From the NCBI GenBank assembly GCA_905178155.1, contig CAJINV010000010.1:3120587-3184586 (forward strand): a stretch of DNA of 64,000 bases. The letters are read 5' to 3'. The notes under the pieces were generated by a model. It worked only from the letters and a program-made list of their open reading frames with translations, was not told where the DNA came from and made no database searches. This document shows positions 1 through 64,000 of this stretch, in pieces. Source of the DNA: Amoebophrya sp. A120. Taxonomy: Eukaryota; Protista; Dinoflagellata. Numbering within the stretch: the first letter of the stretch is position 1; each line of letters starts with the position of its first letter. The position numbers and the translations under genes are program-made.

Positions 1-53
1 TGCAGCATCACAACTTCGGATTCTTCCAGACCCAGACATTTTTGCATTTGATA
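1..53. mobile_element. Introner family A, right end only
   Basis: cttccagacccagacatttttgcatttgata. Confidence 0.85.
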
Positions 54-167
54 ATTCGTCTTGGCCATTAAAACGCTGTCCTCTTCGGAATTATTGTCGA
101 ACATCTGGCCGGGCCGGGTCCGCATGGCCTGCGGGTTTTGGAGAAGATAACGGACGACTGCGTCCAT
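54..167 (-). CDS. First coding exon of a gene running off the left edge (MDAVVRYLLQNPQAMRTRPGQMFDNNSEEDSVLMAKTN...)
   Basis: ATG at 167, open to the right TIR of a family A element ending at 53. Confidence 0.5.
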
Positions 168-2239
168 TGTTGGTGTGACAGGTGGAGTGACGGTGCTTGC
201 TATCTGAAGTCAGAACCTATGTGGCCTCCTTCTTCAATAACACAGTACTCTATATGACACAAGTGCAAGAACATGCAGTGCTAGTGGTTGACTTTGTTAC
301 ATCAACAAAAACTCAAAAGAAAGAAGAAGACCGTAACATCAAGCTGCGCGACGACCACATAGTATGGAAATAAGAAGACACAACTGACAGTGCTGCTAGT
401 ACCTTTACTTACGTAAAACTTAAACTATATATTGTCAAAATCCTATACAACATTCATGCGCATGTGGGTAGAGCAAAAAATAGACGAGGGTATGGAGTTC
501 CTGGATGAGAGTAAATAAAAGTTCACGTCGGAGTCTGTTGACGATTTTTTCCTTCAAAATTCTGCACGAAATGTTGCTGCATATGGTTGCACGAAAGAGG
601 CATCTGAAACTTGCCTTGTTGGTTGCACGACATGTTTGCTTCGGCCACACCGACGTGTTTGCGGCGCATGATCAGCTGCACGACTACGATGCTGTTGCTT
701 GCACGACCAGAATTGCTATATATCGCTTTCGTCACCTCGCAAAAAAGTACATACTTAAAAAACCGACTTGTCTTTGAGTTTGATTTCAACAACCTGCTCA
801 CTCGCTCAAATCAACAGCAGGAAAACTTCTTTACCGACACAGCTTTCAGTTTTAGTGTTTTGTTTGTCTTTATCAGATGAAATATCAATTGCGCCGCGAG
901 CGTAACGCCAACGTAAAAAGAATCAGGCATCAAAACAAAACAAAGACCGACGAAAAATAAACCCGACTTCTCTTTCTGTATAACGATCATCAACACGATA
1001 AGATAGAAGCCCATCCGGTGTGCATCTTCATGATGTCGTCTAGGGCTGCAAACAGAAAGAAGGCATCTCTGTGTCTGTGCGCGAATCGCTTTCATAAATT
1101 TTTTTTTTTTTATACTAGAACGACTATAAACCGTAATAAAAGAGTAGTAGATCAGCTCCTGATTATTGGAATTTGAGAAAGTCAAGACGCTGCTCCGCTT
1201 CTCCTCCACTGCAGTTTAACGATTCCAACATGCGCTTCCAGACTTGCACCACAGCACCGGGAGCCCTATCCAGTGTAGTTTTAGCAAGCCGAGGCTCCTC
1301 TTCCTCGTAGTCCGCTTTCACGTCCTCCTTCCACGCTCGGGACGACATAGCCAGAGTGCCCCCCTTCCTGCTGCGCAAGGAAAGCGAACACTCAAGAGGC
1401 GAATGAAGTACCTTGGTGGAATCCCCACTGCCTCTGCATGTCGTTGCGGCTATGCCTCTGTACCTTTTTCTCTCCTGTGCTCTGAGGTCCAAGCTGACTA
1501 GCCGAAAAGGGAAAGACAAGGCAGGCATCATCATCAGCGAGGAGCAACAGTAGCTGAAAAACGAAGTGAGAGCTGTCATGACAAGTAAAGAGCACTCGTC
1601 GTCGCAGTCTGTCATCTGAAAGCTTTCCATAGATCCAAAATCTTGATAGAGGAGACGGATATTAGACCCAGAAAATGCATGCAAACAGATAAACATATGA
1701 CAGCTCTCACTTGTTTTTCGTCCGTGTAGCCATTTTTCGTTGGGGAAAAAGATAAATTTTGGCGCTTTACTCTTATATAATTGCGCAATCTAATCTTACC
1801 CTTACTTCACTTTACTTTCCTTACTTTTGCATGCAAACTTCTCTTTCTATTTTTTGTTTTTTGGAAAGGATTGAGGTCATCAGGGGCATCCGGGGTGGTG
1901 TGTCATCAATGCGCCAAGAAGCAGCAACACCACTTCCCATGAATCGCTTTCATAAATAAACAAGCAAGGATGCTCTCGTCAGCACAAGGGGCTGCGCCGG
2001 CACGTGTCACCTTACAAGGTAAAGTACATTGTTCTTCGTAGTCACGATTATACCACAACGGCTGAGGTATCTCGTCATCAACAGCTTTGTACAATGGATG
2101 ATTGGGAGCTGACTCTCAGAATCTAAATCCATAAAATGCTCTTCATCTTCTCCCGTTCTACTTGCACTGACAGTTCTAAGTAGCTCTAGGCGTCACAGCC
2201 CAGCACGGAGTTCATGCTTCTTTTCCACGAGCTTGTCAC

Positions 2240-5200
2240 TCACCCAGTAACACCAACATCATTCAAGCCAAAGTCTTCGTTTTTTTCCGAACCGGGGACT
2301 TTCTCCTCCACCCTACCCGTCTTCGGGTCCACCAAAATTTCTATAAGAGAGCACAACTCCCCCTCCCCCTCATTTGTATTGCATAAGCTGCAACACAAGC
2401 GTCGTCAAGAATGCAGGTTTTGCATGACAAATTTGGACAGAATCAATTGTAGTGCTATTTGGCCTGCCAGAACTTGCCATGCAAACAGTGCCAAGAAGCA
2501 GGGTGTGAATACAGGTATTTTGCGATGACAAATGAGGGGGAGGCGGAGTTGTGCAGTGTGATAATTTCCGGCGACGCGGGAAGAAACACCTTTTCCGGGG
2601 ATACCTGGTTCGAGTCCAAAAGTCGTTTCGCGTTTTCCACTTGCTCCGCGGTGCGCAGTTGCCCGTGCATCATCTTCTCCAAATTTTGACTGACCATGAA
2701 CAAGCTAGTCGTCTGTTTCTGCTCCTCGTAGTGAAACACGGACTTCCAGGCCCGCAAGGACTTCGGTAACCGCAACAGCCAACCGGCCTTCCAGACTGTC
2801 CCGGGGTTCTATGGGAGTGCACAACCCCCGCCCCTCCCCCTCAGTTGTGTGGCATGAACAGCAACACAAGCGCTGGCATTGGCAAAGATCAGGCAGCTTT
2901 TGCATGACAAATTCCCAGAGGATTGTTGTAGTGCTGTTTTGGATTCCGAAATCCGTCATGCAAACAGTGCTAAGAGGCAAAGGGTGGATTAGGAATTTTG
3001 CATGACAAATGAGGGGGAGAGGGAGTTGCGCACTCTCATAGGTTCTTCTCCGTCAAGTGTCCGCACTGCGGACAGGGTTTCAGCCGAAAAATTATCCTGT
3101 GCAAAAGTATCGTACTCGTAATGCAATCATGCATTACAAGTCTCTTTCTTAAGGTGAATGCGCATTACAAATTTTCTTTCTCATGCTGAGGAAATTTGTA
3201 ATGCATTCAAATTTATTATACGAGTACGACTACGATACCTTTGCAGTGCATAAAAATCGGCGCATACCCGCAGAAATCGCACTCCTTGCCGAACCAGGCG
3301 GATTTTTTCGCTTTTTCCGCCAGGTTCGCGAGCATGGATTTTTTCTTGCCCTTATGGAAGCGTCAGGATTGAAATCAACAAAGTTGAAATAGTTTGCCAT
3401 GCATAAAATGCAATGCAGAATTTGTCTCTATTGCAGAGGACGCAAGAGAGGCAGACGGGAAGCCTGTTGAGGAATAGAAATAGAGCTGCTCAAGTAGCAT
3501 GACAAAACGCGTCGTCCTTACCCGAACAGCATGACAAACTGGATCTAGATTCTACCCAAACTTGTCATGCGCCGCTTGGAAACGGGGCTTCGCCTGGCCT
3601 CCATTTTGTGCATGGCAAATTATTTCAACTTTGTCGATTTCGATCCTGACAGTTCCATAGCCCTTCAGCAGGTCGTTGTACTTGTTGCGCCAGTACTCCG
3701 TGTGCGCATATCGAAGAAAAAAACACTCTTAGTGTAACTTTGTGATGCGCAACATGCAAAGTAAGTGCAGCTGTCATGCTGGGCATGCATTAAGAGGTCC
3801 ACCGAAGCGCGTTTTCACGTACCATCTGCGCATGACAGGCTTTTGCTCTCATGCCAGACAGATTTGTCATGCTGTTCCTCCACAAAAGTTACACCTACAA
3901 TCTATTTTTCTTGGATAGCGCGCTCGCGTGCTTTAGCTTTTGCTCCAAAATCTGCACCTGGTTTTCCAATTCGAACACTTTTTCCCGCAATTCCGCGGTC
4001 ATTTGCTTCTCCGCCTTTAACGCTTTTTCCAGCTTGATGGCCTGCTCCGTCAATTCCCGCATTCTGTTCCGGATGTAAGCGACTTCCTTCTCTAATTCCG
4101 CAATTTTCAAATTCGCCAATTCCAATCTTCCTTCCGTCCAAATGAGCTTCTTCTTGAACTCGATCTTCGCCCTATGACAATGCACAACTACCCCTCCCCC
4201 TCATTTGTATAGCATGACCGGCAATACAAGCATCCGCAAGGATGTCGGTTTTGCATGACAAATTACCAGCCATGCCCCGGCTGACGCCGGGGCGAGCGGC
4301 TGTTGTGGCGGGGCAGGACTATTTGCGGACCGGGCCACAGCGCCATGCCTTTGCGCGCGACGTGATAGGTCGAGGGAAATACTGGCGCGGGTTGCGCCAT
4401 CTCAGCCCGCTGGGCCTCCTGCGCGCTTCCCGCGCCTTCCGGCGCTATGCGCAGGGAGCAGCTGCAGCGAAGCTTGGGGGCGAAGCGAAACCGCCTCGGC
4501 GTAGGTGCCTACCGAAGCAGAACGGGGGCCGCGCTGTTCTTTTTTGATCACGCGCGGGAGGTTGACGCGGGAGGGTGCGCGAGAGGGTGCGCGAGGTGAT
4601 AGCGCGAGAGGGTGTGGGCCTGCACGATGACAAAGCCCCAGGAAAATCGGCCGCGTGCCGGGCGGATTCGGGTTTTTTGGGCCCTCTCGCGGCCCCTCTT
4701 TTTGACCTCTCTCGGAGGTCCCCGCTAATAGTCGGGCTATACTCGCGGGCAGAGGGCTACAGAGGTGGCCGGGAGGTCGCCGAGAGGGTGCGCAAGAGGT
4801 CCCGCCTTATTCGCGCAACCTCTCGGCACCTCTGCCCACCTCTCGCTTGCCCTCCTTTCCACCTCTCTGCACCCTCCGAGGCGCTTCAGCGGCGCTAAAG
4901 AGTGGACCCTTCGGCGGGCTATACTCGCGCCACCTCTCGGTCTCCCTCTCGAAAGACCCCCCGCGCCACCTCTTCACCTCGGTCGACCTCTTTTTTACCT
5001 CTGTCGGCCTCTTTTTGACCTCTCGGCCACCTCTCTTTTATCCTCTGTAGACCTCTACTTTCGCATGAATATAATAGATAGTAATATGCACTGGATTGTA
5101 GTGCTCTTGGGGCTTCCAGGATTTGTCAACATGCAAACAGTCCTACAAGGCAGCAGCTGGTGCTGGATTTGGGATTTTGCATTACAAATGGAAATGAGGG

Positions 5201-7506
5201 AGAGGGGGAGTTGTGCACTTTCATACGCCCGCCTTTGGCACACGGCGTCTTCGGACGCGAACCGGTGGTTTTCTTCCGACCGGCGGAGTTTCATTTTCGT
5301 GATTTCTATATGCAATGCAAAAGCATCGCACTCGTAGTAATTGCGTTTATGCATTGCAAATCTTTGTCTTAAGGTAAATCCGCATTACAAATTTAATTTA
5401 TCATCATGCTGAGGAAATTTGTCATGCGATTTATACTAGTACGATGCTTTTGCATTTCATATTCTAACTCCTTTTTCGTTTTTCCCAGCTCCGCCTTCAT
5501 TTCCTCCCACTCCTTCTTGAGCTTATCCCGCTCGCGGGTCAAGTTCTCGATCTGCCGCAACAACCCGTTCGCCCCCGCGCCGGACATGTCCTTCCAGGGG
5601 AAGAAAAATTTCCGCTTGGTGTTCAGCCTCTCATAAAACGCGCACTTCTCGATAATCAAGTCCAGCTCCGCCATCTGTCTGCGCCGCTCGATGAGCTCGG
5701 AAAGCGTATGAAGTGCAAATGTGTCTGGGTCTGGAGGAGTGTAAACTTGTCATGCAGGTTTTCCGTGACGCATGAGGTCCGGAATGCGGGACCTAGCATG
5801 ACAGACTCTGCGAGGTCTCTGCCATTCCTCTCCTGCATGACAAACTCCCTCCCATCTTGGTCGAAAGTGGACAGCTTTTGGAACTCATGCAACACAGATT
5901 TTTACATGATTCGGATTTGGCATGACAAGTTGCAACCTTCCAGACCCAGACATATTTGCATTTCATAAAGCGTCGGGTCTTGCCACGTTTCGATTCCCTC
6001 GAAATGCCGTGCGTAATTCGTGGTGCTCGCCTTCACCTCATTCAATTTGCGGTCACACTGTTTTTTCAACTTCAAATATCCGAGAAAAAAACATTGTAGG
6101 TGTAACTTTTTTGGAGGAACAGCATTACAAATTTGTCTGGCATGCGCAGGACACCAAAAACCTGTCATGCGCAGATAGTACGTGAAAACGCCCTTTAATG
6201 GAGCCTACGACGCATGCCAAGCATGACAGACGCAATCGTCTTGCATGTTGCGCATCACAAATTTGCCCTAACAGCGTTTTTTTCTTGGATATCAAATACT
6301 CCTGTCGCCACCAGTTTTCCCGTTGCCGAAACTGCTCCTGCAGTTTGTACAGCTGCAGTTGCGCCTATGGATGTGTCAGAGTTGAAATCGAGGACAAAGT
6401 TGAAATTGTTTGTCATGCATAAAATGCAACGCAGAAATTGCCTCTATTGCAGAGGACGCAAGGGAGGCAGATTGTAGTGCTGGTAAGTGTCGAGAACTGG
6501 GCTGCTGATTAGCATCACAGAGGGGAGCCCCTTTGCCCTAAACAGCATGACAAATTGGCCTCCAGTACGGACAAAATTTGTCATGCGCCGAGTAAAAACT
6601 GTGGGTCCAATTGGTATCGATTTTATGCATTACAAGTTATTTCAACTTTGTCGATTTCAATCCTGACACTCCCATAGCGCCGGACATTTGATCTGCAGTG
6701 CGGGACAGTAGAGGCGGTTGGCTTGATTCGCAGTAGCTGTTCTCAAGCCCTGCGACCCGTTGTTGACACCCTGTGCATCATGATGCGCTCCCCGTCCTCG
6801 CAGCGGCGGATTCATCGCCGATTCGTCCTCATCTGCCGTCGTTGTGATTTCCTCATCTTCTGTGTCAACAAAAGTTCGGCTTCTCGCTAACAGTGCATCA
6901 AACCGCATCTTTTCCAAGTCTTCTTCCGACTGCAGGATCGAATTCGCCGCATGGAGAAACCCGGCGCTCAGTGTATTACAGTGAAAAATGCCCCCACCCC
7001 AGAATTTGCAAAAGTTTCTCATGCAAAGTTTCCAAATGAAAGCCGTTTGTCTTGCATAAAAGGACTACGAGCCTTTCTGATGCAGAATCTAGGTGCGCCA
7101 GGTGTCTTTTGCATACCAGATCTGCCTGCTGTTGGGCTCCTTTGTAACACAGATTTGAGCTATTCAACCTGGAAAATTTGTGATGCTGATACATGCAAGA
7201 CGGGGAATGTTTCCATTGGAAAGGTTTGCAATACAAATGCTGCCAAGTTCGGGGGTGGGGGTATTTTTCATTGTAATACGGTGGCGGTTTCGGCGGTTTC
7301 TCCTTTTTCGGCCGCGGTTTCTTCGAACTCAAAGGCGGCTGTTCCATGAAAATTAACCATCCCCACCCAATTTGTCAAGCAAAAGCAAAACATGTACTAA
7401 AATCTGCGTTTGTCATGCAAAAAGTTGATGGGGATGGTCAATTTCTAGGGAATAGCGGTTGGGGCAGGGGCTTCCCCGAAATAGTCGTGGGGAGGGAGGA
7501 AAACAT
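2240..7506 (-). CDS. Coiled-coil protein with CxxC-x9-CxxC zinc-ribbon-like motif, ~554 aa after removing 12 introners
   Basis: Removing each element plus one 5-bp repeat joins the ORF fragments in frame (5267-3602=1665 nt). Motif CDFCGYAPIFRLKPCPQCG is rebuilt across the 3093-3252 element. Start codon uncertain. Confidence 0.8.
2342..2563. mobile_element. Introner family C (TIR tatRRgagtgcacaactccccctccccctcatttgt)
   Basis: DR ATTTC/ATTTC. Confidence 0.9.
2810..3040. mobile_element. Introner family C
   Basis: DR GGTTC/GGTTC. Confidence 0.9.
3093..3252. mobile_element. Introner family B (TIR tatcctgtgcaaaagtatcgtactcgta)
   Basis: DR AAAAT/AAAAT. Confidence 0.9.
3353..3659. mobile_element. 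Introner family F (TIR tatgga..gtcaggat.gaaatc.acaaagttgaaata)
   Basis: DR GCCCT/GCCCT. Confidence 0.9.
3709..3917. mobile_element. Introner family G (TIR tatc.aagaaaaa...gtgtaacttt)
   Basis: DR GCGCA/GCGCG. Confidence 0.85.
4173..5225. mobile_element. Long family C introner with ~790-bp GC-rich internal insert
   Basis: DR CGCCC/CGCCC; family C ends. Confidence 0.9.
5309..5461. mobile_element. Introner family B
   Basis: DR TTCTA/TTCTA. Confidence 0.9.
5707..5967. mobile_element. Introner family A (TIR tatcaaatgYaaaaatgtctgggtctggaa)
   Basis: DR AAGCG/AAGCG. Confidence 0.9.
6077..6291. mobile_element. Introner family G
   Basis: DR TCAAA/TCAAA. Confidence 0.85.
6366..6676. mobile_element. 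Introner family F
   Basis: DR GCGCC/GCGCC. Confidence 0.9.
6974..7278. mobile_element. Introner family H (TIR tattaca.tgaaaaat.cccccacccc)
   Basis: DR CAGTG/CGGTG. Confidence 0.88.
7340..7454. mobile_element. Introner family I (short; TIR ...gaaaatt.accatcccca), left end TGT
   Basis: DR GCGGC/GCGGT. Confidence 0.8.
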
Positions 7507-7749
7507 CACGTACACGTTGTTTCTGTTTTATTTGACTGCTCGGGGTCTGTTGACCTGCTCTTCTTGGAGAAGGACGGGAGAATTGGAAGCAACCAGGACC
7601 ACGCTGCGGTTACTTGCTTAGTTGAAGCCCGTGAAGCTTCCCCCTCGATGAAACTGGTAGTTCTTAGTACCTGTAGTCGAAGTCGTAGCAGTGTTTCCTC
7701 GGAAACAAGTTCTACTTCGAACTCCCCCTGTCTGCAGCAACCGTTTATT

Positions 7750-8220
7750 TTACAGAACAAAGTTTTGCGGTAGGTGTTGCGCAAATGCCTGTTCCACTGC
7801 TCCGCCCGGGGGTAAAAACGCCTGCCGTCTTCTTGGCTGCTGCTCCAAAAAATGATGACCTGCTGTGCCTGCGGCGTGCTGGGTGTAAAAATAATGAACC
7901 GGATGGTGCAACAAGGTTCTTCGCTCGTACTCCTTCCTATACTGAAAAAACCGGACCATGATCAGCGCAATGATGTACAGGAACGCAACCTGGCAATCGA
8001 GAAAATTCATATTCAACGAAAATTACCCATCCCCATCGTCCAATTTGTCATGCAAAACATGTAGGAAATTCTGTGTCTGCCATGCAAAAAGTGGATGGGG
8101 ATGGTTAATTTTCAGAGAATAGCTCAGACAGAAAAGCGACAGGGCGGAGGCGAAATGGCAGCAACATGCGAGCTTCTTACGGAGGGATGGAGAAAATGAA
8201 AAGGACGATGGCCGCATCAT
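7750..8220 (-). CDS. Small hydrophobic/membrane protein, ~117 aa, one introner
   Basis: ORFs 8023-8220 and 7750-8016 join in frame on removing 8010-8121 plus 5 bp; hydrophobic stretch LSLFCLSFLDCQVAFLYIIALIMV. Confidence 0.5.
8010..8121. mobile_element. Introner family I
   Basis: DR ATTCA/GCTCA. Confidence 0.8.
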
Positions 8221-9283
8221 CGGTAAGAGAAGTTCTTCAAGAATTTCTCTTTTTCTTTGCCGTGGTCATCGAGATTGCTTCCAAAGATCGTTTTCGTTAT
8301 TCAAAAAAAAAACCAAACCACTCTACACATGATCTGACTCTGAGAGGAAGTTCCTCTGAGGAACGAAACTAGTAATAAAAATCCAAGCAAATTATAAGCC
8401 ACTAGAATTACCGCTACCCGTATTAAACCATGACCAGCTAACAAATATATAGAGAAGTAACTCGACGACGTGGTGTATTCTTGCGTAGAAGGGACTGCAC
8501 GACCCATTCGCATCAGGTCGAGAGACACGGACGAAGATCGCTACTTAGAAGGAAAGAGCCCACATAGACAAACGACAACCCAGCACATGAAAAGACTGCG
8601 ATATCAAGAAACCCAAAGAAATAGATCTGCCACAATTACGACCGACTGGGGCACTATGAGCAGCATGGCGAATTAATAGTACCGAGACGAGCAGTAGACC
8701 TGTTATAGTTATTTACTACGACGGTAGCCGTATCTTCAAAATGTGACTCATACGAAACTCATATCGCGTTCACAACCAGCGCAAGCGCTATCTGAGAGAT
8801 GATCTTCACACTTCTACTTCACCTGCAGCTTCCCTCTAATATTGTCATGGAGTCGAAGAAAAACAAAAAGTGAGCACGACGAGTGAATAGTACGAGTGAA
8901 TAGCACGACCGAAGACGTAAGTTTTATTTTCAGCGGTCACAGAAGATTCAGATGCAGATGGCGAGCGAACAGGTGATTATTTACGGCGCGTTCTGGTGCC
9001 CGACACGAGATCATGAACGGATGGTGCTCTGGATTGGACATAGATCTCGATTATGTTTGTGCAAAGGCATGAGAAGAATGTTATCAGGGCGCGTCACAAA
9101 CAGAACTTCTCCTTCTTTATTCCGTAACAGAGTTTCACTGAATCCAAGTTTTCAATAGGAAACTGACCTTCATACGACTCCAAGTCGTCCTTCTTTTTTC
9201 CATCTACTTCCGACTCGCATGATCCAGAACATCAACCTCTCGCTCTGTCCTAGTACTTAGGCTTTCCAAAAAATAACTCTTGT

Positions 9284-12200
9284 TCACCGCCGTTGCCGCT
9301 TTCTCCTCTTTCCCGCCGGTCCATTCGATGTGCTAGTAGTATTTTCTGTTTGTTTATTTCCATCCCCAGGAACGCTAGCTGCACCTGCACTACGATCACC
9401 TGCTCCACGGGCACCACCCGTAGAAGAAGTAGAAGTACTAGCGCCGCTGCCTTTGTTGCTTTTCGCACTTCCCGTAGATCCCCTCTTTGTCATCACCCTC
9501 AAACACTCCTGCTCAAAGTCCTCCAACGCCGTCAAGTTGCTCATCACCAGCATCCGCTGCGACTCCCGGAATTTCTGCGCTAACACCCCAAACTGCTCGT
9601 GCGACTCCCAAATTTTGTTCTACCAAACGAAAAAATGGGCCACAGCCAAATTTTCAAATTTTCAAAATTTTTCCCGCCAACCCGTGATCCTCGCCCCGGC
9701 CTGGGAAAATACGCACTGGCAGAAGTGCTCCATCTCGAGAACTCACATTGGCCACCTCAATCGGAAAAACAAAATTTTGAAATTTTGGCTGTGGCCCATT
9801 TTTCCGTTTGGTATGTTCGTTGGCGTCATCACGGACTCGTGCAACACCGAGTCCGCGGGGGTGAGTAGTTCGTTCAACACGTCCTTCAACGTCTCCACAA
9901 TTTGCAAGTCTGCCGCGCAACGGGCTTCGTTTTTCTCGAACAGAGAATTCTGCAAGTCCTCACTATCAATGCCGTGGAGAATGCGCAAGCAGATGAGCAG
10001 CTTCTTCGAAAGTGGCCAGGGAACAGCCGCTTGTTCTGGACAACTCGTCGAAGAAGAAGTACTAGTAGCGATCAACGCTGTTCCTGTCCTGTTGCTCGTC
10101 GTCGGCACAATATGTGACAGCACGTGGCTGGTCGTGACATTGTGCATGTGCAGCAACAGTTGCACTTCGGCATCCTCCGGCTCCCCGAGGTCCAGCTGCA
10201 GTGTGTCAGCTGGATTGCGGTCAAAGCAAAAGCCGTAGTACTGCAACAGCTCCCAGTTTTGCAACGGGCCGTAGTTCAGACAAAGCTGCTTTGGTGGAAG
10301 GGGGCAGGAAATTGGTGTTTCTGTTTGAAGATTCTTCGTCGTGCTCGTGGGCTCGCTCGTAGTAGTTGCCGGACGAGCAGGGACAACGTTCGCGGCCGTC
10401 TGCAGAATGAAGTGACCCAGGGACGGGCTGGTCTTGGTGCTTCTGCATGACAAGTTTCCGTCCTCTTGCTTTCCCGCACGACAAGTTTTGTCTGCCTCGA
10501 ATCTTGGCACGCAGATCGGCGAAGAGCGGTCGTGGTTTAGGTAGTCGGCGAAGGGGACGAGACAAGTCACTTTCGTATCAAGTGTAAAAGTGTCTGGGTC
10601 TGGAAGGTTGGAACTTGTGATGCTAACTATGGACTCTAAAAAAAAATGTATTGCATGAGTACCAAAAGGAATGCAATTTTTGCTACGCGGAGAGGGCATT
10701 TGTCATGCGGAATAGGCATGAAGAAGCTCTGAAAAAATATGTGATGCTAGGGCATGCATCACAGACATCAGGGCTCATGCAAAACGTGCATGACAATTGT
10801 CAGAATGTTCCTGACCCAGACATTTTTGCAGTTGATACTTCGAGAACGGAAACCACTCGCCGTCAATATACTGCGGTTTAGTGTCTTCAGAAGAGGAGGC
10901 TGCTTCTCCTGCCCCACACGTGTTTTGTAGTTCATCGCCCTCTACTTCATCTCCGCTATGATCGGACGAATCCTCGTCCGCGCAGGACGGCGGGTCGTGA
11001 CGGTTCACGTCCCCTTGGGCAGAACAGGAGCTGCTTGCCGGCTTCGCGAAGGTCATGGTTTCCTTATGAATTGCAAAAGTATCGTACTGGTATAAATGCA
11101 ATACAAATTTCCGAAGCATGAGAAAGAAAATTTTTTGTAATGCTGATTTACATTAAGAAAAAAATTTGTAATGCATGATTGCAATACGAGTACGATACTT
11201 TTGCAATTCATATTTCTCGTCTTTTCGCAACTCTTCCGCGGAGCAGCTAGTTATGCATTGCAAATATGTCTGGGTCTGGAAAGATGCGAACTTGTGATGC
11301 GCATTGCACATGACACAAAAATCTGTCATGCAAGGAAGCCAAAAGTTGCACATTTCTGGCCACCGAAAGAAGGGCTTTGTCATGCGGATTACGCATTAAG
11401 AGACCTTCTAAAAACCTGTGATGCTGGGGCGTGCATGGTAGCCCTTCTGGGTCATGCCAAAGCTGCACCATAAACCTCTGCAACCTTCCAGCCCCAGACA
11501 TATTTGCACTTGATACTGGTACTAGAGGAGCAAATTGCCATAGAAGTTGTATCCATAGCTGCTTGTTGCTGCAGAGCAACTTCTTGCTGCGCATACGCTC
11601 CTGCTTCACCTTGATGCTCATCGCCCTTTTGGTGCGCCTCGATCTCCATGGCACCGCCGTCGCCGTCGGCAGTAAAAGTAGACTCCGTCGAGCTATTCAG
11701 CTGCATTTCGGCATCCTCCTGGTCCTGGTTTTGTTCTCCTTCATGCTCTTGCTCGTCTTCAGCAGAAAAATTTTCATCGGCGCTTTCGCTTTCCTGCCTC
11801 GGTCGATGCGTCTTTTGGCAGACTTTGAAATCGATCTGAAAGGCGCGACTGTCGAAGACCACTTTCGCGTACAAAACGTCCTCAAACGTGACTTCCGGAA
11901 TGCGATCGCATCTTGGAATCTCCTCCTGCACCCACGTCGCAGGTCGTGGTCCTCCTGCTCGGGTACTTGTTGTCCCAATTTCTCCATCTTGCTGTCCAGC
12001 AATAAAAATTTCGCTCGCATGGTTCTCGTCATCGTCTCCGTCGACGTTCATTTTGTCGGCCGCGTGGTCCCCTACTTCCTCTCCAAGAATGCAACTGGAA
12101 GGAGATGAGCCAACACAATTTTCATTTTGAGCATTCTGCTTGAAGTCCTCGTGAATCTGCTTGTGTTTCTCATAGTTGAACACCACCTGGCTCAGAGACC

Positions 12201-14108
12201 GGTAGAATTCGTTGACTTCCATGCGCTGCGCCTCCACCTGAAAAATTACCTGCGGGCAGTAGAGATTCTCCAGAGCTTCCTCGGGCCACTGCAAAAGCGT
12301 TGGCGGGCAGTTATAACCTGCTCAGCTGTTACAATCTCAAGCGTTACAATAGAATATGCAAATCTGTGATGCAGGAGCGCATGTAATTCTAGCCCACTCT
12401 CATAGGATTGCGCATGACAAGTTCCGGAGTCCCAAACCCGATTACAATCTGGCGAAATTTGTATTGCAGAAAGCGGAACCCTCTGCGAGTCTGTCATGCT
12501 CATCATGCAGCACAAGTTTCAAATTCTATTGCAACGTTTGAGATTGTAACATCTAACCAAGCCATAGCAGTCGTCCAGCGTTTGCGGTAGGTTGTTGTGG
12601 ATCAGGTAGTGCAGCGGGTGGGAGGAGCTGTAGGCAGAAGTTCTTGCTCCCCGTCGTCCCGCTGAGTTCGTACTTAGGAGATTCTCTCCACCGGCTTTCT
12701 TTACTTCTTCGGATAGTTCTTTATCGGTTCCTTCCACGACCCCCGCGTTTACACCACCACCACCAGCGGCGGCCTCCATGTCAAACCGTTTCCGCAGGTA
12801 GATCAGGTAGGCCATGGCGATGTGTTCCTCGTCGCACTGCTCTAACCTTAGTAAGTGGTAGTACTTGCGAAATGCCGCGTCGCGAAACGCCGTGACCGCG
12901 TTCAGAATGTGGGTGGCGGAAATTTTCAAAATCGTGTCGTTGCACCGCAGCCCGTCGGTGTTGCCCTTCACGTACAGCCCGTCGCCGGAGACCTTCGAAT
13001 TGCCCACCTGGAGGTTGGGGTGCAGGAAATTGTTCCCGATCCGGCAGTTCTTGTGGGTTTCATCGATGTCTTGACAACTCGTCGACGTGCTAGGTGTACT
13101 AGTCGTGCAAGTCGTGGTGGTCAGACTTTCCACGTCGAACAGCTTCTCCGAAAGGAGCTGAACGCAAGAAGCTACATGGTCTTTTGTATCACCCATGCTC
13201 AACATGTTCACGGTACTAGCCGTGGTCGAGGACGGTGTCGCGACGTCGGATTGATGTAAAGAGCCTGGAGCTGCAGCTGCTGCTCCAGATGCGGTAGGTG
13301 AATGAAAAGCAGCACCCGACCACGTCGACGATGCATTGGTAAGAACACCGTCGCAGTACTCCTGAATTTTCGCGAGCAGGTCTTTTTTCTCCGGCTCCAG
13401 CAATTCCAACGTCCCATCGATGAAACTGAGCTTGTGTAGCAGAAACAAGCCTCTCCGCGGGTCTCTTGTCTCTTCGAAGTACAGGTCGTGGACGTTTTGG
13501 GTGAGAATATCGGCGATCCGGAGCAGAAGTTCGAACAGATTGAGGTCCTGTGTTGTCGTCGTGGTTTCTCGGCTTGCAGTTTCCGTGGCTCCACCACCGG
13601 TACTAGATTCTGCCTGATCATGCTGTTGGACCTTTTCGTCAACATTGTGGTCACCATGATCATTTTGCGCAGCAAGAACGAGATCACCACGACCGCCGCA
13701 ACCGCCAGCAAGCGAGATCGTCACGACCACGGTTTCTTTCTTTTCTTCGTACTGGACAAGAATGTTCTTAACGCTGTGACAACTTTGAAGAGGAAAACTC
13801 TCATTTTCTTTTTCCTCCTGCTCGATTTTGTTCAACAGTTCCAGCTTCTCCTTCTGCCACGGATCCTGCTTCGACAGCGGAAACCGGAGAACGCGGGAGG
13901 TGCATACAGCAGAACGAGAACCATGTTGTTCTCCTGCTTCAACATCTTGCTGGTACGGAAGTCTGCTCGTCTCGTCGTGTGCTGGTGTGGTCTTCTTCAA
14001 AATTTTTCCGTCTTGTTCCACCACATTTCCGCGGAGAGCCGCAGACGCGAAGGCGGCAGCGGGCGCCTCCTCCTGTGAAGGAGTAGTACTAGCGGGTCGT
14101 AGAAACAT
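9284..14108 (-). CDS. SET-domain protein lysine/histidine methyltransferase (Rubisco-LSMT/SETD3-like), ~1225 aa, 5 introners
   Basis: Motifs GDGLYVK, LLQWPEEALENL, CLVPFADYLNHD and QLCLNYGPLQNWELLQYYGFCFDRNPADT; frame restored across all 5 elements. Confidence 0.88.
9621..9813. mobile_element. Introner family J (TIR taccaaacg.aaaaatgggccacagccaaa)
   Basis: DR TGTTC/TGTTC; ends TAC...GTA. Confidence 0.9.
10576..10837. mobile_element. Introner family A
   Basis: DR TTTCG/CTTCG. Confidence 0.9.
11065..11212. mobile_element. Introner family B
   Basis: DR TTCCT/TTTCT. Confidence 0.9.
11252..11515. mobile_element. Introner family A
   Basis: DR CTAGT/CTGGT. Confidence 0.9.
12312..12566. mobile_element. 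Introner family D (TIR tatRacctgctca...gttacaatctcaa.cgttacaatagaa)
   Basis: DR GCAGT/GCAGT. Confidence 0.9.
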
Positions 14109-15807
14109 GGTAATTTCCTTGTCCACGCTTAGGACGCTGCTGGTGAAGTAGATTTTTGTTTCCTTGTAGTGTACTTAGTAGTGCAAACAAGATCAGGACC
14201 GCTGCTCGTCTCACTGTACTATCGTATTTTTATTCGTGCTTGCTTTTCAATAGTTTTAGCTTTTTATGATCTCATCTTGCTGGCGCAGCACTATAGCAGT
14301 CTTACTCAACATAGAAGGAGGCAACAGACGCCAGGTGGCAGAAAAAATGTGCTTAGTGTTAAAGAAAAGATCAGTCGATAACGACAGCCTCGTGCATCTT
14401 GATTTTCGTTGTCGTTCCTGAAGACCTTCACCTTCCTGGATGAAAAAATAAAAAGCATATCTATGTAATGAACAAATGGGGGTTGGATTCAAAATTTGCA
14501 GGTGGATCGGGGTTTCAACAAAATAGTACGACTTACAAAGCAGGATCGGGATTTCAAAATTTTCTTCGCGATTTTCCTGATTCACTAGCCCAGTCAACGG
14601 GACTGGTGGACCGTGTATTTCGATTGGGTTCAGATCAAGAAGATGAATGGGAGCAGCTGCATTTTATTCATTTTTCATCATCTGGTGTGTGACGAGATTA
14701 TTTTCATGATCCGGATCTTCCAGCATGAACTAAAAAGCGGCTCTTTGAATCTTGATCTTCAACTTCTGACCTGTGCTGTCGAAGAGCCGTTGATTTTAAT
14801 TTCTTTTGATTTGCCTGCCCGGTGCATCAGAACTACAACATGCACTGGATCATCTTCGCCTAGTGTCGTCTCCGGATTCGAAATGGAAACTGGATTGAAC
14901 ATCATCACACATCAACAGGGTTCTTTTCCTGTCGCCAAAAGATGCCTGCAATTATTGCGACCCGGTTCAGTTTCGAGTATAATAGATACGTAAAAATGTT
15001 GGTCATGCTTATTTCAGATAGAATTATCGGAGCGCTTTGTCACCTGCTTCTCTGCTGCGCGAGGACGGCGATGTGATCGCGTTTCAATTCGAATGATGAT
15101 GTGCCAGCACTAGGCTACCTAATGCTAATCAAATGTGTATTCATCTCGTCACCAAACAGAAGCCATTGCGGTCCTCTGGTGCAGACAATGAAGCTAAATT
15201 ATAGCTCTAACCCGACTTATTTGAGGGTAAAAAGTAGTCTTTGATTAAAATTATCGTTCAAGTCGGGGTCGGTATTAAGTAATAATATTCTCAAGATTCA
15301 ATAGTACTGGTCGGTGAGTAATTTTTTTTTTTTTTCGAAAAGTCAATGATAAATCCCACGAGTAAGTTTAAGTTGTAGGGAAAACAAGTAAAGTGCGCAC
15401 ATTAGCTGAAAACGATGAACGTGTTGTAAAACTATGACAAGAATGGTAAGAAAAACGCAATTGCAAAATAAATGAATAACAAAACTATACTGTAAAAATT
15501 CGCAGACAATGACAACTCGAAAACAAAAATTTGACTGGTAGTTACAACTTCGCTTTGTTCCTGTCCTCGATCTACTTTTATGGTTCTCGTTACGTCGCCC
15601 ATGACATTCATAAGTAAGTAAGTAGGTCCGTGTCCAGTATCATTTCAACATTCGTACAACTGGAAAAGCCAGATGTCCCAAGATAGCAACAGCACCTTAA
15701 GACGCCCATCAAATCCACAAAATCAGAGCAACAACGAGAAGAACGCTGGTGCTTACGTGAAAGTGCCTGGCACTACTACTTAGCACCTTCTTCGCAAGAA
15801 CCAAGAT

Positions 15808-18782
15808 TCAGCAGCACAACACTGTGTCTGAGCGCTGCTGCTTGTTCGCGGCCGGTGCAGCATTCTGCGCAACGACCAAGTTTGGACCGTAGCCAAGATA
15901 TGCCCCGCTCAGAAGACTACTAGACCATCTTGGATAAAAAAGCAACAGCTTCGTTCTAAGTAAGTGAGTAATGCAAAGCTCCGGTTCCACGAGCACCTCT
16001 TGTGGTTTCTCCACGGCATGAGTCATCTTCACATGCAATAATCCCACCAAGGATCATACGATGTGGATGGGTCATAGATCACTCAGCAGGCGACTTTCGA
16101 GTCCGAACGTAGATGTGGAAGCTGCATTCCATTTGATATACGAAGTCTATCTCGAGAAGTTTTTTTTCAACCCAGAATTAGTCTATATGCACACAATCAA
16201 GCTGTCGAATAAAAATGCCAAGTAGCTTAGGCGAGGACGTGAGCGGGGCATACAGTGCAGCAGGTTCTCAGCATGTTGTTCATCCCAATGATGGCCTCGG
16301 GAGATTCTGCACCACCTGCAGGATTAGGATTTCCCGGAAATTTGGTGGTGGCAGCAGCAGGGTTGTACTTCGCCTTCTTCGTCGTCGCCGCGTCCTTGTA
16401 CAGCAGGGCGCTCGCGAATTCCTGGCACACTTCATCTTCGGTTGGTACTTCTACTTGGGGGGCCCCCCTGGCTGCAGCGGATGTCCGAACAGTAGCGAAC
16501 CCCTGCTGGCAGGTCATCTGCGGCCCCCCGCTGATCTGCGTATGAAACAAGTGTGGGCCGTAGTTAGAATATGCCCCGCTCAAAGTAGACGATCTCAACT
16601 TACTAGTAGTACGCACAGTTATTTCATTTGCGAATGTGATTGATGCCACGGCTCTTTTCTGCGGCCCCTCTTCCTGTCCGGTTCTTTATAAATGTACAGC
16701 TCCAAATCCATCACTATCAACCGCAGCCAGGGATAGATGATCGATGACTCAGCGGACAGCTGATGTCACATCCGAATAGTATGCGAGGCATTTTCGTCCT
16801 GGGAAGCCGGGCTAGTGTCGGCGCCCATGTTGACATGGAGCACCACGCCGCCCCTCCGCCTCCTGCCAGAGCCGTCATTTTTTGGTTCATGGGGCTTTGT
16901 TTTTATTGAATCACGCAGGTTCAGGCAAATTGAACTTGTAATTTTTTCCCTCCATCTTCTCCATGCGCATTTTTTTTTTCGGACACGCGGTTGCAATTTG
17001 CAATGTCGAAACTGGAACTGCGCCAGCAGCTTTACTATAAATTCAATGGCATTTTCATTTTCTCCGCTGTTGGCTGGTACACGTACAGGTACATTCATGC
17101 CTGTCCACATTGAAATTTCATTTTCGAGTTCGACCTAGAAAAGATATATGCTCCACACACAAACGGTAGAGTATAACAAGTATTATCGCACAGTCGTGGA
17201 TTTCATCACATTCTTCGCACTTACGGTGGGGCGGCGATTTTTTGTTCCTAAGCGTAAGCACTAAGCATGTAGATGTACTTAACGCATTCAACATCAACAA
17301 ACCGCCGAAACACAATGTCAGGAAGGTCGAAGTGAGCGGGCCATACTTCGCAGCAAGTTTTCAGTGCAGTGTTCGTATCAACGACAGCGGTGCTATCCTG
17401 AGTAAACAAGTTCCCACCCCAGAGTTGACATGCAGAAGATATGCATCTCCTGCAGATACATTTGCAACGCGCATCTTCCCACGAAGAGAGACATACACTG
17501 ATCATAAATGGTGTTGTGGAATTCTTTTAATGCAGTATCAAACAGGATAGCGACGAGTGCGAGGTGGCTTTGTGATGGGGCTACCCTTCTTGCTAGCCTG
17601 CTTTAATACACCTCTTGTTCAGATAGAAACTTTACTAAACTTTATCCCAAAACTAAACTCCCATCCTGACTCTGGGGTTGGGAGCGTTTTTGCAACACAG
17701 GATACCGGTCATGCTCTTGGACGTTTGCTTGCGGATTAAGTTCAGGATCACCGGTAAACGTGTTGCTTTCCGCACCGTTTTTCTTCACCGCCTTCTGATA
17801 TAAATTGCAAATTATATGTCTACTTGGTCTAGAGGAAAAAGAATTCAAGGACCGCGTGCGCGTCATGCTCGGCCAGCATGACTTCTCTCATATCTGTCAT
17901 GCACGCTACCCAAGCGCTCCAGTTGTTTCTCATGTACTTTAGATGAAAGGCAGTTCTTTGCCATGCAGAATTGGCAACATCACCTAGCAAGAACTCCGTG
18001 GCATGATCATGATTTGGGGATGACGGTCGAACCGGCGTCAAAAGTGTCCAGACCTCCCAGACATATTTGCTGCATTCGATATCTCCCAGTCCTTGTAATG
18101 CAATTGCCCCGCGAAGGCCGCGCACGCCAGATTGTCGGTTGGCATTTGTTCCACCCCCTGGGCCATCATTGCGTCTTTGGCCTGTTTGAAAGCCATTTCA
18201 CAGCTCAGCGTCATCGGCGCCTTGTTGGTTTTCGTAGTGCCCTCGCCGGTACCCGTTCCAAGACCAAGACGGCCCAGAAAGTATCGCAGCGCGCAAGAAC
18301 TACTTACTTCCCTTCGCCTCGTCCCTCAGGCTCCGCACGGCCTGAGCAGCAACAGAAAACAACACGACAACTAGTACCAGAAACTACTTACAGGAGATCA
18401 TATGTAGGCTCGGTTCTGCATTTTTCGTTTACATCAAACAAAAGTGACTATAATTTCTATATTATCATGTCAAATTTATCATGTGCTGGATGTACATGTA
18501 GTATGCTTATTGCATTTTTTCTGCAAAAACTTGTCAGGGAAGGCAGTGGAAGTGATGCAACTACAAGGCCGTAATTGTACTGAAGAGATGCAGAACAAGT
18601 GCAGTAGTTGCGCTTTGGCATGACAAATGAAGATGAGGGATGAAAGTAGCTCTTCCACACTTTCATAGAAACTCCCCGACATCCAGAGCCGCTGTCGGTT
18701 CCGGACCTCCGCCGAGAATAAAACCGGCACTCGTCGTCCCAAGAACCACGACCGCCGTTTTGTTGTTCCGGAGGACTTTCAT
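15808..18782 (-). CDS. Probable multi-exon Cys-patterned repeat-domain protein, copy 1 (exon joins partly unresolved)
   Basis: Hydrophobic N-terminal segments; two ~110-aa modules C..PT..C..FA..L.YKD..NP..TCC.V.PAH (17248-18300 after introner removal, and 16227-16649); tail LSGAYLGYGP...VLCC*. Confidence 0.5.
17394..17704. mobile_element. Introner family K (TIR tatcctg.gtaaaaacgt.cccaccccagagt), aged
   Basis: DR decayed; element+5 removal in frame. Confidence 0.75.
17799..18081. mobile_element. Degenerate family A introner
   Basis: DR TCTGA/TCTCC; in-frame removal. Confidence 0.7.
18385..18667. mobile_element. Degenerate family C-like introner
   Basis: DR GAAAC/GAAAC; right end gcatgacaaatga...ttcata. 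Confidence 0.55.
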
Positions 18783-20560
18783 TTTTTTTTTCGCAAGATC
18801 AAACTCAAGAACTCTTTGCAAGATCAAATTCGAGAACTGAACGAAAAGAAACTACTGCAAGTTGTGTGGTTGAATCTTCAGACAGCCGAATTTTGGGCAG
18901 AACGCTGACGCTCTCGTCGCGGTTAATTTTTTGTAAAATATTTCTTAATGGTGCAACTGGAAAGAACTTCTACTACCGAAAGGTAAACTCCAACACGAGG
19001 TGGATAAGGACCTGAGGGGGGGAGAAGGAATTTAAGGAAAGTGACTGACGCAACAAAATCGGAAGAAATTCTACCGAACTATGATTCGTAGCAAAATTTC
19101 TACTGCTCCGAAACTTCTAGAGAGATGACGGCGATGAAGCAGCAGCACATCCTCTTCTGCGGACTGCAAATTATGAGGACGAGAACCGACACCAGGGCGG
19201 CCGCCGCCGCTGCACTATATCTGTATTAAACGCGCCAACAAAAAGGCCCGCGCCAGGGCTAGAACGGACAACGAGAATCTGCAACAAGGAGGACCGAGAC
19301 TTGGCGGAGTATAACGAGACCGACAAATCTCTAAAACTTCATCGTAATATGATGCAGGCCACCGCCGGTGCGAGTCTTCTTTTTAGACAAAGCGACTACC
19401 GATCAAGAAATATACGCTGAGTATTGAGGCGGGACATCACCGTTGCACGAAAACCAAGGAGGCGCTTACGGGTGGTTTTTTCGACCGAAAGATGGCGCTG
19501 GCGTTGCTGACCGAAACACACGACACCACGAGCTCCAAATAAAAAAAGTGGCATATTGTATCATGTTCATATATGTTCTTTATCTTGCTCTTCGGAGCAT
19601 GAGCTCTACTGCCTCTAACAGGCACCAGAATTTTTTTCCTGCTGCCCAAATGTGATTTCAATGACAATGCCTACTTCACTTCTCTACTGTCCGTTATGAG
19701 GGTTTTCAATTTCAAGGATACGTAATGTTGATCTATCATGTTGCCAGAAAGAATAATCAGAGCGCTCTGTCACCTGCTTCCCTGCTGCGCGAGCACGTCG
19801 AGGCCGCGTTTGAATTGGAGTGAGTGACGTACCAGCTCCACCAGCGCAAGGCGGTTATATTTGTGTACTCATCTCCACAAAAAGAAGCTAGTAGCCCGGC
19901 CCTGATGCAGACGATGAAGCTAATAGCTCTACTCCGATTTATTTGAGGGTAAAAAGTAAAAGTAGTCTTTGATGTTCGTTAAAATAAATATAAGTCGTGG
20001 TCGGTACATCATAGTATTCTTAGGATATAATAACATTGCTCGGTGAGTAAATTTTCGAAAAGTCAATTCTGATGAAGATGATAAATAAACGCGAACAGAA
20101 ATACTGCAGTAAGAAGTTTAACAGTTACAATAACAAGTAGGGAAAAAGTGCGCGCAGTAGTTTAGCAGATAGAAAAGGAAAACGATGAATGTGTTGTAGA
20201 AAATAAGCGATGAATTCAAAGAAAGGATGCAATTGCAAAAGTCAATTCAAAACTTCACCTAAAAATTCGCAGGCAACTGGAAAACAAAAATTTGAGTGGT
20301 ACTTACAGCTTCGCGTTCGTCCACGTGCAGTCCTCGATACAATTTATGGCTTTGGCTACGCCTCCGACATAAGCAAGTAGGTCCGTGCTGTCCATTATCG
20401 ACATTTCATTCGTACAACTGGAAAAGCGAGACGTCCCAAGAACAGCAACAGGACCTTAAGACGACGAAATCCACAAAATGATCAACGAGAAGAACAACGC
20501 TGCTGCTTACGCCAACGCGCCTCCTGGCACCACGAGCCACTTCCTCGTAAGAACCAAGTT

Positions 20561-23461
20561 TCAGCAGCAACAAACTGGCGTGTCTGGGCGCTGCTGCTTG
20601 TTCGCGACCGGTGTGTTCGGGTTCGCGCCCGGTGCGTTCGCGACCCGTGCGCCCGCGGCCGGTGTGTTCGGGTTCGCGCCCGGTGCAGCACTTTGCGCAG
20701 CCACGTGTGGACCGTAGCCAAGATATGCCCCGCTCAAAAGACTAGACCAATTCAGCTAAAAAGATGAAGACAACGGCTTCGTTGTTCTTCTACGTAGAAG
20801 TTTATTATAAACTTCTATTCTAGAAAGCGAAAGGCCTCAAAACACATCATATTTTCATACAATTTTCTGGGTCGAATTCGAAATGGTCGAAAATGTAACT
20901 TTCGACACAGAATATGTGGTCTATAATATGCACATATCACAATCAAGCTGTCGAATAAAAATGCCAAGCATATAATGCCTAGTCGACGTGAGCGGGGCAT
21001 ACAGTGCAGCAAGTTGTCAGCATGTTGTGGTTCCCAGCCGTGACCGTGGCTTTCCATACAGGAGGAGGATTGGGTTTGGGAGCAGTGAAGGTTTTGCTGG
21101 CAGCGTCAGAGTTGTACTGCGCCTTGTTGGAACCCTTGTAACCCAGGAAAAACGCGAGCTCTTGGCACACTTCATGTTCGGTCGAAGGCGATTGACCATG
21201 TTCCTCCAGGGCTTTTCTGACTTCGTCCTGGCAGGGCACTTGCTGCCCCCCGGTGATCGTGATCTGCGTATGAAGCAAGTGCGGTCCATAGTTAGAATAT
21301 GCCCCGCTCAGACTAGACGATCTCAACTTCCTAGTGACAACAGTTGCGTTTGTGACTGATGTTGACACAGCTGCTTCGACTTCCTGATGTGCGGTTTTCT
21401 TTTATTCAATACAGCTGCTCCGCCAACCACGCAGGCGGATGGCATAAGACCCAGGAGGCGACTTTCGCGTCCGAATATGCGGGGGGCATCTTCGTATGGG
21501 AGCTTCACCAGGGCCGAAGTTATTGACTTTAAAAACAAAAAAAAAGGCACCCCTTGACGGAGCCCTTCAAGGACAAGGGGGCAACCCCTCCGGGCCCCCT
21601 TTCAACTCTTACGCGCTCAAGTAATATACCGCGGCGGCTAGTTCGAAAGGGGGCGAGTGTGTCAGAGTTGAAACGCAAAATCCCAGCACTTTTCACTTTC
21701 TAGGGGACGGGGACCCATGATACTTATTATTATTTTTTCTGGTTTACATAGAGTATAATTTTCGTGCGGTCGATTTCACATTCGGCGCACTTTTATTTTC
21801 ATTTTTGGGGCTGCGATTTTTCTTTTTTTGTTCCGCACCATGCAACTGATAAAACGCGGCCAACTTCAATTTCAAACCATTGAGAGATAATGTCGGGAAA
21901 GTCGAAGTGAGCGGGCCATACTTCGCAGCAAGTTGTCACTGCATCGTTCAGACCAACGAGAACGGTGCTATCCTGAGTAAAAAAGTTCCCACCCCAGAGA
22001 TGGCATGCAGAAGATATGAGCAATGAAACCCAAAATAGCTCGTAGAACCCTGTCATCTTCCACCAAGGCATGCAGAAGGTATGCATCTCCTGCACATACA
22101 TTTGCAACGCGCATCTTCCCACGAAGAGATGAGATATTACATTGTTCATAAATGGTGTTATGGAAAAATTCTTTTAATGCAGTATCAAACAGGATACTAG
22201 CGACGAGTGCGAGGTGGTTTGTGATCATGCGGCTACCCTTCTTGCTAGCCTGCTTCAATACACGTCTTGTTCAGATAGAAACTTACTAAACTTTATCCCA
22301 AAACGAAACTCGCATCCTGACTCTGGGGTTGGAACGTTTTTACAACCCAGGATACGTGTCACGATCCTCCTTGTCCGGTGTATTTTTGAAACGATTTTCA
22401 AAAAAATCATCGGGGGCATCCAAATTGTCGTTTTCCGCACCATTTTTGTACACTGCCTTCTGATATGCATTGCAAATTATATGTCCACTTGGTCTGGAAG
22501 AATTCAGCGACCTTGAGTCCTCAAGATCAAGTAGAAGGTTTGTCATGCTCGGCCAGCATGAAGGTTCTCAAATCTCCTGTCATGCTACACGTTATGAAGT
22601 ACTCAAAGAAATGCCCCAGTTTTCTCTAATGTAGAAGTGCTGTTTGCCATGCAGAATGGCAATGCCAATGGGCAACACCTAGCAAGAAGAACTCAATAAA
22701 TACTATGTCAACATGCTTGTCTGGAGTAGTTGAGGCATCCTCAACATGGGTCGTGTCCACCCAGCGTCACAAGTGTCCAGACCGAGACATCACAATTGTA
22801 TTCGATATCTCAGGGTCCTTGTAATACAATAGCTCCGCGAAGCGAACGCAAAGCTCAGTTTCGAATTCAGGATGAGGAGGAGGATCCTCCATAATTTCTT
22901 TTTGCTTGGCCTTTTCGAAAAACTTTGCACAGGTCAGCTGGTCCGGCGCCTTGTTGGTTTTCGTAGTGCCCTCGCCGGTACCCGTTCCAAGACCGAGGCG
23001 GCCCAGAAAGTATCCCAGCGCGCAAGAACTACTTAAGTACTTCCCTTCGCCTCGTGCCTGAGGCTCTGCACGGCGTGAGAAGCAACAGAAAACAACACGC
23101 CGACCAGGACCAGAAAGTACTTTCGTTTCTGCATTTTACATCAAACAAAAGTGATTTATTTATTACTATGTCAAATTCATCATGTAGACGTAGGTAGTAT
23201 GCTATATTGCCCTTCTTCTGCAAGAACGTGTCAGGCGTGGTGCAAAGAAAAAGGCCGTAACAAGCGTGAGAGATGCAGAACAGATGCAGTTGTGGTTTGA
23301 CATGCCAAATGAAGACGAGGGATGAAAGTAGCTCTTCCACACTTCCATAGAAACTCCCCGACATCGAGAGCCGCTGTCGGTTCCGGCCCTCCGCCGAAAA
23401 TAAAACCGGCCACACTCCCAGCAAGAACCACGACCACCGTCTTTGTTCGGAAGACTTTCAT
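20561..23461 (-). CDS. Probable multi-exon Cys-patterned repeat-domain protein, copy 2
   Basis: Paralogous to 15808-18782: MKVFRTKTVVVVLAG start, modules ending TCCEVWPAH and TCCTVCPAH, tail ...DTPVCCC*. Confidence 0.5.
20602..20686. repeat. In-frame 51-bp-period repeat expansion (APGANPNTP x2), only in copy 2
   Basis: ccggtgtgttcgggttcgcgcccggtgc occurs twice; absent at the paralogous site ~15850. Confidence 0.75.
21969..22354. mobile_element. Introner family K, same site as 17394 in the paralogue
   Basis: DR GGTGC/CGTGT. Confidence 0.75.
22464..22807. mobile_element. Degenerate family A introner, same site as 17799 in the paralogue
   Basis: DR TCTGA/TCTCA. Confidence 0.7.
23118..23349. 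mobile_element. Degenerate family C-like introner, same site as 18385 in the paralogue
   Basis: DR GAAAG/GAAAC. Confidence 0.5.
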
Positions 23462-24913
23462 GTTTCTTTTTTGCAGGATCAAGCTCAACCCCTGCTTGCA
23501 AGATCAAATTCAAGAACAGAGGGATAAATACTGCAAATGTGGTTGAATCTTCAGACACTCGCCGGATTTATTTGATCAAAACGCTCTCGCGGTCAGTTTT
23601 TATTTTTTCTTTTTCAATCAAACTAGAACTGCTACTAGTGCCGAAAGGTTGTAAACTCCAATACGATGATGAGGACCTGAGGGGGGGGAAGAACGAGAAG
23701 GAAAGCGGCGCAACAAAATCGAGACAAATTCTACCAAAATCAGAAAACGAATTTCTGCTCCGAAAGGAGAACAGCGACGGCGAAGGAGCAGAAGATCCTC
23801 TTCTCCGGGCTGCAAAAGAGGACAAGGAAAAACACCGAGTCCGAGACCGCTCCTGGCGGCTATCAAATCGAACACATCAGGAAAAGCAGGACCGAGGCTG
23901 GGCTAGAACTACGAAGAAGCTACTAGTGTAAAAGACTACCGAGAGTTCTTGGCGCGAAACGAACCCGAAAAAACTAAAACCGAGAAAATCCTTGGTATGA
24001 TGCAAGCCAGCCGGCGTGGCGAACGAAATACAGCGGAGCTGCCGGATACGTTAAGCACTTGTTTTTAAAGAGCCCCATCGAAGATGTCGATCGTGGGGGA
24101 CGATACAGCACGAAAATGACCACCGAGGAGGTACTTACAACATTATTGTTCTCTGGACCGAAACAAGACGGCACTGCAGACCGAGGTGTCGCAGCAGGTG
24201 GACGAATATAATTACCGAGAACTTTTACTCAGCATCGATGTTGATGCTCGCTCTGTTTTCATCAGAATATTACCGACGTGCACAGGAGAGACGAAGTAGT
24301 TAAAGTTATTGGAGACAAGAACGAACTTAAAGTCAAATTTATTATGCAGTGTGCTCCTTGTAAAACAGTGAGGACGACGTAGTTTTAGCTCAATTAACCG
24401 AGGAGAGGACATGATGGGAGATGGAACCGCGCGAAGCAGTGCACGCCTTTTATTTCACGCTCGGTCCTGGTAGTAACGTGGCCTCAACACATGGAAAATG
24501 TCGGAAGAGCTCCTTCGGCAGCTGGCCCTTTTTTAGCAGATTCAATGTGTCGTCGAGGTAAACCTCATAGTTGTAGGTACTTCTCGAGCGTGGTACATAT
24601 AGAAACGTGCTGTGTGCGTGTGCGAGAGTGGCTTCGACATCTTCCTCTTTTCCACCACGACCACGACCACCTCTTCTTCACGTTCATTATCTATAGCAGG
24701 GGAGGACTAGCACAAGCCCAACCCTTGGCTGAGCTGAAACTTCTAAAAAATGAAGAAACGGGGGGTCGTTTTCTTGATGAGAATGGTCCGCAGTTCGTTC
24801 CATCATCATGATCAGGAAAATTGAGTGTAATACAGTTTGCGATATCGTGCATTTCGATTTCATTTGACATTGCGCGTTTGTTTAGCTTGTGTTCTGTGTC
24901 TGTCCAAGCGAAA

Positions 24914-27900
24914 TTATCTTCCCTTCTTCTTCCCCTTTTTTTTCGTGGCTGCCTTCTTCGCCGCCTTGCCCTTCTTGGCCAGTAATTTGTTCTTCGCTTT
25001 CGGGTATCAAATGTAAAAATGTCTGGGTCTGGAAGAAGCAACTTGTCATGCTAAATCTGCAGCATGCAAAAATCTGTGTTGCATGATTACCAAAAGTGTT
25101 TCAGTTTTGACCAAGTCGGGAGGTAGTGTCTCATGCAGGATAGGCATTAGAAAGGTCTCGCAGAATCTGTCATGCTAGGTCCTGCATTCCAGACCTCATG
25201 GGTCATGGAAAAGCAGCATGACAAATCGCGCACTCTTCCAGACCCAGACATTTTTACATTTGATATCGGGTATAAACGGGTTGCAAATGTGTAGTCCTAG
25301 TTCTACTTTGGAGGGGGCTCCTCGGGGAGAATATTTTTCTTTTCGTGGTACACACGAACCTTGCCCTTGTCGTGCTCCCTAACTCACATGGCTGGAGAGT
25401 TTGAGTTTGTGATGCACCACAATCGCTGGCGAGGCAAAGGTGCACCTCCTTCGCATTTGTGTATTTTTCTCAAGAAAGTTCTTGTATCGTACCCAAGAAT
25501 GAGAGTGACAGAGCCAGCTCGCGTCATGCAACTCGTCATGCTTGTCTGATGCCCATTGCAGTAGTTCTAGTTCTTTTCATAATCGATCTAATCTTATGCT
25601 TATCATCCTCCACGAGTAGTTTCTTGCATGACAACTTTCCCGAGGAGGTCGTGGCGCCCCCGACCATGACCTCCACCCAGAACAATTACCCACATTTGCA
25701 GTAGATAGCGGACTCGGCTTCTTCACCGAGGAGGATCCGCCACCGGCTGGACCTCTGCTATTTTTCTTCGGCACGGCGGATTTAGATTATGACCGTGCAC
25801 AACTCCCCCTGCTAGTACCCCTCGTTCATATTGCATGAACAGCAATACCAGCGTCAGAAAGTAGAATGCAGGTTTCGCATGACAAATTTTTTGAACAGGA
25901 GTTGTGTAGTTGTGCTATTTGGGCTGCCAGAACTTGTCATGCAAACAGTACAAACAACAGCCAAGGCGTAAATTAGGTCTTTTGCATGACAGATGAGGGG
26001 GACGAGGGGGAGTTGTGCACTCTCATATAGACGCCCCGTCGTTGTCGTCGTCATCTTCGGTGCTGGACTGAAAGGACCCCTGGGTCGGGCCGTTTTTGTT
26101 TTATGACCTGCTCAAACGGAACAACAATCTCAAACGTTACAATAGAGTCTCCTGGGTTTTGCTTTGTATTCTATTGCATGACCAGCATGACAGACTCGGA
26201 CAGCATTTTTCCACTTTCTGCAATACAAATTTCGGCAGATTGTATTGCGGATTGGGACCACTCCAGAACTTGTCATGCGCAATGGCAATCCTATGTCAAG
26301 TGGCTAGATAATGCACTTCTTGCAAGACAAATTCAAGATTCTATATGTAACGTTTGAGATTGTAAAACCTGAGCAGGTCATATGTTTTCCGGCCGGGTTC
26401 TTGTTTTGATCGTGGTGCTCGTCAGCTCCGTGGCGTTTGCAAGGTACTTCTCGTATTTATGCATTGCAAAAGTATCCACCTCGCACCAGTAGAAAAAAGC
26501 AAGACAAATTGGCTCGACATTACAACTTGAATCTGTACAATGCGGATTTTTTTTCCTTAACTAGCCTTCTTGTTAAACTTCTCTAAAATGCATAAACTGC
26601 AATTTTTACGTACGAATATGATACTTTTGCGATCCATAGTATTGGTCCGGGTCAAACTTCTCTTTGTTCTGCTCCAGATACAGCTTGTAGCTGAAGTGGT
26701 ATTTTAAATTTGCGCTGCTAGAAGTGCAAGTGTGCATCATGACCAGGAAGATATTCAATCATATATTGAATTTTTTTAGGTCGTGACGACACCACATGAC
26801 CTGTTAAACTTTCCGTGTAGTTTCTCCCTCGCACAGCAAAAAGAACGTACGAATGGGACGTGTGCTAGAAGATGAATAGCATTCTTGATTTTGCTTCTGT
26901 ACTTCCGAAAAAAAAAACATTCTTTAAAAAAAAGGTGGTCGTGGTTGCACTGGTTATCTATATCTTCTCTATCGTATCTATAGTACTTGCTTTCCTGCAT
27001 TGCGAGCATTTTCTGGAGCACCCAATAGTCCCGCCTTGCTTCCCCCTGCTCCAAAGTCGGAGCCCCGAAGTACTTGCGTTCTCCCACGGTAACCATGGAC
27101 TGCCACACCCGAAAGCCGAGGAGCTGGGCGGCCACGATGGTCTCGGGGTGTTCCTTCCAAGAGTCGTCTGGGGGGATGTCGGTGCCCAACTTGGCATTTT
27201 GAACGGCTGCGGTCAAATATTTGTTTTATTTTCATCTCATCAACAGGTGAGTTAGGATTAGGAAGGAGCATGAACATCATGATGGAGAGACGCCAGGGAA
27301 TGGGAACGAACACGGAGTTAGCAAAATAATCACAACCATAAGCATCGTGGTCGCGGCATAGTTTTAGTTAGACATCAAGACAGTGTATTGCTATAGTTTC
27401 ATCTCGTTTTACTACCTTCCATATGCAATGCAAAAGTATCGTGCTCGTAGTATTGCAATACAAATTAGCTCAGCATGACAACTGGAATTTCTCATGCTGA
27501 TTTAGTTTGACAAAGAAATTTGTCTTGCATGACTGCGAGTAGTACGAGTACGATACTTTTGCACAGGATATTCCACCCACATCGCTTCATAGTTCTTCTT
27601 CTCCTTTATGCGAGTGCACAACTCCCCCTCCCCCTCATTTGAATGGCATCCGCAGCAACACAAGTCCTGGCACAGATGCAGGAGCTTTCGCATGAAGACA
27701 AATTTGCACATGAGTGTAGTGCTATTTGGGCCGCCAGAATTTGTCATGCACACAGTGCCAAGAGGCAAAGCGTGGACTTGGTATCTTCCATGACAAATGA
27801 GGGGGAGGGGGGGTTGTGCACTCTCATATCCTTCAGCAGCGAGGCACGAAGACTGTTCAGTTCGTCGCTACTGGCGCACTGGCGACTGAACTTCGCGAGG

Positions 27901-30413
27901 CGCTCGTTTATCTCATTCAGTTCGGGCTCAATTTCTTCCTCCACGAGCCTGCCAAAACGGTCCCAGATGTCGTACAGCCTGTGCCGCTCGTTCTTGGTCA
28001 GAAACTTTGGGGGGTGACCTGGGGGGCAGTGGGGTCGTAAAAAAGAAGTTTCACTTTTTTCACGAAGTACAAGTATGATCAAAAATGGGCTCATGAAACA
28101 TCATTAAAAATATGCATGCACTTGGATGCAACTGCAAGAGCAAAAGTTCAGATGCTGCGAGCGCAACGCGGCTAACTTGTGAAAGTGTAAATATGTACCC
28201 GGTGGCCACTTATCACTGCGAAACATGCATCTGTCCGGCATGGGGTCAATGGGCACGAACGGCGCTGTCAGCACAAGGCCACCCGCCATCTCCTCTGCCT
28301 TCGTATGCAGTGCAAAATTCATTTTATCGCAGCTCTATTATTAGTTGTGAGTGGAGCATCAAGTTGCATTAATATAGCATGTCCAAAATTACCCGCCGTA
28401 GAGTGAGAAATACTGGTCTTACTAGGTAAAGTCGTATTCGAAATCGAACGAACCGAGTCTGTGATGTTAGAAGCGAGTTTGTCATGCAGATTCAGATGAG
28501 AATAAAAAAGCCATCTGTCATACATCAGTAGTGGCAAGAATTTGTTGAGGAAGTAGCACTAGAGTGCGATACTAGTCTGGGACTTTTGCACCCGACATAC
28601 TTCGCGCTCTGTTGCAGCGTCTCCTGCCATGCCTGCTCCTCCTTCGTCACCCGTTGCTTGCGCTGTTTCGGCTCTCCTGAACCAGCCCGTCGGCCATTCG
28701 CGCCGTTATTTCCTCGCCCACCTTGCGTGTTGTTTGCCGACGAGTTGGACCTTTCCGCTTTCTCATATCGGTATGCTGTGCAAAAGTAATATCGCACTCG
28801 TAGTAATTCTTGCAGTCATGCATTACAAACCATCTTTTTTAAGGCAGATCTGCAGTACAAATTGTATTTCTCATGCTGAGAAAATTTGTCATACGTTTTA
28901 TATATACTAGCACGATGCTTTTGCAGTTCATAATTGGTTCATCCACGGAAGCTGATGCGCCTTTTTCGCCGCCTCCTGCAGGACACCTCCGAAGATCGAG
29001 TTTTTGGCCAGAAAATTCACCTGCTCCGGTATAACCTGCTCAGGTGTTACAATCTCAAACAAGCGATTATACAATAGAATTATCGAAATCTGTGATGCAA
29101 GAGATGCATTTATTTGTGGCCAACTCTCATAGGATTGCGCATGACAAGTTCCGGAGTCCCAAACCGCACCACATTTCGGCGAAATTTGTATTGCAGAAAG
29201 TGGAACGGTCTGCGAGTCTGTCATGCTCATCATGCAACGCAAATCCTAGATTCTACGTGTCACGTTTGAGATTGTAACACCTGAGCAGATCATATCCGCG
29301 GCCGCCGCTGCGGCCTGCCGGCTCAAAGGCTGCCTTGCTGGTCCTCCTGCGGAAGTAGTGCCACCTGCTGCTGCGCGAAGATTATTTGCCGCGGTGGAGG
29401 TGGACGTCGGCCGTCCAGCCATCATCGGCTGATTCATGTGCGAAGTAGACGTGGCTGTTGTTCCTACCCTCTGTAGATTCAGATTGATCGGCGGTCGGGA
29501 AGAGGAGGAGGAGGACCCGGTAGTTATTGCACCAGACACCAGAATTTGCTGGCCAACGTGGAGGGGCCCTGGTGCACCACCTCCACGCTGCTGCTGTTGC
29601 GCCGCTTGCTTTTCTTGAAGGAGTTGCGCCTTTTGCATTTGAAAGTTGTGCAGTGCGATTTTTTCTGCTTGCTCGACACTGCGGATGCTATGCATTGCAA
29701 AAGTATCGCACTCGTACTGATTGCGTTCATGCATTACAAATCTCTCTTTTAAGGCAGATCCGCATTACAAATTTAATTTGTAATGCTAAGTGAATTTGTA
29801 ATGCAAGTTTTACAACTACTACGATATTTTTGCAATGTATAGACGCTGATTTGGCGCAATGTCGTGCCGGCGTCGAACCCCCCCGCGCTGAAGCACCGGG
29901 CCTTCATATCCTGAGTAAAAACGTACCCACAACAGAGTTGTAATGCAGATTTGCAAAGACAGGAAGACTTGTAATGCGCATCCGCATGAGAGGCATTTCC
30001 AGTCGTGTTTTGGAATTTGTGATGCTGTGAACAGGATGAGCAGATGAATCTGTGATGCGGCTGCACTTGCTAACCTGCACTACACTGCAGAGCGCAACTT
30101 GTCATGCGTGACTCACAAAACTCCTAGGTTTGTGTTGCAAAATCCCCATCCTGACTCTGGTGTGGGTACGTTTTTACTCAGGATACTTCATCTTGGAAAC
30201 GAGATCTTTCGCTTTCGATTCGTCGAGCCCTTTCGCCATCAATTTTTGCGCGATAAATCTTGCATGTTCGCCGTTCAGCGGCCCGTTCGCTCCGCCCCCA
30301 TGCACGGCTCTTGGATCGGCCACACCTGCTCCGGGAGGAGGCGCAGAAGGAGCTGCGCCAGGATTCCCTACTGCGCCGCGCTGCTGCTGGTTCTGCTGTG
30401 CCGGGGTCATCAT
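24914..30413 (-). CDS. Unknown protein with Q-rich N-terminal half and Lys-rich C-terminal tail; 11 introners plus probable GT-AG introns
   Basis: Frame restored across each element. Candidate canonical introns 27207-27415 and 26691-26986 keep frame. The join across ~28020-28600 is unresolved, so this could be two genes. Confidence 0.6.
25005..25265. mobile_element. Introner family A, reverse orientation relative to 5707
   Basis: DR TCGGG/TCGGG. Confidence 0.9.
25271..25707. mobile_element. Aged introner abutting the previous element
   Basis: tata...tgcaaatgtg / cacatttgcagtagata; DR TCGGG/GCGGA. Confidence 0.7.
25788..26027. mobile_element. Introner family C
   Basis: DR TAGAT/TAGAC. Confidence 0.9.
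26102..26382. mobile_element. Introner family D
   Basis: DR TGTTT/TGTTT. Confidence 0.9.
26458..26638. mobile_element. Introner family B, aged
   Basis: DR GTATT/GTATT. Confidence 0.85.
26691..26986 (-). other. Probable canonical GT-AG intron
   Basis: AA|GTACTA...CTTCAG|CTAC restores frame. Confidence 0.5.
27207..27415 (-). other. Probable canonical GT-AG intron
   Basis: G|GTAGTA...CCGCAG|CCGTT restores frame. Confidence 0.5.
27422..27570. mobile_element. Introner family B
   Basis: DR TTCCA/TTCCA. Confidence 0.9.
27607..27828. mobile_element. Introner family C
   Basis: DR TCCTT/TCCTT. Confidence 0.9.
28772..28932. mobile_element. Introner family B
   Basis: DR ATCGG/ATTGG. Confidence 0.88.
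29030..29294. mobile_element. Introner family D
   Basis: DR TCCGG/TCCGC. Confidence 0.9.
29689..29841. mobile_element. Introner family B
   Basis: DR GATGC/GACGC. Confidence 0.88.
29907..30185. mobile_element. Introner family K
   Basis: DR CTTCA/CTTCA. Confidence 0.9.
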
Positions 30414-31588
30414 CTTCTTATACAATAAAGAGGAGGAGGAGGAGGATCAACAGCAGACCGCAGTAGAAAATGCAATGCAGATAAAACTAAAGGTAAAACA
30501 GCGAATCTCAACACTCTCAGTTTGGTGTTTCTTCTACCGTCGCAAGGTACTTCTACATTTGTTTTCGGTGACGTCGGGTACGAATTGGTATTTGGAAAAT
30601 AGCACAAGATAGAGCATCAGCATAGAGTATTTCGATTACGACGATCTATAAAAATTCGTTGTATTTATTGAAAATGTGTTGAATAAAACGGCATTCATGT
30701 AAGTCATCTGCATCTGTGTCGCTTGTGTCGCTGGTGGTCAAGAAAATTCAAATTTCATGTAGAGAGGTGGAGAGTAGCAAAAGTTTGCTTCTAAAATTTT
30801 GAATCAGGGCAACATGCTTCTGTTGCTGCCTTGTTTCTTTGTTTATTCCATACAACGTGCTAGTTGTTCATCTTTCCCAAAACAAATTATCTTCGAGCTT
30901 GATGAAAATAACACGTGTATTTCTAGACCCTTTCCTCGTTTGTTCAGAACAGACACAGTCTTCTCCTCTTTCACGCAAACTACTTTAGTTGTTTTATACA
31001 TTTTTCAAGAAGACCAAAACCAGCAACAGTTGCATCTTCAGCACAGGGAGACGACGAGATTCCAAAATCGGACGACGCCGAACGACCTAGGCGTTGAACA
31101 CCTTTGCTTTTCCAACCATTGGCGAAAAGAAAAACCCCAACACAGGACAGTAAACCACTACTGGGGTCTTTCTAAATCGCTCAACGGGACGATAGCACTA
31201 TGGGGAGTCGAACTCCTCCCGGAAATACTCTACAACTCATCATCTTCCCGTCCTGGAGCTTCTTGCTTTTTTGATGTCTTGCTTCTTGAAGATGCACCAT
31301 CTACACTGCGGCAGCTTTGTTCCTTCGTCCACCTTCCACCGAGGGACAGTAAAGCGGCGGGCATCAAAATACTTAGTTAGAGCAACATCAAGCACGTAGA
31401 TTAGAACCGGGAAGTTGTTGTACTTAGATCCGGAACTGCCCTAGCAGATAGGTGCGCGAAAATAGATGAGCCTAGATTTACCAATGACCAAAAGCAAAAG
31501 ACTACATCATCACCCACCGCTCGAAATAAATGTGGATCCAGCTACACCTGTCAACGACAAAACCTCCAAACTTGGAGGTCTCGAAAAA

Positions 31589-32060
31589 TGTTGTTCACAG
31601 AATGTTCACACCTATCTTCATCGGTCAAGATCTTGTTTTCTTCTTGGTCGTGACTACTCGGCTGAGCTTTTTTCTGAATCGTGTACATCGTACTGATATC
31701 GCCGAGTCGCATGAAGAAGTCGTTTTTTTGGGGAATGTTTTTTTACTTTTGCCTTCCTGATTGTTTTGCTCAATCTTGAGCCAACGGCTCACAACAAAAT
31801 TATACAGGTTGCATCGTGTCTCACATGTTCCAGGGTCTATCTAGATGTGAATCAACGTAATGAAACCTAGTGGCCGATTGGCAAAAAAACGGGTAGGCAA
31901 AAGTAAAAAAACATTCCCCAAAAAAACGACTTCTTCATGCGACTCGGCGATATCAATACGATGCACACGATTCAGAAAAAAGCTCAACCGAGTAGTCACG
32001 ACCAAGAAGAAAACAAGATCTTGACCGATGAAGATAGGTGTGAACATTCTGTGAACAACA
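31589..32060. repeat. 166-bp near-perfect inverted duplication (arms 31589-31754 and 31895-32060, 140-bp spacer)
   Basis: Arms are reverse complements with ~3 mismatches; intergenic; no TAT/ATA ends or 5-bp repeat. Confidence 0.9.
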
Positions 32061-32567
32061 AATAGCGCCACGCATAATTCTCTTGCCACGACCGACAGTT
32101 TTGGATATCTCCTTTTTTGTTTTGCACGGTAGCTGCAGAGATCACGTCCTCTATAAGAGGAGAGCACTTGTTGCAGATGGACCACATTAAACCGAGTTTT
32201 TTTCTCTTTCACTTTCCACCCGAGGAGCATGGAGCAGCTGCACTTGGCGGGTCTACGCCTACAAAAAGTCATACTCTATCTTAGCAGCTGCGATGAAGAA
32301 CACAAATATAATTTGCTCAGACCGAATGCGAATGACCGACGTCGACCACTGCAGTTTTCTTCATTCGAGCGAGCGGATGTTTTTTATGCCATTGCGTTAT
32401 AGCTTGCTCAGGGGGCAATATGGTAAGTAATCATGATTTGAACTGCTCTGCTCAAGACATCAATATTAGGGCATGAACAGGACACGGTAAACTATCTACA
32501 TCTTCGTGTAGGGGTAATTGGTAACCACCTGCAGTCCTTGATGCAACATCTCATGAAAAGTCTTCTA

Positions 32568-33823
32568 TCAGGTCTCGAGTTGTGCATGTCCTGTCGCTGC
32601 TTCCGTTGTTCTTCCGCCCAGCATCGTCCCAACGGAGGTAGCTGCAGCCCCCGTCACAGAGGCAAAACTCCAGATTCTCTGGGCCTGTTTTGCGAGCCGC
32701 TTCCCGTTGCGGTACTTCCTGTAGGTGTAAATGAGAAACAAGAGGAAAAACGCCAGCAGCATCCGGATCCGCTTCTTGATTTGGGAAAGCAGCAGTTGCC
32801 TCTGCTCCAGCGACTCGAAGTGTTTCAGCCTCGATGTGTTCTTGTAGGGAGATGTTGCTGGTGTTCCCTGCCGCCCCCCGCGACCTCCTCCTGCTTCGAT
32901 GTCAACATCGCCGGCTTGTAGTTCCAAGGCAAGCTGTTTCTCTTTTGCGGTTTGCTCGTAAATGGTGTCCAATTCCTTCTTCAAGGACTCATTTTCATTG
33001 GTGTAGTACCCCTTTAGGCCAAATAACCAACTCATCAACTGCGAGATCCGGTAGGAAATCTGGGAGAATTGTTCCTGCATCTAGTTTATCAAGTGGTGCA
33101 AATATTATGTCTGGAGATTTGTCATGCAGTTTTTCCAAGCTCGACCCAGTTTGGAATGCAAGCCCTAGAATGATGACAGGCTCTAGTACAGCCTCTCGGT
33201 GATCATGATGCATATTCTGCATGAGAAATGTTGCCCCCTCAACATAGCCAGAATTGTGAACCTTTTGCAAGTCATCACGCAAGGCAGATTTTTGTACGAT
33301 CCACAACATGCATCACAAGTCTGGCATTCTTCCAAACCCAGACATATTTGCATTTGATATGGTCCAGAAACATCGTGTTCAGCTCCATCATCTGCGTCAT
33401 CTGGAACATTTGGTTCACTATCAAGTGCAAAAATGTCTGGGTCTGGAAACTTGTAATGCTAAAAATGAATACAAGACGCACTGCAATACGCAGCTACGCA
33501 TGACAAATTTTTTGGCTGCCATGTCTTACGTGATATTCCGCATGGCAAACTGCGTTTCTGCATGACAGGAAAGAGGGCTTTTTCGTGCCTATGCAACACA
33601 GATTCCCGAGTCATGCCAGACAAGCATGACAAACTTGCATTCTTCCAGACCCAGACCTTTTACATTTGATATTCACCGAGTTTTGCAGATTGCCGTCCTG
33701 CTGGCCTCCCGCCCCGTACATTCCGCCCATGCCGTACATGCCCATGGCGCCGTAGCCTCCCATTCCCATCCCGTATCCGCCTCCATAGCCCCCGTATCCT
33801 CCGTAGAGGCTGCGACCATACAT
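32568..33823 (-). CDS. YG/MG-rich N-terminus membrane protein, possibly PEX13-like, ~239 aa, 2 introners
   Basis: MYGRSLYGGYGGYGGGYGMGMGG... then amphipathic helix QMTQMMELNTMFLDQMQEQF and TM segment MLLAFFLLFLIY. The architecture resembles SH3-less PEX13; function is inferred. Confidence 0.55.
33087..33359. mobile_element. Introner family A
   Basis: DR TAGTT/TGGTC; in-frame removal. Confidence 0.85.
33419..33671. mobile_element. Introner family A
   Basis: DR TTCAC/TTCAC. Confidence 0.9.
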
Positions 33824-34924
33824 GATCTTGATGTTCTTGTGCCGATGGTCGTTGTTTGTGTGGTCTTCGTGTTAGTACAAGAGCCGACGCGTATGTTGTA
33901 AAACTTAAAGTGCGTCGTGCGTGCTTCTGGTTCAGGAAACGACTGTATTGAAGTTCTGCAGTTTTCAAAGATCTGTGTTCTTGTGTCCAATTGCTCTTTT
34001 TCTTGATCCCGACGTAGGAGATGAAAACAACGCAAGAATTAGAACGCCAACTGGATCTCGATCTTCTACTAAAGCCAGATCGACGCCTGACGCCAAAATC
34101 GAGAATACAAGCTCAATGCGCTGCAAGTAGGAAAAAAGCTCCGGCGCGAGAAAAGATACTTAGGAACTGGGACGGCGCAAGAAGACGAACCTTTCGAGAA
34201 AACCATCAAGCTTCTACTCGATACACGACTGCCCTTCTGGCTCATCAATATTTTTTTTCGTCTTCTTCCGCAACTGAATTTTTTCGGACTAAGAATCCGC
34301 ATCCGCACCATAACAATTTCAATTCGTTGATGCACCCGCCGAAAATAAAACCCACAATTTTTTTATATAGATTCCGTTCTTCAAATCAAAGGGTTCAAAG
34401 AAACAATCAAAATTGCTTCCTTGTCGTTCTCGTTGCACTAGTTCGTTCTCGAAGTGACAGAAAAGCTCCGAGGAGATCGTTCTTTCAAATGATTGATGCA
34501 AAAACAAGCTCTACAATTACTTAAAGTTAAACGGCTAATATAGCTCAAGATTTATTTTACGACTCAGGCTGCTCGCCGTCCCGCGGCTCTAGTTCATTTG
34601 CATTGAAAGGGGAAAAGAAAACGAAGGCGCGATAAATACTAAGTTTCCTTTTTGACATTGAAGTTGAAGATGACCACAGCTGCAGGCGTTATACTTCATC
34701 TAGCCCTACTGGTTAGCTTTATCAATTAAACACTCTTAGCAGTGGCAGGGTCAGGGTTGGAAAGTCCACAGATCAGGTGTTCTTGACCAGTTCTCTCGAT
34801 ATTAGCTTTAGGGTTTTAGACAGAAGCAAGAAAAAGATTATTGCCCATAAAGAAGTTTAAGTTCTTCTGAAGACGTGTAAATCAAATTTGAATTTGATTT
34901 TTTTTGTGCCCGCCCCGCACCTCT

Positions 34925-37186
34925 CTACGCAACCTCCTCGTACTCCTCCGGGAGCTCATATCCTGTGCAAAAGTATCGCATCGGTAGTTGTAATTGCAAT
35001 TGCAATTGCAATCGCAATGGCAATGATCTGGTCCTGCATTACAGATCTTCCATCGTCCCTCATAAGGGAAAAAATCACCCTTGGAAAATTTTCTAGTTCG
35101 AAAACAAGTTTGCAAATGCAATTTCGACTCGAAATGCGACAATTTTGCAAAAATGCATAGCTCGAAATGCGCATTGATATCCGCCACCGCAATGCCTCCG
35201 GACCGCGCCAGGTGACTCCGACACGTGTCGATGTGGTATTATCCCAAGCAAAAACGTTCCCACAGCATAGTCAAGTTGGGAATCTAGCAACACAAATCTC
35301 CAAGTTTTGGGAGCTGTGCATGACAAGTTTCCCTCTGCAGTTGTGTAGTGCTGGTTGGCAAGGGAAGCCGCATGAGAAAGCCACTTTCTCATCCTGTTTC
35401 CAGCATTACAAATTCCAAATCGCGATTGGTAATGCCTCTACTTATGGAGCTGCGCATTACAAACGTTCCTGTCATTGCACATTTGCATGACGATATTGGG
35501 GTGAGGACGTTTTTACACAGGATAGGTATCCCCATTTGTTCACCATTTCTTTCACGGTCGGAATCATGGACCGCTGTTTCATATGCATTGCAAAACTATC
35601 GTACGTAGTAGACATTGCATTACAAATTTTATCTAGAAAAAAGCAATTTGTCATGCGTGTTCGAGTAGACAGCTGGATTTGTCATGCATACCCGACTGCG
35701 CCACATCGAAAACCTTTGCACCGTCGCCGCAAGCAGCTACGGCCGCAGGAGATTTGTCATGCATGGCTGCAATAATTACTACGAGTACGATACTTTTGCA
35801 GAGGATATTTCATCAGCTCCGCGGGGTCCTTCTTCCGCAGCTGGGAGATTTCCAGTATCAAATGCAAAAGTGTCTGGGTCTGGAAGGATGCAAGGTTTGT
35901 CATGCACATTTTGCATGATTCCTGACGTCTTTGATGCATGTTGCCCTAGCATCACTGATTTTGCGAGGGCATCCTGATGCCTATACCGCATGAGAGATGT
36001 TGCCCTCTTTCCATGGCAAAAACTGGACCTCTTTTGCGGGTCATGCAGTACAGATTTTTGTAGCATGCAAATGCAGCATCACAAGTTACATCCTTCCAGA
36101 CCCAGGCATATTTGCAATGCATATCCAGTTTCAGCTTGTTATTCGTCTTGGTGATCCTATCCACGTCAGCTTTCTGGGGCAATAAAGCGGTTGTTCCAAC
36201 CCCCGGCGTGCTGTTGTTCTCTTTTCCCGCGGCACAACTGGAGGTTGTTGTAGCTGTTACGTTGACCGTTTCGAAGTTCGTTTTTAGCTGCTGCAACTGT
36301 TGGACCAACTGCTTTTCGATGACCGTCTCCAAGTGCTCCAGCTCGCGCAACTGCTGTTTTTCCGAAGCAACTTTCTTTATGAACTGCAAAAGTATCGTAC
36401 TAGTAGTAATTGCAATACAAATTAGCTCAACGCGACAAATGGAATTTGTCATGCTGTTTTGCCTTGGTATGGAGATTTGTGATGCAAGACTTGCATTTAT
36501 ACGAGTACGATACTTTTGCACAGGATATTCTTCGGATTCAGCCAAAAAACGGTGCTGGAACCGACCTTGTCTTGCAACACTTCTGCTTCGGAGAGCAGAG
36601 CTTCCAAAATCTCCTTCAGGTAGGGCTGCCGGATCCCCTTGGGCTTCAAGCCGTTTTCCAACTCCTTAAGTGTGTAGAAGTTCCCGCCCTCGTTCTCACT
36701 TTTCCACCAAGCCAGCATCTCCTGCCGCTTCTCTTCCGGTGACATGCCGTGTTTCGCCTTCTTCGCTATCCTGTGCAAAACAAGCATCGTATTTTTCGTA
36801 TTGCAGCCATGCATTACAAATCTTTTTGCTTTTCTTAAAGTACCTCCGCACTACAAATCTTATTTCTCACGCTGAGGAAATTTGTGATGCATTTATACGA
36901 GTGCGATACTTTTGCAGTTCATATTCGCATTGTTGTGTTTATTTCCCTCCGCGGTTCCCCCGGCCGTGTCTGCGGTCTTCTGGTCGCGTTTGTTGGTATT
37001 GGCAGTGTGGATAGTGGTTGCACCTGCAGAGGGAGTAAATGCGGGACCTCCACCAGTCAAGGTCGTGGGTTGTACTAGTTGGGCAACTGCGGCGTTTCCT
37101 TGTGGCGCTGCAGATGTAGCACTGGTCGTGGAGGTGGTTTCACCAGCCTGGCCAGGTTGAAGAACTGTAGACGATGAAGCTGCCAT
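34925..37186 (-). CDS. MND1: Meiotic nuclear division protein 1, ~314 aa, 6 introners
   Basis: GMSPEEKRQEML..FYTLKELE..KGI...LKEILEALL...V..DKVGSSTVFW winged helix, coiled coil, and DP..L..VNKW..HI..HFELPEEY C-terminus; 2262-1317=945 nt. Confidence 0.88.
34959..35159. mobile_element. Family B-like introner with internal (ATTGCA)n run
   Basis: DR GCTCA/GCTCG. Confidence 0.82.
35240..35524. mobile_element. Introner family K
   Basis: DR GGTAT/GGTAT. Confidence 0.88.
35582..35807. mobile_element. Introner family B, long variant
   Basis: DR TTTCA/TTTCA. Confidence 0.9.
35856..36123. mobile_element. Introner family A
   Basis: DR TCCAG/TCCAG. Confidence 0.9.
36378..36527. mobile_element. Introner family B
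   Basis: DR TTCTT/TTCTT. Confidence 0.9.
36767..36923. mobile_element. Introner family B
   Basis: DR TTCGC/TTCGC. Confidence 0.9.
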
Positions 37187-38183
37187 GTTGATCGTGACCA
37201 CAGCAGGAGTGCTTTACCTTCGCTTTGGTCTGCCTACAACTTGTTTTGTGGTCAAGCTACTATAGATTCCTTACCGTGCTTTCTGACTCCTCTAAGTAGT
37301 TCCAGGAAAAATTTGGTACATCACCTCGCCAACGTTGCGTTTATTTTGCAGACAACTCCATACTTGTAGTACATCTCACCACACACGAGCACGTGGACGA
37401 CGTTCTTTTTTGCATCAGTAGCATTCCCCATTTGCAGTTGCACATTTGCTGGCCTCAAAAGTAAAAGGAACCCTCTCGGTGCAACAACCGTCGACCCTCC
37501 GGCGAGCAGTTTTGAAGAAGCAACCATTTTTTGCACGAGGAACATGCAACACTCCAAAAACAACGAAGACCAACTGTTTCTCTCCTGTCTCTCAATCAGT
37601 CGTCGAGCGAAGCATTAAAATCAGGGTTTCAGCCTTCTTATTTGTCAGTTCTATCTTAGTTGGTTCATCCATTGTATGCTGCGGTGCAAAAGCGACAGCA
37701 GTACTTTTCTTTGTCGAACCGAAAGAACAGAGCGCGCAAATCTCTTCATCTACCGAAGCAATATGCTGGAATGAGTCGACGACGAGATCTTATCTGTCGC
37801 GAATTGTTCACGTTCATCTTCGATTCATATGTGAAAATCGTCTCCGTAGTGCTACATAATTGGTCATCTCTTGTCGCTTCGCGTATATTTATAGAATGTC
37901 GCTGTATGATTTTGACTGTTGCAGCGTCGACCCCCATGAACTCTGAAGAAGTAGAAGCGCGCCGACATCGACATGGGTCGTGGGACTTCTTGCGGTTTCG
38001 AAATATTAAACAATATTATAGGACTCGAGTCTCAATCGTCTCACATCGCGGCCTCAATCTGATTGTCTTTCAGTGTAGCTCCTGCCAAGTTCTTGCCAGT
38101 AGTACTCGTCCTGACAAACAATAATAGTAAGTTCGGCAACTATTGCACAACTAACACGGCCGGCTAAATAAGCTAACGATCCA

Positions 38184-40396
38184 TCACCAAAACGACCAAA
38201 GCGCGCAGGTACTAACACTCACAGACACAGCTTCCAACCTGCTCAATAAAACGCTGCGAAGCCCAACGCCATCGCCATTGTTGTCGTGATGGTACTTAAT
38301 CGCGGCGATCGGGCTGCTAGACTTGTTTCGGGCAGCGGACTTGTTATGGCGTTCTCAATTGTTACAGTCTCAGCTGTTACATGATTTGTCATGCAAAATC
38401 ACATCAGAATTAACACGATCAAGCTGCTTCGCATGACAAATTCTCGAAGAGGCAAACAGGCTGAGAATCTGCGCCGAGGAATCTGTCATGCAATACGCGC
38501 AAGGTCACGACCCCTTTTAGTTTTGCCGTTCTTGCATCACAAATTCATGCAACAGCTGAGACTCTAACGTTTGAGAACGCCATACTTGTTCGCTCCGTCG
38601 TCGGTTTCCATTTTCGCAGCTTCCGTTTTCGCTGTGGATGTGGATGTGGTGGTGGTCGTCAGCCACTGGGCGTTTTCTGCGTCCAGGCTCCATGCTGGCG
38701 CGTACAGCAGGGCACCGCAGATGGTAAGCTTGTCTAAGCCAAATTTATATTTATTGCCACTTGGACTAGCTGGTAGTCGGTGAATCGGCGCGAGTACGTA
38801 CACTCGTTTGACCGGCTGCGTCACCGGGAAGCTGCCTTCCGCGGCGCCGATCTTGCTTTGCGTTCCCTCCTCCTGCCCGGATGCAACTGCGCCGAGCTGG
38901 ACGTAGTCTTTGCCCGCTTCGAGGTTTCCGGCGTGCAGCTTCGCGTACAGCTCCTTCCCGATTTCAGCCGCCCCCGCCGCGTCGACGGCTTCCTCATCCG
39001 CTATGGGATTCTCAAATGTTACATTCTCAACTGTTACATGGATTTGTCATGCAAAACTACCATAAGCCGCCAGATGATCAAGCTACTTCGCATGACAAAT
39101 CTCCGACTCCGAGGGGACAAACAGCATCTAAATCTGTGCCGAATCTGTGATGCGAAAGCAGCAAGCTTGCCACCTTGACTCTTGCTGTTCTTGCATTACA
39201 AATCCATGTAACACTTGAGAATGTAACAGTTGAGAACGCCATATCATCCGCCTGGAGAGTCGGGTCGAACCACACCGTGGCACTGTCCAATCGATCGCGG
39301 TAGCCGTTTATCAAAAGTAAAAATGTCTGGGTCTGGAAACTTGTGATGCTGGGTGGCGTCTCATGATGAGGCTACTAATGCTGGCTCAGCATGACAAATT
39401 TCTGAGCTCCTAGGTGTTGCCTATTCTGCATGACAAACTGTGCTTCTGCATCACAGAAAAACGGAGAACTTGGGTAACGTGCATGACAGATTTAAGAGTC
39501 ATGCCAGACAAGCATGACAAACATGAATTCTTCCAGACCCAGACATTTTTACAGTTGATACCGTTGTGCCGGTTGAACAGATCGAGCCGGGTCAGGTGCT
39601 GCGGCTTCCCGTCGGCAAACTGCACGCGCCACCAGTTCAATCCATCTTCCGGGTGGACTTCCGTGGCGCTGGTTGGCCCGATCACGTTGCAGGTGCCACC
39701 TTCGGACCAAGATGTGCCTTGTCCGCTCTCGTACTTCAACGGCCCCGCTTGGTTTTGGTACTCCAGGGGGGTACTCGCTTCCACCAGCATTTCAGCTGGA
39801 ATGAGCACCTCGTCCTCTGTCCTCCGCCGACCGGTGTTTTTGCTGCTTTTCTTGTTCTTCTCTTGTCGCAGCATCGACATCAAGTGTCGCCTCGCTGGTT
39901 TCACCACGGAAGAGGAGGTGGAAGAAAAAGAAGAAGTGCCTGATCCTGTCGTCGTTCCGTTAACCTAGTTGCTCGTCCTCATTTGTACTACGACCTGTTC
40001 GTTTGTTGCTCCGCTTCTTGTCGTGCCCTCCTCGGGTGAGCCGACACTTCTAGTAGTATTTTTATTTGCTGAAGCAGCTTGTATTGCAGCTTGGGCGTTC
40101 TTCATAGAAGTAGACCTGCTGGAGCTGGTAGCGACTACTTCTCTCTGCAGCTGATGGGATCTTTTACTTGTTTTAGTCGATGCCATTTGACGAGTTTGAT
40201 GTTCCTCCTCGCGCTGCAATAACGCGGACGCTGCTTCACCTGTTGGGGTCAGCAGTACTGACGTTTTTGGGGTAGTAGAGTGGTCGACATCGTCGCGCCG
40301 TCGACCGTGGAGGTGGGGGTCCAGCGCGGTCGTAATAACGCCAGTCAGCACGCCGGACCAAGCGCAACACCTCCAAAATGGTGTTGCTGGTGACAT
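38184..40396 (-). CDS. Secreted protein with F-type lectin / F5-8C (discoidin)-like domain, 3 introners
   Basis: Signal-like N-terminus; HPEDGLNWWRVQF..LTRLDLFNRHNGYRDRLDSATVWF..VKRVYV..LTICG matches the WWxVDL..NRxD..RL..LCEV pattern. In-frame TAG at 39965 implies a short intron. Confidence 0.6.
38345..38584. mobile_element. Introner family E (TIR tatggcg[ttctcaactgttaca]x2)
   Basis: DR CTTGT/CTTGT. Confidence 0.88.
39002..39243. mobile_element. Introner family E with 8-bp direct repeat
   Basis: DR TCATCCGC/TCATCCGC. Confidence 0.88.
39309..39560. mobile_element. Introner family A
   Basis: DR CCGTT/CCGTT. Confidence 0.9.
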
Positions 40397-41378
40397 TTTT
40401 TGTTTTAGCGTTTTGCAGCTCTGTGCAATTCACCACGCTTGCGCTTGGTGATAAGCGCTTTTCTGCCGCCGCCACGCAAATGAGTGCACAACTAGAAGAT
40501 AGAGGCTCTTGTCAATATACAACGCAATAACACTAAACGCAAAACAGTTTCTTCAGCGAGCACGTTTTTTGTTGAGACGCCCCGATGTTGAGTGTTGTTT
40601 CTTTTTTATTCGTCCCGCGGCACAATTATCGATCATAATTTTACTGCATCGACTCGACCACTCACTCGACGTCGATAATTCCATCGACATGTCGCTCGTC
40701 TGTATCTCTACTCCACCGTGTCCTCAGTAGCATTCCCCATTTGCAGTTCCACATTAATTTGATGACCTCAAAAGTAAAAGGAACCCTCTCGGTGCAACGA
40801 CCGTCGACCCTCCTCTGACAAGCAGTAGTTTTGAAGCAACCAATAATTTTTGCACGAGGAACAAGCAACACTCGAAAAACAACGAAGACCAACTGTTTCG
40901 CTGTCTCTCAAGTAGTCGTCGAGCGAACGAGTAAAATCAGGGTTTTAGATTCTGTTTCTGATTCTGTTTCTGTTACTTCATCCTTCATTTATAGATTACA
41001 TGTCCCGGTGGAAAAGCCACAAGCACAATAGTGATTTTCTTATAAATATGTCGAGCCGAAAGCAGTGGCAGAAAGCGCGCAAATTTCCTCTACCGAAACA
41101 ATATGCTGGAATGACAATGAGTCGACGATGAGATCTTATGTATCTGTCGCGGATTGTTCAAGGAGCTCGTCCCTTAATAGTGTGAAAATCGTCTCCGTGG
41201 TGCTACATGGGTCATCTCTTGTCGCTTCGCTTATATAGAATGTCGCTGTATGATTTTGACAAATGCAGCGTCGACCCCCCTGAACTCTGAAGAAGCAGAA
41301 GCGTGTCGGCGCCGAGGTGGATCGTGTCTGCTGCCGTTTCAACATGTAGGAATCGAATCCCAAACGACCACCGCGGCC

Positions 41379-44300
41379 TCAATATGATTGTCCCCCAGCG
41401 TAGCTGTAGCTGCTGCCATCAAGTAGTTCTCGCCAGTAGTACTCATCCTGGTAAAAGTCTCGATACCTCGTCACCGCTGCGTCGTCTCCGTAGCACATGC
41501 GGCACCGGCAGCCGCTGCGGTGCTGCAGATGCTTCGGCAGAAGCCGATCCCGGGCGAGGAGCGGGACGAGGAGAGGCTTTTGACGTGCTTGCGGTGTTAC
41601 TTCTGATCGCCTTTGTCTACTGGGTCGTGCTTCATCATCATCATCGTCCACTTCATGGGCTGTTGATTCGGGTTCTTGCGCCCAAACTTCTCTTTGAATC
41701 TGGTCGGAGCAAGGTTTATAATTTACGGCGTTTTTGATATCCTCAGGACGACCGGGTCCTGATCTACTTCTCGTGAAGTTATCCTGTAGCTCTTGACCCG
41801 CTCCGAAAAGCCGACTTCTCTTCTCACGGGAAGACGGCGGCAGGGCAACATCATCAATATGAAATGTAAAAATGTCTGGGTCTGGAAGAGTGTGAACTTG
41901 TCATGCAGGTTTTCCCTGACCCTTGAGGTCTGGAATGCGGGGCCTAGCATGGCAGAGTCTGAGAGGTCTCTTTCATGCCTATCCTGCATGAGAAACTCCC
42001 TCCGACCTTGGTCGAAAGTGGCCAGCTTTTGGCACTCATGCAACACAGATTTTTGCATGATTCGGATTTAGCATGACAAGTTGCAATCTTCCAGACCCAG
42101 ACATTTTTGCATTTGATAATCAAATTGAGCGTACGACGGGTCCCGTATGTTCCCCAACTGGTTCCAGACCAAGGCCCGTTAGCATGAGAAGTGGTGAATT
42201 TGTAGTGGATTTTGCATGACAAATTGCAGATGAGTCCGCCGGGACATTGTCCCTCTTGCCCTTCTGGGAAGTGGGTTCTGCACACCGCAGAAGTCAAGGC
42301 TTATGCGGCGGGCAGCTTCCAGGCCCTGGGTGCCGTTCATCTTTGGCCATGTGTATTCGTCTCCCTGAGCTCGCATAAGATTACTGCAGCAGCCGCGGCA
42401 AAGACGCCAAAAAGCAAGCGCTGCGAAGCAAATGCAATTAGGCAAGAAGGCGCTTGTCTTTCCTCCTCGGCCCCACTTCCCAGGGCCTACCTGTGCGCTT
42501 TTTTGAGCACTTTTCTGCGCTAAAGTTTGCTTATCACGGTCGAAAAGGGGGGCCCGGTGAATTTTGGGGTGAATTTTGAAAAAACCGTGGGTGAATTTTG
42601 GCCCGAGGTGCCTATTCAAAATTCGCTAACGCACGAGAAACTTCGGGTTTTGGGGCTAAATTCACCAAGAGAATTCCTGACCTTGGGGTCACGTCGAAAA
42701 GGCCTCGCTCCGGAGGCAAAAACACGCCTGGGGAGTTGGGAGCAGAGCACAGCAGGCGAAGCAAGCTACCGTCCGCGGCCGAATCGTGCCTCCCCTTCCA
42801 CCTGAGGCTGCTCCCAGATATCCAAGTCCAAGCCGAGCCAACCACAACTCGTGAGGGCATACATGTTGAACTAGTGCCCGTGTGTTCATCAGGCGTCGCC
42901 CTCCCTTTCGACAATTCCGGAGAGGAACTTCTCAGGCAGACGCACAGAAGAGTAAGAGCCACCCGATCCACCTTCTTTGGTTACATACGCACTACACAGC
43001 CCGGCGAGCGAGCCCCCGCAAGACCACTTCTTTCGGTCCTGCAAGCGCCACCACGCGACGAGCAGCCCTTCACGCTATGCGGGATGCTTGGGCTCGTGTG
43101 TCTAATACCTAGCGCGCTTCCCTTTTAAGTACTTAAATCTAAATGCAAGTCATGCAATACAAATTCACTGCAAATTCACCCTTCTGTACGCTAACGACCG
43201 TCCAAGGCATAACAAATTGAGCGTAAGACGGGTCCCGTATGTTATCATGATGGAGTTCTCAACTGTTACATTCTCAACTGTTACATGAATTTGCGATGCA
43301 AGAACAGCGAAAGTGAAAGGGAGCACCTTGCAGCTCTAGCATCACAAGTTTGGCACAGATTTCCATGCTGTTTAGCCCTTCTGAGATTTGTCATGCGCAG
43401 CCGCTTGGTCGTGCGGTTGCTTATGGCAATTTTGCATGACAAATCATGTAACAGTTGAGAATGTAACATTTGAGAACGCCATAATCATCAAATCCGTGGA
43501 ACCAGCTTGGGAACATACGGGACCCGTCAGCGTAAGACGGGTCCCGTATGTTCCCAAGCTGGTTCCAGACCAAGACCTCGTCTATCCTGTGCAAAAGTAT
43601 CGTACTCGTACTAATCGCATTCATGCATTACAAATCTTGCTGTTAAGGTAAATCCGCATTGCAAATTTTCTTTCTCATGCTGAGGAAATTTGTCATGCAT
43701 TTATACGAGTACGATACTTTTGCAATGCATATCGTCGGCGCAGCTGGGGTCGAAAGCACGCTTCCAAGTGCAGCTCTTGCTCGTCCGTAAAACCACCAAA
43801 TCTCCGCATCCGTTCACCGAAAAACGGAATCCGGGCTTTTTCACGCGGCGCAAGTCGGAAAACTTATTTGTCGCGGCGGCCCGGAAGTCATTTTGACGCC
43901 ATTCGTCTTCTTGAGAAGACGAACAAGGGCCTGCAAAGCTGCTGGTAGAAGAAGTTTCAGGTTGTCTTGGTTCATCGTCATCTTCCTCGGCTGCATCTAC
44001 TTCATCGTCTCCCCTGGAGGTGCTCTCATCCGGCCGCTTCGCGGTGTTCAGGAGTCGCATGCCAGTCGCGGACGGGAACTTCTCATGCCACAGCGGATTG
44101 TCGTCGAAAATCTCCGTCCAGTCGTTTACACAGGAAGGCTCTTCGTCCTCATCTTCATCTTGATGTTCATCGTGAGGACGACCACCATCTTGTTCGTGAA
44201 GATAATTATCACCGTCCTGATTTTTCTTCTGCAGGAGTTGTATTGCCTCGTTCTTCTCGGCAATTGTCCCGTGCGTCAGGTGCTTGGTCAAAAAGTCGCG

Positions 44301-46507
44301 GAACCATAGCAAGTCTTTGTTGCCGCGGTCTTCTTGTTCGAAAAAAAAATCCTTAATGCGGTGATGCGCCGCTTCGTGGAGGGACAAAGTGTTCTTTTTC
44401 CTGGGCTGATATCGTCCTCGTCGTTGATGGTCAGCACCACCAGTCGTGGTTTCATCCTCGTCATCGTCCAAAAGGCAATTGGTCGGCCGGTCCACGAGAA
44501 TTTGGGGAAAGACCAGATGGTATGAGATTTTGTAAAAGTCGAGTTTTTTCAATTTTTTTTTGTAGGAGTTTTTGTGGAAATCTTGATCTTGATCTTGCTG
44601 CGCCGCCGCATGGAAATCGAAATCCTTCTCGCCTTCCTCGAAGCACTTCGTCCGTCCGTGACTCTGGAAGCAGAAGCATTCCACTTCCCAACTGTGGTCA
44701 TCGACGCGCGAGCCTGGGTATCCTGTGCAAAAGTATCGCACTCGTAGTAATTGCAGCCATGCATAACAGATCTACTTTCTATAGGGAAAACAGCATCACA
44801 AGTTGCATTTTTGTTCTTGAGCAAATTTGTCATGCAGTTTATACTAGTACGATACTTTTGCAATGCATACCGGGCAAAGCGTCGCGACCGCTTGAGCCAG
44901 CAGGTGGAAAAACTGCTTCTCTTTCTCCTCCGTCCAAAGGGTTGCTTCGTAGACAGAGTTATCAAATGTAAAAATGTCTGGGTCTGGAAACTTGTGATGC
45001 TGAGTGGCGTAGCATAAGGAGGCCACAAGTGCTGGCTCAGCATGACAAATTTCTGAGCTTGTAGGTGTTGCCTATTCTGCATGACAAACTGCGTCTCCGC
45101 ATGACAGAAAAAAACGTTTCTTGGGCAATGTGCATGACAGATTTAAGAGTCATGCCAGACAAGCATGACAAACATGCATTCTTCCAGACCCAGACATTTT
45201 TACACTTGATAAGAGTGGGATGTTGGCGGGGGGGTCGTTCTTGAGGAAGGAACAGCAGGAAGGTCTTTCTGGCCAGTTGTACACGCGGGAGGAGCGGATG
45301 AATTACTCGGTCGCTCTGTCGCGGTTCTCTCTGTCTCGTCAGCAACCGCGGCTGCCCATATGTCGACATCGAGAAAGAGCGGGTACTTTTCGGGTTGCTT
45401 CGCGAGCAACACCATGGGGATATTAATTTTCTCCAGATACGCCAGGTGCCGGTACAGGACTCGTGTGTCACTGTCCTTGTGTTCCGCATGACAAACTGCG
45501 GGGGCCGCATAGTCCTCCTCCTCCCCCTCTCGGAGGTGAAACCGCACAAAACCATCCCCCTCGTCCGTCGTGAGCCAGTCGCCTTCCACAGTAAAGTAAA
45601 AGTCATCGATGAGGTCTTCAGATGGTGGAGCGGATTGCTCATGATCTAGATCGATTTGTCCTGTAGAAGTTGTTGAGGTAGCAACGACCCTATGACGCTT
45701 CAAAAACGACTTCGCTACACGTTGGTCGAAAAACTCCGCGATTTCCCGAAGCTTTCCCTCGTGCTCCTTCTCGTCCAAAAAGATGCCGCGCTTCTCGAGA
45801 ACGCGCGCGCAGAAGGTGGAGGGATGTGTCTTCGGTGAACGAAGTGGCAGTCGTCCTGAAGCAGGTTGGGTAATATGGGTCGTGTCCCGGGCCTGTCGTG
45901 CAAGATCATGAGCATCCTGTTCGGGAAACCAGATCAGACTTTTTTTGCTCTTTTTTCTTGATGTCGTGCCATCCACTTGTAGCTTCGCGGCAGCAGATTT
46001 GATGGAAGACATCATGACACCACCAGGATGGACGCCGTCGCTGGCAGCTGAGTCGTGGTCGTGCGATTTTTGCTCATCCCCCGAAGTGGCTTGGTGTCGG
46101 GAGGGACTAGATGAAGTACAAGTAGTTGCTTGAGTCGTTGTCAGCAAGAGGGGCGAAACTGTGCCTGGCGTCTTTGGTTCCGCAACACAATTCCAATTGC
46201 CGTTCCCAAGTTCTCGTGTCAACGAATGGTCTTCCTGGACGCGATTCTGGGCGGGAAAGGTGCTCGTAAATTCGTCGTCTGAGTCTCTGTAATCTTCTGG
46301 TCGAACGGCTTCTTGGTGGTGTACTTCTGTAGAAGTCGTTGCAAGAATTTTTCGCGTCTTCACTACGTGGTCCTTGTGCTCAGCAGCGCGAGCAAGATCG
46401 TGGTCCAGCTGCAGTAGTACATTAACACTATCTTCCGGGTGCAGGTTGTAATCTTCACCTCTACATGGACCTCCGACTCCACCAATCTGCTGTTCTTGCC
46501 CGCCCAT
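41379..46507 (-). CDS. Archaeo-eukaryotic primase superfamily (PrimPol/viral-primase-like) protein, ~1010 aa, 6 introners
   Basis: AEP motifs in order: YPLFLDVD (DxD), KISYHLVFPQI (SxH), IFD..GMRLLNTAK; 5129-2096=3033 nt. Confidence 0.72.
41858..42118. mobile_element. Introner family A
   Basis: DR ATCAA/ATCAA. Confidence 0.9.
42178..43195. mobile_element. Long (1018-bp) element, family L, ends GTTAGC...GCTAAC
   Basis: ~45-bp imperfect TIR; DR GGCCC/GACCG; in-frame removal. Confidence 0.75.
43249..43483. mobile_element. Introner family E
   Basis: DR ATCAT/ATCAT; left end GAT. Confidence 0.85.
43497..43567. repeat. Perfect 32-bp-stem, 7-nt-loop palindrome inside a predicted exon
   Basis: tggaaccagcttgggaacatacgggacccgtc-agcgtaa-gacgggtcccgtatgttcccaagctggttcca. 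Confidence 0.95.
43583..43731. mobile_element. Introner family B
   Basis: DR TCGTC/TCGTC. Confidence 0.9.
44719..44869. mobile_element. Introner family B
   Basis: DR CTGGG/CCGGG. Confidence 0.9.
44960..45211. mobile_element. Introner family A (close to 39309 copy)
   Basis: DR AGAGT/AGAGT. Confidence 0.9.
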
Positions 46508-48626
46508 TTTTGTTGACAGTTAGTGCCTATCACAATGAAAAACCGTGAAGAGGAGGGTGAAAATCTAAATAATGATCATGATGTAGTACTGTCTTCTCTC
46601 CACTACTCAGAGACAACCGTAAAATTAAGCTGAAGTGCGGGTTAGTGATAGTGTCAGCCTTGGGGGGGGCTACTTACGTGCTGTGGGGTCGCTGAGGGTA
46701 AAAACAACTTGAGGAGCTTGTTTCTCCGAAAAAAAAATGTCCACGTTGTTCCGCCAGTCATATCCACACTCTTCCTTTACTAATTCTACGTATGATCAAG
46801 ATCATGAAAAGACCTTGTAAAAGGCGAACCACCCCCGGTGGGAACAAGAACTTTTTTGATCAAACGACTAGACAAGGCGCATCAGATCATCCTTTCTTTG
46901 GTCGAGGAACACGACTACGCTGATACTATCCTCGGAGAACACGAATTCTTGCAACAACAGGGGGTACTTCCTGCAAAGTGGAAGTAAGTGCAAGCCAGCA
47001 CATGATCTTTCACTGGCTATCATTTTTGTAACAAAATCAAAAACGGTCTCTACTTGATTTGCTCTTCACCCTCATATTCCGCCCACACCAATGTTGAATC
47101 AGGCGAGACGTGCCGGATGCGGATTGTTCCTTTCGTATAGTCGTAGCAGCATTACAAGATTGGTGCTCGGAGAGGATTTTGCGAGAGGGAGAGCCGACGA
47201 GCAGAAGCACGGTTTCTTATCAAACCAGCTAAAGTGAAGGTCAAAAAAGTCATCAATGAATAGGACATGAGTTGTACATTGTTCCTTGTTCAAAGCAATG
47301 CCTACCTGGGACGAACCACAGGTGCATTTTCAAATCGCGCAAAGACAGAAGGTAGACAGGCATTTGGTTAAACATAAACATTTGAAGATCATGGCCATGC
47401 CAATGGTGTGTTCTCGTGATAAGCATAAGGATAAGCGTATCAAGCCAAGTAATAGTAAAATAATTGCGTAAAGCACGGAGTTGTAAGTACTTTTACATAA
47501 CGAACCAGGGAAACAAGTGATAACTGTAATGAGCATCACGCTCGTGAAGAACCTGACGAGAGACGGCGTAGTTCGAGCTTCTCGTGAGTAGTGTCTGAAA
47601 CTAGAAATGCGTTCTTGAAGACGTTGCAGCGAGTGAGTAGAGCGAGAGTGGCAAGCACGGGTGGGATGTAGTACTACTGACTACTGCTCAATGCTGGAAA
47701 TCGTTTTCCTACCGAGGCAGGAGATATCTTTCTTGTCCCATCAACTGCTAGACGCAGCCGATTACAACAAGAAAATGGATACATTTCATTTGCCTCCGTA
47801 ACTGTTAAAGAAAAAAAACACGAGCGCAAGACCACGCTGGTGCTATATTCCGATGATCAAGAATCGTTGAGCGATCTGTAGTTTTTACCGTGCATCAAGA
47901 AAGCACTTGGCAAAACTTGTCGCCAGCTACAGCTTGAAGATCATCCTTTCTACCTCTAAATTTATCGAAACCTATCTCTGTACTTAGTTCGACTACAGAA
48001 TCTAAAACACTGCTGGTTTCCGCTTGATTTTGAAAGAAAGACAAACAAAATATCAAGGGGCGCTACTCTCGAAAGAACTTCACCTTGGATTTCACGCCGA
48101 CAATGAGATGAAAAGACGACATCTCATGCAAAACAAACAAAAGTGGAAACTAGAACTACTAGTAGTCGTTGTTGTACGCATTTACATTTTTGATTACACG
48201 AGCGCAAGAGGACCGCACTGGTGGTTTCAGAACTTATAATTCTAGTATAGCCAACACCACCTGCTCAGTACCAGTAGCCGACTCAGATGAAAACAGAACT
48301 TACTATAACTACTCAGCAGGAGCAGAGAGCAAGTGCCGTTTTTTTCGCACTACACTTGACCTAGCAGTAGTACTGGATGTCGAGCAACATACACAGGAAA
48401 ATAGAAGTAAACGTAGAAAAGTCTAGATTGATTCATTTGTAGTGAGCTACATCAACTCAAATTTTCTGGAAGACCCGGAAAAAAAACTTCATCTTCCAAA
48501 ACTATCCAAACAAATTCCAAAAAAAATGCTGTACACCTCAAATTTAATCGTCTTCAACGCCTCGCATGCATCTCATACATTACATATTGAAGATAACATC
48601 AGAAGCACAACGCCTCTAGTTCCTAA

Positions 48627-51600
48627 CTACTCATGACTCAGCTTTCCCACAAATCTGTTGTAGGTCTCCGAAAGATATCTTTTCGTCGCATTTTTGATAT
48701 CCGCGATGTTGACTTCGTGATCATTTTTTCCTCTTTCGTCTTGTTTTTCCGAGGTGGTGTCCTCGGTGCGACCACGTTTGTCATTTACATTTTCTACTCC
48801 ACTTGGTGCCGCAAGTTCTTCACTTGTTCCGCTTACTCCGTTACCAGTACCACCTTCACGACCCTGTTCCACTTCCTCGTCGGCCTGTTGACCGGATGTC
48901 CGTGACATCCGCCCTTCCTCTGGCACCGTTTCCAGAGATATCCTAGAGAAATACACTCATCTCGAAGATTCTTCTTACCCTCAATTTGTAATGCGTGGCA
49001 TGCATCAACAGCTGACGCTGACCCGTATATATTTTGACAGGTGAGGACCAAGACCATCGTCCACCTGTCGCATCACAAATCGAAGGTGAGAGCCTGACTC
49101 AGATTCTTGCTTTTCTCTTCGCATAAAAGACGTGCCGGCGCTGCTTGTGGAATCCCGCATCTGCGCCTCGTCGATTCCGTGCTCGTAAACCGTATTCAGG
49201 GTCGCTTGGATCCAGGTGTTCCGGGTTCTATCCTGTGCAAAAGTATCGTACTCGTAGTAATCCCAGTTATGCATGACAAATCGCCTTCCTAAGCTAAAAC
49301 AGCATGACAAATTTTATTTCTCATGCTGGGGAGATTTGTAATGCATTTATACGAGTACGATACTTTTGTAATGCATAGGTCCGGGGGTCCATCAATTCGA
49401 ACTTCTTTATGACCTGCTCAAACGTGACAATCTCAAACGTTACAATAGAATCTGGAATTTGTGTTGCATGACGCGCATGACAGACTCGCACCGCGTTCCA
49501 CCTTTTGCAATACAAATTTCGCCAGATTGTAGTGGGGTTTGGGGCGCCGGAACTTGTCATGCGCAATCCTATGAGAGTCGGCCAGGTCATGCACTCTTGC
49601 ATCACAGATTTCCGTATTCTATTGTAACGTTTGAGATTGTAGCACCTGAGCGGGTTATATTCTTGTAGCGGGGATTCTCGAAAAATGCGACCACGGCGTC
49701 TTGTTCGGAGAAATTTTCTTCTTCTTTTTCTTCAAGGATTTGTTCCTCGTCATGTTGTAGTTGTTCCGGCGGCGTGACGTGGTCCGCAGATCCAGAAGAT
49801 GCATCAACACAACCTGCATTACTACAGTTGTCGTCGGCGTTTTTCATATCACCGGCCTCCCTCACCCCCGCATTCACAAACTGTTTCCGCTCCTCCGGCA
49901 CGATTGCTGGCGAAGCAGTAACAACATTGTAGTTATCATTGCAACTAGAAGTACTGAAATTCTGCAGACTCATCAGACCAAAATTTTTTGAAGTGTTCGA
50001 AAGATTTTTGCTGTTGCAGAGAATAGAAGCGCTCGTACTACTATTCTTCGTCGTTCTCGTCCCAGGCTGCACGATAGAAGCTCTTGTGCTTGTCATGTTG
50101 TAGAAGTTCGTCGACGGAAACTGCACCTGAAAACAAGAAACTTGTCCAGCAGGAACAGCGAATCCTGACCCAGCACTAGAATTTGTCATGCTGCCCACAC
50201 AACTGCCGCGATCCGCTCCTCCTCCGCTAGAATTTGTCATGCTAGTCGGCGTAGGGTACCGTTGGTGATTCACGTGCGGCAAGCTGTAGGTGTAGGTGGA
50301 ACGACTTGGGATGGTCGGGGTTTTTGCGCAGCCAGAAGTGGTCGCAGTGCCAGTAGTCGAGGTTTTCTTGCCGTAGTTCAGCTTGGTCAACATCTCCTCC
50401 GTCGCAAAGTGCCCGTTGTCGCTCGTGCGGGTCAAAGTGGAAGTCTTCATCTGCGGGAGGTTGTGGTACGTCGGCGCAACAGGAGTACTCTTGGCACCTC
50501 CAACTACTACTACATCTTGCCCTGTTACAATATCTTGTCCACCGGGACGAACATCAACATGTTGGCTCGTCGTTAACGTTGTGTCGACAGTGCGAGTCAG
50601 CAGTGTGCTCGAGGCCGCAGTGGTGGTGGAGGTGCAGGAGCCCGGAACGGCAGTAGAACTGGCTAGTTCGGCGGAAGATCCACTATTTTTACAGTGATCC
50701 GCTTTGCTTTGCTTCGCTGCGTCCGCTGCTTCCGGAATAATTTTGTCTTTGTCGCGTGGTGGTGCTCCAGCTCCTGCTCCTGCAGGAGAGATGAACAATG
50801 GATCAGTTTTGTCGCCAGGGCCAGGCCGCTCCTGTAGTTCATCGCCCTTTTCTACTCCTTTGTCAGCTGCACAAGCATCCACTACCCGAGGAACAACCAT
50901 TTGCACCTGTTTCAACGTGGAAAACAGCTCCCCAATTTCCGAAAATTTCTTCCCCGAGTCCTTTGTCAGGCGGATCGGTTTTTTGCTGGCGAGTTGCTCT
51001 CTCGCCTTGTTCTTTAGCGACGAAAGTTTCGCATTCTTATTCACGGATGGTGTTCTTGCGCTACTGGTTCCGCTCGTCGGAGATGCGGCACATGATGCGC
51101 GGCCTTTGGAGGTGACCGCAGCTGCTGTTGTACTGGTCATCTTCTCACGAGATCCTCCAGCCGCAGATGGAAGTGCACTGGCGCCCGCAAATAAGTTGTA
51201 GCCTGAGATTATTTCCTTGTTGCACGGGGGAGGAGGATCAGCAGTTGTACCAGAAAGATGCGGACATTGTTGTTGACCTACCGCTAGCGTGGACGTGGTC
51301 GGCGGCCGCACGGTAGACGTAGTGCCATAAGTGGAAACCGGTCTCGTGCTGATCCGCGTGTCTGTGATCACTTCTACCTTCAGACTAGTATTGGGCTGTT
51401 GGAGGACGGAAGTTTCGAACTTTGCGTCGAGCTATGCTTTGCAAAACTAGTATCCGTATCGTACTTACTTACTAGTATATATAAATCGCATGACAAATTT
51501 TCTCAGCATGAAAAATAAAATTTGTGATGCGCATTCGACTTGAGAAAGAGATTTGTAATGCATGACTACGATTACTACGAGTACGACACTTTTGCACAGG

Positions 51601-54600
51601 ATACGAGTAAATTGAAATCCGGGTACTTGAAGAGGCGGCGGATCACCTCGACCTGATTGGTCTTCGGCTTTATGCTGGTGACGGTCGCTGCAGCGGCAGG
51701 AGCGCCAGCGGTGGAACTCGAACTAGTCTTCTCGCCGGGTTGTAGATGAAGCGCCTCGAGTTGTCCCGTCGGCCGGTGAAGGTCCTGCACCTCCTCCACT
51801 CGTTTTTCGTCGAGCAAGGTCTTTACAACAACTCCTCCTCCGGTATGTTGACTGGTCGTGCCGGAAGTAGAGACCTCAGCGGCTGACTGCGGCTGTGCAA
51901 TCGCAATAGAGCCAGCTGTTGCCACAGCCGCTTGGCATAATTCGTTCTCCACTTGCACCACTTCTTTCGCAGCTTTGTCCCCAACCGCTTCTTTGATCTT
52001 CTCCAAAACAAGCTTCGGGCCGGTGCTGTGCTTGATTTTTGTTTTTGTAACATCAGCAGCTTCTTCAACCTGTACGCGTACTTCAACTTCTGCTGCTGGA
52101 TTAAGATTATGTTCACCTGCGGCCGCAAGCAGCGTACCCTTGTCTTCAACTACAGGACCATCGCCACAACTGTTTTCGCCATTTTGTTCGTTACTTTCGT
52201 ATTTGGGAATAGCAGCTCTCGTGGCGGTGTCGTCCTTCGTTGCAGAAGAACTGTCGCGGACCTCTGCTGCCTCCGGCTTTCCCATTCCAGGAGTCGCCGG
52301 CGCGAATGGTGCAGAGGTCTGCGCAACTTCTACATCGGCATGTGCCAGAGAACCTGCTTCAGCCTCAGCTCGTTTTTCGTCTTCCGCTGCAGCTGAACAA
52401 GTTTGCTCACCTGACTCGACGTCTCTCTCGTTCACACGACCAGCACCCCCTTCCGGACTGCTCGCCGATTGGACAAACTGCACGGTTTCGCGACCCCGCT
52501 TCTCCGTAAACAATGATCCATCGTCATCGTTTTCTTCTTCTTCGCATGCATTGCAAAACTAAACGCACTAGGAAAAAATGCATTACAAATTTTATCAAGA
52601 AGAAAAATGCAATTATTTGTCATGCGTGTTCGGGTAGAGACTTGGATTTGTCATGCATGGCTGCATTCACTACGAGCACGATACTTTTGTAGAGGATACT
52701 TCCTTTTCCAACCGCGACGAAATGACGACCGGGGGAGTTTTATGAACTGCAAAAGTATCGCACTCGTATAAATGCATTACAAATTTCCTCAGCATGAGAA
52801 ATAAAATTTGTAATGCAGATTTGACTTGAGCACAAGACTTGTAATGCATGATTGCAATACGAGTACGATACTTTTGCACAGGATAAGTTTGTGTCTGCTG
52901 ATCCACGACTAAACGTTGGGTCCGGCGCTCCATTTCGGAAAGCAGGTTGTAGGAACCTGCGTCAGGCTGGGCTTCCTCGTGAGGTTGTAGATCGTCAAGA
53001 ACCGCCACATCGGCCGCGGCGGGGGAATTCATTTTATTCATCTTCCCCTTCTCCGGCGGGATAGGGGTTTTCGGAATGTTGTCACTGGGAAAAAATTTCT
53101 TTGCAGTCGTGTTGAACCTCGCAATTTTGTTGTTTCTCGTCAACAGCAGCTGATTAGCATGCGAAGTACAAGAAGCCCCAGCACTCTCGGTTTGGTTCGG
53201 ATGAACTACCCCCGGTGCATGAGCTCCTGTAGTAGTTCCCAGAGGCTTGACGCAAAGCTTCTTCTTGGTCAAAATCCACGTGTTTTGCTGCAGAAAATTC
53301 GGCAGCAGAGGACCACCACATGGGGTTTTAATACTTTCGGAACCAGGGCGGGTTTGAGACTCGTCCTGCGGCTGTGTCTGCGGCCCCTGTAGTACGGTTG
53401 CTGCACCCTGCTGACCAATGACCTGCTCCGCACCTCGCGCATCGATTTCGTTACTTGTTGTACTAGCATGACCTCCTCGTGGTCCGCCAAATAAAGCATT
53501 TGGAGGTGCAGCTGCCATCAGATTCATCGTACCCACCTGCAAGTTCAAGTTCAGCGGCTGGATTTTGTTCATGTGCAGCGGCTGTGGCTTCTGGCCTTTG
53601 GTAATCTTTGTTCCAATTCCAAAAAGCTGCAACTTCGTACTGGTAGTGGCTCCTGTGATGTGGGATAATGTTGAAGCGCCTGCACTTGTAGTACTCATGG
53701 TGCCGCTGCCCCCACTGACACCGCCTCTCGAACAAGATGACACCGGTACAGTCTGCGCGCCACTGGAAAGGAGCTTCATCTTCGCACCAGTTCTTGATGA
53801 TGATGTAGGTGCACCAGCATAAGAAGCAGCTGCAGTACCAGTAGCTCCTCCGGCTCTCTCAAGAGAAGTCCTGTTAATCCTCTGGTGCGCCGACATCCTT
53901 GACGCCTTGGAAGAAACACACGGCGGCGACGGCGTTCTTGTGGGCAGCACCGTGGCGTAGCTGGAGAACGCTTGGTCTTCGAGCAACGGCGGGCTTGTAC
54001 CGCAGGGAAAAAAGCTAGCATATAATGGCGTTGATTTGCATTGCAAAAAGCATAAATGTACTGCGCAAAAAAGGTTCCTTTTGTAGTGCACAAGCATCAA
54101 GCAGTGCCGGGGGCACCTCCTTGACCTTGAGTGAGAAGTTCATTGAAATGTCACGATTGATTTTGTGCCATTGCACATTGATGAGAATTGCGACTTTGAT
54201 ATGCTAAACTCTGATCAATCTGATAGCTGGACAGGTGTTTTGTCGGGGACAAGGACTGCGCCACGCACCGGGAGTACTGGCGACGATTGGTGAAATCCCC
54301 GACATCCTGTTCCTGGCCTTCCCGCCGGGGCACGCCGGCTGATGTGCAGCTGTCGAAATAAAGAACCGCTGTGTCTCTACTACTACTTTTTCCAGCTGCT
54401 GCACCCCCTCGTCCAGCTGCAGTCGTGGATAGTCTGGAATTCGCTGTTACCGCGGTGCTGTACCTCAAGTTTTCCGGATCAATAGTCATTACCGAATCGT
54501 GGTTGTGCTGCCTGGTTGTCGGCGCGCAAGTAGGACCGATAGTTGTGCCGGTCGTTGACATCCGCGTTGCTGCATTTTCCGCATCTTCAACTCCGGTTTT

Positions 54601-57600
54601 TTTACTCGCAGTCGGCGGGGAAGAAGTAGAGGACTGAAGTTTCTTTATTTCGTCAGAATCTTTTTCGAGGACGTCGTCCTGCTGATCCCCTTTCCCGCCA
54701 GCTGGTGACGCTGGGCCGCGTAGTAAACCTGGAGAGACAACCCACTGCCTTCCCGTCTTGTTTGCGATGAAATGTTTCTCTTCGGTCATAGGGGCATCAT
54801 CTTGCTCGTGACTGACCCGCGCTGTAGATCGTTCGTCTTTGTCAGCTGCAGCAGAAATTGTGTTTGTGGCCCCCGCTCGACTATCAGCATGATCCGCCGT
54901 GGTCCTTCGCGGGCCCGTGATCCCTTCTGCGAGCACCAGGGAAACCGGGTGCGCGACCCGTCTCGCGCTGTAAGGGGGGAAGTTGCTGCTCGTTCCGTCG
55001 TCCGTTTCGTCCTCTTCGGACGCCGAGCCGGAGGAGATGCTATGCGTTGAAAGTATGTGGTCTAGGTCTGGATTTGTCATGCGGGTCTGGAAGGACAGCA
55101 AGATCTGTGATGCATAAATGCCATTCTTTGGTAAATTATCTCTCCGCATTAATGTTAATCGGGAAGAACCTGAGGGAAAGAACTTCTCTTGCTATTATGC
55201 CATACAAGCGGCCAACCTGCAATGCAGATACCAGCAATACAAATTTCGAACAAACCAAAAGACCACACGTTTGCATTTGTGTTTCATAAATGCCCCCGAT
55301 GTTCGATTTTTTCTCCAAGTCAACGGAGGAGGAAGTGAAGTTGGCACTTTGCTGGCATGAAACAGCTATCCAGCGAAAAAGCATCGCACACGACTACTGG
55401 TGTAAATATCTATCTATATCATCGCAGTCATGCATGACAGATTTATTGGATAACGGAAAACAGAATTACAAATTTCATTTTTACTCATGGCTAAATTTGT
55501 ATTGCAAGTCTAGAAGTACGTCGATACTTTTGCAATGCATAACGGCCTTCTTCTTTTCGTCCTCGGGTGAACAACGGGCGGCGGACTCGAGCCGGACTGC
55601 TTCGGAATCAACATGGTCGGAGGTTACGCCAGAGGGCTCGTCAACAATTACAGCATGATGTTGATCCGTGCAGCTCCTGTGGAAGTCGTCTACCGCAAGT
55701 GGTTCGTGGTTCATGCTGGCAGGATGTTCGGTCTGTGCAGTTTTGGCCGACATTCTTTCTGCATCTGCGCTGTAATTTGCATCTGCATGTGAAATTTTGC
55801 CTCGCTCAGTTGCACCTTCTGCTTCGCGTGCGTGTTCCTGATCTCCGCCCCCGAGGATTTCCACCTGACCGGTGGAAGCTTGTGATGCTCCCGCTCCTCC
55901 CGGGTGGTCAGCATTAGTGTCATTCTCATCTGCCTGGGAAAAGCAGCTTTCCAACTTCTCCTTGGAAAAGTCTGCAACGGACTTCGTATCCTGTGCAAAA
56001 GTATCGTACTGGTACTCGTATATTAATCAATGCATTACAAATTTCCTCAGCATGAGAAACAAATAGAATTTGTAATACGGATTTACCTTAAGAAAAAGAT
56101 TTGCCATGCAAGACTTGCATTTATACGAGTACGATACTTTTGCACAGGATACTTCGCGTCCTCAAACGATCGCCACGTGTCTCCGGGACTGGTCATATAA
56201 TCGTATGCAAGAAAAAAACTGTGTATAGTGTATATTTGTGTTGCAGAGGATGCAACAGAGTTATACCTGTCATGGCAGACAGCCATGAAGTCCTCTTTTC
56301 ATGTGTGTTTTCCCTTGCAAACCATGCATGACAGGTTTTCTCTGTCATGTAGAGCAAATTTGTGATGCTGTTCCTCAAACAAAGTTACACTTACACACTT
56401 TTTTTCCTGGATAAATCGTTGTAATTATTGTTCAATGAATTATTATCGCTCTTCGACTTCGCCAAGTTCTTGTCGTTGTCCCCCGACTGCTGCTGTGTGG
56501 TTGAAATAAATTGCTCCACCTCCATTTGATCGATCTCCAATTCGTTCGAGGTCACAAACGCCGACGTCCGAGCGGTCAAGAAGGGCTCCGTGTAGGAATC
56601 GATGTCGTCGTCTACTTCAACAGCTCCTTGCTTCACGACCTTTTGGCTTGTTTGCATTTGCTGGGGGTTACAAGCAGCTGCCCCCCCGGTAACCACGGTG
56701 TCATTGTCATTGTCAGTGTCATTGTCAGCATCTCCATCATCTGCTGGCTCCTGTTGATGCTCCTCACGATGTTGAGCATCCTCAGCACTTCCTTGCTGAT
56801 TCGCATCTTCACACACTTTCGTAACCTGATCCAGAAATTTTTTCATGTTCACCACCTCTTCCTGGACGGATTCCTGCTCCATTGGCTCGTCCAGCGGAGG
56901 GCTGTCCAGGATTTCGTCCTCGTTTTGGTCGGTTTTCGTGGTTGTAGAACAAATAGGAACCTTATTGACTTGTGAAGATGCAGAAGCGGCGGGAAGATCT
57001 TCTTTAGGCGCTGCTGCAACGCTGTCCGTAGTGCCTTGCCCTTGTCCTTCGCTCGTTGTCGAAGTTTTGATACAGGTGTTATTGAAGGAAACCAGGGTGC
57101 TTTCGCCGTCCGGAGATGCCTGCTCTTGACCGCCGAGGTGGCTGCTGGTGATATCATTCGCTTTTGGAGGTTTTGCAGTGGCACAACTGGCAGTGTTATC
57201 TACATGTACCTTTTCAGTCTCGAACGCCGCTCCTGCTGCGCCTCCGGCCTTCTGGTTTTTCGGTTTCTTCTCCTCCGTGTTCTTGGACGTGGTTTTCTTT
57301 TCCTCGTCGGCATCGGCGTGGTCCGCATGTTGAGATGTACCGGACGACGCGCCGGAGAGATGGAGATTCTCTTGGGCATCATCTTCAACCTCGTCGTCGG
57401 GCTCCATTAAGGTGTTGCGCTTCCTGTTGTTCTTAACGCTCCCCGGCGCATCTTCACTAGGACTCGCGCGGCCATCTTGCTTCTTGCAAATATCCTCCAC
57501 CACCTCGGCAGTCTGGTCCTGCTCCTGCTCTGCGCTAGCAGCAGGACGGGCAGCGGTGCCGTCATGATTCCCGAGACGGTCTGTGGTCTCACCGTCGTGG

Positions 57601-59669
57601 TCTTTTTTTTCCGCCTCGTCCGTTACGGCGGCACCTTCTTTACCGGCACAACGACTAATCGTGCAGGAGCCAGTACCACCCGGTGTACTAGTTGCCGTCA
57701 TGTCTTCTACCCCCTTGCAATCCATCGCCGCTGGTACACCTGCACCGCCTCCAAGATTTTTGAGCGCCATAGCGGCCTTGACCAGATTCCGGGCCTTCAC
57801 CCATTTCGACTTTTTGAACACCGTCTTCCGCAATTTCGCACGACACCGCCGAGCGTTCTGTGTGATCTTCGCCTCAACTTGGCGCCACAGTGCGTGGAGG
57901 GCCTATGCAGGGCAAAAACTAGAACATTCGCGGCAACTATAAGCATACACTGCACTGCCGCTGTAAATTTGAATTTCAATTTTGTCAACAAAGAAATACA
58001 ATGGACAGGTCACCATGCAGACTCAGGCAAGAAAGCAGGTCTGTCATGCAAGACAAAGACTAAGATTGCAAGTTCTTTTGCACAGGATAGAAACTCGCGT
58101 TCCGCAAACTGGTTGTCGTGGCCGGACAGGAAACTAGACTATGAACTGCAAAAGTATCGCACTCGTATAAATGCATTACAAATTTCCTCAGCATGAAAAA
58201 TAAAATTTGTAATGCTGAGTTGCCTTCAGACAAAAATTTGTGATGCAAGGCTTGCATTTATACGAGTACGATACTTTTGCACAGGATATAGACGTCTCGT
58301 TGCTGATGTCGACCACGTTCGGACCAAAATTGCCGCTCTTGTCATGAACATGATGCGAGGAATTATCCAACAGCATGCTGCTATTGGACAAAGACGAGGA
58401 GAACAGGTTGTTCTTGACAGCGGAGGATAAGCCTGGAGGAGGAGAAGCAGCGGTAGGAGTAGTTCCAGCGCCAGGATAATTGTTCTCCGTCGCGAAAGTC
58501 GTCATGATCCCCGAGGAAGCAACAACTATACCGGTAGAAGAAGCTTTGTTCAACTTTTCGCGAAAGAGGGTCGCCGCTATGAAATGCAAAAGCATCGGAC
58601 TCGTGGAAATGCATGGCAAATTCCCTCAGCATGAGAAATGAAATTTGTAATGCGGATTTACCTTAAGAAAAAAACTTGTAATGCATGATTGCGATTACTA
58701 CGAGTACGATACTTTTGCACAGGATAGCCGCGGCTTCGCAGCAAATCTTCTCCAACTCCCGCACCCGGGCGGTCCAGGTCAATTCCGAAGTTACTTCGTC
58801 TTCCGCCTCGTTTTTCCGTGTCGTGGTTGTACTGGTACCTCCGGAAAACATCTTCTCGCTCTTGTCCGTTTTCGTTTTTGCATCCCGCCCAGGAAGCGGC
58901 TTGTTTTCTTTATCTTCTACTTCCGATTGTTCCGCTTCGCCTCCAGCGGTCGCAGGTTTAACAATCCCTGTTTCCCTTTCCGTCCTGTTGCCAGCAGTGA
59001 AGCCACGACCACTTTCATCCTCCACTAGAATTTTCTCTACTGCGTTTTCCTTGAGCAAGTCCACCGCCCGCAAGCACACGCTCTCCAGGGTAGCGGATAC
59101 CACCGCGACCAGAAACACGTGCGAGGACAGGTGCTCTTTTGGGGTGAATTTTTCTGTATCAAATGTAAAAATGGCTGGGTCTGGAAGAATGCAGATTTTT
59201 GTCATGCTGTTTTTGCATGACACAAAATGTTTGTCATGGAAGCCCTAGCATCAGAGATTTCGAGAAGCTTCCGCATTGCTTAATCCGCATGACAAATCCC
59301 CCACTTTGGTGACAGGAAGTGGGCACCTTTTGCTACCTATGCATGAGAGATTTCTCTGAGTTGTGAAATGCGCATCACAAGTTCGCATCCTTCCAGACCC
59401 AGACATTTTTACAATCCATATTCTGTCGCGAGGTGCCAAATGTCGGCCACCAGGTCGGCTACCGCTTGGTCGCGGTGCTCCGAGGAGGCGAGGGATGCGG
59501 TAGAGGAGAAATTGAGGACTTTATTCTCATTTCGCCGGTTGTTCTCGGGGGCACAAGAGGCTTCTTGCGTTGCGTATTTGTTTTCGTCGGGCGGTCCGAT
59601 TGATGGGCCGCGAAAGGAAGCCGTGAGAACAGCTTCGCAGCTGGCGAGACGCTGCGACACGGCTTCCAT
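48627..59669 (-). CDS. Very large low-complexity protein of unknown function, ~2718 aa, 15 introners
   Basis: All 15 junctions in frame under the element+5 rule (11043-2886=8157 nt); no domain recognised. Confidence 0.8.
48939..49125. mobile_element. Degenerate introner
   Basis: tatcct...gcata; DR AGAGA/AAAGA; in-frame removal. Confidence 0.7.
49229..49377. mobile_element. Introner family B
   Basis: DR GGTTC/GGTCC. Confidence 0.9.
49408..49659. mobile_element. Introner family D
   Basis: DR TTCTT/TTCTT. Confidence 0.9.
51433..51603. mobile_element. Introner family B
   Basis: DR CGAGC/CGAGT. Confidence 0.88.
52545..52698. mobile_element. Introner family B, left end CAT
   Basis: DR CTTCG/CTTCC. 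Confidence 0.85.
52741..52885. mobile_element. Introner family B
   Basis: DR AGTTT/AGTTT. Confidence 0.9.
54019..54225. mobile_element. Highly degenerate introner
   Basis: cat...gata; DR GCTAG/GCTGG; in-frame removal. Confidence 0.6.
55041..55288. mobile_element. Degenerate family A-like introner
   Basis: DR GATGC/AATGC; in-frame removal. Confidence 0.75.
55367..55541. mobile_element. Introner family B, aged
   Basis: DR ACAGC/ACGGC. Confidence 0.82.
55987..56151. mobile_element. Introner family B
   Basis: DR CTTCG/CTTCG. Confidence 0.9.
56204..56413. mobile_element. Introner family G
   Basis: DR AATCG/AATCG. Confidence 0.85.
57904..58089. mobile_element. Degenerate introner with decayed direct repeat
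   Basis: tatgcagggcaaaa...ttttgcacaggata; GGGCC/GAAAC; of two candidate left ends only this one restores frame. Confidence 0.7.
58140..58288. mobile_element. Introner family B
   Basis: DR TAGAC/TAGAC. Confidence 0.9.
58578..58726. mobile_element. Introner family B
   Basis: DR GCCGC/GCCGC. Confidence 0.9.
59157..59420. mobile_element. Introner family A
   Basis: DR TTCTG/TTCTG. Confidence 0.9.
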
Positions 59670-59885
59670 GACAGTATGTAGATTAAGGTTCTTCTTCTTT
59701 ACTGAGACTGACTGGTCGTGAGGTTCTTCTTCTTTACACTCGTCGTTTCTTGACCTTGAGCGGCAACGGCAGGACCCTTTTGCAGTTCTTCCTGTTCCAC
59801 AGCAGATGAACTACTGCTGGCGCTCGCGGCCGCGAACTGCAGTTCTTTGTCGTCCTTTTTCACATACTGATTCAGCATCTGCTTG

Positions 59886-60150
59886 TATCAAATGTAAAAA
59901 TGTCTGGGTCTGGAAGAATGCAACTTGCGATGCTGCATTTGGATTCCAAAAAAATCTGTATTGCATGAGTACCGAAGGGAATGCAATTTTTGCTACACTG
60001 AGAAGGTATTTGTCATGCGGAATAGGCATCTTCAAGAAGCGCTCACAAAATCTGTACTGCTAGTGTATGCATCACAGACATCATGGCTCATGCAAAACGT
60101 GCATGACAAGTGTCAGAACCTTCCAGACCCAGACATTTTTACAGTTGATA
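59886..60150. mobile_element. Introner family A (empty site at 62246-62250)
   Basis: DR GCTTG/GCTTG. Confidence 0.93.
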
Positions 60151-60181
60151 GCTTGTTTTGCTGGTTTTTTGGGCACTTGGA

Positions 60182-60330
60182 TATCCTGTGCAAAAGTATC
60201 GCACTCGTAGTAATTGCAGTCATGCATTACAAGTTTTTCTTTTAAGGTAAATCCGCATGACAAATTTTATTTCTCATGCTGGGGAAATTTGTAATGCATT
60301 TATACGAGTACGATACTTGTGCAATGCATA
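60182..60330. mobile_element. Introner family B (empty site at 62272-62276)
   Basis: DR TTGGA/TTGGA. Confidence 0.93.
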
Positions 60331-60971
60331 TTGGAACATGAGAACAGCTTCGCAGCTGGCGAGACGCTGCGACACGGCTTCCATGACAGTATGTAGATTA
60401 AGGTTTTGATACAGTTGTCGTGCGGTTTTCCAGAACAGATATAGAAGTCATTATTGATTCTCAACAAGTTTTTGGTCTTATCATTTGCTAGTTCTACCTT
60501 CTTATACTGAGGCACATCACAACGGGAAAGGGGTGCAAAACTGAAAATGTCCTTCGAACGATTTATGAACAGCATTACTTTACTCGCAGAAAAGAAACTA
60601 TACTCATACTGAACATATCTTGACACAGGAATGAAGATTCCACTGGTGCACAAGAACCAGAGCGAGGGGAAACAACGCCCCCAGAGAAAGCAATGACGAC
60701 ACGAAATAACACCATCCCACACATCGTCGTCGTCGAACAACTACCTATACTGTTGTTTATTCTTGTTAAGTAAAGCACTCAGATGAGATTGCTCTTTCGC
60801 CAGAATCTTGGACTTGGTTTCCGCGTTTCTACAATTATTCAAGCATAAATAGGTCCTTATTCATCGTGATGATTTGAACTTGCGAAGATGAAAGGAGGTG
60901 GAGACCGCCTGCGTGCAACAAGGCTAAAACTAAGCAGTTCCTAATCCTGCAGCTGATCGGGAGTGGTCTAC

Positions 60972-63900
60972 TTACTCCTCTTCATCCGCACAGATTTCAC
61001 TGGCCTCTTCCTCCTCGGACGCTTCATCATTCTCCAAGAAGTCACCATCATCTTCCGAGGATCCATCCTCCCCATCCTCGTCATCGTCATGTCCCTGGAA
61101 TTCCGAGGCATCAAACTCCATGAAGCGTTCCGCGGCCTCCCCGTTGAAATATCAAATGCAAAAATGTCTGGGTCTAGAAGATTCCGAGATTTCTCATGCA
61201 GTTTCTCCAAGCTCCACTAAGTCTGGAATGCAGGACCTAGCATCACCGGATCTGCAGCCCTTCTGTGATGCCTGTTCTGCATGAGAAATGCCCCCTCAGT
61301 ATGGCCAGAAATGGGCACCTTTTGCAAGTCACGCAACACAGATTTTTGTATGATGCGCAACATGCATAACAAGTCCCAATCCTCCAGACCCAGACATTTT
61401 TGCATTTGATATGAAAAAAGGGTCCTCCAACTCCAAAAACGCGTCAAAGCCCGAAGAGTTCCCGTTGCAGTTCTGTTTAATCGTCTCTTCATCCAATTCC
61501 AGCAGTTCTTCATTCTCGTTCTCCTCGTCTTGTTCATAAAACCTCTCGACAAACGCGTCAAAAACCGCTTTTTCCTGTGTCGCTTTTGCAAATTCCTCGT
61601 CGGAGATGAGGCTGCTGTTCAGCGCCGCCACGATTTTTTCCTCATCCAAGTCGATGCCGATCAAAACCAATTCCGTGCAGGACGTCCGGTCGATCGCCCA
61701 AGTTTTTAGCTCTTGCTCCTTGTAAAGCCCTTCGTACTTTTTCAGCTGCTGGAGCTCACTCAACTCCTTCTGTTTCAGCAGCTTTTTCCGCTCCAAGATA
61801 AAAGCCACACTGTTCTCCTCGTCTTCTTGAGTTGTTGCATTATCCCCGTCGCGTCCTCCGCCGTGTCCGAACGCGGTTTTTTCCTCTTGCTGCAGAAACA
61901 GCTCTTCCGGACTCTCCACGCCCGCCTCCCGCATGGCGGATTCAAACGGCTGCCCGGGGTTCAAAGAGAACTGCCGTCCCACGCTGTGCCAGTCCATCCG
62001 GTAGCCGCAGGCGTTCGCGAGCCAAATCTGCCCCTTGGACCGGATTACGCCGTTGAAAATGGCTGACCGGTTGAACTGACTGGTCGTCAGATTCTTCTTG
62101 TTGACACTCGTCGTTTCTTGACCTTGAGCGGCAAGAACGGCAGGACCCTTCTGCGGTTCTTCTTGTTCCACACCAGCGCTGTTGGTGCTCACGGCCGCGA
62201 ACTGCAATTCCTTGTCGTCCTTTTTCACATACTGGTTCAGCATCTGCTTGTTTTGCTGGTTCTTCGGGCACTTGGAACTCCCGCAGCACTTCTTTTTCAC
62301 GACTACAGGCGGCTCTTCAATATTCTCCTCGGTTGCAGCGGGTTTACACAGTTCCTTGAACTTTGGTGGCTTAAAAGCGTGGTCGGAGATTTTCCCGAAG
62401 CCGTTCAGCAGATCAAACAGCTTTTTGGGGTGAAACGGCTTGGACGCGCGAAAAATTACCGAGCTAATCCCATACCGCTCTGCCTGCACCGCCGTCCCCA
62501 TGCAGGCGTCCGTATTCGCGCCGATCTGCTCCTTGCCGAGCTTCGCCGCTTTCCCCGTCCCGTCGTCCTTCAGCAGTTCGTGCATCCACCCGGCCTGGGT
62601 TTCCGCGGTCCGGATATCGAACAGGTTGGTGTTCAAAATTTTCTCGCACGCAACTTTCCCGTGGTCGGTCCAGTAGAGGTTTGCAGCAGGGTTCAATTTG
62701 GTAACCAGGTTTTCTATCAACTTTTTCTTGTACTCCAGGCAGGTGCTGTCTTCTATTTCCAGTTCGGATTTCGCTTGGTCGAGCTCGCGCTGCACGCTCT
62801 CAACCAGCAGGTCTTCCTTGTTCAAGAGAATGACATTTGCGAATTCGATCTGGGCGATCAGTAAACCGGCAATACCCTGGTTCAAGTCGCTATTGTTTTT
62901 TAACTCATGTGGTCGCTGTTCTTCTACTTCACCGCTCTTTCCAGTTGAAGCACCTTCTTTGTCGTCCGATGCAGAGGTGGTCTTCGTCTTCTGCGTCTGC
63001 CCTCCGCCACCAGCAAGCATTGCCTCCTCCTCCTGGATGCTCGCTTCCGCCTCCGCTACCGTCCACTTGGAATTCTTAATCGACTCTTTGGACTGTAATA
63101 CCTCCCAAATGCAGGCGGCGTCGACAACCGTGACCATGGTGTCGAGTCTCGTGCACTTCTGGAGCTGAATGGCCTGGGTGGCGACCAGCTTGCGCTCTTC
63201 TTCAGAAAGAACGCGAGCACTGTTGAATTTTGGAGATGATGGAGAATTTGTTTTACGTATTATCATGTCTACTTGTATTTCATGTTGCTTTGTTCAGCAT
63301 GCACCAGAGAAGGTCTTTTTGTTTTTCAATTTTCAAAAGCTAAAGCGAAGAAAGTTCTACCATCTACTTCGTGGTGGAGGTGGAGGATGACCTTCTACAA
63401 ATAAAGGGTGCTAGAGCCAGAGGTAGTTCATGGTATAGTAGGTTGTAACAAGTACCCTTTTCCATCCGTCACGACTTGTTCCCCGCCCTTCTTTCCGGCC
63501 GCCCGACTTGCGTCGTCAACATCTTTCATGTCAGCAACATCCTTTTCGTCTACAACTTCCTCCTCCTCTTCCTCGACCTCATCCCCCCGAGCAATCTCTT
63601 CTAATTCCTTGATCGAGTGACAGAAGGTTTGCGCGATGGGAACGGGCTCCGCGATGCCCGTAGACTCGATGATGAGGTAGTCGTAATTTGCCGTTTTGTC
63701 GTTCGCCAGCTCTGCAATCTGCTCCACCAGATCCTCCCGCAGCGTGCAGCATATGGCGTTCTCAAACGTTACATTCTCAACGGTTACATGGTTTGTCATG
63801 CGAAATTGCCTTCAGAAGCGCCACCATCAAGCTGCTTCGCATGACAAATTCTCAGAGGGCCAAATTATAGGGTGATAATCGGCGCCAAGTCTGTCATGCC

Positions 63901-64000
63901 AGACGCGCAAGATCTCCCCTATATACTTTTGCCATTCTTGCATCACAAATTCATGTAACAGCTGAGAATGTAACAGTTGAGAACAACGCCATACAGCACA
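60972..64000 (-). CDS. CobW/COG0523 (ZNG1-like) metal-binding GTPase, 5'-truncated by window edge
   Basis: VCCTLREDL, YDYLIIESTGIAEP, LDTMVTVVDA, QIEFANVILLNK, PFHP, VIRSKG, ELVLIG, DPF; two introners and one GT-AG intron. Confidence 0.92.
61150..61411. mobile_element. Introner family A
   Basis: DR TGAAA/TGAAA. Confidence 0.9.
63220..63455 (-). other. Probable canonical GT-AG intron
   Basis: GG|GTACTT...CAACAG|TGCT restores the CobW frame; no TIR or repeat. Confidence 0.7.
63752..63993. mobile_element. Introner family E, splitting the CobW (C)xCC motif
   Basis: DR CAGCA/CAGCA. Confidence 0.9.

What the first reader, a model, noticed from the sequence alone, without database searches (positions are those of the whole stretch)
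59624..62278. Internal empty-site / filled-site pair showing the 5-bp repeats are target duplications
Seen: 59707-60337 copies CobW segment 62075-62278. The intact gene has single GCTTG (62246-62250) and TTGGA (62272-62276). The copy has GCTTG-[A]-GCTTG and TTGGA-[B]-TTGGA at those sites, which independently confirms the element boundaries. Differences are mostly synonymous in the CobW frame (CCG/CCA, AAG/AAA, AAC/AAT, TTG/CTG, GTC/GTA). Inference: the fragment comes from a functional diverged allele or paralogue, so either it gained two elements or the resident gene lost them precisely.
Basis: seen in the sequence. Interest (0 to 1): 0.8.

Follow-up and report, generated by a model that had tools for sequence, protein, structure and literature searches.

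The report
Captured gene piece exposes intron insertions
In a marine parasite (Amoebophrya type), a piece of a diverged copy of a neighbouring gene sits between two identical 67-base repeats and carries two transposon-like inserts that the intact gene lacks and that are missing from a likely RNA contig, so it is likely a recent DNA-repair capture that preserves before-and-after states of intron insertion and possibly a trace of crossing between lineages.

Summary
Observation confirmed. 59707-60337 is a copy of CobW 62075-62278 with two extra elements: A (265 nt) and B (149 nt). Each is flanked by a 5-nt repeat that is single in the gene. They are the published Amoebophrya A120-type introners.

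New here:
- One RNA-like contig carries the copy's own alleles with both elements plus one repeat removed, and runs into the upstream repeat.
- The copy sits between two identical 67-bp repeats that hold the next gene's ATG, with a 17-nt templated filler at one junction.
- 11 of 18 substitutions are synonymous (dS 0.35, dN/dS 0.13), so the donor was likely functional.
- No full-length donor was seen in DNA or RNA contigs.
- B is the copy closest to its family consensus (5.4%), less than the copy-gene split, which favours gain (about 85%) over loss.

Best reading: recent break-repair capture from a diverged allele (50%) or a since-lost tandem paralogue (30%). No outgroup was found, so polarity rests on clocks. 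The scan already noted the 5-bp rule many times, and similar repeat-flanked captures elsewhere in this genome (not tested here).

The parts
59624..59690 (-). R1: downstream copy of the 67-bp direct repeat; holds the predicted ATG (59669) of the next gene, 'gene X'
   Evidence: 100% identical to 60339-60405; the frame from this ATG stays open when three elements plus one repeat each are removed
59686..59706 (.). Left junction: 5-nt microhomology at the end of R1 plus filler; 59686-59702 is an exact copy of 59721-59737 inside the fragment
   Evidence: the 17-mer occurs only at 59686 and 59721 in the window; junction present in contigs of X1 and X7
59707..59885 (-). CobW-like exon piece of the captured copy; ends in the 5-nt repeat 59881-59885
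   Evidence: aligns to 62075-62250
59886..60150 (.). Element A: 265-nt TAT...ATA introner, 29 of 30 terminal bases complementary, GCTTG on both sides
   Evidence: 9 family copies in the window, nearest 13.4% distant; absent from X3 contig 9
60151..60181 (-). 31-nt spacer between A and B (repeat copy plus 26 nt), a micro-exon
   Evidence: matches 62246-62276; the exon sequence is retained in X3 contig 9
60182..60330 (.). Element B: 149-nt TAT...ATA introner, TTGGA on both sides
   Evidence: 8 of 149 from the leave-one-out consensus, the lowest of 17 window copies; absent from X3 contig 9
60331..60338 (-). End of the CobW copy (to 60337) and one base that matches neither the gene nor the repeat context (60338)
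   Evidence: the X3 loose end begins with this base
60339..60405 (-). R2: upstream copy of the 67-bp repeat in its native upstream context; its ATG (60384) now opens a predicted 49-codon frame through the spliced fragment
   Evidence: X3 contig 9 runs 166 nt past the fragment, to about 60503 if unspliced
62075..62278 (-). Resident CobW segment with the two empty sites (62246-62250, 62272-62276); a lineage-specific linker between the GTPase and CobW_C domains
   Evidence: no homologue of this stretch found
60972..63751 (-). Resident CobW/COG0523-type GTPase gene (its 5' part lies further right); GT-AG intron 63220-63455 and an introner at 61150-61411
   Evidence: Pfam cobW and CobW_C; X4 contig 12 skips 61145-61411 and 63220-63455; X3 and X5 skip 63220-63455
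56391..59669 (-). Gene X, no Pfam match, with predicted introners at 59157-59420, 58578-58726, 58140-58288 and about 57904-58089
   Evidence: in-silico splicing gives an open frame; one low-depth X4 contig at 58983-59157; no homologue found

Best explanation
A 631-bp piece of a second, likely once functional CobW copy sits between two identical 67-bp repeats at the next gene's predicted start; it likely gained two TAT...ATA introners with 5-bp target duplications before a recent break-repair template switch copied it in, most likely from a diverged allele of another lineage. Steps: (1) Two CobW versions diverged (dS about 0.35) under purifying selection (shown by the substitution pattern). (2) The donor gained A and B; each insertion duplicated 5 bp (repeats shown; gain inferred from clocks, about 85%). 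(3) A break near gene X's ATG, 1.7 kb from the homologous CobW site, was repaired. The end of R primed on a 5-nt microhomology, copied 12 nt, re-primed, copied the donor with its introns, gained one base and rejoined 67 bp back (junction anatomy shown; enzymology inferred). (4) The gene X upstream region now transcribes R2 plus the fragment, and both elements are cut out with one repeat each, without GT-AG (shown in one RNA-like contig). This would create a 49-codon upstream frame, while R1 keeps gene X's start intact (predicted).
For: Filled/empty pair and 67-bp identical repeats. 11:7 synonymous to non-synonymous changes, dN/dS 0.13 by both alignments; 5 of the 7 amino-acid changes lie in one 19-nt Ser/Ala patch. 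X3 contig 9 (343 nt, depth 4.09) lays on 62105-62278 with 13 other letters and 9 gap bases; its 11 listed differences are the fragment's alleles, it has no elements, and it continues into R2. The same run lacks the GT-AG intron. Gain: B is 5.4% from consensus and 9.4% from its nearest window copy, A is 13.4% from its nearest, against pS 0.28 (p=0.005, 0.010, 0.024). An intron shared by an older tandem pair diverged about as fast as synonymous sites (44/333 vs 8/50), which supports the clock. Recent capture: 0 of 67 mismatches in R, P=0.002 at the fragment's 9% divergence. For an allele rather than a paralogue: at 80% likeness no full-length relative near 90% identity was laid on CobW in X1, X3, X5 or X7, only a distant paralogue matching 138 nt at 86% plus a 27-nt patch; no other relic lies in the window. 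Meiotic, non-infective spores are reported for Amoebophrya (10.1101/2025.04.10.648098, abstract).
Against: No outgroup for this linker was found, so gain versus loss and allele versus paralogue are not polarised directly. [quoted passage not shown] B fits the resident family consensus best of all 17 copies, which a same-genome paralogue explains as easily. Tandem paralogue pairs are common in this window. With the Ser/Ala patch included, insertion after capture is not rejected (p=0.20). The spliced fragment was seen in 1 of 3 RNA-like runs laid (X3; not X4 or X5), as one low-depth contig, and read-through into gene X is not shown. The contig filter leaves records out, so the donor's absence is not proven.
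Confidence: 0.5

Rival explanations
1. The donor was a tandem CobW paralogue in this lineage. It gained both introners, donated the piece by local template switching, and was deleted in the same event or soon after.
For: Two other tandem paralogue pairs lie in the window (14985-19170 / 19717-23816 and 37415-38113 / 40724-41450). Two CobW homologues carry adjacent gene numbers in a source's names (P0002, P0004). B matches the resident family consensus. It explains the locality and needs no cross.
Against: It needs a clean loss of about 3 kb within the short time allowed by 0 of 67 mismatches in R, and no other relic was found. The window's older tandem pair shows much protein change relative to pS (63 of 100 codons same, pS 0.16), unlike this copy (59 of 66 same).
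Confidence: 0.3
2. Capture was by a non-LTR retrotransposon reverse transcriptase, priming at a staggered cut on unspliced donor pre-mRNA, rather than by DNA-templated repair. This is independent of who the donor was.
For: The polarity fits: the repeat's end would prime synthesis antisense to the CobW RNA, with re-priming at the start and one extra base at the end. Long target duplications are known for some site-specific non-LTR elements (recalled). A second repeat-insert-repeat array lies at 42119-43577.
Against: Both introns are retained. The piece is internal, with no poly(A) or 3' end. RNA supplied in trans does not explain landing 1.7 kb from the homologous site. Orientation is a one-in-two match.
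Confidence: 0.25
3. A and B are older than the split, and the resident gene lost both precisely through recombination with spliced cDNA.
For: Splicing restores the empty site exactly. The two sites are 26 nt apart, so one event removes both. They lie in a 1.8-kb exon free of introns.
Against: B and A are closer to other family copies than the split allows if interiors evolve near the synonymous rate (p=0.005-0.024). Both of 2 introns examined in the older tandem pair are retained in both copies.
Confidence: 0.1
4. An intron-free piece was captured first, and A and B inserted afterwards in place, tolerated because they are spliced.
For: Close pairs of elements are common here: 18 of 57 gaps are 110 nt or less. 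With all 7 amino-acid changes counted, the test is not significant (p=0.20).
Against: R1 and R2 are identical, and only 2 amino-acid changes lie outside the patch: 2 of 209 sites versus 8 of 149 for B (p=0.015).
Confidence: 0.08
5. The fragment is an alternative haplotype or contaminant mis-assembled into the window.
For: No listed piece spans the whole insertion, and X1 may be the assembly's own source.
Against: The left junction is at single-copy depth in X1 and present in X7; the right junction is in a different sample (X3); the templated filler and extra base are not assembler-like.
Confidence: 0.02

Closest known systems
Introner elements of Amoebophrya sp. A120 (Farhat et al. 2021, PMC7789003; abstract, passages and sections 11, 12, 16 read)
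   Same: Inverted ends starting TAT + 7 nt + AAA, short direct repeats at the borders, non-canonical splice sites, repeated families, predicted hairpins.
   Different: The paper gives repeats of 3-5 nt varying in position and says gain cannot be told from loss in orthologue pairs. Here the repeat is exactly 5 nt directly outside TAT...ATA, and a filled/empty pair with clocks favours gain. I saw no such pair in the sections read; its supplements were not opened.
A120 introner families classed as TIR DNA transposons (Gozashti et al. 2025, PMC12130899; passages, and 22 of 58 A120 rows of supplement 8)
   Same: TIR, non-coding, about 149-nt and 252-261-nt families are listed.
   Different: The column I read as TSD length (my reading; its header was not shown) gives 5 in 3 rows, 4 in 5, 3 in 2, 2 in 4 and none in 8 of 22. 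No empty-site evidence in the main-text passages ('empty' 0 hits). A and B were not matched to a named family.
Introner with orthologous empty site in Aureococcus (Gozashti et al. 2022, PMC9860276; passages)
   Same: Filled versus empty comparison used to define what an insertion adds.
   Different: There the comparison is between isolates and splice sites are canonical; here both states lie 2 kb apart in one genome and no GT-AG register exists.
Polymerase-theta / MMEJ templated insertions (PMC12426944; passages)
   Same: Microhomology-primed extension, dissociation and re-priming, with a patchwork junction.
   Different: Such insertions are generally under 25 bp and come with deletions; here a 631-bp diverged gene piece is flanked by a 67-bp duplication.

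Membership tests
Amoebophrya A120-type introner element | Terminal inverted repeat starting TAT, 7 nt, then at least three A | tested here: met
   A: 29 of 30 and B: 23 of 30 terminal bases complementary; each left end fits the motif (motif from PMC7789003 section 11)
Amoebophrya A120-type introner element | 3-5-nt direct repeat at the borders | tested here: met
   exact 5 nt for A and B; 32 of 49 elements in the window
Amoebophrya A120-type introner element | Removed from RNA | tested here: met
   X3 contig 9 lacks both; seen in 1 of 3 RNA-like runs, whose RNA status is inferred from loss of the GT-AG intron
Amoebophrya A120-type introner element | Non-canonical splice ends | tested here: met
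   no GT..AG or GC..AG in any of six possible registers for A, B or four neighbours
Amoebophrya A120-type introner element | Member of a repeated family | tested here: met
   9 (A) and 17 (B) copies in the window; very high summed contig depth in X1
Non-autonomous TIR DNA transposon (MITE) | Fixed-length, sequence-variable target duplication that is single at the empty site | tested here: met
   32 different 5-mers; two empty sites
Non-autonomous TIR DNA transposon (MITE) | Autonomous partner with the same ends and a transposase | not tested
Polymerase-theta templated insertion | Short, microhomology-primed copy of nearby sequence at the junction | tested here: met
   17-mer at 59686 and 59721
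Polymerase-theta templated insertion | Insert generally under 25 bp | tested here: not met
   the main insert is 631 bp (size rule from PMC12426944)
Polymerase-theta templated insertion | Dependence on polymerase theta | not testable with these tools
   needs genetics
Retrocopy (processed pseudogene) | Introns removed, mRNA 3' end and poly(A) tail present | tested here: not met
   both introns present; internal fragment; no tail

The most novel reading that the evidence does not exclude
Amoebophrya lineages about 0.35 dS apart mate or share a cell, and break repair copies pieces of the partner's mis-paired chromosome into the genome between long target duplications. These captures are a fossil record of hybridisation and of allele-specific introner insertions. 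Because the introners splice by their own ends in any context, the captured pieces become new transcribed 5' exons or upstream frames at once.
Probability: 0.35. Interest if true: 0.68.

Novelty: new variant of a known kind. Interest (0 to 1): 0.45.

Why it matters
The published account leaves open how Amoebophrya introners move, whether their flanking repeats are insertion scars, and whether intron differences are gains or losses. This locus gives a before/after pair at base resolution: +5 bp per insertion. It also shows that two elements 31 nt apart are removed from a chimeric transcript in a new context, so the signals are likely local, and the 630-bp cassette is a ready splicing substrate. 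If the donor is a foreign allele, such captures give genomic evidence of exchange between lineages thought to be isolated, testable with existing strain sequencing. The introner class itself is known, which caps the interest.

Tried and rejected
- No whole genome was held, so no genome-wide search for the donor or for nearest element copies was possible.
- The whole-protein homologue search timed out. The linker region 270-400 found nothing among 173 candidates. The CobW_C region gave 12 proteins, best named Amoebophrya sp. A120 (42%) and A25, none with this linker (5 sequences aligned).
- The metagenome scan gave 13 loci, all distant CobW relatives (29-62%), none matching A, B or the segment at DNA level.
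- Gene X has no Pfam match and no homologue (weak evidence).
- No listed holder run is on record as RNA. Raw RNA runs X9 and X10, of another sample with the same species label, laid only 37 and 4 reads, in element-containing bins, so they gave nothing on CobW.
- X4 and X5 showed no fragment-allele contig; contigs show presence, not absence.
- The two older tandem pairs gave no further empty sites: pair 1 shares both introns examined, and pair 2 loses homology before its elements.
- Perfect TSDs as a clock were rejected, because an old shared intron keeps its flanks.
- My first test dropped codons 28-34 and gave 10:2; the full count of 11:7 is the one used.
- The cut register cannot be fixed here because the repeats are perfect.
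- Paper searches listed no report of an Amoebophrya filled/empty pair or allele capture; only listings and the named passages were seen, most subscription papers are missing, and bioRxiv supplements are closed.
Full report
What is there. The window is eukaryotic DNA dense in short elements. The gene at 60972-63751 (minus strand) is a CobW/COG0523 GTPase by Pfam. Its best named relatives are from Amoebophrya sp. A120 and A25, and the element ends match the A120-type motif TAT + 7 nt + AAA (PMC7789003, section 11). The 5-nt rule is general: 32 of 49 elements called without looking at flanks have an exact 5-nt repeat, all different, against a mean of 0.039 in shuffled pairings; lengths 3, 4, 6, 7 and 9 never occur.

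The copy is bracketed by a 67-bp repeat, 100% identical (59624-59690 and 60339-60405). The repeat holds the predicted ATG of the next gene, whose frame opens when its own elements plus one repeat each are removed. At the left junction, 17 nt that begin with the last 5 bases of the repeat are an exact copy of 59721-59737 inside the fragment. At the right junction there is one extra base. This is the anatomy of an insertion made with microhomology priming and re-priming, plus a long target duplication.

Is it real, and is it spliced? DNA-like run X1 holds the left junction at depth 25.6, against 26.3-28.6 for neighbouring single-copy contigs, and X7 (same sample) holds it too; X1 contigs break at 59653 and 60376, where the 67-bp repeat should break them. 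X1 may be the assembly's source, and no piece spans the whole insert. In RNA-like run X4, one contig skips 61145-61411, that is the resident CobW introner plus one repeat, and also the GT-AG intron. In RNA-like run X3 (a different sample from X1; CobW contigs identical to the window; no cover inside the GT-AG intron), contig 9 lays on 62105-62278 with 13 other letters and 9 gap bases. Its 11 listed differences are the fragment's own alleles, its 177 nt equal the spliced fragment length, and it continues for 166 nt into the upstream repeat and beyond. So the copy is transcribed from gene X's upstream region with both elements and one repeat each removed. None of six possible cut registers gives GT-AG; both elements are predicted to fold as separate hairpins. 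This was seen in 1 of 3 RNA-like runs laid, at depth 4; X4 and X5 did not show it, and continuation into gene X is not shown. The spliced chimera would encode a 49-codon upstream frame, out of frame with CobW.

Where the piece came from. The nucleotide alignment gives 18 substitutions in 201 columns and in-frame gaps of 3 and 6 nt. Of these, 11 are synonymous and 7 are not, 5 of the 7 lying in a 19-nt Ser/Ala patch: pS 0.28 (0.15-0.44), dS 0.35, dN/dS 0.13; p=1.6e-4 against neutrality and 0.005-0.015 against a pseudogene-since-split model. A protein-guided alignment gave dS 0.47 and the same ratio. The donor was therefore likely functional for most of its history, while the capture is recent (0 of 67 mismatches; P=0.002 at 9% divergence). 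Laying four runs on CobW at 80% likeness showed no full-length donor, only a distant paralogue that does not cover this segment; the tool's filter makes this moderate evidence.

Gain or loss. No outgroup exists in the collections searched. Because splicing restores the empty site, the pair alone cannot exclude cDNA-mediated loss. Clocks favour gain. B is 8 of 149 from its family consensus, the lowest of 17 window copies, and 14 of 149 from its nearest copy; A is 35 of 262 from its nearest. All are below pS (p=0.005-0.024). An intron shared by an older tandem pair diverged at about the synonymous rate, though gene conversion may blur that calibration. Insertion after capture is disfavoured outside the Ser/Ala patch (p=0.015) but not with it (p=0.20). 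I put gain in the donor at about 85%.

Mechanism. Most likely a break at gene X's start was repaired by switching to a nearby diverged CobW template and back. An allele on a paired chromosome from another lineage needs no further event and explains the locality (50%). A tandem paralogue needs a clean loss as well, but tandem pairs are common here and B fits the resident family (30%). Meiotic spores are reported for Amoebophrya (10.1101/2025.04.10.648098, abstract), whereas k-mer data suggest little gene flow between ribotypes (PMC7018713, passages). Reverse transcription of unspliced pre-mRNA is a rival enzymology (25%). A second repeat-insert-repeat array at 42119-43577 shows that long duplications recur in this window. 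Unchecked notes of this scan describe the same build elsewhere in the genome, one with neighbouring genes in another intron state; they moved me towards the allele reading but are not evidence.

Novelty. The introners are published (PMC7789003), are classed as TIR elements (PMC12130899, passages and 22 of 58 supplement rows), and their repeats are already called target duplications in a review (PMC11282704, passages). The scan has noted the 5-bp rule many times. What this locus adds is a base-exact filled/empty pair, support for gain, splicing in a new chimeric context, and a candidate trace of exchange between lineages. Verdict: real; a new variant of a known kind; interest 0.45.

Noticed in passing
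window 42119-43577: Second repeat-insert-repeat array: a 24-49-nt sequence occurs at about 42121, 43209 and 43529, with an inverted copy at 43497-43528, around a 1-kb insert with no other match in the window and an introner.
   Followed up: partly
window-wide: Elements cluster: 18 of 57 gaps are 110 nt or less (p=8e-5 against random), only 2 are 111-220 nt, and longer gaps show a weak periodic signal (peaks near 180 and 250-260 nt; p=0.026 after scanning periods). This recalls linker-biased insertion; element calls include a few false positives (1-4 per shuffle).
   Followed up: partly
window 14985-19170 and 19717-23816: Tandem paralogue pair, about 70-73% identical with blocks of up to 51 identical bases (possible gene conversion). 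It shares two old TAT...ATA introns, one with the same imperfect flanks in both copies. The second copy has internal tandem duplications of about 65-72 nt.
   Followed up: partly
window 37415-38113 and 40724-41450: Second tandem paralogue pair, about 76% identical; the homology fades before the elements.
   Followed up: partly
window 31589-32060: Long inverted repeat, 178-nt arms 96% complementary with a 116-nt loop; possibly another element family.
   Followed up: no
X1 contig 2, X3 contig 7, X5 contig 11 laid on 61920-62057 and 63114-63140: A distant, apparently expressed CobW paralogue elsewhere in the genome, with 615 nt where this gene has 1056.
   Followed up: no
window 59886-59934, run X9: RNA reads from another sample with the same species label match the family-A terminus but have a different interior, and none lay on CobW exons: related termini in another lineage.
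   Followed up: no
window 57904-58089: The predicted fourth element of gene X has mismatched flanks, yet removing element plus 5 nt opens the frame into the 480-codon ORF.
   Followed up: partly
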